From NCBI GenBank assembly GCA_963514005.1, contig OY740807.1, positions 12,648,001 to 12,712,000 on the forward strand: a stretch of DNA of 64,000 nt, written 5' to 3'. Below are positions 1 to 64,000 of the stretch, piece after piece. Each line of letters starts with the position of its first letter. Position 1 is the first letter of the stretch. The notes below the pieces were generated by a model. It worked only from the letters and a program-made list of their open reading frames with translations, did not search any database and was not told the DNA's origin. The position numbers were made by a program, and so were the translations under genes. The stretch is from Raja brachyura (Eukaryota).

Positions 1-100
1 AAGTGAATTAGGTGTCAAGTTAAACGTATTTTTATGCTTTATCTGATGGGATAAATTGCAGACTTGATTTTTAACATTTCAAAATTTTGTAACATTGCTA
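1..100 (-). mobile_element. Terminus of a second copy of the 59276-60309 element family
   Basis: Reverse-complement similarity to 59276-59375 (ATCCCATCAGATAAAGCATAAAA...GACACCTAATTCACTT). Confidence 0.8.
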
Positions 101-531
101 CTCCGTATGGACAGCAGCCGTAGTCGGGATCAAACCCTGGTCTCCGGTGCTATAAGCACTGTAAGGCAGCAACCCTACCGCTGCGCCACCATGCTGCCCA
201 CTCAGAGTTCAGGATCTTGCACTTTGCAAACTAGACCTAGAATGCCAGTGCTGCATGGTAACAAACTGAAGTCTATCCTAAGCAGGCAGTAACTTTGTCC
301 ATGTAAACTGATTATTACATTGAATCACAGCGATGAGTCTGATGCACATCACCCTGATGATCTAGGGGAAAGCTACACAAAACTGACACTGCTAACTTGT
401 GCATGACACTGAACGCCAATGCAATCGATTTTGCGGTGGAACAATGCTGTTCAAGTAAAGTTCGACCTTAAAAAAAACAATTCCTCTAAGAAGAAAGACA
501 ATTTTAAGAGATTAAGATTACAATGATTTAC

Positions 532-708
532 CTTTAGGTCACTTTGGTCCTGCAGTTTCTGTACTAACTGCAATGTAGAGGCAAGTTGAGTGCGAATGAA
601 GTCTACTGATTCTTTACGCTCTATGGCAATCTGATCTGCTTCTGCACATAAATCACGATACCGGGATTTTATTACCCTCAGTTGCTCCAGAAGTTTTATT
701 GGATTTTC
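532..708 (-). CDS. SKA2: SKA2 coding exon 3 (177 nt); the final exon lies outside the window
   Basis: AG/GT flanked, phase 0; translates ENPIKLLEQLRVIKSRYRDLCAEADQIAIERKESVDFIRTQLASTLQLVQKLQDQSDLK, similar to the NP..LL..L.VIKSRY region of SKA2. Confidence 0.93.
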
Positions 709-1148
709 CTAAAACAGGAGTACAAAATATTGAGAAAGATATAATGCACTGTGATGGTGCTAGCAAAATTACCCATTCGTTAGCTAGATAAAAACATCAA
801 ATTCAGTAATTTATTATAGTTTGACAACATTTTTTTTAATGTGGAATAACATCAACACAGCTAAATCTAGTGCTTCGGGACATTTTACAATTAAGTATAG
901 TTTCTAGAGAGAACATACATACTTGAAACAAAATTGCCCCTTTCAACAGAAAAAAATATATTGCCCTTATCCTCTACCATGGCAAATATCAATTCATTAT
1001 AAGCCTGAATCCAACAAAAGTGTATCAGTTGTTTAATAGCAAGTTCTGTAGAAATGTAGATTACCCTGCATAAATAATTACCCTGTAGAAATCAACAAAA
1101 TACCAACAATCCCCTATGATCACTATTTGGATTCAACAATTTTAGTAC

Positions 1149-1238
1149 CTGTGGTGCAGTGCATTGTGGAAGATTTTTCAGCATTTCAAACTCTAGTTTG
1201 TGTTCGATATAATCCAGATCAGACTGTGCCTTCTGGAA
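1149..1238 (-). CDS. SKA2: SKA2 coding exon 2 (90 nt)
   Basis: AG/GT flanked; FQKAQSDLDYIEHKLEFEMLKNLPQCTAPQ matches the SKA2 motif FQKAESDLDYI. Confidence 0.94.
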
Positions 1239-1964
1239 CTAGATTGAAGAAAAGTAATAAATCACATTTAAAACAGTCAAACAGGCCCCCTCACTGTTTC
1301 TCCCCAACCCTTCATTAAATCATCTCTCTACAATCTTAGGAATTACATCCTCTTGTTGCTTGTATCGAAACACCATTGTGGGGAGAGGATGCAAAGAGCT
1401 TTAAACACCGAATGTTCAAACATACCCACTTTTCATTGATGACTGCAGTATATCCCAGGATTTAAAATTCATGACCATTTCAGGAAAGGAAAGCTACTTT
1501 AAAAAAAATTAATACATTTTAAAAATCATGCTGCATCAGCTGTTTGCAAGGCATGCAGATTTAGTGGGGTTTTTTTCTGTAAATATATAAAATGCCTCAT
1601 TCAATAAATGACCTTATACTAAATTGTAATGTTCCTTTAATACTTCATTGGGCTTGTAGGCACAATGCCTGGGACTGGACTTATGCTCATGAGCTGGTGA
1701 CAAGAGGATGAAATTAAGCAGGCAAATGAGCTGCAATAATAATTCATCACATTTCCTTGTCATCATGGAAGCCAATCTGATTTACCCATTGAAAAAAAGA
1801 GGGCACTAGAACCAAAAACTCAGACAGTATCCTGGTTATATGGAGAATATATTGAGAATATTGAGACTGCTAAGAGTACTGTTTTGATCCAATATGCTCT
1901 AGTACACTTAGAACACAGGCATTAACCTGACAATTTGTAAAATTACTTAATGACATAGAAAATA

Positions 1965-3520
1965 CAGTGAATTCAGAAAGTATTTAGACCCCTTCACTTT
2001 TTCCAAATTTTGTTACGTTAGAGCCTTACTCTAAAATTGATTAAATTCTTTTTTTATCATCAATCTACACACAATACCCAATAATAAAAGAGAAAACAGG
2101 TGTTTGGAGATTTTTGCAAAGTAATTAACTGAAATATCACATTTACATAAGTATTCAGACCCTTTACTCAGTACTTTGTTGATGCAACTCTGGCAGCGCT
2201 TACAGCCTCAAGTCTTCTTGGGTATGACGCTACAACTTTGGCACACCTGTTTTTGGGTGATTTCTCCCATTCTTCTCTGCAGACCCTCAAGCTCTGTCAG
2301 ATTGGATGGGGAGCGTTGATGCACAGCTATTTTCAGGTCCCTCCAGAGATGTTCGATCAGGTTCAAGTCTGGGCTCTGGCTCGGACACTCAAGGACATTC
2401 GCAGCCTTGTCAAGAAGCCACTCCTGCGTTGTCTTGGCTGTGTGCTTAGGGTCGTTGTCCTGTTGGAATGTGAACCTCCGTCCCAGTCCAAGGTCCAGAA
2501 CGCCCTGGAGCAGGTTCTCATCAAGGATCTCTCTGTACATTGCTCCGTTCATCTTTCCCTCGATCCCGACTAGTCTCCCAGTTCCTGCCGCAGAAAAACA
2601 TCCCCAAAGCATAATGCTGCCACCACCATGCTTCACCGAAGGTATGGTATTGTCCAGATAAGCAGTGCCTGGTTTCCTCCAGACGTGACGCTAGGCACAC
2701 AGGCCAAAGAGTTCAATCTTGGTTTCATCAGACCAGAAAATCTTTTTTCTCAAGGTCTGAGAGTCCTTTAGGTGCCATTTGGTAAATTCCAAGCGGGCTG
2801 TCGTGTGCCTTTTACTGAGGAATGGCATCGGTCTGGCCACTCTACCATAAAGGCCTGATTGGAGTGCTGCAGATATAGTTGTCCTTCTGGAATGTTGTCC
2901 CATCTCCACAGAGGAACTCTAGAGCTCAGTCAGAGTGACCATCGGGTTCTTGGTCACCTCCCTGACCAAGGCCCTTCTCCCCCGATCGCTCAGTTTGGCC
3001 AAGCGGCCAGCTCTATGAAGAGTCCTGGTAGTTCCAAAGTTTTTCCATTTAAGAATGAGGAAGGCCACTGTGCTCTTCGGGACCTGCAATGCTGCAGAAA
3101 TTGTTTTATACCCTTCCCCAGATCTGTGTCTCGACACAATCCTGTCTCCGAGGTCTATGGACAATTCCTTCATCATGGCTTAGTTTTGACATGCACTGTC
3201 AACTGTGGGATCGTATATAGACAGGTGTGTGCCTTTCCAAATCATGACCAATCAATTTAATTTACCACTGGTGGACTCCAATCAAGCTCAATTTGAGTGT
3301 CATAGCAAAGGGTCTGAATACTTATGTAAATGTCATATTTCAGTTATTTATTTTTAATTACTTGGCAAACGTTTCTAAAGATTGTTTTCGCTTTTTCATT
3401 CTGGGGTATTGTGTGTAAATTGATGATTTAAAAAAAACACGTAATCCATTTTAAAGTAAGACTGTAACGTAACAAAATGTGGAAAAAGTGAAGGGGTCTG
3501 AATACTTTCTGAATGCACAG
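1965..3520 (-). mobile_element. Full-length but decayed Tc1-family transposon (IR/DR type)
   Basis: TA on both flanks; about 200-bp inverted repeats starting CAGTGAATTCAGAAAG; frameshifted transposase pieces with [28 protein letters not shown] and [11 protein letters not shown]. Confidence 0.94.
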
Positions 3521-3522
3521 TA

Positions 3523-4330
3523 GGCCATTCAATAGGATAATCACTGATCATTCAAAATCAGTAACCTGTTCCTGCTTTTTCCCCCCATATCCCCCGATTC
3601 AGTTAGCCCAAAGAGCGATATCTAGCTCTCTTGAAAACATAGCAATAGCACGAATGTCCTTCCTCAAATTAGGAGACCAAAGCTGCACACAATACTGCAG
3701 GTGTGGTCTCACTAGGGCCCTGTACAACTGCAGTAGGACCTTCTTGCTGCTAAACTCAAATCCTCTTGCTATGAAGGCCAACATGCCATTTGCTCTACCT
3801 GCATGCAAGGACACAAAGGTCTTGTTGCAAATCACCTTTTCCTATTCTGACATCATTCAGATAATAATCTGCCTTCTTGTTCTTGTCACCAAATTGGATA
3901 ACCTCATTTATCCACATTATACTGCATCTGCCCACTCACCCAACCTATCCAAGTCACCCTGCAGCCTCATACCATCCTTCTCGCAGCTCACAATGCCACC
4001 CAGCTTACCGAGCCTTGTGGTACCCCACTAGTCACTCCCTGCCATTCTGAAAATAAACCATTAATTCCTACTCTTTGCTTCCTGTCTGCCAACCAGTTCT
4101 CTATCCATATTAATACCCTACCGCAATATCATGTGCTCTAATTTTTCACACCAATCCCTGGTGTGGGACCTTGTCAAAGGCTTTTTGAAAGTCCAGATAC
4201 ACTACATCCATTGGCTCTCCCTTATCAATTCTACTTGTTACATCCTCAAAAAATTCCAGAGGATTAGTCAAGCATGACTTCCCCTTCATAAATCCATGCT
4301 GACTTTGACCGATCCTGTCACTGCTTACGA
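3523..4330 (-). mobile_element. CR1/HER1-like LINE fragment
   Basis: RT motifs QHGFMKGKSCLTN, VYLDFQKAFDKVPH and LYRALVRPHLQYCVQLWSP. Confidence 0.88.
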
Positions 4331-4819
4331 AAAGGAAGGCTATTCCAATCCTTGTAATCCGTAGCAAGACGATAGGTGCCATTAACAGCGCTATCAAGCA
4401 GGATCTTGTTACAAAACTCATTTGGATTTTGCCAGAACCACTTGACTCCAGACGTCATTGGATCCAAATAGAAACACTAGTCAAATTCTGCACACAAACT
4501 AGGTTTTGACAAAATTCCTTTGTTAGCTCATATTATACACCAAGAGAATTTTCAGACAGAGAGTGTGGGGAAAGAAGAGAGAACTGTTCTCTCTTCAGAA
4601 CAGGTCTCGACCAAAAACGTCACCCATTCCTTCCCTCCAGAGATGCTGCCCGTCCCGCTGAGTTACACCAGCATTGTGTGTCTATCTTCGATTTAAACCA
4701 GCATCTGCAGTTCTTTTCTACACAGAGAACTATTCACCCCCTTTGCTTGTATATTCTGCATTTGGTCTGATCCTGAAGCAAGAGCTAAGGGAACTTCACA
4801 ATGTAAGTATGTGGGATAT

Positions 4820-5394
4820 TGTTAGGTACTTCCCCTCTCCCCCCCCCCCCCCCCGTTGAATACTGTACTTACCTTTCTGTTTCTCTGCAGGCCGTGGCTG
4901 GGAGCCAGGAATCAAGGGGTTAACAGCTTCTGTACCCGAGCTACGTCAGGTGACTCATCGGGAGCTTTAAAAGGCAGAAGCTCCCAGAATTCTCTCTCCA
5001 ATATAGATCTCTGGAGGAAGAGGTGCCGGGCTGAGCTGCATGAGGCCTGGCCGCATGGCACCGCATTTTGTATATTTGTGACATACTTTTGTAAATTAAT
5101 GTTCTATTGGGACGGAAGGGATGACCTGAGAGTTTTCGGGTATTTTTGGTTGTAGAGTTAGGGCTATATAGGCAGTTTAGAGTCTTCAGTCCGACAGTCC
5201 ATCAAGAGGCTGGCTGGAGCACCCTTATATATTATTTTATAGCCAATTCTGGTCCCTGACCGTGTTCTTTAAAAATCAGGTTCTGGTTTTGTTTAGTGTT
5301 ACAAATTAAAGACTGTTTTTTTTTAAATAGAAACTTGACCCTGGTTTTGATTTGTTACGCGACTCTGAGGAACCAGCCTTTGGGAGTCGTAACA
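4820..5394 (+). mobile_element. Solo LTR (about 575 bp)
   Basis: TGTTAGG...CGTAACA termini; 5-bp flanks GATAT/GGTAT; TATATA at 5165; ATTAAA at 5305. Confidence 0.72.
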
Positions 5395-8264
5395 GGTATC
5401 TAAAAAGGAAAATAATGACTAATGATGGCTAAAGATCTCAGCTTAACAAATAAATCCATGTTACACAAATTTGTAGCAAGAAAGATTAAGGTGAAGGACA
5501 ACTATTTGTTAGAGAAGAACATGAATACGATAGCTTTTCTTTCTTCGACTGTACGCACTTCCAACAGTTTCTCAGAATTTCAGCCATGGATCATTCAACA
5601 GAGTATTCATCTTGTGAAATAAAATCCACTGCCTGTGTCCTTAAAAGAACCAGGCTCCCACCATCTGCCTCATTTGAGAATACAACGAACTGCCAGAGGC
5701 TGACACTTGGCTTCCAGGGTGAAGTTCTGACTCTCATTCTGAAGAGGGGTCTCGACCCGAAATGTCACCCATTCCTTCTCTCCAGAGATGCTGCCTGTCC
5801 CGCCAAGTTACTTCCGCAGTTTTTTGTCTTTGAAATTCTAGACACCTTTTTTTTATTAATGCGACGGAAGTCTTTTTGAACCAGAGGGGCAATTTTATCT
5901 GCCATCTGGTCTGACAGTTCTTCCAAATTTCAATCACAAAGTCCTGAGTCAGAGGGAGGTTCAAGATGGGTATCCAGGCAAAGGCTATATTGCATGGTCC
6001 ATTCCAACTAAAGGAATACAAGAAATAAATTAAAATCATTCATTCCTTTCTGCTGAGATTTCCTCCCCTTCCAGAAAACAGGAAATAATTGAGGCCAAAG
6101 CTATTTTCATTATTTTCCGTAAAAATGTTTTTGGACTAATGTATGTAAATCTCAGGCAGATTTTAACATGTTCATAATGGTAACCAAAACTGAAATTTTA
6201 CTGGATTTATTTTTCAGAAACTACAGGGCCAAGACAGAATGGACGACAAAGTAGTCATCCAATTAATTTAAAAAAAAAGACTCAAAAATCTGCGTCTGCG
6301 ATTTGTAAGAAATGTCAGACAAGCTGAGCGTTAGAGTTGTCCTTTTGGTTTATAAGGACTTCCATCACATGAATGGCAGACGCCATTAAGAAAAAAAAAC
6401 ATCCTTGAACTCAAACTTCAGCCGTGGCTAATTATTGCATTCACAATATGAAAATGATTGTGGAAACACTGTGGTAGCAGGCAATTCAGTTAGATGCTTT
6501 GGTGTGGTACTGCCAAAGGCAGCACCTCTGGATAACTGAATAAACAATGGCCTGCCTTGACCACTTGGATGGCTACAAAATATCCCATAACTCCATTTAA
6601 ATAACTCGGGGCATCACTTGGAACAAAGAACACCTATTCCCAGTGAAACTCCAACATTTTGTTTCCACGGTTAGCCTAAATCTCAAACTCTGATCTTGCA
6701 GTGGAATTGAAACTCAATAGTATGACTGAGTAAATAGCCCAAATAGATCATGACAAGACATTAATTTTTCCCTCATGCCCTGTGTCACAAAGTAGACATG
6801 TGGATTAATACTAAGAAAGCAATTTTATTAATTCATTGGCTTGAATATCAGGAAAATATAAAATGGATCAATTTTATAAATTGAAACTAGCAAAAATGTA
6901 CTGAACCACAAGCATGGTAATGGCAAGACTGGAATGATGAAACACAGCATCACAATTCTACATTTAGAAATTAAACTGGCCATTTAGAAAATATACTGTC
7001 GCATGACGTTCAATCAAATTGGTTTGTCGATCTGCCAGTTAATCAAACAGCCATCTCCAAGTTTTTCTTGGAAAAGGACAGCCTAATAATTCTGAACAGC
7101 TCACCCATTGCCACACAATAGTAATTAAAAGCAATAAAAATACAAGAGAAATGTACCCCATACATTAAACTTAGTAAAATGGCGTATACTTATTATTACT
7201 GCAAACACAAAATAACTTGCATTGATATAACACCTCTATACACATACCATTAAACAAAGGCTTTTAATAAATGAATGATTTCATCCAAATCTTCTAGAAG
7301 TCCAACAATGAAATCAACTTAGTTATACTGCGACATGCAAGAACGGACATCTCATTCTTTAATCATAAAACCATTTATATTGCTCTTCTTGGGATCTGCA
7401 CAATGCAGTGTAAATTATTCAGTGATGATCAATTATTCAAAAAAAGTTAGTGCTTTAAGAAGACCACAAATGTTCAGGGCTAATCCAATTATTGTTTGAA
7501 ATTGAAAACCAGGTCTCCCTTGAAAGAACGCAGGGAGACAATACTACCAAAGTTTTGCTCTTTAAACAAATAAATTCACATGGCAACAGTGGTCTCTTGG
7601 ATCCAATCCTTTCCCCAACCTTCAAGGTCCCAATTAAATTTAGGAAATACACTAAATACCCTACCTTGCTCCCCAAAAACATTTGCATTTTTCTATTTTT
7701 ACATTAGTGTTGTTTACCCCGACACAAGATCCCACACATCATTCACCAAGTGCAAACTTGATCTGCCCTACTCAGATTACAACAGAAATTACTCATCCCT
7801 TCTGTATTGATGCATCCTTTGAACCAGTTGAGCAGGTTTGTTTCCAATATGCAAGTGGCAAACAACCAAAACGAGACGAGACATGCTGGAACAGCTTGGC
7901 ATCTGTTTCTGAAATATGCCTTTTGAAGGAATGCTATAATAATTAGGTGAACATGCTTCTTCTCTCCTTAAGTGCCAGGTATACAAACTTTTAGGAAAAT
8001 TTGTGCGCACAATACTATTGGATTTTTAAATAATCTTCCATTAAAGGACAGGCACAGTGTTACATTGGGTTCCACGCAACCAAAATTCATGCTGTGCCAC
8101 TTAAAATGTTTAGTTAAACAAACCACAAAATAGAGAGCTTCAAAACCTTACAGCATATTCCGAGGATATAATTTAACTGTTCATACTATTATTCTGAAGA
8201 CCAAATTATAAATCTCAGATCAGTGTTGGCTTTCATTTCAGAAGTCAGAAAAGCTACAGGCTTA

Positions 8265-8816
8265 AGGGCCTGTCCCACCAGCATGCAGCTCTATGCGATT
8301 AGCGCGACCTAACGTAGTCGCTTGAGCCGTCTGGCGTCGCCGGTGCCACTTCGATCGCCGGAGCCGTGCGGAATTGTGCGGAGTTCGTCCCGAGTTTGTT
8401 CGTTCCGAAAAACTGACTATGTCCAAAAATTCCGCGTGGCAACGGCTTGTCGGCTCGCAGTCACCTCGACGTTTACACATCGCCCCGACATCGTGCCTCC
8501 GTGAACCTATCTGTCTCTGTAGGTGCCTCCGTGACCCTCTATGTGTGTGGCTCCGTGGCCCTGTGTGTGTGTGTGGCTCGGTGCCCCTCTCTGTACTGGC
8601 GAACTTACCTTAGACTTCACTCCAAGTTCGCCTCACTTTGCGCCACTCACCCGACCTCCGCGCGCCCCCTACTACCGGTTTGGTTGTGCTTCCCGTATGC
8701 AGGCTCATGCTGGTGGGAACGGTCCTGTACAGGGGATCACCCGACCTCCGCGCGGGCCCCGCTTCTATTTTGATCGCGTTCATCGCATAGAGTTGCATGC
8801 TGGTGGGACAGGCCCT
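8265..8816. mobile_element. PIF/Harbinger-type MITE
   Basis: Terminal inverted repeat AGGGCCTGTCCCACCAGCATGC; TTA target duplication. Confidence 0.85.
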
Positions 8817-9794
8817 TTAATCTCCTTTTCAGAGATGTAAGCATATAATCTATGACATTGAGCAATAATATGGAGAAAATGCTGCTTTTTTGTATGATGC
8901 TGCCTTTCAGAGACAATGTTAATCAAAAAGATCACCTTTGCTCCTTCAAAGGCACAAAAACAATAAAATGCTCTGGTATTATTAATATTTGAACTAATGA
9001 AGGCAACTCCTTCCACTACTACAATGGTCAATGCATGTGCTGGCTTTAAAAATCATGGTAAAACATGACACAAATTCACATGCAAATAATGCGATTGTCA
9101 CCACTGCGAAGGAATTAACATTTCAATTTGCCATCAGCAAGCTTGTAAATTCAATTAGAAATATGCACGGTGGCAGCGAATTATAACCAGTATTGCAAAG
9201 GACATGGGTCCTCAAGTCTGAGAAGTTACATATTCACACAGCTGTCCTCTGAAAATGGGACTGGGAAATTTCCACTTTCCTTGTGGAACATTGTTCAATG
9301 CCACATCTGCAAAAATTCAGTCATTTGGGAAAGTTATAAGCATTTCTTTAGCAAAGTGAAAGGCAGACTTACACCTTTCATCATACCAACTTAACCAGAT
9401 CTCATCTCAACCATATTTTCCAAATGTCGTGTCATGGGAATGAACAAATCTAGAATAGAAATGTTGATTGAAATTTACAGTTCTATCACCACATTGTTGA
9501 CAACCCTCAGTTCAAAGCACATGAATCAACATTTGAACTCTCGATGACAGAACATTACAGCACAAGAACATACATTTTATTTTTAATGATAAATCATTTG
9601 GTCAGGTTACAACTGAAAACGTTGGAGCTACTCACTGCAACAGGCAAGTGGGCTGAAAAACGTCCAGGCTGCTCTGTGGTACACATATTCTCGGATTCTC
9701 CTTGTGCAGAATTTGCCATTGCAAAACTACACCAATGTGAATACTCAAGTTTCTACTCACCGGTGTTTTGTAAGCCATTTTTGCTGCAATTCCC

Positions 9795-9875
9795 AAACAC
9801 TGAAACCCTATAAGCAATATTGCACTACTCACAGCTATCTACAAAGCAGAGGCAATATTGATAGGGTTCCAGTAC
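9795..9875 (-). ncRNA. MIR454: pre-mir-454 (3p 9805-9827, 5p 9846-9867)
   Basis: Minus strand 3p UAGUGCAAUAUUGCUUAUAGGGU is the known mature sequence; complementary 5p arm ACCCUAUCAAUAUUGCCUCUGC; located in SKA2 intron 1 as in mammals. Confidence 0.96.
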
Positions 9876-11503
9876 CCGAGCATCAAACATCATCACTTCC
9901 TAAAAGTGCACCCGGACCGCAAGTTTAATAAACAAAAATGCTTGAGACATGGAGTTATGTCAAAAATAATTGTTCATGCTCAATTTAGATTGCAATCCAT
10001 CATATGGTAGCAACATGATGTACATTGTGGATTAACCATTTTTTAAATTAGTGACATGAAAGGAAATTTATCACATAAGGAATGACGGAAACACTTTTCT
10101 TTAGATAACTTTTGCTATTTTTTGTAACATTGCTACCTTACAAGTTACTATTCCGATTTCAATTAACAAATTTATAATGCCACCAACTTTAAGTAATCTT
10201 AATTTAAATCTATTTTTCATAACGCATGCCACACTCCATGCATAAAAATGATTTATTAAAAATATTTGGCGGATATTCACCAGTCTCTTCCTAAAAATGG
10301 TGTAATTGAACATTTTCTAAAATCGCAACCAGTTTGCAAGTGAAGGAACATTAACAGCAAAATTATACAAATAACACAAGTCTGCAGTCCCGATATAATA
10401 CATCCATATTCTAATCTGTAGCATTTGAAGAAAGAGGCAAATTAACATGTTTTTAAAAAATTACAAACACACTTATTCAAAGATCTTGGGAAAAAAAAAT
10501 GTACACTTATGACACGACTGCAAGAGTCCGAATGAGTCACTGGATAAGTTCCAAACAAATTCTGCGATCTATTCTACAATGTTAATGATAATTGCTTTAT
10601 AAAAAAGACCAAGTGCAAAGAGACATTAATGTTGCTATCAATACCACTCATGATTAAGAAACTTCAAAAAAACTTACCTCTGTTAAGTGCAACATAACCA
10701 GGAGATAATGATTCAGTAATATGTTCATCGTATTAGCCAAGACAAGGAAACTGGAAATAGGTTTAACTTACACCTTATTTCTACTATCTGCAACACCATT
10801 ATTTCCATCATCTGCAAACTTACTAAATATCTATAGTGCAAAAACAATATTTAAAAAGGGATCAGGCGCAAACTATTTTCTTCCAGGCATGCAACAGCAA
10901 AACATCAGTGCTTATTGCGTATTTGATGAAATAGGACAAGATAGACAATCTAATGCTACAAATTAAATGCACATGCTCAATGTAAATATCGATTGCATAA
11001 AAACAAGTACCCCAATTCCGAATAACAAATATGTTTCTTCTTGTAGTAATTCAAAATAGGAAAAAAAACTGAAATTGTTAAAAGGGCACTCTATAGCTAG
11101 GTTTATCAAATAGAACATTGAAATTACGTTTCCTACTGGAGGATGGCAAGCACGTCAAGCTGCAGCAGGATTATCTGGAAACAATCCAGAAGCTGTCAAA
11201 CAAGTTAAAACAAAACACTAAAAAGGAATCACAGGGCATCTCAATGTGTCCCAAAGCCATTTATGAAATTTTGAAAGTTTAATTTGGAAAGTCAGTGATT
11301 TTAGAACATTTGGTACATGGAAAATGGTGAATGATCAAGATAGTCCTGCCTCTCTAGTGCTTGAATGCATTATGGAATTTTGTTAAAATAGATTATAGAA
11401 ACATAGAAATTAGGTGCAGGAGTAGGCCATTCGGCCCTTCGAGCCTGCACCGCCATTCAATATGATCATGGCTGATTATCCAACTCATTATCTTTCACTT
11501 CAG

Positions 11504-11737
11504 TGTTAAAGAAGGAACGGCAGATGCTGGAGAATCGAGGGTTACACAAAAAGCTGGAGAAGCTCAGCGGGTGCAGCAGCATCCAAGGAGCGAAGGAGAT
11601 AGGCGACGTTTCGGGTCGAGACCCTTCTTCAGACCTGAAGTCTGAAGAAGGGTCTCGACCCGAAACGTCGCCATCTCCTTCGCTCCTTAGATGCTGCTGT
11701 ACCCACTGAGTTTCTCCAGCTTTTTGTGTAACCCCCC
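11504..11737. mobile_element. Penelope-like inverted-repeat insertion
   Basis: About 95-bp imperfect arms (11539-11734) around GAAGAAGGGTCTCGACCCGAAACG; 14-bp duplication ATCTTTCACTTCAG at 11490-11503 and 11738-11751. Confidence 0.7.
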
Positions 11738-11820
11738 ATCTTTCACTTCAGCCTGGTTCTCTCCTCTTTTTCACAGTCACTCCATTCTAACTCCTGGAAC
11801 ATTAACTCCAAACAAAAGTA

Positions 11821-12696
11821 CCGTATTTCCCAGCAATGAAGACAATATTTTTATCCAAAAATAAGGCACGAAAATTTACCAGGCCAAAGGTTAGCTTGTT
11901 AGACAAGAAAGAGAGACTTGGCTATCCCTCAGTACAGCAGCAACATCAAGAACGATGTTGCTGCTGTACTGAGGGATAGCCAAGTTCCCTCATTGCTGAC
12001 AACTGATGAGAAGCAGCTGTAAAAGAACAGCGCTTCTTGGGGGAGGGGGAGGGGTGAGTGGCGCTGTTGGGTGGTGTCGGTTGGCTGTAAGTGGCCACCG
12101 GGAGCGGACTGCAGAACCGGCCGCCACCTCGGCGCCCTCTGTCGGCCCGCTCCCTTCTGGCAGTGCTCTCCGTCCGAACACCTCTCCTGCCACACGCCCA
12201 TGTCGGCTGCGTCCCGCAAATCCTTAAATTCCGACTACCGCTGGGAGCAGGACACTGCATAGCATTCACTGCCCGGTCCGTGTCTTTCAAGAGCAAAGAT
12301 CACAGAGCGGAGCAGGTCAGCAGGCGATGGGCAACAGGACAGCGGGCGGTGGAGCTTACTCCTGTGTCAGTGAGAGTAACCTCAATTGGTCCCTTGAACT
12401 AGTAATGTCATTCAATAAGATCACAACCGATTTAACTTGTCCTGGTGTGCTCCCATTTTCCCCACCATCTCTCTACCTGCCGTCACCCTGCACCCCCCCC
12501 CCCACCCATTCAGAATGGAGGAGATCTGGAAGCCATGGGCAAATTGAATCGCCGCCTTTCTATTTAACTATCTATTTATTTATTTATTTATTAGCACGGG
12601 AGATTCTATGTCCCGCCAACGTTTGTTCAAAATTTAGCAACTCAAAATGGGAGCGCGTCTTCAACGCAGGTGCATCTTCATTGCCGGAAGTACTTG
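11821..12696. mobile_element. Non-autonomous pogo/Tigger-like DNA transposon
   Basis: TA followed by CCGTATTTCCCAGCAATGAAGAC at left; degenerate inverse ATCTTCATTGCCGGAAGTAC at right; GC-rich interior. Confidence 0.6.
11916..11985. repeat. Perfect 32-bp hairpin with 6-nt loop
   Basis: ACTTGGCTATCCCTCAGTACAGCAGCAACATC, then AAGAAC, then the exact reverse complement. Confidence 0.95.
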
Positions 12697-15061
12697 TCTA
12701 TTAAAATCCGAACCAGCAAAATTCTCTTCCAAAAATAAAGTGCTTGCATTAGCACCCACCCTTGTTAAAATGGGCCATAATTCTAAAAAAGTTGTAGATA
12801 AGAGCAATGGATGCAAATAAACATATAGTCACATTTAATCAAAATGAAAATCTTCCTGATAAATATGGAGGTCATGACATTTCTAGTAAAAACAATGGTC
12901 CTGCTTATTTCCACAAAGTCCATATCACAGAAGTTTTTCATTCATTTAGCACCTTTGATAAGATTTCGTAAAATGCATTACAACCAAATATCTCCAAACG
13001 CCTGTCACTGTTGAGGCATAAAAATGCAGCAAGTTGTAAACAAGCTCTCAACACCAAGAAAATAAATGGCCTGATAGTCTATTTTAAGTTAGTTGAATAC
13101 TAAATATGTGCCAGCACATTAGGACAACTTGCTTGTTAAAATGGAACCTTCACTCATTCTAATAGCTTTTACTTATATTATGGAAAGGCAACAAAGAAGT
13201 AAATCTACATGCTAGAATTGAAACAAAAACAGAAAATGCTGGGAGTACTCAGTCAAACAGCATCCAAAGGAGAGCAAAACAGAGTCAACATTTCATTCAA
13301 TGATTTTTAATCAGAAAAGATAGGGTCATCAATCCAAAACACTTAATATTTATGAGGCATTGACTGCAATAAAGCACACCAAGATACCTTACAAGTGCCA
13401 AGAAAAACTAAACACATTCAACTCAATGCTGCTATTTTTAATATTTAGAGAGAAAATTTCTATGTATGACAATCCTCATGGACTTTGTTGAAGGCATTAT
13501 ATACAGATATTGTCAAATGTCTGTATATAATCAGCACAAATGTGTCTAAGCCCATTAGTAAAGAGAATTTACAACTAATAATAACCAGCTGTTTATGCAA
13601 ATTAATTTTCACAGGCTTAAACATCAGACCTCCAATTATGACAGCATTAAGTGGATAAACTGAGGAAGTGGTTTAAAAACTTGTTCTAAAAAATGTCTTC
13701 ATACCAATACAATTCCTATATTGGTATCCAAATTTGTCATTTAAACCTGTAACAATATTATTTTGTTGGTGAGCAAAAATGGTACATTGCAATATTTCTC
13801 TGTTTTGGAAAGGACCAAAGGAGACCATGGGCGATAAATGTTACGTCCATTTGTGCTGAGGAAAACAAAACATTGCAGAATTCATAAATGACCACAAAAA
13901 TATGAGCTATGGAGTAAAATTCACTTTCATGACAATTACAAAAAAAATAATTTCTCAACTCACATTTCTTAGCGCATGCGCAGTTGACCCAAAAATAGCA
14001 GTGAACTACTGTCTAGGAACACAACTACCCCCCCACTTCCCACCGTAAACTCACATGTCTCACCATGAAAGAATACAGATAAATCGAATGGCCGAAGATT
14101 GGTGATTGTGGGAAAATAAAAGCTTATCCACTCTGGCAAGAACAGCCGAGATAAAAGGTCTTGGATGTATTAATGCATGACGATTCACAAAAGGTTAGGA
14201 TTATGTTTTGCAAGTAATTTGAAGAGTGTGCGTTACCCTGTACATACAGTTTCAGTAAACTTGCTTGTATCCACTGCTCAACCAAGAGAGAGCAAATCAG
14301 AGTTCTTAAAAGATTACCCAGATGGGGTCAAATAACTGGCAACTGAATAACATACTATACATTAACTATACATTAACTGAAGAGACTAAACTTTAAATCT
14401 AGCCCAGAATTTTCTGAATGGTAGAAATATGATTTTCCTTATAAAAATTTTAAGACTTCCTTAGATGTTTACAGATGCATCATAGAAAGCATTTTATCAG
14501 CATGCATCACAGTTTGGTTTGGGAACTGCCCCATCCAAGACCTTAAGAAATCTCCCTTCCATTGACTCCATTTATACCTCCCGCTGCCTCAGCAAGGCCA
14601 GCAGCATTACAATCGTGCCATTCACAGTGTACAGATACATATCTAAAGGGAATAACGTTTAGTGCAACATAAAACAGGTAAAGTCCGATCAAGCATATTC
14701 CAAGTATCACCAATGAGGAAGATAGCAGTACGGGACTGCTCTCTAGATGCAGTGGGATGGTTCAGTTGCCTAACAGCTGGGAAGACTCTGTCGCTGAATC
14801 TGTAGTGTGTATACATATTTTGACACTTCTATACCTTTTCCCTGATTAGTCGGGGAGAAGAGGGAGTGGCCAGGGTGCAACACGTCCTTGATTATTATGC
14901 TGTTGGCCTTGCTGAGGCAGCGTGAGGTATAAACGGAAACAATGGAAAGGAGGATGTTGCAGTCAGATTGGGAATGGAAGGGGAGTTGAAGAGCTGGGCC
15001 ACCGGGAGATCAGCTTGGTGTGTTCAGCGAAACGATCGCCCCTTCCTACATGCGTGTGCGT

Positions 15062-15250
15062 GCGAGAAGGGAGGGAGGGAGAGAAAGGAGGAAGGAGAGA
15101 AGGGAGTGAGGGAAGTAGAGAAAGAAGGGAGGAAGAAAAGGAGAGAAAGAAGGGAGGAAGGAAAGGAGAGAAGGGAAATGGAGAGGAAGGAGGGAGGGAA
15201 GGAGCAAAGGGGTGCAGGGAAGAAGGGAAGGAAGAGAAGGGATGGAGAGG
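15062..15250 (+). repeat. Polypurine (GA-rich) low-complexity tract
   Basis: About 190 nt of almost exclusively G and A. Confidence 0.85.
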
Positions 15251-15407
15251 GCCAGCAGCGGGAGCAGATGCCGGGTCCAGGTGAGCTGAGGCCAAGGTTC
15301 GTAAACGTTGCTCCAAACCCCAGCCTGGCCCAGCCGAGAGTAGCGCGGGGCCCCCTTCGGGGCAATTAGTCCAATTGGCTTTAGGCCGGCCCTGCGTGTG
15401 CTCACTG

Positions 15408-15795
15408 GAATTTAGAAGGATGAGAGGGGATCTTATAGAAACACGTAACATTCTTAAAGGACTGGACAGGCTAGATACGGGAAAATTGTTCCCGATGTTG
15501 GGGGAGTCCAGAACCAGGATTACAGATTAAGAATATGGGGAGGCCATTTAGGACCTAGATGAGGAAACACTTTTTCCCGGAGAGCTGTGAATCTGTGGAA
15601 TTCTCTGCCACAGAAGGCAGTGGAGGTCAATTCACTGGATGTTTAAAAGAGAGTGTTAGATTTAGCTCTTAGGAATCAAGGGATATAGGAAAAAATAGGT
15701 ATTAATTTTAGATGATCAGCCATGAGCATATTGAATGGCGGTGTTGGCTCGAAGGGCCAAATTGCCTACTCCTGCACCTATTTTTTTATGTTTCT
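15408..15795 (+). mobile_element. CR1/HER1-like LINE 3' end
   Basis: Typical body (GTGAATCTGTGGAATTCTCTGCCACAGAAGG) and CCTACTCCTGCACCTATT tail; similar copies at 33597-33900 and 42627-43090. Confidence 0.8.
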
Positions 15796-16137
15796 AAAAC
15801 GCTCTGTCGCATCTTTTTTTTTTTTTTTTAAATAGAAATTTACCCTATGTTGGTCAGGACTGAAAAGTAACAGATAGACTCCAACTTAAATTTGCTAAAT
15901 CCACAAGAAGAATCTTAGAACATTAAAATAATTATTCAACGACTATTCAGCACAACATAATATTGTCAATGATCGAGTTACCATATTTGTTATAAACTAA
16001 ACTCCAAATAATAATGGGATAGTAACAAACAAAAAAAAAGTTACAACAGATCTACATTTGCATTGCATTATCAAGTTTGCCCACATTCCCCTTCATTGTT
16101 TCACATAGCCAGGCCCAAAACAAAATCCAAAACCATA

Positions 16138-16453
16138 GACACGATGGCGCAGCAGTAGAATTGCTGCCTTACAGCGCCAGAGACCCGGGTTCGATCCTGA
16201 CTACAGGTGCTGTCTGTGTAAAGTTTGTACGTTCTCCCCATGATCGCGTGGGGTTTCTCAGAGATATTTGGTTTCCTACCACACTCCAAAGACATACAGG
16301 TTTGTAGGTTAATTGGCTTGGTATAAATGTAAATTGTCGTGTGTGTGTGTATGTGTGCTTGTGTGGCATAATGCTAGTGTGCAAGGATTGCTGGTCGGCA
16401 CGGACTCTGTGGGCCGAAAGGCATGTTTCTGCGCAGTTTCATCTCTAAACTAA
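16138..16453 (+). mobile_element. tRNA-derived SINE (HE1/V-SINE-like)
   Basis: A box TGGCGCAGCAG, B box GGTTCGATCC, conserved core, CTAAA tail; related copies at about 100-200(-), 34713-34870(+) and 41580-41900(+). Confidence 0.85.
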
Positions 16454-16659
16454 AACAGTTTGAAAATGATCAGCTGTATCCAAATCAAACTGGTATCAAG
16501 TTTTGTATCAATGTTCATAACCAGTCTATCAAAGTTCATACTGAATTATTGCAGTGCAATCAATACATAAATACAGCCTATGTTTACTAGAAAATTGCCA
16601 ATTACTCCTGATGACCAGTTGACGATTTCCAATCCTCTGCTGCTGATGATCTGATCTAC

Positions 16660-16738
16660 CTTCAGATGCTTTGACAATACTATTGCACTGCTAGCTGTGA
16701 AACACAGTAGTGCAATAAAGTCAGAGCACCTGTCAGCA
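16660..16738 (-). ncRNA. MIR301A: pre-mir-301 (3p 16668-16690, 5p 16706-16727)
   Basis: 3p CAGUGCAAUAGUAUUGUCAAAGC and 5p GCUCUGACUUUAUUGCACUACU match miR-301a and form a hairpin. Confidence 0.96.
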
Positions 16739-18702
16739 GCAAGTATAGAAAAAATCTGTAGAGCTTATCACTGATCCAAACCCAAAGTATTAACATTCAA
16801 TAAACAAACTATAAACTATACTATAATACTAGTACTATACCAATTCTTAAATTTGGGGATATCCTTCAACAATTGGTTATACAAGTCTAAAACATATAGA
16901 ATGCAAACTTTATTTAAAAAGCAATAATTCATGTCAGAGGCTAAAAGTAATCTGATATTTTATAAATTAAGTTTAAAAGTACACGGGTTCACTTAAAAAA
17001 AGGTTGACAGCAAGTGCATCAAAACCAATTTCAAGTCTCACGGCTTCAATTAGTTAGAATTTCCCTTTTCCAACTATTTTCCCAATTCTCAAACTCATTT
17101 CCATATTCTGCACCACACTCCCACAACAAATGTGGAAAGCCAACAAGAAATGAACACATGCAATGTATTTTTTAGCATTTGTCAATGGCAAATGCCAATT
17201 AGACTGTACAAAGAATCTGGCAGAAATCTCCCATCTATAAAGACTGAGCATATTTGCTCCATGGCAGCTCCGATTAGTGTTAAAATGGTGTGCACCCCAC
17301 ATCCTTCTACACTATACACTTTATTTCATACAATTTTATTTTTAAGTTGTAACAAACAGTGCCAGGCTGGCTTTAGAATTTAATTTATAATTTTTTAAAT
17401 TACAAATGTTTTTTCAAAACAGCTTCGCATTAAGCATGGCATGTCCAAACGTACTGTACTAAAGAATTAAGAGTGAACCAGCAGCGCCTGGCTGATAATG
17501 TCCAGAAATCAACCAATCTTACTGACATGTCCAAATCACCAAATGATGGTTGATACTTCAATCAGTACAAAAGGAAAAGGATGGACACTGCCAATACTGG
17601 GGCACAACGTAGCAGGGGATAACTTTCAATTTAACACAATATTTAAAAATGTTATTTACTTTCCTCAAACAGTACACTAGCATTTATGCAATGCAAAGCA
17701 ACAATTTCAGATTTGATCTTCCAATTTATCTTGAAGTAACTAACCTGAACCCCAATCCCAGCAAATGGGTACAATTTAAGCTGATGGTTGAAACCACTGC
17801 CCACCTTTGGACAACCTTGTATTCATTAACATTTGTTAGAAAAAGATATGGTCACCTTCCATGGGTGAACGAGCTAAAAATGACCGATATGGGGAATGTA
17901 TAAACAATGATCATTTAGCCTGTACATCGAGGACACTGAATCCAAAAAGAAAATCTGAAGGAAACAGGACACAAAATGATCCATGTGGATGCAAAATGCT
18001 AAGTCAACTCAGCATACACTTCATGAGAATAAATGCAGTATAATATCACCCACACGTCTCTGGGATGCGGGAAGAAATCGGAGCACCCAAGAAAATTCAT
18101 GAGGTCACTGAGGAACACATTGTATTTTACACTAATATACAAAATCAACGGGATCACCCTTCAACCAAAATTACCTCAGATCTGTCCCAATGAAATCTAC
18201 AGATAAAGACCACAAATTTAGACCAGTTTTACAGGAAACCCTGTATAATCACGAGTGAAAATCTAGTCATATACTCATCCAGACAGCTTTTAATTCCAAA
18301 TTGATGACAATTGTGTGTGCAATTATGTATAATGTGTTTGTGAAAGTGCTCCCATAATAATTACAATACAAGACATACTTTTAAATATCAAAAAAACTTA
18401 TATACAGATAGAAATCAGTGCCAGGAATGTCCAATAAATCTAATGGGACATGTTAAATGAAAAATTATTTTAAGCACTTAAATCACATCTCTCCCCCCCC
18501 CCACCCATACCCCCCCACCCATACCCCCCCAATAAACAGCTTACCAACAAGTTATCAATATCCAATTACTTCCAACACACCAAAAATATTTATTCCGCAA
18601 AATCCGTTTCCAAAGCAAGTCATTGCATGGAAGGAGCAAAGGAAAGATTGGAAGGAAATAAAATGCCACGATCTGCAGGTCCCAATTGCCAAATTGATCT
18701 AG

Positions 18703-18785
18703 TCGCCGGCCAATGCCCTTTTAATATTGCACTGCTTTTTTTCGGTTATCACTAGTAGTACAACATAAAAAGGGCACTGGACGAA
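18703..18785 (-). ncRNA. MIR130C: pre-mir-130 family hairpin, miR-130c-like (3p 18713-18734, 5p 18754-18775)
   Basis: 3p CAGUGCAAUAUUAAAAGGGCAU, 5p GCCCUUUUUAUGUUGUACUACU; stem closes with ccagtgccc/gggcattgg. The paralog letter is tentative. Confidence 0.93.
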
Positions 18786-21700
18786 CGAACAAAGGGCACA
18801 GAGATCGATGTTGATGGACATCCTCCGACATCACAAACAAAACTGCCAAATCAATCAAGTTTAAGTTAATGCGATCTTCAACCATCTGTGGGTTAAGAAA
18901 AACGTTAAACTTAAGCTATTATCTTGTACTAGGCAGACACCCGAGAAGAGAACAAGCATAATTATCTTCACTCACCATATTGTTGTGTTCACTAGAACAG
19001 AAACAACAGTTGAACAGTTAGAAGAGAAAACATAAAATTTAGAGGAAATTGATTGGATTTTCAAAAGCTCTTAAAAATCTAAGCACAAGGTAAATTCACA
19101 AGTAACTGCAAACAAAAAATTATTCTTTCCGCTTTCAAAATATATATTGGAAAAAAAAAATCCCTTCCTCCCCCATGTGTTTAAATACAATTAATCAAGA
19201 ACAATTCTTCCAAAGAAATAAAGTTCTTACAGATATACGGCTTCATAGGTATTGCATATCATTGGGTCATTTGGACTCAAGTCACTACAGCAAGACTGGG
19301 TTGTTTGATGAAAGCATTCAGAATCAAGGAAACAATTTATTCTAGAATGACATCTTTTAACTCATATGGCCCATGACACTTATTCCTGACACAGCAGTAG
19401 AGTTGCTGCCTTACAGCCCTAGGAACCCAGGTTTGATCCAGACTTTAAGGAAACATCACGCAGAAAATGAGGTGGGGAAAATGTCAAGTGCCCCCAAAAC
19501 TAAATTATTTGGAGAGCTGTGGAATTTCACCAGAGAAAACATTTAGTGGGGCTACCTTATGATTTGTAGATTGAGTCAATTTTTCACTCAGGATAGTCTG
19601 AAAAACAGTTTTGTTCTTGAATACTAAGTTTATTTTTACCACCATAATATAACTGGATTCCATCTCCACCTCAACTTGCGTGCTATTGAAACCCCTTTGT
19701 CAATGAGCCATTTCACACACATCAGCAACCATTCTCTATCCTGGTTATCCAAGTCCCCGATACTCAAATTCCATCCATCTCAATGATGTTGCTGGACTAT
19801 AATGTCAGGAGTACCTCATCTTAAAATTCTCACCTTTCCCAAACGAGGACCTCATTGTTCCCTATATCCAACCTTCTCCTGGCTCCGAAATGTCTAAGAT
19901 AATAACCTTCAATTCTGGCCACGAGCACACAAGATCTTGAATTCTTAACCCCCATGACTTAAGCTACCAAGGCTCTAAACGTTAGAATCCCCTCCTTAAA
20001 CTTTGCGTATCTTTCACCAACTAAGTGGCTCCTTAGAACCCTACAGTTCTTTCACATAGTTAGATGTAATTTTTTGATAGAATTTCAGGGGACAATGTAG
20101 TACCTCAAAGTAACAGGCACATGCAAGCTGATATCCAGGGTAGTGAACAAGGTAGCTTCCAGTTGCAGTGGCAAAATAATAAAACATCTAATGATCACAA
20201 TTTATACCTCAATTTCACATAAAATCAATAATATGCTAAATCATGGCCCTGTCTTAGCTAATGCCTGCAGTATTTGAGGATAAATAAACAATGAACAATA
20301 AATAAACAATTGAAAAGAGGTTTTATCCTTCAAATATGAATTGCCTCATTTATGTCCTTCATCAACCCAAAATTCAAATGCTTGGAAGACAAACTTCTCA
20401 ACACAAGGAATTTTTAAACTCAAGCAACCTCACCTCAAATGACAGCAGTTGTGATGCAGACCATCAACTGCTCGTTCATGCTGTGCATGAATACATCCAG
20501 GCCTCTCCCTATACGTCAATTAACCGGTAATTTTACCCAAAAAGACACTGAATTACACTATCAAATTAAAAAGTCCCAGTAAATAAAATTGGTAAACCTA
20601 CTCTTAGGTGTTAACACATTTTCAAGTAGAATTTTCTCAAATATATTTTTAAAAAGCAAAAGTGGGTTTTCCTGCAGTTGCCATGGCAACTGAACCATTA
20701 TTACAGCTAGATCTCTGAACTCTTTCCATTTATTTAATTCATTAACTGAGAATGTAGATTTTCTTTACAATGTTAGCACACAATAATTTGAATATCTCCA
20801 CACTGTTATGGCTCAGTCACGTAGATTCAGTTAAAGGCTTTCATGCCCGAAATGCATGCTTCAAATGCACAGGAATGTTACACCACAACATTGAAAAATC
20901 AGCTTAAAGAAAAAGTGATTCTTTACAAATGAATTAGCCTAAACAAGAGCTTTGTTGACAGGTTGTCACAACTTTGTATTACTCATGCAATGCAAGAGTT
21001 ATCAATTCATCCAACAACAGGAAAGTTAGAGTTAAATACTATAATTCAAGAACAAAAGCTTTTCACTGTACCTCAGCACACGTGCCAATAAACGAAACTG
21101 AACTCAATTAAATTCATTCACGTTAAAGAGGATTTAAAAAAATACATCCACACCCATGCTCAGTACTCCTTGCACACCTAAAACACCCCAGCTGTACACT
21201 GCCAACCAAGGTATCATGCTCCAAGAGTATTAAGCATATTAAGTATGAATCATGAATAAAATATCCACAGAAGTTATCAAAATATTCTCTATAATTTAAC
21301 TGTGGAACAATTTGTCAGGGGATTGGTGTTACCTCAAACACACACTATGATTCGAGGCCATTTGCGACAAAGTAATAATACAAATGACTTTTTTTGAAAA
21401 CCAAAATACTCTTGAAACCCAATGTCTCAATTTCATTCATGCTTGCCAGATTAATCCCCAAAATACCAGATTCAACTATGCTCTACTCAGCTAATAAACA
21501 GTCCATATGAAACATTCCTGTGCACTAACCAATTCACAGATATGGCAAATGGAAAGGTTTTTGACATGCAGTACATTGTTTTTCCCTGGATAAAGAATTT
21601 AAAATAACTTGGGTAAATATTAGGGACATTTAAAAAGCTCAAGCAGCTCCCTTACATGGCATGAAATGTTCATCCACACACTTGCAGATGATCTTGTCTC

Positions 21701-21819
21701 CTTAAACTGTAGAGCAGAAGAAGCCATGAGAATATTTAAATTTGTGTAAGACTGGACAAGAGCTCAAATTTCAAATAACCTGCCCCCATGCTACATCAAC
21801 ATTTTACAACGCTGAAGCA

Positions 21820-22650
21820 CTGGTACAATTCGCGAAAATTGGCGCTATTAGGAAGAAGCTTTTCTTTGAAACATGCTGAAAGCAAGCAGTTAAACCATGC
21901 AACCCACTACAATGTCCCATCCCATCGGGAGCGCGCATACAAGCTTGCCGTACTATTGGGAGGGGTAAGGAGAATTGCCAACCGTGAACAATTTGATGAT
22001 AAATACCGTAGCTCATGCCGCCTTTTTTTTTGTTTTGTTACTGGTACACAAAAAAAAATAACGTGGCGTTGCTTTTTTGGCGGGTAAAAAAAGGGAAATT
22101 GTCGACCAATAATCAATTTTAACAACCTGGGACGGCGTTTGTGCGCGTAACCCACCAGCTGGCTGTCAAGCGCCGGGCGGCAGTTAACGTCGGCGCGTTG
22201 AGCGTGCGGAAGCGGGGACGCGCACGACCAGACATCATCCAAACTGTCAATCGGCCGGCTCGAGCGCCCAGCGCGCACTCGTGGAGAGGGGGAGGGGTGG
22301 TGGAGAAGAGGAGGGGAGGGGCTCCCAAGACGAATGAAAACAGGCGCGACAACGCCGGAATGCCTCGGCCCTCCCACACACTTTACCACAGAATCGCTGT
22401 TGTTATTTTATAAACTCCCTCCCTCTCCAAACTCGACACTAAAGATTTCGAGATGATCTCCGTCGTTGGAAAAGAAATCAAAATTACCGTTAACACACAC
22501 AAGAAATCCCAATCCCGCCATTTTTGCACCCAATTACCCGGATGCAAATCAGGACCGAGCTTTCAAACAAATTAAAGTTTTTGCCGAAAAAATACACCCA
22601 TCGCATGCGCGCAGAAATTTTTTTAAGTATTTTTCCCGCGTCCGCGAGGT
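21820..22650. promoter_or_regulatory. CpG-rich segment at the start of SKA2 intron 1 with E2F-like sites
   Basis: High CpG density; TTTTCCCGCG 22631-22640, TTTTGGCGGG 22075-22084, TTCGCGAAAATTGGCGC 21829-21845. Confidence 0.55.
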
Positions 22651-22737
22651 TTTACTCTACCTATTGCAATATGTTCTTTTTAATTTAAACTGATTTTCAA
22701 TATTAAATAATTTTTTTAAATTAAAAAACCCGCTTAC

Positions 22738-22770
22738 CATCGCTGCCAGCTTGTTGACCGCGGTCTCCAT
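22738..22770 (-). CDS. SKA2: SKA2 coding exon 1 (33 nt, METAVNKLAAM)
   Basis: AACATGG Kozak context, GTAAG donor, next to the CCAAT promoter; resembles the SKA2 N-terminus MEAEVDKLELM and joins exon 2 in frame. Confidence 0.9.
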
Positions 22771-22779
22771 GTTGAATAG

Positions 22780-23200
22780 TTTACATTCCGAAGGCGAACC
22801 GATAAAGGCCTTTTCAGCGCGATGTAACGCGGACTCTGATTGGACGATTGCTGCATAAAGTCCGCATTCTCATTGATCAGGGTAGAATGCGTCTTTCTGA
22901 TTGGACGATGGTCAGGCTTCTGCGAAATACAATAGGCCCGCTGATAGGATGACAGGTAAACGCATGCCGCCATTTCATTGGACACTCACGAGACGCAGTA
23001 TATTTCATTGGGCGAAATAAGGCTGTCATGGATTGGACGAAGTGCGAACGGGCCCAGTTCCTTCATTGGTTGAATCGGTCCGATGACTTTAAAACGACCC
23101 ACGCTATTGGCCTTAAATAGTTCCCAAGTGTGGATCATGAAAGATAGTGTCCTATTGGGTGAGACGTGTGCGTTTTAATTTAAAACGGCCGGCGTTGGGT
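22780..23200. promoter_or_regulatory. SKA2/PRR11 bidirectional cell-cycle promoter (NF-Y CCAAT cluster, CHR-like and YY1-like sites)
   Basis: ATTGG at 22839, 22900, 22977, 23007, 23032, 23065, 23106, 23154; TTTAAA at 23088 and 23179; GCCGCCATTT at 22966; CpG-rich and between two divergent genes. Confidence 0.88.
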
Positions 23201-23272
23201 TTTTTTGTGTCGGGTTCGTCTCAAAGATCCTATAGTTTGATTTTCCGCTATAGGATCTTTGGTTTGTCTGAG
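23190..23272 (+). other. PRR11: Probable non-coding exon 1 of PRR11 (start approximate)
   Basis: AG|GTGAG donor at 23272/23273 just downstream of the promoter; the next exon begins only 2 nt before the ATG, so an upstream non-coding exon is required. Confidence 0.65.
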
Positions 23273-25129
23273 GTGAGCAATTGTGAACGTACTGAGGATT
23301 TCTGCTCTTTGTTTTAATGCCTACCTTAGTGTTAGTGATTTGAGCTATTGCGAATTGTCACGTTGTATTTTCCAATTCAATTGAGCTATTTCACAAGCTA
23401 GGCTGTTATCCTTCAGCATAACCGCTGATTGAAGTAGTGGTGTTTATTAATGTTTCTGTCTTTGACATTTCGGTTTCCTTTCTTAACCTTGTTCCTTTGT
23501 AACTGCTACCTTTGTAGTTTCTGTCCAGGCAAAATCTGCGCGCTTTAAATTTTGCCAACGCCCCTCCCTTCCTTTTGTCCTTGGCTTTCCTATAAAGAGG
23601 TTTTACGGAGACAGAGAAGGATGAATGTTTGGCAATAAGATTACGTTCTTAATTTTATGGGTCACAAAAGACATACTTTATCTTAATCTTTAGTTTAGTT
23701 TATTGTCACATGTATCGAGGTGCAGTGAAGAGCTTTTGTTGCGTGCTAACCAGTCAGCGGAAATACTAGACATGATGTTCATATAAAACTCATTAACACA
23801 GGATTGCCGTGGCTACCCCTTAGCAATAGCTTTCAGATGTTGAGGATTTGTTAAAGAGAAAACAAGGAGAAATTTACGGAAATGCCACGGAGTGAATCTC
23901 ACTGCCAAAATCACATTTCTCTTTTGGACAGCGGTGAGGGAGTCGATTACTTTGGGGACTACAGGCAAAGCAGGATGCATAATACAATGGCTCTTCTTCT
24001 TTCGTGTGGCGTGCACAGCCTAAAGTTCTAGGACAACTTGTTCTATTTGATCTTTCGTTTGTGCACGTAGAGTTGATTAAAGAGCTCCTCTAGTATCTTT
24101 GGAGTTGATTGCATTAGTCGAAACAAGGCAGACCACGTGAAGGTTGGAATCTTCCACCCCGTACCATGAGTGGGGAGGAAGAAGAGCAAATGGTGAAAGG
24201 GGATTTGGTATATAATTTAAACTATATCTCTATATAGTTTACTGGGATTATATATCTGATTTATTACATATGTTGTCACGTAGGATATCACTGGGTGCAC
24301 AGCATGCTCAATGGGAAATGTGAACAATGAGGGGCTCTGGTCTACTGTGGAATCAATGACCTTAGTAGGAAAGCTTTGATTTGGGAGGGGATTAAATCAA
24401 AGCTGGAGACAAGGAGCTGCAGATGCTGCAATCCTGTGCAAAAAAAAGTCGGACAACATCCATGGAGGGAATGGATAGCCAACATTTTGGATCACAGCCC
24501 TTTCACCCTGATGTGCTGAGATACTCCAGCACTTTGTGTTTTGCTCAGGATCTTAACGGTGGTTGGTTCAGAGAGGTTCCTGGTGTAATCTGCTCACAAG
24601 ACATAAAGAGGAAAATAGGATAAATCTTTAACCTAACAGGGAGATGGGGCCTTTGGTGGCAATTATGGGAAGAGGAGAAACAAAGCATGAAGTAATAGAA
24701 ATGGAATAAAAATGGGTTGGGAAGCATGCACAGTTAAAACATACAGAGCATTCACAAGGTAGATATATTAATGGCATAAGTAGAAGAAAATTGGAATGTT
24801 CCAATTGCCATTATGAATGTGGGTGACCATGTCTGGGTAATGAATGTTAAATGATATTCTGCATTTGGGAAGAACAATAAACATTTTTAAAGGACGTCAG
24901 GTAGCCCTATTAATAAGAAATTAGATTGTTGTAACAATGAGAAATTATCTTGCCTTAGCTAAGACATAAAGGGCAGAAAAGATGAGTTGGAGTTACGTGT
25001 GTGTCACCAATCTGATTGTAATATTGAGCAAAACTAAATGCTGGAGGAATTCAGTAGGTCAAGTAGCATCTGTGGAGGGAATGAACAGACAAGACTTCTG
25101 GTCGGGGCTCTTCCTCAGACTGATAGGAA

Positions 25130-26060
25130 TATGAATGAATAATGAATTTAAAATATTGGCCAAGTATACATACAAGGAATTTGCCTTCGTGCGTTGCTTG
25201 CAAAATGTTGAAAACATGATATACAGCAGACAATTAAAACATTATTATTTAAATATGTGAAAATAAAGTACCAGAGTAAAAAGAGGCTACGAACTTCTGA
25301 CTGTTAAGTAAAGCTACTGCTCGCGGAAAAAAAGCTCTTTTTATGTCTGGCTGTGGTGGGTTTGATAGTCCGGAGTCGTCTCCCAGAGGGAAGTATTTCA
25401 AAGAGTTTGTGGCCATGGTGAGAGGGGTCAGAGATGACCTTGCCTGTTCGTTTCCTGGCCCTTGCAGTGTACAGTTCATCAATTGGGGGGGGGGGGGGGG
25501 GGTAGGATACTGCCAACTTTCTTGGCTGATTGAACAATGCGCTGCAGCCTCCGGATGTCATGCTTGGTGGCTGAGCCAGACCACGATGGAGACAGTGAGG
25601 ATGGACTATGATGGTAGTGTAAAACTGGACCATCATTGCCTGTGGTGGGTAGTGTTTCCTCAGCTGCTGCAGGAAGTACATCCTCTTAGGACTTTTTGAC
25701 TGTGGAGTCGATGGTGACCTCCCATTTAAGGTCCCTGAACTCCACAGATGCGACTAGTGTAGTTGATGATGAGTGGGGTACTCGCCTAAAGTCTACAATC
25801 AATTCCAATATCTTAAGAGCATTGAGCTCCAGATTGTTGCTCTGGCACCAGGATGCCAGCTGTGTCATTTCCTGTCTATAGGCAAATTTCTCCCCATCCT
25901 GGATCAGTCCAATCAGTGTTGTGTCCTCTGCAAACTTGAGAAGCTTGACAGAGGAGTCTGTGGAGGTGTAGAGAAAAGGAGGGGAGAATATGCAGTCTTG
26001 CGGTGCTCCTGTTCTGATGGTCAGTGGGTCCGGGGTGTACTTTCCCAGCCTCACATGCTG
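25130..26060 (-). mobile_element. Rex/Babar-type LINE 3' fragment
   Basis: TGAPQ, KFAEDTT and ELIVDFRR motifs. Confidence 0.82.
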
Positions 26061-27417
26061 CTTCCTGTATAGGGTGGAGAAGAAAGCTTCTGGTCAGGAC
26101 TCTCCTTCAGACTAAAAGGAGTATGGGGAAGAAGAGAGGTGAGTGTGGAACAAAGACTCGTGAGTGAGAGTATCCAGAAATCTGTAGTTCCAGCATCTGT
26201 AGTTTCTTGTGCCTCCGCTGCAATATTGAGCCGAACTTGTATCAGAAAATTAAATGTGCATTTAACAGGTGATATAGCAGTCATGGGGCTCCTTAGTCAA
26301 CATATTTACTGGGCAAATTAATTTGGGAGAGAGAATTCATGAAATGTATACAAGATGTTTTCAAGATGAATATGTTCGGGAACCAATTGGGGGAACAAGG
26401 CTATTTGGATCTTATTTTGTGCAATTGGAAAGTTGGAATAATTAACAATGAGTTACAAGTTTGAGTGGTATCGTTTGACCCAAAACAAAAATGTTGTATT
26501 TAAACTAAATAAATTACTGTTGTAAGGGGTGAATTGGCTATGGTTGATTGGGAAAACAGCATTAAAGGGTATCACTGTGGACACGAATTGGCTCTCATTT
26601 ATAGAAATAATACATAATTTGTTTCAAATTCCTTTTAAGGCACAAAACCCAATAGGAGAACGTCATCTGGGCATGACAGGGGAAACTAAAGATAGTATCA
26701 AATTAAACAAAGTTGCAGAAATGGCAGTGTTCAAGGAAGAAAACAGATGACCTTTCAGAAATATTATAAACCTAGGATAAAATGAGCCTGAAGAATTGAA
26801 GGAAATGAGTATTACTTAAAGATGTGCCAGAAAAAATAGTGAAACTGTAAGCCCAAAATTCCAAGGACTTGGATTGACCTGATCTGGAGTTTCCATGGAA
26901 TTGGCAAGAGACATCTTTGAAATTCTGGAATGACTTCTGTAGACCAGAGAGCAGCAGAAAATTACCACCATTTATTGTCTACCTTCAAAAGAAACTAATC
27001 TTTTTGCTCAAAACTGGTAAACTGTAATATGTTATAGGACATTTGCATGTTGCCATTCCGGTACAGGCAATTTATCATTTATAAGCAGTTAACAACCTTG
27101 TATCTGTGTTCCTTTCTTAGAAAAGCTAATATAATTAGTTGTCTCCGGAGTACATCCAGCTGCTCTCCTTCAGGTCACCACTGGTGAGAAAAATGATTGG
27201 TACACTACGCTGACAAAATTCTTAAGTCCGATGAAACAATGACGAATTTAAAAATTGGTATTAAAATAGAAAATTCCACGCTCTTTCTTGATCAACAATA
27301 CTTCATGCTCCATTTAGTCTTTTGGGACCATGAGACTTGATGGTAGGATTTTTTTTCCCCCGCCATTTGCTCCAAATGCCATATCTATTTGTCTTTTATA
27401 ATTTCTCTTCTGCAGCC

Positions 27418-27569
27418 ATGTACAAGCTGAATCAGCGTCGCAAAAAGTGGAAAATGGTGAGAAAATGGCATGCAATTGGAAATTCAAACAAAAATAGTAA
27501 GCGACGCCTGTTGGCAAAACACAAAGGATGTGCCTGCAAGCCAAAGCCAACCACTTGTCAAACACCAGA
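27418..27569 (+). CDS. PRR11: PRR11 first coding exon (152 nt)
   Basis: Polypyrimidine-CAG acceptor then CCATG; basic N-terminus MYKLNQRRKKWK resembles PRR11 MPKFKQRRRK; GTAAGT donor, phase 2. Confidence 0.82.
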
Positions 27570-28969
27570 GTAAGTTGCTCTTTAACTGGTTATTCAACTA
27601 GGCTCATCTTTCAGAGTGTGTTTGAATTGCACAAGACTATTACCATAAATTAACAATTATTTTACTGGATCTTGCACACCCAGCCACAAATATTACTTGA
27701 AGGTTACTAGAATTTTTGGAAAATCTTACTAATTAATTTCAGATGCCCTTTAGTGTTTTGAACAGCTTTTCTGGTCCTTTTATGTAGAGAATTAATTTGG
27801 GCTATAAATAATGGAAAATAAGATGTCAGGTGAAAGAAACAGATATTTTGCTCCAGTTCATTGCAGAGGATAAAATTAACTGCAGAAATTGGTGTAAATT
27901 GAGAACTTGGGGGGGGGGGGGGGGGTGCCTGAACCAGCATAACAGCAGCCTTCAAAGGCAACATCTCCACACTGAACCTTGAGCTGATTCTTTGCTGTGA
28001 TAGTGGCAGTAAACAGAAGGGTCTTGGCGCCTGCATTCCTAAAAGAGCCACACAAAAGCACAAGCATTTGGGAGAGGCTCCCAGTGTAACAATTGAAAGT
28101 TGCGCTGGAACCCAGTGTCATTTTTGAAATGTATGGTGTACATATCTGAGCATTTGGATTGGAAGACTAAAAGTACTATAACAAATCGATGCTCTGCGAG
28201 GTAGTGCTGCACTGGATACCACTACACGTAATTAGAAAATTGGTTATCATTTATTGATGGGGGTGTTAAATACAAAACTACACAATTTGTGCTTCAGTTA
28301 CATGGACCATTTGTTCGACCACATTTGGATTAATGTGTAGAGTATTCGTCATGTTTGAGGAAGGATATTAATGCACTAGAAGCGACTTTTGAGAAGGCTT
28401 ACGAGACTAATACCTAGAATGAATAGATTTCCCATAAGGAAAGGTTGTACAGGCAAGCATGTAAATGCTGCAGTAAGATGTGATTGGATTGAAGCGCACA
28501 AGATCCTGAGGAGTCTGGACAGTGGATGTAGAGAGGATGCTTCCACGTGGGAGAATCTATAAATAGGGTCACTGTGCAAAAATTACTTGTCCTTTTAAGA
28601 CTTTTTTTCCTCTGTGGGTCCCGAGTCTTTCCTCCGAAGATAGTGGAGGCAAAGTATTTAAATATTTATTGCAGAGTAAGATACTCGAGGGGGGGGGGGG
28701 GGGGGGTGAACGGTTACTGTTCTGTTTCTGGCTGCTTTTTGTTGCAGATGAATGTTGCATTTTCTGCTACATAGCTGTGTTGGTGTTTTTAAAAAAATTC
28801 CAATGTTGTGGAAAGTACTAAGTTGTTCACCTGTCCCAATTTAACTAGGTTTGCACCACAGACCTTTGCATGACTCGCCTGCTACCATTTCATATAAATG
28901 AGTTACTTGATATTGGTGTTTGTCTGTTCATGTATATCTCACTTGTATTTATTTTTATTTTAAACATAG

Positions 28970-29123
28970 GAAGGAGGATATGGTCACATCCTATAGCAAT
29001 TCCTTCCTGCATGAATCTGTTCCTGTCGGGCTTATTTCTTTAGTGAATGTGAAGAATTTATTCAATCCTCTTCAGACTGTGGTTAACTCCATATACTCCT
29101 GGTGGCTAAGGACCATTAGGCAG
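28970..29123 (+). CDS. PRR11: PRR11 coding exon 2 (154 nt)
   Basis: TAG/GT flanked, restores phase 0; ends SIYSWWLRTIRQ, similar to PRR11 SIYSWCQ. Confidence 0.85.
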
Positions 29124-30365
29124 GTATAAATTCAAATCAAATGTTCTCCAATTCAAATTGTGAAGTTGCTGTACTTTGGTAATCAATTGGATAATTATCT
29201 TGTGCCCTACAAATTGGGTGCATCTGTTCTCCAATTTGAAACCTCCACTGATTCAGACACTAATTGATCCTATGCTTTTCTTGCCCACAACCTCTGCTTT
29301 CTATTGCCCTTGTGATCCAGTGCTGGTTTATTAACCAGTGAACAAAATAATACAACACAAATAAGTGAACAAAAATGATCCAGGCCTGCTGTGCCTCCTA
29401 GGTTATATCCTCGCCCCAATCATTCCTTGCACACCTCTCCTACCATCATTCTCGTGGTGGATCCTAATTGCCAGCATTTCAGTTTCCTTTCAGATCCCCA
29501 CTTTGATGCAGAGAATCTAGTCATTGTGGCTAAATCTGATCCTGTTATCCTTTGGCATAAATGCACATTTTTCTAGCAGCGATTCTTGGTTTCAGTTAAT
29601 TTTTTTAAATGTAAAAAGTTGTGAAGCTCTTTTATTTATAATAAAAATCAAAAAAACTGAAACCAGTCTGAACGCTGCAATAAATGTAAATGCAAATGAT
29701 CTAAAATGGCTTGTGTTGCTATCCCTGTTACCCCTTAAATGTAATGCACTCTCCTCACTATACAAGTGGAATTGCAGTTTTCAGCCTCTTGGCAAACCCT
29801 TTCAAATGTAATGTTATTTAACTCTGGGTTATTTTCTACACATCTTGCCATAACAACTGCTTGGGGAATCCTACACACGACCTTGCAAGATGTGCTTTCT
29901 TTCTCTCTGAGCCCTCTTTTATAAATAAAAAATGCAAGCTAGTCCCAATTTTCCCCATCCTTTTTGTGAGATGCAGAGATATATGATGCCCAGCCATTAA
30001 GATGATTTGATAAAGAATGCTTTTGAGTTTATCATCAGAATAAGATTGTTACCAAGTATTTCCTCTGATGTATACTTGCAAATTTCTGTGGTGTGGAGAA
30101 ACTGGCTGAAATATGTTTTTGTCACTCTAATTCTTTTACAAATTGTAATCCATGCATGTTGGTTTCTGACCCTTCTGCTCGGGTAAAATGGTCCTTCCCA
30201 TTCTCTTGATCTAACCCTTTTATAATTTAACACGCCTCAGTACAATTTGACTGCAATTTTTTTTAAAATCTAGGTTCTGTATGTGACCTTTATCAAATGA
30301 GAAAAGGAGGGACAGAATTAGAAAAATGACAAACCAATCTTTATTTATTTCCTTTGCATTTACAG

Positions 30366-30497
30366 GGTTTTGAATTAATCAAAGATACTCTGTTTCCTTC
30401 ACGTGTTTACCTGAGGGAACTGAATGTACTCCGGCAACGTATTGAATCGCTTGAGATCAAAGTAACACAGATGCAAGAATTCTTCAATGAACATCAG
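30366..30497 (+). CDS. PRR11: PRR11 coding exon 3 (132 nt)
   Basis: GFELIKDTLFPSRVYLRELNVLRQRIESLE matches the conserved KDTIFPSR...REL motif; CAG/GT flanked. Confidence 0.92.
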
Positions 30498-31629
30498 GTT
30501 ATCTTTTGTTTATCAGTATTCACAACTTGCATGTAATACAACACATTTCCATTTGCTAGATATCGTGAATGCTCAATGGCAGAATTGCACAGAATGTTAG
30601 AAATTCTATGATTTCCACAACATTAATCAACAATTTCTCTAAACTGTCATTTATTGTAAATATTGCAAGCTATAAGTAGTATGAGATTAACATCTGCCCA
30701 GCAAGCCAGTTGCTCCTTTCTAGTAAAGTGAAGGAAGTGAAAATAATTAAAACAAGAAATGCTCAGCAGTCGGGCAGCATCTGCGGGAAGAGAAACTAGT
30801 GTAGCATTTCCTTATGGAATTTGGGACAAAAACAGGTTTTGACATAAAGTGGAGGGAGGGATGAACAGAACAAAGGAAGTTGTGTCGCTTTGCAGACTCA
30901 ACACAAACTTGGAAAAACCGTACCTCATCTTCTATTGTCCAGGCTTAATATCACAATTCTACTTTAATTGGGCACATGAAGAGCAGCAATATTTGTTGTT
31001 GGGTAATATTGGTACAAATTGATTTAATGGTCACTAGAAATATTGTTAAACAGACGTTAAGGAGAAAGCAAGGTTCTTATTCCAATGGGAGGTTTTGTCT
31101 AATTATTCAAAAAAAATGAGAGAAGATTAAATACGTATTTGATGCAGAACAACGTGCTTTTACGTTAATGGTAACATCACTCGTTGTTTGATTGTGGCAT
31201 CTGCAAAAGTAGAGGCATCATCAGGACCAATCAGGATTCAAAAAGGAGAGGAACAGTTGAATCCACTATAATTAAAGGGCAAACATGTAATCTATGATTT
31301 GGCAATCTAGATGAGATAAAATACTCAATCTGGTAAATGTGATCCAGAAAACACTTTATTCTTTACCAGTGATTTCTGCCATGACGTGCCACCTTCTGGA
31401 ATAAATTCTGAATGACTTGTAAATAGATACAAAATTGTATAATTTATCAATTTAATATGCAACATGGTAAACAATGATAAAAATCATTGGCCTTGAAGTA
31501 AATGATCCATAGATGTGAGATATAATGCATTGAACTTTCTATAACAAGGACTGCTTGAGCATTTTGAATGTCAGGCCAGATTCAAATCTCTCAATGCCCC
31601 CAAGTCTATGTAGTTCAGAACTTATTTGG

Positions 31630-32980
31630 AGGGTGTCATGTTTAATAGCCTGATGGCTCTAGGGAAGCTGTTTCAGAACCTGGACAGTACTTTTCAAGCT
31701 CCTGTACCACCTTCGCAATGGCAGAGGTGAAACCAGGGTGGTGTGGGTCTCTGATGCTGCCTGCCTTTTTTGAGGCAGCGACTCCTGTAAATCCCTTTGA
31801 TGGTGGGGAGGTCAGAATCAGTGATGGACTGGGCAATGCTCACCACTTTTATTGTCGTCTTTGCTCCTGGGCATTCAAGTTGCCGAACCAGGCCGAGATT
31901 CAACCAGTCAATAAGCTCTCTACTGTAGACCTGCAGAAGTTCAAGAGAATCCTCTCTGACATACAGAATCTGCAAAACCTCTTGGGAAGTAGAGCCATTG
32001 ATGGGCTCTCTTTATAATTGCATCAGTGTTTTGGGTCCAGGAAAGATCTTCAGAAAAATGCATGCCCCAAAATTTGAAGCTTTTGTCTCTCTCCACCATC
32101 ATCCCATCGATATCGACAGGTTTGTGGGTCTGTGCCCTTCTTCTTCCAAAGTCCACAATCGGTTCTGTGGTCTTACTGACATTGAGAGCTGTGATGTCGT
32201 GCTGGCACCATTTGGTCATTCGATTGATCCCACTTTCATACTCCGACTCGTCATCTGTAATTCATCCAACAACGGTGGTGTCATCTGCGAACTTGAAGAC
32301 TGAGTTTGCACAATGTCCAGCTTTGCAGTCGTGAGTATAGAGTAGAGCAGGTGGCTGAGCACACAGCCTTGAGCTGCTCCTGTACTAATGGTTATTGAGG
32401 AAGAAGTGTTGCTGCCAATTCAAACGGACTGTGGTCTGTTGATGATGAAGTCGAGGCTCCAGTTACAGAGAGATGTGCAGAGATCCAGTTCCTTGAGCTT
32501 GATAACTGGCATGGAGGGGATGATGGTATTGAAAACTGAGCTGTAGTCTATAAACAACGGCCTGTGTTATTGTCCTCCATTGACCTATTGTGGTGGTGGG
32601 CAAATTGTAATGGGTCAAGATTCTTGCTGAGGTAAGAGTTGATAAGTGCCATAACCAATCTCTCAAAGCACTTAATCACTACATACGTTAGTGCCACCGG
32701 TTGATGGTCATTGAGGCACTTTGCCTTGCTCTTCCTGGGCACTGGTAGTATTGATGCCCTCTTAAAGCAGGTGGGAACTTCTGACCTCTGTAATGAGAGG
32801 TTGCAGATGTCTGCAAAAACTCCAGCCAGTTGGTCGACACAGGTTTTAAGAACACGGCCAGGTATGCCATCAGGTCCAGAAACATTCCGAGGGTTCATCC
32901 CTCCCTGAAGGATCTTCTGGCATCAGTCTCTGTGACTATAATACTATCGGGGGCTAGGGAAGGCACATCAGTGTTCTATA
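31630..32980 (-). mobile_element. Rex/Babar-type LINE fragment
   Basis: GPDGIPGRVLK, KCFERLV, LDPLQFA and KTTEPIVDF motifs. Confidence 0.85.
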
Positions 32981-33596
32981 TGAAGTGGTCTGTATTTCCC
33001 TTCTGTTAGTTGCATGGGTCATCATTGATACAATACAATGGATTGTGGGATATAGTTACAAGTGACTAAAGTCCTATCTTAGCCTAGTTGGATTTTTTAG
33101 TATTATCACAAATATTTGGGTAAGATGTGCAGCCCAAAACATTTCAATGGACAGGTCTTATGATAAGGAAATGATTGCAATCCTGTAATGGGTTATTTGT
33201 TATTAATAGCAATGATCCTGTGTGGGATCTGGTTACTAGTGGAATAGTGCTGTGGGCAACATTCTTCACAATGGCCTAAATATAGATCAGTGGAGCTACC
33301 TGTAAATCTGTGTTTGCAAAGACATGCTGTGTAATGCAAAGACATGCAGGTGTTAGTATTTTTTTCAATGAGAGATGCCAAAGAAATGTTCCATGACTGG
33401 TACGTCATCTAATGTAGATTAAGTGTTTGCTATCTGGGCAGAGTTGGTGCCAGCTGTGTTCACAATGGACAATTATGAACCTGAATTGGCATTGAAGCTA
33501 AAGTAACTTTTCATGTGCATATCAATGAACACATGGAGCTATAACTCGACTTTGCAAGAACCTCCAGCTACCAACAAAGGGAGATATAGCTCAACT

Positions 33597-33900
33597 TGGC
33601 AAGGATATAAGGATAAGGGGGAATTCCTTTAGGACCGAGATGAGGAAAACATTCTTTACACAGAGAGTGGTGAGTCTCTGGAATTCTCTGCCACAGAAGG
33701 TAGTTGAGGCCAGTTCATTGGCTATATTTAAGAGGGAGTTAGATGTGGCACTTGTGGCTAAAGGGATTAGGGGGTATGGAGAGAAGGCAGGTACGGGATA
33801 CTGAGTTGGATGATCAGCCATGATCACATTGAATGGCGGTGCAGGCTCAAAGGGCCGAATGGCCTACTCCTGCACCTATTTTTCTATGTTTCTATGTTCT
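33597..33900 (+). mobile_element. CR1/HER1-like LINE 3' end
   Basis: Closely similar to 15408-15795, with a TTTCTATG repeat tail. Confidence 0.8.
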
Positions 33901-34350
33901 ATATCCAGATACCGACGAAATGAGATGTAGCATATCTCCTAGACAGACTTGCACCCGTTTCAGATTTTTTCATTTATTTAGGTAAATCTTACATTTACTC
34001 TGAACTGATCTGCCCCAGTGTTGACCTGTTTGTGGGAAGTGGGTGCCACTGATAAAGCAAATATTTACTCATCCAGAGTGGTGGCGTGAACTACTGCATT
34101 TCTTGTGATGAAGGTGCTCCTGAACTACAGTTCCAGGAATTTGATTCAATTACATGCAAAGGATGTGTTGCAGGAACTGGCAGTTTTGTGCATCACCGCC
34201 TTATTGGACATGATGGGTGCAAGTTTAAGAATATGCAAACTGTAGCCTAGTATCTAAATGTAATGGGTGAGTTGATTGAATAACTTGGTATAACTTTAAT
34301 TGTTTGGGTTAAATGTCTACTGTTTCTGAATTCTATTTTTTAATTTGCAG

Positions 34351-34596
34351 GAACCTAATACTGCAAAAGCTACTGAAGTATGTTTCTGTCGAAAGCATTT
34401 TGATTCCTTACCAGTTCCCAATAAAATTCCAATATGGCCAGTGCAGCCAATTGTCAGTTGCACTCCACTGAAGTCTCCAAAGGAACCTCCTCCTCCTCCT
34501 CCTCCTCCACCTCCCCCACCTCCACTACCTCCACACTCCCTGTTTGCAGTGAAGCCTCTGCAGATTCAAAGAAAACCTAGAGAAAAACACTTGCAA
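34351..34596 (+). CDS. PRR11: PRR11 coding exon 4, polyproline exon (246 nt)
   Basis: CAG/GTGAGT flanked; contains a run of about 13 prolines followed by LPP. Confidence 0.9.
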
Positions 34597-36260
34597 GTGA
34601 GTATGTAGTGAGCTGTGAACATATTCCACTCAGTTTTAACATTAATTAAATTCTGTGTGACCCGGTAAAAAAGATTTTTAAAATTAACATAGCATCTGAA
34701 TGTTTGTTATGGGTGACACAGTGGTGCAGCTACTGGAGCCGCTGTCTCACAGCTACAGTGTATTGGGTGGGAACCTGATCTTTGGTACAGTCTGTGTGGC
34801 GCTTGCATGTTCTCGTTGTGACTGAGATTCCACCATGTATTCTTCTTTCCTCCCGCATCCCCAAAACATGTTTCCTGCATTAGAGGGTATTATATATCGA
34901 GATTCGGAAAACTTGGATTTGTTTCCTCTGCCTTATCAGAGGTTTGGGGGGAGGCCTGACGGGTCCATAAAAGTATAAGAGGCCTAGATAGAATACCCAG
35001 TCAGAACCTTTTTTCCCCAGGGTGGAATTGTCAAAGACTAGAAAGCATAGCTTTAAGATGACAAAAACAATTTTATTTATTTTTTTTAAAGAGTCGTGGA
35101 TATCTGGAATGCACTCTGCCAGGGGTGGTGATGGAGGTTGACATAGTAGTGGCATTTTAGAGGCTTTTGGATATTCTGGGAATGGCAGGATAAGAACCAC
35201 ATGCAGGCAGAGGAGTTTAGTTTTGTATCATGTTCACCACAGACATTGTGGGTCAAAGGATCTGCCTTGCTGTTCTGCTCTAAGTTGGGAGGTAACTTGG
35301 CCACTAAAAATTATCCTATATGTGAATGGTAGAGTCTGTGGAGAATTGATGGTAATGTATGGATAATTTTTAAAAAATTGAACTAGTACAGTGTCTATGT
35401 AAATGATTGACTGAGTCCGTGGGCCTGTTTTCGCGCAGTAAATCTTTATCCCTATTGTTTTTGAATTTTGTGTTATTTGTAAAATGACTATTCAAAAGAT
35501 CCAGTTAGTTAACTCCAAGTGAAAAACTAAATTCTGGGAGTGTGTTAACATGATAGTGTGTTTGTTTGTTGAAACCACAGATGCAATAGGAGGAAGCAGT
35601 TAAAATAAAGATAAATCCATACCTGCAGTGAGTCTGTTTTGCTTTGAGATTTAGTACCCAGCTCTGGGTTTGATCCTCTTGAAAGCTCTTGAGTTTAGTA
35701 AATGAAAACCTCTATTGACGTGCTCTTTTGGATCGATGTATGTTCTCATCTTTCTATAAATTATTATCCCATGCTAGAATTGGAAGAATGTATCTTTCCT
35801 GGCATTTGAAGTTCTCACTCGGATAGAAAATTAAATTAGTGAAAATATAATCAAGGTCACAGTGTTCCCCATCAATGGGGAATTGGGATCGAGAGAGTGA
35901 CAAATTGGCCATGCATTGTTCTACCTATAATACTGCTGCATAGATCCATGAAATCAATTGCCTCTGAACATTTTGAACACGTTAAAAAACAACTGCTAAC
36001 TTTGGGGAAGTTTTTATGCTGTTTTTGTCTCATCTTGTGGGCCATAATCCACCAAAGACTTAGTTTATGCTCCCTGACTTAACAAATCCAAAGCTTATGC
36101 AGGCATCTTGTCCAAAACATCCTGTCAATCTAATACGTATCTGATTTCTGAAAGCTTCATTGGCAAAGGTATTACTTTGGGGATACTTTTCAGAATAAAT
36201 CATTTCCAAATATTGTTTATTATTGCATTCACCATCTTAATGATGATCCTTCTTTCACAG

Positions 36261-36359
36261 GCAATCGGTGAGGAAATCCTTAGACCCCCATCCATAACTA
36301 TAAAAGACTTGCTTCAAGTAAAACTGAAGAGGACTGTTGACAGATTTGAATTACTAAAG
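36261..36359 (+). CDS. PRR11: PRR11 coding exon 5 (99 nt, repeat copy A)
   Basis: CAG/GTTAGT, phase 0-0; AIGEEILRPPSITIKDLLQVKLKRTVDRFELLK. Confidence 0.82.
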
Positions 36360-36477
36360 GTTAGTGTTGATCAAAGATACTGGAGGTACTCCTCTAATAT
36401 CTTTGGTGCTGATCAAATCAAGCTAGTTTTGTCTTTGTGCACTTTGATGTAGGATATTGTTTTTGTGGTTTTTGTAG

Positions 36478-36576
36478 ATGGATCATGAGAGAAAAGATGG
36501 ACCACCATTTGTTACAATAAAGGATTTGCTTGATGTGAAGCTGAGAGCGACTCAGAACAAAGTAGAGAAAGCAAAG
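36478..36576 (+). CDS. PRR11: PRR11 coding exon 6 (99 nt, repeat copy B)
   Basis: TAG/GTGAG, phase 0-0; MDHERKDGPPFVTIKDLLDVKLRATQNKVEKAK, similar to PRR11 KDGPMQITVKDLLTVKLKKTQ. Confidence 0.9.
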
Positions 36577-37036
36577 GTGAGCATAATTGCTTAATGTTCA
36601 GACTAACACCAAACTGAACAGGTTAGTTGCCAGGTTAATTATTCCTGATGCTACGCAACTCGTATCAAACCAGCATGCACAAAGTTACTTTGAAGCTTAA
36701 TGGTATTTAAAACCACAAATATGAACAAGTGCCTGTTTGACTTTTAGTTTAAAGATACAGCATGGAAACGGACCCTTTGGCCCACAGTCTGTGCCAACCA
36801 GCAGTTCCAGCACACTAACACTATCCTGTGCACACGCTGAACTACAAACCTGAACATCTTTGGAGTGTGGGAGTGTTTTCTAACTAGAATTGTGTTGGAG
36901 ATTTTTCTTTTTAAATGCTTACTTTAGATGTGTATTATCTTACTAATCATGATTATACTTGGAAACAAAGTTGTAAATATTCTCATTTTTAGCTTTTTTT
37001 GTCTGAAATGCCATGAATTATGTACTTTGTTCTTAG

Positions 37037-37143
37037 ATGGATGCACCAGGAAAACTGAGATCCCCTTTGGTAACAATCCATGATCTACAAAGCTTTAATT
37101 TGCAGCGAAAAGCTAATCTGTTGCAGAAAACAGCAAAAATTAT
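37037..37143 (+). CDS. PRR11: PRR11 coding exon 7 (107 nt)
   Basis: TAG/GTAAGT; LRSPLVTIHDLQSFNL resembles RNPLVTVSDLQHVTL. Confidence 0.9.
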
Positions 37144-37178
37144 GTAAGTCTGAAATCTTTTCAATCTATATTCAATAC

Positions 37179-40100
37179 TGTTATGGTATATGTAATGTGT
37201 TTTTTTTCACGACTTAATAAAGTCTACGCATGTGTGAGGGTTTCCACACATGCGCAGGAGTGAGTTGTTTGAAAACTTGTCTCCGAACATGGTGGCAGCA
37301 GTGGTGCCTTAGAGAATTGTTTTTCTGCTGCAACCTGAGGTCCTGGCTAGAACGCCTGTTAAATGGCTAAGGACTAGCGAAATTGTCATGCGCTGTAGGA
37401 TGGGTGAGTGAGCAGCATTCAAGGCAAATAAAGTATTAAACCCGCTGCAATATGACATGACTACATGAATGGGCGTGTCAGACAGCCGTTCATCAGCAAG
37501 CTGAGTCAAGTGCTACGGACGAGGAGATGGGTGACCAGCAGCCTACGCAGCCAGCCAGCCATCAGTCGCACTCCACAGCACGCTGCGGGTCCGCTTCCTG
37601 TGAGCGGTATAAGGCTACTGACCCCATCGACTGTAAATCGAGGAGTGTTTGAGTTTTAGAAAACATGGCGTTGGATATGGGCAAACTGCAGCATAGTCGC
37701 TCAGCTAGACGGGCCAAACTTCAGCCTACCAGACGGTATTGTTTCTCCATACAATTGGCCTGTTGGGACTAGAGACTTGCGACAGTTTAGTGTTTGCCAA
37801 CGACGAGGAGAGCAGAGAACTGACCAAAATCATTCATGCATTCGAGAGCTACGCCATTGGCGAGAAGAATGAGACTTGTGAGCGATACCTCTTCAAGAGA
37901 CAGCAAGAAGTAGGTGTGAACTTTGAATCGTTTCTCGCTAGCCTGAGAACTAGCGAAGTACTGTATTTTCTGCCAGTGCATGACAGACGGCTTGCTCCGT
38001 GACAAGATCGTGCTGGGCATTAGGGACTCGCAGACGAGGAAATGTTTACTCCACGAAAGGAAGCTTGCACTCAGCGGATGTATCAACACCTGCAAGAGTG
38101 CCGAGACTGCTGAGTCGCATCTCCACGTTCCCAAATCTGCTGCTACTGTCCACAAAATCAGACAGCCGAGTGGCAAGAGGCGCAGCTGTGCGCAATCCAC
38201 ACGAGCAAGCAAAAGTGTGCAAGTATTGAGGCAAGGAGCATGCAATGGACAAACAGCAATGTCCAGCCTACAGACAGATGTACAAGGCATGTGGCAGTCG
38301 CAACCACTGCCAGAGTGTGTGGAAAGTGCACAAAGTGGACGACCAGGCCACAAGTGACATGAGCGTTAAGTTCATCAATAATGTCGCGCTTACAATTAAC
38401 AATATGCGGCCTAGAGATGTCTACGCATCGATGCTTGTCGCCGGGAAGCAGGTCTACTTCCAAGTGGACAGCAGAGTGAGCATGAACATCTTGCCATGCA
38501 CGATATTTACACGATGTTCACACTGCTCCCATGTCAAAAGAAGCTCATGAAGAAATCGTGTTGTCATGTGGTCTCCCCCCCTGTTTTGATAGCGATTTCC
38601 GTGCCTAATATCAAGCACCCGAAGGGCTGCCTGGAGTGGTGATTTGCGTCACAGACGACTTCCTCTTCCATGGTAAAGGTGAGGCGATGGAAGATGTGAT
38701 CATCAACCATGACTCAAAGTTCGAGCAGTTGCTTCAGCGATGTGTACAGCAACACATTAAACTCAACAGACAAGTCTGTCTTCAGAGCAACTGAGATACT
38801 CTTCTTTGGACATGTGATCATGACCGCAGGACTGCAACCAACAAAAAAGGTTGCAGATGTCGTCATCATGCCAGTATCCTCGGATGTACAGGGTGTGCAG
38901 AGGCTAGTTGGATTCATCAATTACCTGAGCTGTTTTCTACCCAGCCTGTCTGATACCCTTGAGGCCATCAGACAGCTGACAAGACCAGATATAATATGGG
39001 AGTGGTGTGCTGAGCAGGACAATGCGATGTCGAAGATCAGACAGATGGTGTCTGAAGCACCAATGTTAGCATACTACAATCCCAAGGAGGAGCTGACGAT
39101 TCGGTGTGATGCGACCAACAAGGGACTGGGAGCAGCCTTGCTCTAAAAGCATGTCCCATCACATATGCGAGCAGAGCAATAACCGACAAGAATCGCGATA
39201 TGCTTTGATTGAGAAGGAGATGCTTGCTGTGATATTCACAATGAAGTGTTATCATCAATACACATTTGGCCATTTCACCAGCGTGAGCAGCGATCACAAG
39301 CCGCTTGAAATGATAGCGAGGAAGCCGCTAATGAAAGCGCCAAAGCATCTCCAAGGTATACTACTCCACCTACAAAGCTATGATTTCGACATCAGCTACT
39401 GTCAGGGGAAGTTCGTGTATCTTGCAGATACACTGTCGTGTGCAGTTAGCGATACTCCGAGCAGACAGCAAGCATTCGAGGGGGTCAACATACTTTTTAA
39501 TTGGCAATGAGCGTCTCGAGCAAATTCGTGATGAAATGGCGAAAGAAGACGCGCTACAGATGCTGAAACTCGTCATCATCAGTGGTTGGCCTAGTGAATG
39601 CGATAAGCTACCGGAGCAGCTCGCATCTTATTACAGACATAGGGATGAGCTTGCAGTCCAAGATGGTTTGATCTTCAATGGCGAGCGTGTGATCATACCG
39701 ATAAGCTTACGCAGACGTGAAAGAAAAGATACATTCTTCACATCTGGGCATTGAGGGCTGCCTACGAGGAGCACGCGAATGCCTATTCTGGCCTGGCATG
39801 AGTAGCGACATCAAGCAGTATATTGCTGCATGTGATGTGTGCCGCACATATGAGGCGAGCCAGCAAAAAGAGTCGGTTATGAGCTACCGACTAGGCCGTC
39901 GGAGAAAATCTGCATAGATCTCTTCACATGGGACGGGAAAGATTATCTCGTCGCTGTCGACTACCATAGCAACTTTGGTGATGTAGACCGGCTGAGACAC
40001 GAACAGTCCAACCGTAATTCGCAAGTTGAAAGCTCATTTTGCCCGATACAGCAGTGCGGCACAAGTTATGAGCGATAATGGACCGCAGTACACATCGGTC

Positions 40101-40985
40101 GCATTTCACCAGTTCACGAGTGAATAGGATTTTGAGCACCTGTGTAGCAGTCCCGGTAAAAGCAAAGCGAACGAGAAAGCAGAATCAACCATCAAAACGG
40201 CAAAGTGAATCATGACTAAGAGCAACAAATCCCGATCTGACCCCTACTTGGTGATGTTGGATCATCGTAACATGCCTTTGTAAGGGCTGAGTGCGTCCCG
40301 CTCAGTGCCTCATGAATCATCGCACGCATACATTTCTGCCTACGACAGCAAGACTACTCGAAGCCAGAGTAATCTACAATCATGAACGCATGAAGCGGCG
40401 TGCTCAGCAGCAAACTGACAATTACAAGTCAGCTAAAGACCTTTCCCCACTTCACGGAGGCGACGGTGTGAATGCACCCCCTCGTACAAGTAAAGAAGAG
40501 TTGAGAGAAAACAATAGATAACACCGACCACAACTAACGTGACACAGGCGTTGAAACGGCAGCCAGCACCTACTGAAGAAGAAACAGCTACTGAGCAAAT
40601 TGACGACAATGACCTTGACATGACTAATAATGAAAACTCCTTCGGGTCGAGCTGTGAGCGCCAAAGTATCTCAGAGACTATGTGACACATTGATTTTATC
40701 GTAATCAATCAATTGTTATGTCTGCATGAGGTTGCAAGTATGATCCTACAAAAATAGGATAATGAGAAGGAAAGGAACTTTGACTTTAAAATAAAACGTG
40801 TTATTTTCTAACTTGGACAGATACATGCCAAGTGAGCATACATTGTACAACTCAGTTTTTCTGTTTTGGAAAAAGGAATGACAAAATGATATACGTAATG
40901 TTTGTTTAACGACTTGAAGTCCACGCTTGCACGGGGGTTCCCCGCATGTGCAGGAGTTGCTTCTTAGAAAACTTGTCTCTGAACA
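37179..40985 (+). mobile_element. Decayed Gypsy LTR retrotransposon with about 110-bp LTRs (37179-37289 and 40879-40985)
   Basis: AATAC 5-bp TSD on both sides; TG..CA LTRs; PBS TGGTGGCAGC at 37290; polypurine tract 40868-40878; gag (LRDKIVLGI), RT/RNase H (RYALIEKEMLA, SDHKPL) and integrase (HSSHLG...CDVC) remnants in Gypsy order. Confidence 0.92.
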
Positions 40986-41180
40986 AATACCAGGTAACAT
41001 TGAAGAATGATTTTGATTAATTAGTAGTTCAATTATTTGAATTGTCAATGAATTTTGAAGTGGGTACAGTAATGCATCTTAAATTTGAATTGAATCTACA
41101 TTTTAAATGTTAATATTCTTAGGATTTGTGATAAGCAAGGGAAGCACAATTAAATGTAAACTCATCCTGTTGTACGTTGA

Positions 41181-41397
41181 AGGGCTTGTCCCACCAGCAT
41201 GCGACTGCATGCGGTGAGCGCGACCTAACCTGGTCGCTTGAGCCGTACAGCCTCGCGGGGCCGGTCCCACTTCGATCGCCGGAGGCGTATGGAGTTGTGC
41301 GGGACTGGTCCCGATGTTGCCCGGGCTCCGAAAAGGCTGTACGCTTCAAGCCACCACGTTCGGTCGCATGCAGTCGCTTGCTGGTGGGACAGGCCCT
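41181..41397. mobile_element. Short Harbinger-type MITE of the same family as 8265-8816
   Basis: Same TIR and shared subterminal GCGCGACCTAAC..GTCGCTTGAGCCGT; TGA/TAA flanks. Confidence 0.85.
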
Positions 41398-41975
41398 TAA
41401 AGGACCCAGGACTTGTTGTTTTACAATTTGCTATTATTTACGGTATGTCTGTACATTGATTACTGTAACTGATAACGACCAGCTAATCTGTTTTGGTAAT
41501 GTTAGTTGAAGGCTAGGTATCAGCTCTGATACCCATGCAAACACCCCATGCGGCGATACTTTAATTAACATTCGTTCCCGCAATGAAAGTAGTGCAGCTG
41601 GTAGAACTTTCCTTGCAGCATCAGAAACCAGAGTTTGATCCTAACCTGGGATGCTATTTCTGTGGAGTTTGCTTTTTCTCCCAGAGATCGTGTGGGTTTC
41701 ATCCCGATGCTAATTTCAATATAATTTCCTCCCACATTCCAAAGATGTGCAGGTTTGGAAGTTAATTGGCAAGTGTGACATTGCTCTGGATGTGTTGGGA
41801 ATGGGTGAGAAAGTGGGATAACATAGAACTAGTGTGAAGGGGTGATCAATGGTCATCATGGACTCGGTGGACCCTAAGGCCCTGTTTCCATGCTGTATAA
41901 CTTGTTTTTTTATAAAAAGCAATACATTCAAATTATAATTTCAAGTCTTGTTTTATTTTTTATTTTGCTTTAAAG

Positions 41976-42038
41976 GATTACTCCACATCGACCTGTGCTG
42001 GATATACGGCAGAGGCTAAAGAAAGTAAATATAGAAAG
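41976..42038 (+). CDS. PRR11: PRR11 coding exon 8 (63 nt)
   Basis: Phase 2-2; ITPHRPVLDIRQRLKKVNIER resembles TP...DLRKLLRKVDVER. Confidence 0.87.
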
Positions 42039-44022
42039 GTAATAGACAATAGGTGGCTTTTTTCTATTTTTGAGGACGAATGCTTGTATTAATTGGAGTG
42101 GTGCCATTGATAATTTCAAATAATGATAACCTGCACATATGACGATAATTTGATCAGACTTGTACTGCTGAGTGAATGTCTCTAACAAAGAAATGTAGCT
42201 TAAAGCTCTCTAGATGACTCTCAGTATTACAGCCATCACCCAGTTCTACAGCATCAATATCCTGGGACATGGCTTTCACCTGCAAATGTAAGATGACAAT
42301 CAAATTGAGGGATATGTATTCGATTGCAAATGACTTTGCTCTCAGCTTCCTGAAAATGTTCCCCACTTTCTAGGGCCTGGGGTGGTGGGGGGGGGGCGAA
42401 GAAAGGAAGAGAGGGTGTTAGTGGGTCATAAATGTGTTACTCTTCTAATTATTGAGAGACGTGCTTAATTTTCCCACTTTACTAACAATCTGCAGCCCTT
42501 TTTCCCCATTCAGGATTGCATCTAATAGGCTGTATGTTGAGACACAGCTCCCACCTGAACACAAAAATAAAGGGTACTGGAACAGGTCATCTGGTCTTTC
42601 AAGCCTGCCCTGTCATGAAATATGATTTACTAGAATGTTGCCTGGGTTCCAGTAACTAAGTTACAGAGAAAGGTTGAACAAGTTAGGTCTTTATTCTTTG
42701 GAGTACAGAAGGTTAAGGAGGGGGACTTGATTGAGGTCTTTAACATGATGAAAGGGATAGACAGAGTTGATGTGGATAAGCTTTTCCCATTGAGGGTAGG
42801 GGAGATTCAAACAAGAGGGCATGACATGAGAATTAAGGGACAGAAGTTTAGGGGTAACATGAGGGGGAACTTCTTTACTCAGAGTGGTGGCTGTGTGGAA
42901 TGATCTACCAGCAGAAGTGGTGGAGGCAGGATCGATTTTAACATTTAAAAGTAAAGTGGATAGGTATATGGACGGGAAGTGAGGGGTATGGTCTGGGTGC
43001 AGGTAGATGGGACTAAGGGAAAATAAATGGTCAGCACGGACTGGAAGGGCCGAGAAGGCCTGTTTCTGTGCTGTAATTGTTATATGGTTATTATCATGGT
43101 TAATCAATACAGGTGTCAATACCTCTTCTATGTCATTTTTGCATACCCTTCTATCAAATATAAATCCATGTCCACTTTAAATGCTTCTAATGATCTGGCT
43201 CTCACTGCCCACTCGGGCAGGGAATTCCAAAGATTTGCTACCATCTGCAAGAAGAAATTCCCATGTACTTCAGTTTTACATGACTGGCCTCAAGTTGCGT
43301 CTCCTTATTTAAGACCTGACCATGAGTGAAGACATTCTAACACCTCCCTCGTCAAGCACCCTTTAGAATAATTTTAGCTACTCTTCCTATTCTCATGCCA
43401 TCTCCACTGCCAGAGCAAGGTCACACGCAAACTACAGGAGCAGATCATCAAATTCTGCTTGGCAGCTTATAATTCAACAGTATGATCATTGAATTCTTCA
43501 ACCCCTCCCCTCCCACTGCCCCATCCACCTATATACCCTCCTCTGCCTTTATCTCGCTATTCTCTCTTTATTCTTCTCATCTCCAACCTTTGACACGTAC
43601 TCCACCTTGACACTTAGCTTGTCTACAGTTTCTTGTCTCTCCTTTTGGATCCTGCATGTTTCAATGGGTTGTTCATTTACAATTTCATTTTTCTAAAACA
43701 TTTTGACTGTTTTTGCTCCTCCCAAACTAGTAAAATCCAAATCCTGTTTACGTTGGTAGGTGCTGAAATCAGCCTGAATGTGATTAAATAACTTATGCCC
43801 AAAGCATTTTCCAGTGTGTGAACCAGTTACAAAAAGCAAAGTCTGTGAACAAGGTTCACCATTTTACAACACATTTATTAAAACTGCTGTTCAGCACCTT
43901 GTACTAATTGAAACCTTGTTGTGAAAATGATATAGCTTGCTGCTGAATAATAGATGCTTGTGTATTTTGAGATGTTGAGTGTTACTGTATGATTGCTTAA
44001 CCTAAAAGGTGCTTGGTTATAG

Positions 44023-44116
44023 GAGCCCTGGTGGAACACCCCTCCACAAGGAGAGCAAAGATACTGCGACAGGATTGACACCAGTTATGACCCAAGCATT
44101 AAGACGGAAATTTGAG
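44023..44116 (+). CDS. PRR11: PRR11 coding exon 9 (94 nt)
   Basis: [31 protein letters not shown] contains the highly conserved SPGGTP and [14 protein letters not shown] motifs. Confidence 0.95.
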
Positions 44117-45829
44117 GTAAATTAACTGAAGCATTTGGTTTAAATTGTCTTCCTCCAGCATTTTGGCAACATTAAATATTTTTTTAACAAAACAAAATTC
44201 CCTGAAGTATTTTGAAGGGTTTTTTCCATTCTAACTTTTGTCTTGAGGGCATTGACCCTCTGGTGGTGTAGTTTTGTGGTTGCTCTAGAGATGGTGATTG
44301 CCATTAGTCTCTACCTGCCAGGATATCCTTCTCATTCTGTGTCCCATCAGTCAATGACCAGCCTCTCTCACTTGGGTTACACAAAAAGCTGGAGAAACTC
44401 AGTGGGTGCAGCAGCATCTAAGGAGCGAAGGAGATAGGTGACGTTTCGGGTCAAGACCCTTCTTCCTCAACACAACACACAACAGCCTCTCTCACTTGTC
44501 CATCAACCCAGAGTTAAAAACTAACTAGATGGTCTGGAGTGTGCATCATTGGTGCTCCTTTTTTGCTGCTTTTCCTTAAACACTAGTTTTGAACAAAATG
44601 CATGCTAACATTCCTTGTGCAAGGCATTTTATTTTTTTTAAGCAAATTGTATCTATTTGATGTAATACCCACAAAATGTACAGTATTTCCTCCCAAACTA
44701 CTGCTACTGTTAGCATTTCCTACACACGTCTTTGCTATATTCCTGATTCTACTCAATCCAAGCTTCCCCATGACTTGGTGAAATGTCAATACACTTTCAG
44801 TTTACAATAAAGTAAACTTAAAATTTGTTTTCTTGCTGATCTGCATCTGTGCATCAAATCACTTTTGAACTGCCTATGAACCCTGGAGTATCCATTGTAG
44901 TGAAGAAAGAAATGGTAAAATATTTTTCACTTACAACCATAGACCACTTGGCCTATCTGTTTTATATGATAAACCTATCAATCTCATGTCCATTAACTTC
45001 ATCTGATTCGCCACCTACACTCAATTTACAGTGGTGAATTAACCCACCAACTAACCCCTCCTAATTCTGGTTTCTTTGCCCAATTCGGAGTTATCATAAA
45101 GATCATTTTGTTGTTGGTCCTGACGTATGTCCTTGTGAGCCCCCGGATACCCTAATGTCTCTGGAGAGTAGATAAATGGACATTGTTATTGCTTTAGAAA
45201 ATTGTTCACCCTCTACGTAATTTGGCTCTTCATTAGCTGCACTTCACAAGACAATTTGAGTTTATTTGGCATCCTACATTGAGAAATATATTAATAATAT
45301 AGCATCAGTATTAAGGTCCTCTGCAGAAAAAAAAAATTAAATGTGTACTTTGTATCCTGACCATAACCCACATGGGTCTATCAAGAGTGGATTGTAATTC
45401 TGCTGCTGGAATGCATTTCCAATTGAAGAGGGGAACCGCATGTAGTTTTATAATTGGCTTGATTACTTGCCCTTATGACAGATGGGCCGCTGGTTGGCCT
45501 CAAACTTGGTCGTGGAGTTGTACAACATGAACAAAACCCTTTTTGCCCCAATTGTCTATGCTGACCAAGATGTCTTTCTGAGCTGATGCCATTTGTTTAT
45601 GCTTGGCCCACACCCCTCGGAACCTTTTCTATCCATGAATCTGTCTATTAAACATAGTAATTGTACCCACTTCTACTGCCTTACCTGGCAGCTCCATCCA
45701 TCTACCTTCCACCCTCTGGGGGGGAAAAAAGTAGCCCCCTTTTTAAACCTCCTTCAGTGTATGACTTCTAGTTTTAAACTCCCCTCGTATCTATTCCCCT
45801 CATGATTTTGTAATTCTTTTTATACAGTC

Positions 45830-46122
45830 TTTAGTTTAGAGATACAGCGCGGAAACAGGCCCACCGGATCCGCGCTGACCAGCAATGAACGCATATTAAC
45901 ATTATCGTGCACACTAGGGACAATTTACATGTACACAAAGCCAATTAACCTACATACCTGTACGTCTTTGGAGTGTGGGGGAAACCAAAGATGTCTGAGA
46001 AAACCCAAACTGTCACGGGAAAACGTACAAGCTCCATACAGGCAATGCCCATAGTCAGGATTGAACCCGGGTCTCCAGCGCTGCAAGCGATGTAAGACAG
46101 CAACTCTACCGCTGTGCTGCCC
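45830..46122 (-). mobile_element. tRNA-derived SINE of the same family
   Basis: Reverse-complement similarity to 16138-16453. Confidence 0.85.
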
Positions 46123-46204
46123 AGAACTGTTAAACCTTGCAGATTTGTATAATCCATGATGTTGAGGTTACATTTGAATTAACAAGCTTTGACCTCTATT
46201 TCAG

Positions 46205-46279
46205 ATGGCTCATCCTAAAAGTCCTCCTCAATGCTGCTCCTCGCCAAACACCAGCTTTGATGAGCAACATGCTTGCTAA
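46205..46279 (+). CDS. PRR11: PRR11 last coding exon, with stop codon
   Basis: CAG acceptor; MAHPKSPPQCCSSPNTSFDEQHAC* resembles LAHPRSP...SFDEQN*; total CDS 1221 nt in frame. Confidence 0.92.
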   Translation: MAHPKSPPQCCSSPNTSFDEQHAC

Positions 46280-47668
46280 TTTTGCTTGTGCAATGTATTT
46301 TTTTAAATCAAATGACAAACCATGTAAATGTGTATACATTTAAATGTACTTTTTACGATGTTCAGACAAATAGATTATAGCTAATTATTTCATATGTACT
46401 TTTAACCATATTTGATAATTATTCATGGTCAGCCTGCAGTGTGTTAATCTTCAACGGTTAACTGATGTTCTTCACATTTACATGATTTGCACTACTCCAG
46501 AGAATGAATCTGCAGACTGCGAAAGGGGAAAAGGCTGGTCAGTCCCTACAGATCAAAATATTTATTTTTTTTGGGGGGGGGGCAAGAATGGTTCTACTTT
46601 TTAGATTGAACCTGCAATTTATAAATTGCTACTTTTACAGTTATATTTGACTTTTTTAATGTTTTTAAGACTATACATACCTCGTACTTTGTGTTCAATT
46701 ATTCACCGTTGGCTTTAATTCCAATTCCCCTGCATCTTTTTAAATGTTGGAGAAATCATTTTGGGGGAAATTGTTCATGATTTCTGGGGGGGGGCGGGGA
46801 AGGGGGGGGAAAGAGTCTAAAGTCTGTTTCCTTTGACATGTGTGTCCCAACTATTGGGGCTGATTTGAATGATCCCGATCATGGAACTAGCCCAGTTCAT
46901 GATTCAAGGACATTATGAATAGACCAATAATCAGCAAAACCTTCGAATATCAGAGCTTTACAACATTGCAAATGCTACAAGCTTACATTGACATGGTGTT
47001 GAAATTGGCACCTTGATAATTAGCAGGAATTAAGTAAACTGGACCTGGAGTAATTAGTAACTTGTATGAATTAAAGTGTTCAACTTTCTCTAGCACATAA
47101 ACACAAGTTTGATTTTTTTTTTTCCCTTCCTTTGGAAAAACAATGTCACTAGTATCATCTTTCACTTCACATTTTAATAACACTCCAGATGTCCATGGTT
47201 CACTTTTTTATACCAACCAGCTTTTGCATGGTGCTGTGCAAAAATCTCGCTATTCAGTTTTATTCCAACCAGTAGAAACCAAACATGTTAATTATTCTGT
47301 ATCAAGAATTATTGGGACACTCAAAATTAAGAATTTAAGGACCCCCCCCTTCCCCCCCCCGTAACTGCATTGGTGAGCTTTTATTACTTAATTTGAGATG
47401 AATGACATTTAACGAGTTTTACCAAACAAGAACAGTGTTGGTCATATTTCTGTTATCCCAATGTTGTGTGCATCTCGCTCATTTTGTGGGAACTCGTACG
47501 GAATTACCAAGTGAGAGAATTTTAATTTAAATGTTGCAATTTACTCAGTGCCATTCCTGTTTTGGTCATAAAAGACTGTAAAAAGAATTGGTTAAACTGT
47601 TGATAGTCATGTAATGCGATTTCTAACTTGTTTTCAAATTGCCATTGAGATTTTAACTGCGTGCAAGA

Positions 47669-47674
47669 AATAAA
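47669..47674 (+). terminator. Candidate PRR11 polyadenylation signal AATAAA (alternative ATTAAA at 47070)
   Basis: First AATAAA I found after the stop codon, at the end of a repeat-poor AU-rich stretch. Confidence 0.5.
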
Positions 47675-48179
47675 CTGGCTAATTTCATTCAAGCTACTTT
47701 ATTTGCAATGAAAAAGGCAATATCTTGGAGCTCTTAAAGATAGCGATGTCAAGGGATATTGGGAGAAGTCAGGAACGGGGTACTGATTGTTGATGAATGG
47801 TGGTGCTGGCTCGAAGGGAATGGCCTGCTCTTGTGTATTGTCTATCTTTAAATATCAATATTCTACAAGATGCCACACCATTCTGTCAATAGTTGAGCAA
47901 GCCTGTGTTACTGGAATTAATAGGAGTGCATCGTATGAACTGTCTTAAATAAATAAATAATAAATACATTTTCAGCCAAGACTTAAATTGTCAAAAGGCA
48001 CAAAGTACTGGGGTAACTGCGGGTCAGGCAACATATTTTGGGTCGGCACCCTTCAGTCTGAAGGGTTCCAACCTGAAATGTCATGTATCCATGTTCTCTC
48101 GATGTTGCTTGACCCACTGAGTTACTCCAGGACTTTTTTGTAAATCGGCATCTGCCGTTCCTTGTGTCTCTGATCTTAT

Positions 48180-49015
48180 CATATGACTGTCATATGTGCC
48201 AGCAATTGCACAATTAAATTCTTATCCACTGCAGCTTAAAAGGCCCATAAGTGCCGTAATGCAAATAGATATATATTCATCAATAATGCAATAAATCATT
48301 CATGCTCAGTAACCAAACCATAATGCAAAACCAAAGTCCATGGTGCAAGTGAAAGTACAGTCCATAGTAGGTCATAGTTGCTGAGGTTAATTTTGTCATG
48401 TTTGAGAGTCTAATGGTCGCTCGGAAGAAGTTATTCTTGAACCTGGAGATCAGTTTTCAGGCTCCTGTACCACCTTCCCAATAGTAGTAGCAAGTTGAGA
48501 CCATCGTGTGCGTCTTTGACATTAACTGTCTTTTTGAGGTAGTGCCTCCTGTAAATCCATCTCGTGGTGGGGCAGTCGGTCCCTATAATGGACTTGTCAA
48601 TGTCAACCACTCTCTGCAGCCTCTGTGTTCTTGGGTGTTCAAGCTGCTGAACCAGGCCATGATCCAACCAGTTGATATGTTCTCTGCTGTACACCTTTAA
48701 GTTTAAAAGCATATTTGACATACTGAAATCTCTTCAATCTTCTAAGAAAATTGAAGGATTGATGTGCTTTCTTTGTGATTGCGTCAGTGTGCTGAGCCCA
48801 GGACAAATGTTCAGAGATATGCATGCCCAGGAACTCAAGGTGTTGTCTCTCTCCATCACCATCCTGTCATGGAGCTGCACCTGGCTATGCATTCATTGGG
48901 ATAGAGTGAGCAGGGCAGGGGGCTGAGCACATTGCCTTGAGGTGCTCCTGTGTTGATGCTTATTGAGGAAGTGTTGTTGCCAATTTGTACTGATTGTAGT
49001 CTGCTGATGAGGAAG
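48180..49015 (-). mobile_element. Rex/Babar-type LINE 3' fragment
   Basis: HISEHLSWAQHTDAITKKAHQ...FLRRLK. Confidence 0.78.
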
Positions 49016-50209
49016 GCGTTTCCAAATCAAAATAAAATGCTAGAGTTTTAAAATTACAAAATGAAGCACTTTGAATCCAGATGTGTCGTGGATGTCTTTC
49101 ACAAAACTAGTCTTGTAAATTTGTTCAATTTAAAAACTACACCTCATCTATAACTAAATAGTGGTACTTTGACAAAGATATTAACCAAAAATCTGCCTGT
49201 TCCAAAGGTTGCACTGTTCCTAATAATTGTAAAGTTGAAATAGTTCTCAAAAGGTTACATTTTCAACTTTAAAAACATTTTATATTGACATTTTTTAGCA
49301 TTTGTCCATGTAATACATTTTAGCCTCTGGCTCGTATTGCAATGAATTGCTTCTATTTATTTAATAAACATTGAAAAATGAATAAATGTACTTTATTTAA
49401 TTGTGTGCCGTGGCAAATTGCTGATCTACCCAAAAATACAACTATGAATAATGTGGGAATCTCAAATGCTGATTTCTGTTGATCTAAACAACCTGCAGGC
49501 AGGAGTGCACATGTACAAGCTTTGTTGCATTTTATGTGCAACCTAATTGAACAAAGGGCCTCTATCCAAGCAACAATTGACACTGGTTTACCAGATTACA
49601 GGAATGGGGGATTTCGTATGCAAGATCAGAATGAAGAACTGCAGATACATTAAATCTTCTCTGCAGGAAGGAGGGTAAGTGTATATGATCAGGATGAGTT
49701 TACTTGCAGAGTAGCTTTACTTGCCATCCAATGGATAATGCAAGGAGTGGAAATTAGTCTTGAATTGTCATATGTACCCACAATGGTGCAATGAACCTTT
49801 GCAGCAACTTAACAGGCCCATAAACACAATACACACAACTAATTGATCAAAACTTTTGATATATTAACAGGTTCAAAGTGATGAGCAAGGGATGGAGTGT
49901 AGAGAATTTCCATTTTATACTGAACTTGGTGGAGATTTCCCATTTGTTGCTTGTAATGGTAGTGGAAACAATTAATTAGGAATTGCAAAGGAGGATTCTA
50001 CAGGCAATTGAGGGAGAGGGAAGGAAAAATAGCTGCGTGTGAATGGGTTGCTCTACAAAGAAATTATGGGTTAAACAAATACTGTACATTAATAATACCA
50101 GGGGAAGATAATATGTTTCTCAATGTTCTCTTTCAAGACGTGGAGGTGAACCAAACAGTGAACTCTGTTGAGGAAATATGCGGGAAGGAACTGCAGCTGC
50201 TGGTTTGAA

Positions 50210-51190
50210 ATCCTTCCTCAGACAGAACTTGCCGAATCAAGTACTTTTAAAGGATGCATTAACAAACTGCTGTAAGATCAGGCATGATCCATGGAGTGAA
50301 ACGGATACATGACATTTTAGTTTGGAACTCTTATTTAGACTGGTGGAGTGGAGGGAAATAGATCTGGTAGGAAGTGGTGGGACAAAATGGCAAGTGATAA
50401 GTGGATCCAACTAAGGCATTATTAGCAGATGAGTCGGGTGGAGGAGAGAAGAGTGGAGAGAGTAACCAAAGCTGGAGATGATGAGTGGAGAAGACAAAGG
50501 GCTGCAGATAGTGGATCCTGATTAAAAATGAAGGTGAAGAGTGAAATGTTGAACCATAGGGAAGGATGGGGGGGGGGGGGGGGGTGGCGGCGGCATTGAT
50601 TGGCATGGGTGATGAGGGGAAATAATATGGTGGGGGAGTGGGATGAAAGTGGGGAGCAGGAAGCTGAGTAGATGAGGTGGTGGGGGGGTGTTTAACTTAA
50701 AATGTGAATTTGATGTCCATGCTATTGCTATACCCAAGCAGAGTATTAGGTGCTGTTTCTTCAGTTTGCACTCCAGCTGTCCTTGGGTGACAGCACACAT
50801 GTTCTGTAATGTGGCTGTCTAAGGTAAGGTGGGTCTCACCCATTTATAGGAGAAATGGAAAAAAATAAAATGGAGATGAACTGTATACCTCCATCTCACT
50901 TGGACAGACTGTTTAAGTCCTTAAGGGAGGAGGTGGAGAGAGCAGCTGCACCTCCAATGGTTGCAGGGAAATGCCCGGAGAGGGATGGGCAAATTGAGGA
51001 GTCTGAAAGGGATGGGGGAAGGAATGATGTGACAGGTGGTTGGCTCATGGTGAAGCCAGCAGAAATGTCTGAGAATGGCATGTTGGTTGCAGAGGTGAAT
51101 GGGATGAGCCCTGTTCTTTCTGGGGGAGGTGAGAGCAGAAAGTGTGTAACAGAGGAGACGTGGGTGAGGGCTTCATCTACAATTGAATGA
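50210..51190 (-). mobile_element. Penelope-like retroelement fragment
   Basis: Degenerate C-terminal ORF pieces (KLKKQHLILCLG; VDEALTHVSS) and a pyrimidine-rich 3' region. Confidence 0.55.
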
Positions 51191-54100
51191 ATGCTGCGGT
51201 TGAGATACACATACTTTATTAGCAGAGTATGTTTTGCAACATGAGGAATTTGATTTGCCATACAGTCATACTAATAAACAGCAACAGAAGACAAAATACA
51301 TTTTAACACAAACATCCACCACAGTGACCCCTCCACGCTCCTCACTGTGCTGGAAGGTGAAAAAAAGTTCAATCTCTACCCTTTGTTCTTCCCTCAATCC
51401 TTTGACCTCGAGCCTCCCGTTGATGGGATGTTCTTGACTCCCATAGCCGGCAGCGGCCCCTCCGCATCGGGGTCATAAAGCTCCTGTATCGGGGGGTGGG
51501 GGGTCAGTTCCCCACGCCGGGCGATTGTCCCCCAGGATGGTTTTGGAGCTCCCGACTCAATCTCTCCCGAAGCCGCGAGCCCTTGATGTTAAAGTCCGCA
51601 GGTCGTGGTTGGAGCGTCGATCCCAGGCAAGGAATCTGCTCCGATGGTAAGCCCGCACCCCGCGGTGGGGGGTCAAAGTCAGTCCCGAGCAAGGCCCCCA
51701 GGTCCACGATGTTAGGCCGCAGAGCGACCGGAGATATGACCCGGAAAACAATCACATCTCTGGCAAGGTAAGAGATTAAAAAATAGTTTCCCCCGCACCC
51801 CCATCCCACCACATAAAACAAACCAGGGAACATTAACATGATCTTTTAAAACACACTAAAAATAACAAATCACACGGAAAGTCAGACTGTTGCCGAGGCT
51901 GTCATTGAGGATCTATGTTTATTAAGTATATGCATGGAGGAAAAGGTGTTGTAGAGTGTAGATACCTGATATCCTGGCAGAGATACTTGGAAACTGAGCC
52001 AGAGCCACATGGGACAAAATAGGTTTATATTAAAATCGTTCCTGCACTTCAAGATTACTTTATTTGCTACAAAGCATTTTGAGATGCCAGATTGAAAAGA
52101 CCTCTTATAAGACAAATACATTTAAGAGAAACACTGCTTCATTCAACCTTCAAAATGAAATTAGAAAGCAATTAAAAGAAAGGGAGAAGGACAAGTTAAA
52201 AAGAAAGGCTGCATTTATTTACCACATTACATATCTCAGAAATCACCAAATCACTTTTAGCCAATTAAATGGTTTAAGAAAAGTGGTAGCTAGTTTACAA
52301 ACAGAAGGAAGGTCCTGACCCGAAACATTACCTATCCATGATGTTGCCTGACCCGCTGAGTTACTCCAGGAATTGTGTCAATATTTACAAAAGCATGATT
52401 CCACTGACGGATATGGGTTTGATTGAAAGAAAAATATTAACATGGATCTTTTGATAATTCTTTGAATTTGATTCAGTGAATTGTTTATCACCATCTTGGA
52501 TTACCATCTGAACATAAAGAAGACAACTCCAACATTGTAGATCTCCATCAGTATGTCCATCGTGTGTCTTGGTACCTTGACCAGGTGGCACCCTGCTGTC
52601 TGCACTATAATTGTCTCTATTACTTTGCAAGCTTTTGATTTTAAATGTTAAATGATCACAGTATGCAGTAAATGGAAAATATTTTAATTCTGCCTACAAT
52701 CTGCCTGCTGGCTCGAAAGGCCTTCTCCTGCACCTATTGTCTAATATGCAGGCTGTGAACACCCTTCAATTTCACAGCTTGGGACACCCCACCAGTTTAA
52801 AGAATGCTCTGGTCTGGACCAATGAAGAGATTTACTGTCTTGATGGCAGAAAATGTTAAGTGTTTGCAGAACAGAAGCCACTGGGAGGAAAGCAGCAAAA
52901 ATAAACTAAGCTCTCAAACCAACCTCCTATGTCTTTTTATCTGATAAAGGGGATTAAAAATCAGTAATTTTCTGGAGAATATTGCAAAATAAGTTTTTTT
53001 TTATAAATCCTGATACAGAATTACACTAATTAAGTGGAGCCACAATTCTATGCATAAACTCTTAACAAATGAATAATTCATGGTCGAGGTCTATTATAGA
53101 TATGGTAATTTCCAAATCCTGGAACCATCATTCAGAAACCATGTGACATTCTAACTGCCCTATTTTCTCACTAATTGTAATCTCTTCCCAACCACCATCT
53201 ACTGTCGTTTGTCAGAATTTTCTTAATGCTCGATATAAAGTAGAAAACTAACAGTGTCTGTCTACTGCTAGTTAACTCCTTTTTCATAAATGGAAATGTA
53301 CCCAAAATCCTGACCTTAATCAGGAGTCAGTTTTTGCTCAAAACACTGGTCATACCAAACCAAATTTGAAATTTTAGAGGGATATGTCCAAAGTGGTAGC
53401 AAATACACATAGAAACAAAAGCTCATTGCACAACCTAGCAAGATAGGCAGCCAAGGAATTTTTTTGCTTACTTGCCTTTACTAGTCATGTCAGAGACTAT
53501 GGATTAAAACTACAGTCATAGAGTACTGCAGACAGTTCAGATCACCATACTACAGTAAAGATAATAACCCTAGAGAGGGTGGGAAAATGAGCTTGTTGCA
53601 AGGAGAATTTTAGTTAGAGAATATTTTTTAATATAATATTGAAGGAGGAGGGGAGATCTATTCATGGAGTATTAAAAGGTGATCTGAGAGGACCTATTTC
53701 CCTTGGCGAATGATCAATAATTAGGAGTAGATTTTGGATAAATTTGACTACTGTTGTTAGTTTGTAGACTGGGTAAGTTATTTTAGTAACTACCCAGACA
53801 TTTCTGATCTAAATGTTGATTTCCAAATTTCCAGTATTTAAAATAATGTTTGTTTATGTTTATTTCTCTCAAATTGCAACATTGGATTCAAATATCAGGC
53901 CATCACATGCAAGGCAGACAACATGGTCTGATTAAATGTGATTAACCACAGCAATGATTGACGTTTGCAATGTGTGGGCATCTTTCACGTTTCCATTCGC
54001 TTATTTAAAATAATAAACAAAGGTAATTTATTTATATAATAAAAAAAGATCTTGCTTTGAATGGTGCCACATTGATTGGTATGGATTTCACTGCAGAAAG

Positions 54101-54681
54101 AGATACTATCTCTAGGAAAACATCTTAGTAACATGGAGTCATACGGCATGGAAACGGGCCCTTTGGCCCAATTTGTCCCTGCCCAGTAAGATACCCCATC
54201 TATGCTAGTCCCACCTGCCCACAATTGGCACATATTCTTCAAAATCATTCCTATCCATGTTCCTGTCCTTTAAATGTTGTGGTACCTGCATCAACTATCT
54301 TCTCTGGCAGCTTGTTCCATATACCCACAGCGTGTGTGAAATGCAATGCAAATGATCATTGGTCACATGCTACAATTCTTGAAGTGGCACTAATTCATTT
54401 TACATTTGTTAGATGCAAATGTTCTCATGTTTAACTGTATCTGTAGTTTTGACCAGGGAGTAATTTGAATATTTGAGTGTTTTTCCCCATAGTAATTTAG
54501 TCCAGGACCTAGATCGTGGAGGATGTTATGAGATGATTTAGTTCACTGCAAAGTGGGGAATGTTTTATTAATTCAGAAAAGATGTGCTTAAAATTGTGAA
54601 ATTGGTAAAATAAAGAAACTTTCTGCTGAGGTATGGAGATGGTAATTATGGATGTTGCTTGAGATTGTCTATCGATATGAA

Positions 54682-54792
54682 ATATAGAGAGAAGTTTATG
54701 ATATTAGAACATAGAATGGTAGAGCACAGAAATAGGCCCTATTTCTGTGCTCTACCATTCTATGTTCTAATATCATAAACTTCTCTCTATAT
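54682..54792. repeat. Perfect 55-bp inverted repeat with 1-nt spacer
   Basis: 54682-54736 is the exact reverse complement of 54738-54792. Confidence 0.95.
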
Positions 54793-54829
54793 ATGTCCAA
54801 GCCGAACATAATGCCAAGTTAAATTCACC

Positions 54830-55595
54830 TCAAGAGTGTTTTATTGTCATATGTCCCGGATGGGACAATGAAATTCTTACTTGCTACAGCACAACAGATT
54901 ATGCAAACATAAGGGGGGGGGAGAGAAAAAAATCAAAAGGTTCAATAAATAACAAATACAGTGCAATAATAATATAGCCTTTTGCAGTTCAGAGCTCAGA
55001 GCTTATTCGTTGTTTTGTTTAGTAGCCTGATGGCTGTAGGGAAGAAGCTGTTCTTGAACCTGGATGTTACAGTTCTCAGGCTCCTGTACCTTCTTCCTTA
55101 TGGCAATGGTGAGATGAGTGTGTGGCCAGGATGGTGTGGGTCCTTGATGATTCTGGACATTCAAGTTGCCGAACCAGGCCACGATGCAACCAGTCAGAAT
55201 GCTCTCTACCGTGCACCTGTAGAAGTTTAGGAGAATCCTCTTCGACATGCTGGATCTCCGTAATCTTCTCAGGAAGTTGAGTCGCTGATGTGCATCGGTG
55301 TGCTGGGTCCAGGAAAGATCTTTGGAAATATGCACGCCCAGGAATTTGAAGCCATTGATCCTCTCCACCATCGTCCCATTGATATGAACAGGATTGTGGG
55401 TCCTCATCCTTCCCCTACCAAAGTCCACAATCAGTTCCTTAGTCTTACTGATGTTGAGAGTCAGGTTGTGGTGCTGGCACCATTTGGTCAGTCAGTCGAT
55501 CTCACTTCCATGCTCTGACACGTCCCCATCTGTGATTCGTCCAACCACAGTGGTGTCGTCGGCGAACGTGATGATGGAGTTCGCACCATGTCCCG
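54830..55595 (-). mobile_element. Rex/Babar-type LINE 3' fragment
   Basis: FADDTTVVG, FKFLGVHIS and FYRCTVESILTGCIVAWFGN. Confidence 0.85.
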
Positions 55596-56435
55596 CTCCT
55601 CTGCCTGCATGTGATCCATATCCCTCCATTTCCATGTGCTTATCCAAAAGCCTTAACTGGTACGATCTATCTGCCTCCTCCACCACCCCGAGCAGCATGT
55701 TACAGGCACCCCCTCAGTAAAAACACTTCACCTGCACATTTCCTTTAAACTTTGCAACTCTCACCTTGAAGCGATGCCCTCTCACTTTTGACATTTCCAC
55801 TCTGGGAAAATGGTTCTGACAGTCCACTGTATTTGTGCCTCTCATAATTTGATTGCTTTCTCCCGAGAAAATTGGCGAGCGCAAAATCCATAACCATAAA
55901 TTTCAAAATGATGGATGTCTAACATCAACAATAAAAAATGGGTTATTGGAATGAGACTAAGGAAATATCACGCTGCAAGACTTTGGTTGAGAGTTGATAT
56001 CTTCTTCAGATACACAAGGATGTTAACACGTCTTTTAGCAGAGCTACTGGCATTGGAGAAATGCTGAGAGTAAAGTTTGTCGGCAGCTAGTGACGTTTTA
56101 AGCTCATTATTATGAGTAATTTTCACGCCTAATGATTGATATCAGCAGATCTGGCTCCTGTCATTTTTTACACGTTAAACATGCTTCAGATGGTACAAGC
56201 ATTTTGTGGTTTGGTGCTGAACCAGGAGAAACATAAAACCACGACTATTACCGAAAGAAAATGTTGGGCTTCGGGAGCGGGGTAGGGGTCTCCAATTTGC
56301 ATTCACCAATTTCTAAAGTGGATCTGACAGGCGATAATTTAACGCAGGTACTTTTTGTTTCCCGCCGGATGAGATGAACGGCGGGACGCGCTGCCAGGAA
56401 CAATTGTGGGCGCAGTGGTTCTTCCACCGGACAGT

Positions 56436-57972
56436 ATGGAGGGCGGGACGGCGAGGGAGATGGCGGCAGCCAAGGCTCTGAGTGCTGCCTTGGCTTCAGA
56501 CAGCGAGGAGGTCGCCTGGAAGGACGAGGAGATGTGCGTGGTGGGCATATTCGGAAAGACGTCGGAGCTGAGCGCAGAGAAGTACGCCATCGTCAACACG
56601 CTGTGCGACAAGCCGGTCTTCCCCTTATACCCGTCACTTGTCAATGACCATCACCAGGGTAACAACTTGCTGCAGAGCTACTACAACCAGGACAGCAAGG
56701 TGCTCTACCTGTTACTTACCGCCGTCTGCGACAACCACCAGCTGCTGCAGGCCTGCAGGGCCCTGGCAGACGACGTCTCCCATGCCGAAGCCCACGAGTA
56801 TTGGAAAGGAGAGGAGAAGCTCCACTGCATCCACCTGCTCTATCTCTTCTCCGTCTCACACATCCTCCTCTTGGTCCACCCCACCTGCTCATTTGACATC
56901 ACTTACGACCGTCTCTTCCGAGCTTTGGACAGCCTCCGGCAAAAGGTTCTTCCCTATCTAAAGAGCACGATTAAGGATTGCCCGGTAGGGAAGGAATGGA
57001 GATTGAATTGTAGACCCTGCCCTCCAAGGCTGCTCTTTGTTTTCCAGCTGAATGGAGCTTTGAAGGTCGAGCCCAAGTGTCTAGACCCTTCTAATCTGGA
57101 TAAACCCAAAAAGCACTCTCCCAAAAGGAGACTCCAGCATGCCCTGGAGGATCAGATTTACAGGATTTTCAGAAAGAGCAGAGTGCTGACCAACCAGAGT
57201 ATTAACTGTCTGTTTACTGTTCCTGCCAACCAAGCGTTTGTTTATGTGGTGGCTGGGCAGGGGGATGATCCCATCAGCATGCTGATTGGGCAACTGAAGA
57301 ACAACTGTACCATCAGGGAGCACGAATCCCTCCCAGTTCCTGGTTCACGACGTTATCAGATGATGAAGCACGTCCGCCAGCCATCTTTCATACTAGAAAG
57401 CAGCCTCAACAGCTCCAGCGGGCAGCTGGTGGATTGCACGTTGAAGGAGTTTCTGTGGCAACACGTGGATCTGGTTCTGACTAAAAAGGGTTTTGAGGAT
57501 AGTGTCGGAAGAAATCCACAGCCATCACATTTTGAGCTTCCTGCCTACAAAAACTGGCTGGCTGTAGCCTCAAAACTCTATGAGGTGATGATCAACTGGA
57601 GGGAGGATGAGCTTGGATTTCTTTGTGGTGACCTTTCCTCCAAGATACAAGTACAGCTAAAAGGACTTGAAGGATTTTTAGATGCAGATAATAAGTTTTC
57701 TGAAAACCGCTGCCAAAAGGCCTTACCTCTGGCTCACAGTGCCTATCAGTCTAACCTTCCTCACCATTACACAACAACTATCCACAAGAACCAGCTGGCA
57801 CAGGCCCTCCGTGTTTATAGTCAGCATGCCCGTGGACCGGCCTTCCAGAAATATGCCATGCAGCTGCATGAAGATTGCTACAAGTTCTGGAGTAACGGGC
57901 ACCAGTTGTGTGAAGAGAGAAGCTTAACGGATCAACATTGTGTTCACAAATTTCATCTACTGCCTAAACCAG
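56436..57972 (+). CDS. SMG8: SMG8 nonsense-mediated decay factor, exon 1 (alternative ATG at 56460)
   Basis: Long ORF with CVVGIFGKT, NCRPCPPRLLFVFQ, KKHSPKRRLQHALEDQIYRIFRKSRVLTNQS and ARGPAF motifs; AG|GTGAG donor, phase 1. Confidence 0.96.
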
Positions 57973-59275
57973 GTGAGCCATAAATTACAGAGAGACACAG
58001 GGAGCTGCAGATGCTGGAATCTTGAGCAAAACACAGTCCTGGAGGAGTGCAGCAGGTCAGGCATCATGTCTGAATGGAATAGATGTTGATCTTTCAGGTT
58101 GGAAGAAGGTTATGACCTGTTCCCTCCACAGATGCAGCCTGACCTGAGTTCATCCAACATTTTGTTTTGAGTCATAGATTAGGCGGTTTTCATCTTGGCT
58201 TGGGTTGGAACATTTGGGGGAAGGGGAAAATGCTGAAATATATATACAATTGCCCCCTCCCATCGTTGTGAGATTGCACTTCCATATTTATACACCTGAG
58301 AGTATGAAAAATGTACCAGCAATTCAACCTCTGCATCAGATTATCATCAAACATACAATAGAATAATTGCATATGGGGAGTTTTCAAAGCTGGAAACCAA
58401 CAAAGTCTGTGTTTTAATTGAGAGTTAGATCAGATAACTGCAGTGAACACTAATCGTATTTAGACTTCCAGGTCCACTAATTTTCAAACTGTTCATGAAT
58501 AAGGAATAGATGAATAACATAACAGAATATAGGAAATATAATCGGAAGTGAGCAATATGGCACCTCCTGCTTGCTGTTGCATTGAATACGATATTGCTTG
58601 ATCCTCAGCGCTGAGTCTAGTTTTGATTTTCATAAATTCCGCAATCTATTGATCGCAGGATTGGACATGTTCAACAATTGAGCATACAGAGCTCTCTAGC
58701 ATATTCACAACTCCATGTGAAGTTTCTCCTAATCTCAATTTTACATAAATGGCCCCTTCTCCTGAGTGTAGTTCGAGACTCCCAGGGCAAAGGAAATAAC
58801 CCATTATCACCCACCCTATAAATCCTCCTCAGTTTTACATTTCAAAGAATTTGGCTTGTGTATCTAAACTCCAATTTTACTCGTACTCACCTTGGGATAA
58901 GAATTACCTCATCAGTCAAAGTTAATGCAATAATTCATCATTGCATTAATTCCAAGGCAAGTATATCTTATTGAGACCAAAGGAAAGTATAAGCAAATAT
59001 TCATGGATCATATCAGATGCAAGTCGAGGGAGGAAATGTTAAGTTTTTACAGTTCTTGCAAGTATCTCGATGAAAGTTGCCTTTTTCCTTCCTTGAGAAA
59101 TGTATTAATGTGTTTCCTTTCAGTTGTAATGTTTTATTTTTATTTTTTGATATCTTTTTCCTCTAACCCCTTAACCTCCCATTTCTCTTGTTTTTGCTCA
59201 GACGTCTATGCCTTGATTAATTAAATAGTTTCTTGATACTGCCTTCTCATTATCTGTCTCTTTCAATAGACAGTA

Positions 59276-60309
59276 TAGCAATGTTACAACATTTTGAGAT
59301 TTAAAAAATAAAGTTTGCAATTTATCCCATCAGATAAAGCATAAAAAGGAGTTTAATTTGACACCTAATTCACTTTCATATCTTCAGTATTAAGAAAGTT
59401 CTGACCATTTTCATACTCAGAAATTAGCATCTTGTTCCCCATTGCCTTTCAATTGACTTAACTCAAAAGCTGTGATCTAGAATCGTTAAAAGCCCGTAAC
59501 TTTGTTAAAAATTAAGAGAACTCAATGACATTTCCAGTTATTATAGACTGAAGCATTCTGAAACGAATATGAAACAATCTTACTTGGATGACCTGAAATT
59601 AAAGCATATAATTAGTTAGTTATCTAATTGTAGCTAATTACAAAATTCAATGAGTAGATCTAAACATCTATCCATTTCTTAAAAAAAGATAAACTTTTTT
59701 AAAATTGCCTAAGTGTCCAAATAACATCACACAATAATCCACAATATAACATAATTTTTAAATCTAATTTTCATGAATTTCTGGGCCAAATGGAAGGAAT
59801 TTAGTGTTTAACGCCTGTAAATTAATGGCCATTTAAATCAACTAGCGAGTGGGTTTTAGTGGAATGCGGTGGATTGGTACGTTGTGGTTTGCTGTGAAGT
59901 CGGTATGAAAAATACAGCCGGTTCATACATTTTTTTTGGACCCCATTTCGCAACATGAAAATATTATTAAAGCCTCCATAAAAAACAACTTTTAATATAA
60001 AAATAAACTATTTACCTTTTTTTCTCCCCTACACAAAATCCTTCCTGTTGTCGGCGCTCATGGCTTTTGAAGGTGATTTTTAAATTACGCTAGATAACAA
60101 ATAATCTCGCGTAATTTAAAAATACTTTCATTCATGAAATGTCGGAGCGATTTTTCTTCCGCAACGAAATCGCCCGACATGGATCGACTTGCCCTGCCTG
60201 TGGAAAATCGGCACTTTAAGCCCGCCCCCCTCTGAAAGGCGCCAAAGTCGCGCACACGGGGAGTGGCAGAACTGCAGCGCTGCTCAAGGTAAGTTTTGTA
60301 ACATACCTA
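59276..60309. mobile_element. Non-autonomous DNA transposon with TAG..CTA termini, unclassified
   Basis: Imperfect TIRs TAGCAATGTTACAA and TTGTAACATACCTA; (TA)GACAGTA duplicated on both flanks; window bases 1-100 are the reverse-complement end of another copy. Confidence 0.72.
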
Positions 60310-62475
60310 GACAGTAGACAATAGGTGCAGGGGTAGGCCATTCGGCCCTTTGAGCCAGATTTCCATTCAATGTGATCATGGCTGTATTTTATATATTTCC
60401 TACTCCCTCTATGCATTGTCTTAACAGCCTTCTGAGAGATGGGGTTTGCATTTTCTCGTTAAAGTAGAACTGCTCTATAATTGCAGCAGAGTGGCTTCTC
60501 TTCTTAAAAACAGTGGGTAAGACTGTCTACGTCAGCAAAAATCTGTTACCCAATTTGCAATAACGAAGGGATGGATCCACATTTAAGTATTTTATGTATT
60601 TCAATATACAGCCTATTCAATATACAGCCTTACATTTTATTAATGTAATAAAAAGGAACTCCACCTGCTGGTTTATCACAAAGTTAGACACATAGGGTTG
60701 GAGAAAATCAGTGGGTCAGGCAGCATCTCTGAAGAAAAGAGTGATGTTTTGGGTCAGAACCCTTCTTCATACCTATGTTGTGCTTTGTTTAATAAAGATG
60801 ATAAACTAGTAATATAGGATGAGACCAAGAAAAAAAAAATCTTAATTTTAGCGTTACTGCCACACAAGAGAGTGTGTAGTCTAATGCTCAACTAGTATTA
60901 TAAATTGTTTTGAATTCAGTGGGCAGATTGAATGCAATAACTCTTACTTCATGGGCCCATATTGGGAAAATAAAAGTGCTGTGACATGTTGGTTAATCTT
61001 AAATGCCCATCGGATACACAATAATTCTTCAAGAAGGGGAACCTTCTGTTGCTCTCCCGTCCAGGCTAATCCATTTATGACTTCACGACCACGTGATAGT
61101 TTAGTCTAATTAGCTAGCTTATGAAATAGCCTGGTAAGTAAGCTTATGGCATTAGCAAAGTGTTGTGGTAATGTGCAAAGTTTAAGTAGCTAAACATAGT
61201 GTTCCTAATGTTAAAGTTCATATGGTACAAGGAGGCACCAAGTCATGTCTGCATTTAACATTAATTATAGAGTAGAAGGTGTTGCTATATCATCGTCCAT
61301 ACAAGGGAGACCAAGTCCAGAATCGTGCAAGTTTTGCAGACCCCTGGTGGACTGGAAGTGCAGGTGCTGAAGGCTCAACTAGTTACTAAATCTGAAAAGC
61401 AAGCGTAGGCGTTGATAATGAAGACAACAGAACAACGGAGACTAAAAGAAGCAGCGGAGCTATATCAAATGGACAATCAACATTGGATCTTTAGAGAGGC
61501 TGAGATCACCCACTCCACAAGTGGCAAATCCCAGACACTTTCACCTGTATCCTTTGCACCAGGTATTTCTTACAGAATGTTTTTAATGAGCTTTCAGGAT
61601 GGTAGATGTGCAAAGTGGCATTTGCATTGCAGTGTCGAGACAGTGATCTTCTCTGCGTGTGTGTTATTGTTTGTAGTCATGGAGAAATGCTGAGAGAGCC
61701 ATGGGTGTCCCTCGAGAATAAAGGGATAGTCATTTTGGACCACGAGTGCAACTCGTTAGCTAACTAGGACATTGAACAGTACAGAATAGGCCCTTTGGCC
61801 AAAGATGTCTATGCCAAACATGATGCCTACTTAAACTAATTCCTTTTGTCTGCACATACTCCATATCCATCCATTCTCTGTATATTTGTGTGTCTAAATA
61901 AAGCCTTTTCAAGCTACTATCATACCTCCTTCAGCCATTTGACCAAATTACCCTGACAACTCATCCCCAGTAAGACTGGCCACAGCCTATCATTGATATT
62001 GCCTTGGTCCTATCTGATTATCTCCTGCCACCACCTTTACTTCTTAAAACAACGATTGAAAATCTATTTTCTAGTTCTGATGATAGGTTTTTGCTCTGAA
62101 CTTTCTTTCTCTCTCCACGGATACTGCTTGATCTGCTGAGTGTTGAACAACAATTTCTGTTTTTTATCACCTTAGCTTTCTTTGCTCGGAGGAAGATAAT
62201 CCCATCCCTCCACAAATTCTCTATCCTGTTTCCATTCCTGTAACTTCCCGTTGCAGTTTGCAGGGCGTTCCTGAACACTTGCCTGTATCGTTATTCTTGC
62301 AGAGCTTAAAAAAGCTTAACAAGGTTTCAAACTGATGAGGCGCGATATATGTGTGAGGAATGTCATCATTAGCCTGGGTAGATTCTACTCCTCACCTATT
62401 TCGCAACCAGAATGAAATATCTAATGGAAGACACGTTTATTGTGCATTCTGTGTATTTGCCACCCTTTCTTGCAG

Positions 62476-62621
62476 GAGAGAAACCTGAGCCTGATAGGAA
62501 TCCACCCGTGCTGTATCACAACAGCCGTGCGCGTTCCACCAGTTCCTGCAACTGTGGTCGCAGGCAAGCCCCTCGTGATGATCCCTTCGACATCAAGTCA
62601 GCCAATTATGACTTCTACCAG
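62476..62621 (+). CDS. SMG8: SMG8 exon 2 (146 nt); the gene continues beyond the window
   Basis: CAG/GT flanked; EKPEPDRNPPVLYHNSRARSTSSCNCGRRQAPRDDPFDIKSANYDFYQ. Confidence 0.95.
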
Positions 62622-64000
62622 GTATGGCAAGATTTAAATGTGGGTAATATTTTTGTGGCTAATGTGCCACAACCTTTCTCCTACTGACTGCATGACTTTC
62701 TTTCTGGTTCCAGTAATAGAATGTAGAACACCGCAGCACAGGAACAGGCACTTCAGCCCACAATGTCCATGCTGTACATGATGCCAAGATAAACTAATCT
62801 CATCTGTCTGCACATGATCCATAACCCTCCATTCCCTGCAATTCCTTGTGCCTGTCTAAAAGCCTCTTAAACGCAACTATCACTTCTGCCTCCAACACCA
62901 CCCCTGGCACATTCCAGGCACCCACCACTTAGAGGCTGTAAAAATAAAACTGTCCCACACATCAACAAATGGAAATTTGATTGCAAATTTTGGTGAACAT
63001 TGACATGCCTGGTTTGCATGATTGAGCTGAACTGCCTATTTGGTGTATAGATTTGCATGTTGGTATTGAAGAATAGAAAGCAAGACTTGCATTTTCACCT
63101 AAGATGTCACAGTCTACTTTTAGTTTTAAGTTATTATCACTGTATTAAATGGGAAATGCATCTGGCAGCTTGTGAGCAGCAGAGTTCCACAAATAACAAT
63201 GCAAAAATAACTAGGTCTCTTTGTTCAAGACATCAGTTGATTATTTATTCCCAGGATAATAGGAAGAACTGCCCTGCTCTCATTGCAATAGTGCAGTGAA
63301 ATTGCGTACATCTACTTGAAAGCCTCAGATTATCATTGTTACGTTAAGAACATGACTTTGAACATGTCAATGCCTGAATGTTGCTTTAGATTAGATTAGT
63401 TTATTGTCATAAACTAATCTAATATCAAGGTGCAACAAAACTCCTTGTTCACAGGAAGCTGAAAGAGCACACAGCATATATGACAATAATAGATACAACA
63501 ATAAATACAAGGAATGCAAAACTGCAGAATGGTGCAAAGAATGTAGACTAATCTGAAATAGTGCAAAAGAAATTGTGCTGAAGTGCAATTACAGAATTAC
63601 TAAATGAAGTAACATTAAGAGTGAGAGTACCTGATAGCATCGTGAAGGGAGTGAGAAAGAGGTGATTAATTCAAGAGTGTGATAACAGTTGGCACAAAGT
63701 TGTTCTCTATTCTTCCACACATCCCCTTGCTTGCTCTCCCCTTTCCTCAACTCTTTGTGCAGTTTGATATAGTTATTTCCTATCTAAAAGCACTGCTGTG
63801 ATGTTCCAAGGCAATTCTGAGAGGTCTGAGAAGATGACACTGAAATGCAAAGTTTTGTCCAAAAGTTGTAAGATCAAAATTATTAGCTGTGGACTTATAA
63901 TTTACATTAAAAAATGTCAATGTTTATGTGCTTTTTAACTTTGGAAATAATTTCTGGGTTTTTTCTGTGACCATGTGGCTTTTCACCAGATACTCCGGTT

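Follow-up and report, generated by a model that had tools for sequence, protein, structure and literature searches.

A single candidate miR-130/301/454 site in the PRR11 3′ UTR of the skate Raja brachyura, opposite three same-seed microRNAs in the SKA2 intron

The skate locus and the closest described systems

The head-to-head gene pair PRR11/SKA2 and the intronic miR-301 plus miR-454 have already been described in human. A comparison of the human PRR11-SKA2 unit, as described in a review (PMC6411626), with a 64,000-nt stretch of DNA from the skate Raja brachyura (the window: GCA_963514005.1, contig OY740807.1, positions 12,648,001 to 12,712,000, forward strand) shows that the skate shares the head-to-head genes, a CCAAT-rich spacer and microRNAs within a SKA2 intron. 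The human SKA2 intron holds miR-301a and miR-454, whereas the skate intron adds a third member, mir-130. The regulatory loops described in that review are indirect and act positively on SKA2, through MEOX2/CREB and NKRF/NF-kB, rather than by repression of PRR11. A second comparable arrangement is the intragenic microRNA that represses its own host, where one promoter likewise serves both target and repressor (PMC7554026); in the skate, by contrast, the candidate target is the divergent neighbor PRR11 and not the host SKA2. About 20% of intronic microRNAs are predicted to repress their own host (PMC8471046). Set beside canonical 8mer targets of miR-130-3p/301-3p/454-3p (PMC8797432), the skate PRR11 site is alike in its match to positions 2-8, its A1, its location in the 3′ UTR and its distance from the stop codon, but it is single and predicted from sequence, and human PRR11 is not among the miR-130a chimeras.

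All three hairpins lie within SKA2 intron 1, between exon 1 (ATG at 22770) and exon 2 (1238), score above the Rfam gathering threshold, and carry AGUGCAA on the 3p arm (Table 1). The Rfam matches and the mature 3p arms thus bear out the first-pass annotation of this DNA, which had stated that the three SKA2-intronic microRNAs have a common seed, reported in PMC8797432 as that of the miR-130-3p/301-3p/454-3p family. A search of intron 1 for a fourth miR-130-family hairpin found none. The same annotation had PRR11 and SKA2 sharing a promoter; the head-to-head arrangement and the eight CCAAT boxes between the genes are present, while promoter function is carried over from human work. Such boxes are as expected from the human promoter, which has been shown to be bidirectional and NF-Y-driven (PMC6411626). 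A match to an alternative first coding exon, with a GTAAGT donor, lies between mir-301 and mir-454 just upstream of mir-454 and hints that mir-454 may have a second transcription start.

Skate SKA2 itself is a long form: at ~235 aa against the 121 aa of human SKA2, it has four additional exons and, at its C-terminus, a domain (PF11362 in relatives); its parts lie at 532-22770 (-) of the window, L023:4745-7165 and L011:7930-8076. Intron 1 also contains, between mir-301 and mir-454, an inverted repeat whose 32-bp arms match perfectly around a loop of 6 nt (11916-11985). It matches no Rfam family above threshold; candidates for its nature are a small transposon, a young hairpin of microRNA type and a substrate for editing.

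Table 1. Positions of features in the 64,000-nt window that bear on the candidate site.
Feature	Position	Strand	Basis
SKA2 exons 2 (1149-1238) and 3 (532-708); gene extends left of the window	532..1238	-	
mir-454 hairpin; mature 3p ~9805-9827	9788..9889	-	Rfam RF00746, 99 bits
Match to a first coding exon used alternatively in Leucoraja erinacea SKA2 (annotated isoform)	10678..10728	-	88% over 17 aa
mir-301 hairpin; mature 3p ~16668-16690	16655..16738	-	Rfam RF02061, 97.7 bits
mir-130 hairpin; mature 3p ~18712-18734	18703..18784	-	Rfam RF00258, 54.8 bits
SKA2 exon 1, coding part METAVNKLAAM, then donor GTAAGC; ATG at 22770	22738..22770	-	putative exon-1 assignment
Putative bidirectional promoter region; 8 CCAAT/ATTGG boxes (22839-23154)	22771..23170	.	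putative function, after human work (PMC6411626)
PRR11 upstream coding exons, span	27418..44116	+	tblastn of skate PRR11 proteins on window
PRR11 exons 1st-3rd upstream, approx.	27418-27570, 28971-29123, 30366-30497	+	tblastn
PRR11 exons 4th-6th upstream, approx.	34348-34599, 36258-36377, 36478-36579	+	tblastn
PRR11 exons 7th-9th upstream, approx.	37037-37144, 41977-42057, 44021-44116	+	tblastn
Coding part of the final PRR11 exon, with TAA stop at 46277-46279	46205..46279	+	tblastn; splice from 44116 by contig loose ends
PRR11 3′ UTR	46280..47970	+	contig-supported to 46700; end near AATAAA cluster inferred
Inverted-repeat 5′ arm, 17 nt, of predicted stem; contains UGUAAAUG	46316..46332	+	repeat search and folding
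Inverted-repeat 3′ arm; covers first 3 bases of the 8mer, predicted pairing to 46491	46473..46489	+	
8mer site TTGCACTA for seed AGUGCAA (miR-130/301/454)	46487..46494	+	sequence match
Candidate proximal polyA signal AATAAA	47669..47674	+	hexamer
Three-AATAAA cluster, candidate main polyA signal	47948..47964	+	hexamers
7mer-m8 TTGCACT; in mRNA only if the UTR extends beyond 47970	49209..49215	+	

The 8mer in the spliced PRR11 transcript

The last PRR11 exon, MAHPKSPPQCCSSPNTSFDEQHAC, has exactly the sequence with which the PRR11 of Amblyraja radiata ends, and the exon query returned seven proteins among 12 candidates, six of them named PRR11 and coming from skates, rays and sharks. Contigs over 46150-46700 start at 46198, and their loose ends match the final stretch of the preceding exon (44080-44109); contigs from all four runs (X3, X11, X19 and X20) join 44116 to 46205 in this way; these runs, none of which is recorded as RNA, were taken as transcript-derived solely on the spliced contigs. 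A spliced contig of run X3, from the best-matching organism, passes from the upstream exon to 46700 with one difference and spans the 8mer, placing the 8mer inside the spliced PRR11 transcript. The first-pass annotation had allowed that the transcript might end before 46487, which this contig rules out for at least one isoform. Run X3 also contains 0.77 of the sampled words from 46150-48000, so the UTR likely reaches, and likely ends at, the AATAAA cluster.

Several other features of this gene and its surroundings were observed. The exon at 41977-42057 is present in Rhinoraja, Mobula and shark proteins and missing from Amblyraja isoform X2, and is likely a cassette exon. A PRR11 intron holds broken frames resembling an LTR-retrotransposon protease, reverse transcriptase and integrase (37700-40600, translations judged by eye). 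A high-copy repeat fragment matched by thousands of contigs, in all four DNA runs, occupies 47700-47830 of the putative UTR, just past the first AATAAA. Downstream, a 536-aa frame at 56373-57983 (+) resembles the large exon of SMG8, which would match the human gene order.

The 8mer lies on the plus strand where the first-pass annotation had placed it, with seed positions 2-8 matched perfectly and an A opposite position 1, and its spacing from the PRR11 stop, given there as about 210 nt, measures 208 nt. This is a canonical placement, in the 3′ UTR of the mature mRNA and >15 nt from the stop. The candidate polyA signals said to follow it do so, with AATAAA at 47669 and at 47948, 47952 and 47959 all downstream, and neither AATAAA nor ATTAAA occurs between the stop and the 8mer. 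It is the sole TGCACT (6mer or better) in the UTR to 47970. The region is non-repetitive, as 46205-46780 has one genome match and depth is flat over 46342-46533. The AU-rich context ascribed to the site is found upstream (70% AU) but not downstream (53% AU); its distance-weighted AU stands at the 33rd percentile of the PRR11 UTR, and its predicted 8-nt accessibility at the 35th-57th percentile over four window sizes. In register, the microRNAs pair by the seed only, the longest 3′ run being four bases (miR-130 positions 12-15, offset 3), and their 3′ pairing at the 8mer is weak or gapped.

Chance, conservation and the human orthologue

The expected frequency of such a site was estimated in several ways. 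In 3000 dinucleotide shuffles the chance of an 8mer is 4.2% for a UTR of ~1.69 kb and 8.4% for one of 3.1 kb, and shuffling gives a 24% chance of a 7mer or better. The local rate, seven 8mers per 400,000 nt (200 kb of neighboring DNA, both strands), corresponds to 2.9% for a 1,690-nt UTR. Within the window itself TTGCACTA has six matches on both strands against 3.2 expected, a count reached by 13 of 100 shuffles, and two of the six are within the microRNA hairpins. Since 483 of the 16,384 possible seeds have an 8mer in the PRR11 UTR, about three 8mers per hundred families are expected here; AGUGCAA alone, among six seeds compared, has one. By our own arithmetic, the chance becomes ~10% if three neighboring UTRs that would give the same story are counted. 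If selected 8mers for the miR-130/301/454 family occur in some 2% of genes, an 8mer that is found would be a selected one about one third of the time, before other evidence. A single 8mer may arise by chance, as the first-pass annotation cautioned, and we judge this to be the more likely reading.

Conservation was assessed in seven coded organisms that have the PRR11 UTR stretch, of which B to F are 95-99% identical. The 8mer is intact in organism D, whose contig over 46317-46569 has five differences, four of them listed and none in the 8mer. Among the changes listed for organisms B, C, E and F (48 substitution and 34 indel rows lie beyond these), none falls in the 8mer; for the organism E contig, eight of nine substitutions are among those listed. 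With 3-6.5% variable positions, eight bases would remain unchanged by chance 58-78% of the time (relatives pooled). Organism E shows fewer changes over the first 645 nt than over the distal UTR (9/629 vs 39/877, Fisher P=0.0009), a proximal count that takes in 130 nt of exon and intron; organism F shows no such contrast (P=0.40). Contigs of the most distant organism, G, reach only ~46320, at low depth. An 18-nt match to 46474-46491 in an organism G contig has unrelated flanks and was set aside as chance. Two scans of metagenomes for vertebrate PRR11 gave no match.

Krivdova et al. 2022 (PMC11185845) used chimeric AGO2 eCLIP to map human miR-130a targets, working with CD34+ and Kasumi-1 cells. 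A search of the whole file of their chimera table (Table S4, 3,038 rows) found no occurrence of PRR11, and E2F1, PBK, CCNA2, CCNB1 and DEPDC1 are among the chimeric targets. In their proteome (Table S2), PRR11 protein is up in three of three miR-130a-overexpressing CD34+ samples (+0.48, +0.24 and +0.27; mean +0.33 log2; P 0.034 by ratios, 0.11 two-sample), and the validated target TBL1XR1 fell by 0.40. SKA2 occurs twice in Table S4, once in the Kasumi-1 3′ UTR column, which hints at possible targeting of the host gene by the family in human; in skate SKA2, by contrast, a self-targeting site was sought and TGCACT is absent from the 5 kb past the stop. These human data bear weakly on the skate site: chimera lists are incomplete, and the protein rise may follow faster cycling.

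A review of PRR11 names miR-26b-5p, -195, -211-5p, -204-5p and -144-3p and not the miR-130 family (PMC9775115). For the seeds of these five human microRNAs the skate UTR lacks any 8mer or 7mer-m8 and offers a single 7mer-A1 (miR-204/211), which points to site turnover. PRR11 is missing from the supplements of PMC7501550 and PMC9551196, and from the list of PMC8173128, a three-database intersection that makes a poor control because PRR11 is absent there for miR-195 too. The literature surveyed, mostly not in full text, contained no report of PRR11 as a target of miR-301a, miR-454 or miR-130, and nothing in the literature searched joined "feed-forward loop" with miR-301.

Possible roles of the site

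We favor, with a probability of roughly 65%, the reading that this is a single canonical 8mer in spliced PRR11 mRNA, an ordinary lineage-level site that arose through 3′ UTR turnover and confers at most mild repression. Argonaute loaded with any member of the AGUGCAA-seed family would pair with it by the seed only (positions 2-8), RISC would melt the weak end of a predicted stem at a cost of 3.7-4.6 kcal/mol, and the life of PRR11 mRNA would be slightly shortened by the cell-wide miR-130-family pool. MicroRNA half-lives are long relative to G2/M. Repression would set the level of PRR11 in dividing cells rather than produce a G2/M pulse, because microRNAs act in trans and are long-lived. Given this action in trans and an origin from two or more loci, the shared promoter would add little beyond the usual co-regulation of proliferation genes; promoter linkage is also not needed, since the human targets of the family already include other cell-cycle genes. 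Against this ordinary-site reading, a chance of 3-4% is still low, and the seed is made by the same locus.

The first-pass annotation had proposed an incoherent feed-forward loop at this locus. Its anatomy holds up (head-to-head genes, three hairpins and an 8mer in the mature mRNA), while its function is put in question by a second cluster with identical mature microRNAs and by human data that lack PRR11 targeting. As a selected arrangement, an NF-Y-type promoter would yield PRR11 mRNA and, in the opposing direction, miR-130/301/454 that, at least in cartilaginous fish, cap PRR11 output in dividing cells and make it less noisy. We regard this as unlikely, even though every part is present, the site is of the best type 208 nt past the stop, an 8mer had only a 3-4% chance of occurring, and it is intact in organism D. 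Preservation of the eight bases among such close relatives is expected by chance in 58-78% of cases, and with the long half-lives of microRNAs the loop could fix a level of PRR11 but would not give a pulse confined to one phase. Three sources are consistent with the selected loop: the human promoter is bidirectional and NF-Y driven (PMC6411626), synthetic intronic-microRNA loops lower noise (PMC7554026), and human stem cells given an E2F inhibitor have less miR-301a-3p and miR-454-3p (bioRxiv 10.1101/2024.02.28.582539).

The supply of repressor speaks against such a loop. A second mir-130/mir-301 cluster lies on another contig (G000:C30:10874301-10874849, hairpins 470 nt apart), and its mature miR-130 and miR-301 are identical to those of the SKA2 intron, so the repressor pool is not bound to the PRR11/SKA2 promoter alone. 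The alternative SKA2 first exon in intron 1 hints at a separate start for mir-454. Correlation between host and microRNA is moderate and uneven: in human tumors the pooled r with SKA2 is 0.30 for miR-301a-3p and 0.32 for miR-454-3p, with a range of -0.02 to 0.61 for miR-301a-3p and of about 0 to 0.68 overall (PMC8471046 Table S2), and PMC11605766 reports a smoking-linked rise of miR-301a with SKA2 unchanged. The level of these microRNAs is probably tied to the PRR11/SKA2 promoter only in part. PRR11 is also without human targeting in the miR-130a data (PMC11185845).

An inverted repeat that is predicted to pair over the 8mer, new here and a lead found post hoc, suggests another possibility, in which pairing of 46313-46332 with 46473-46491 would hide five bases of the 8mer together with all of the 3′ pairing region, leaving the site silent unless a protein on the UGUAAAUG arm opened the stem. 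The arms are 16/17 complementary and ~140 nt apart, and the 12-bp core of the stem has predicted pair probabilities of 0.97-1.0 in three folding spans; positions 46487-46491 are predicted to be mostly paired and 46492-46494 mostly free, and opening the 8mer is predicted to cost 3.7-4.6 kcal/mol in local folds. At a fixed 8-nt spot, complementarity of 16 bases is reached in 4 of 380 control windows from the genome and in none of 300 shuffles, but 16 of the 380 contain a comparable repeat somewhere. The stem region overall folds no better than shuffles (z -0.61, 52/200 as good), and window-averaged accessibility is average. Of the substitutions listed for D, E and F, none lies within the arms, and the relatives compared show no compensatory change; in organism G, where the partner arm is not covered, one change from A-U to G-U keeps a pair and one breaks the terminal pair.

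The UGUAAAUG motif of the 5′ arm is one base off a Pumilio element, and no canonical UGUAHAUA occurs in the PRR11 UTR. In the 3′ UTR of p27/CDKN1B, Pumilio binding reportedly opens a hairpin and exposes a miR-221/222 site; in the skate, too, a predicted stem covers a seed site and the facing arm bears a UGUA motif, but 140 nt separate the arms and the motif departs from the canonical form. A site masked in this way is, in our estimate, quite improbable. Less probable again is a combination of the two, a gated single-locus feed-forward loop in cartilaginous fish, built from the bidirectional promoter and a stem opened by an RNA-binding protein, which mammals lost or moved to SKA2.

In conclusion, the present evidence amounts to one predicted site, and any UTR of 1.7 kb has a few such sites for conserved families of microRNAs; its most probable role is that of an ordinary site with at most mild effect on PRR11. 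A loop that proved real would offer a natural example of microRNAs from one side of a bidirectional promoter limiting the gene across from them, and it would do so at a locus that has drawn much attention in cancer.
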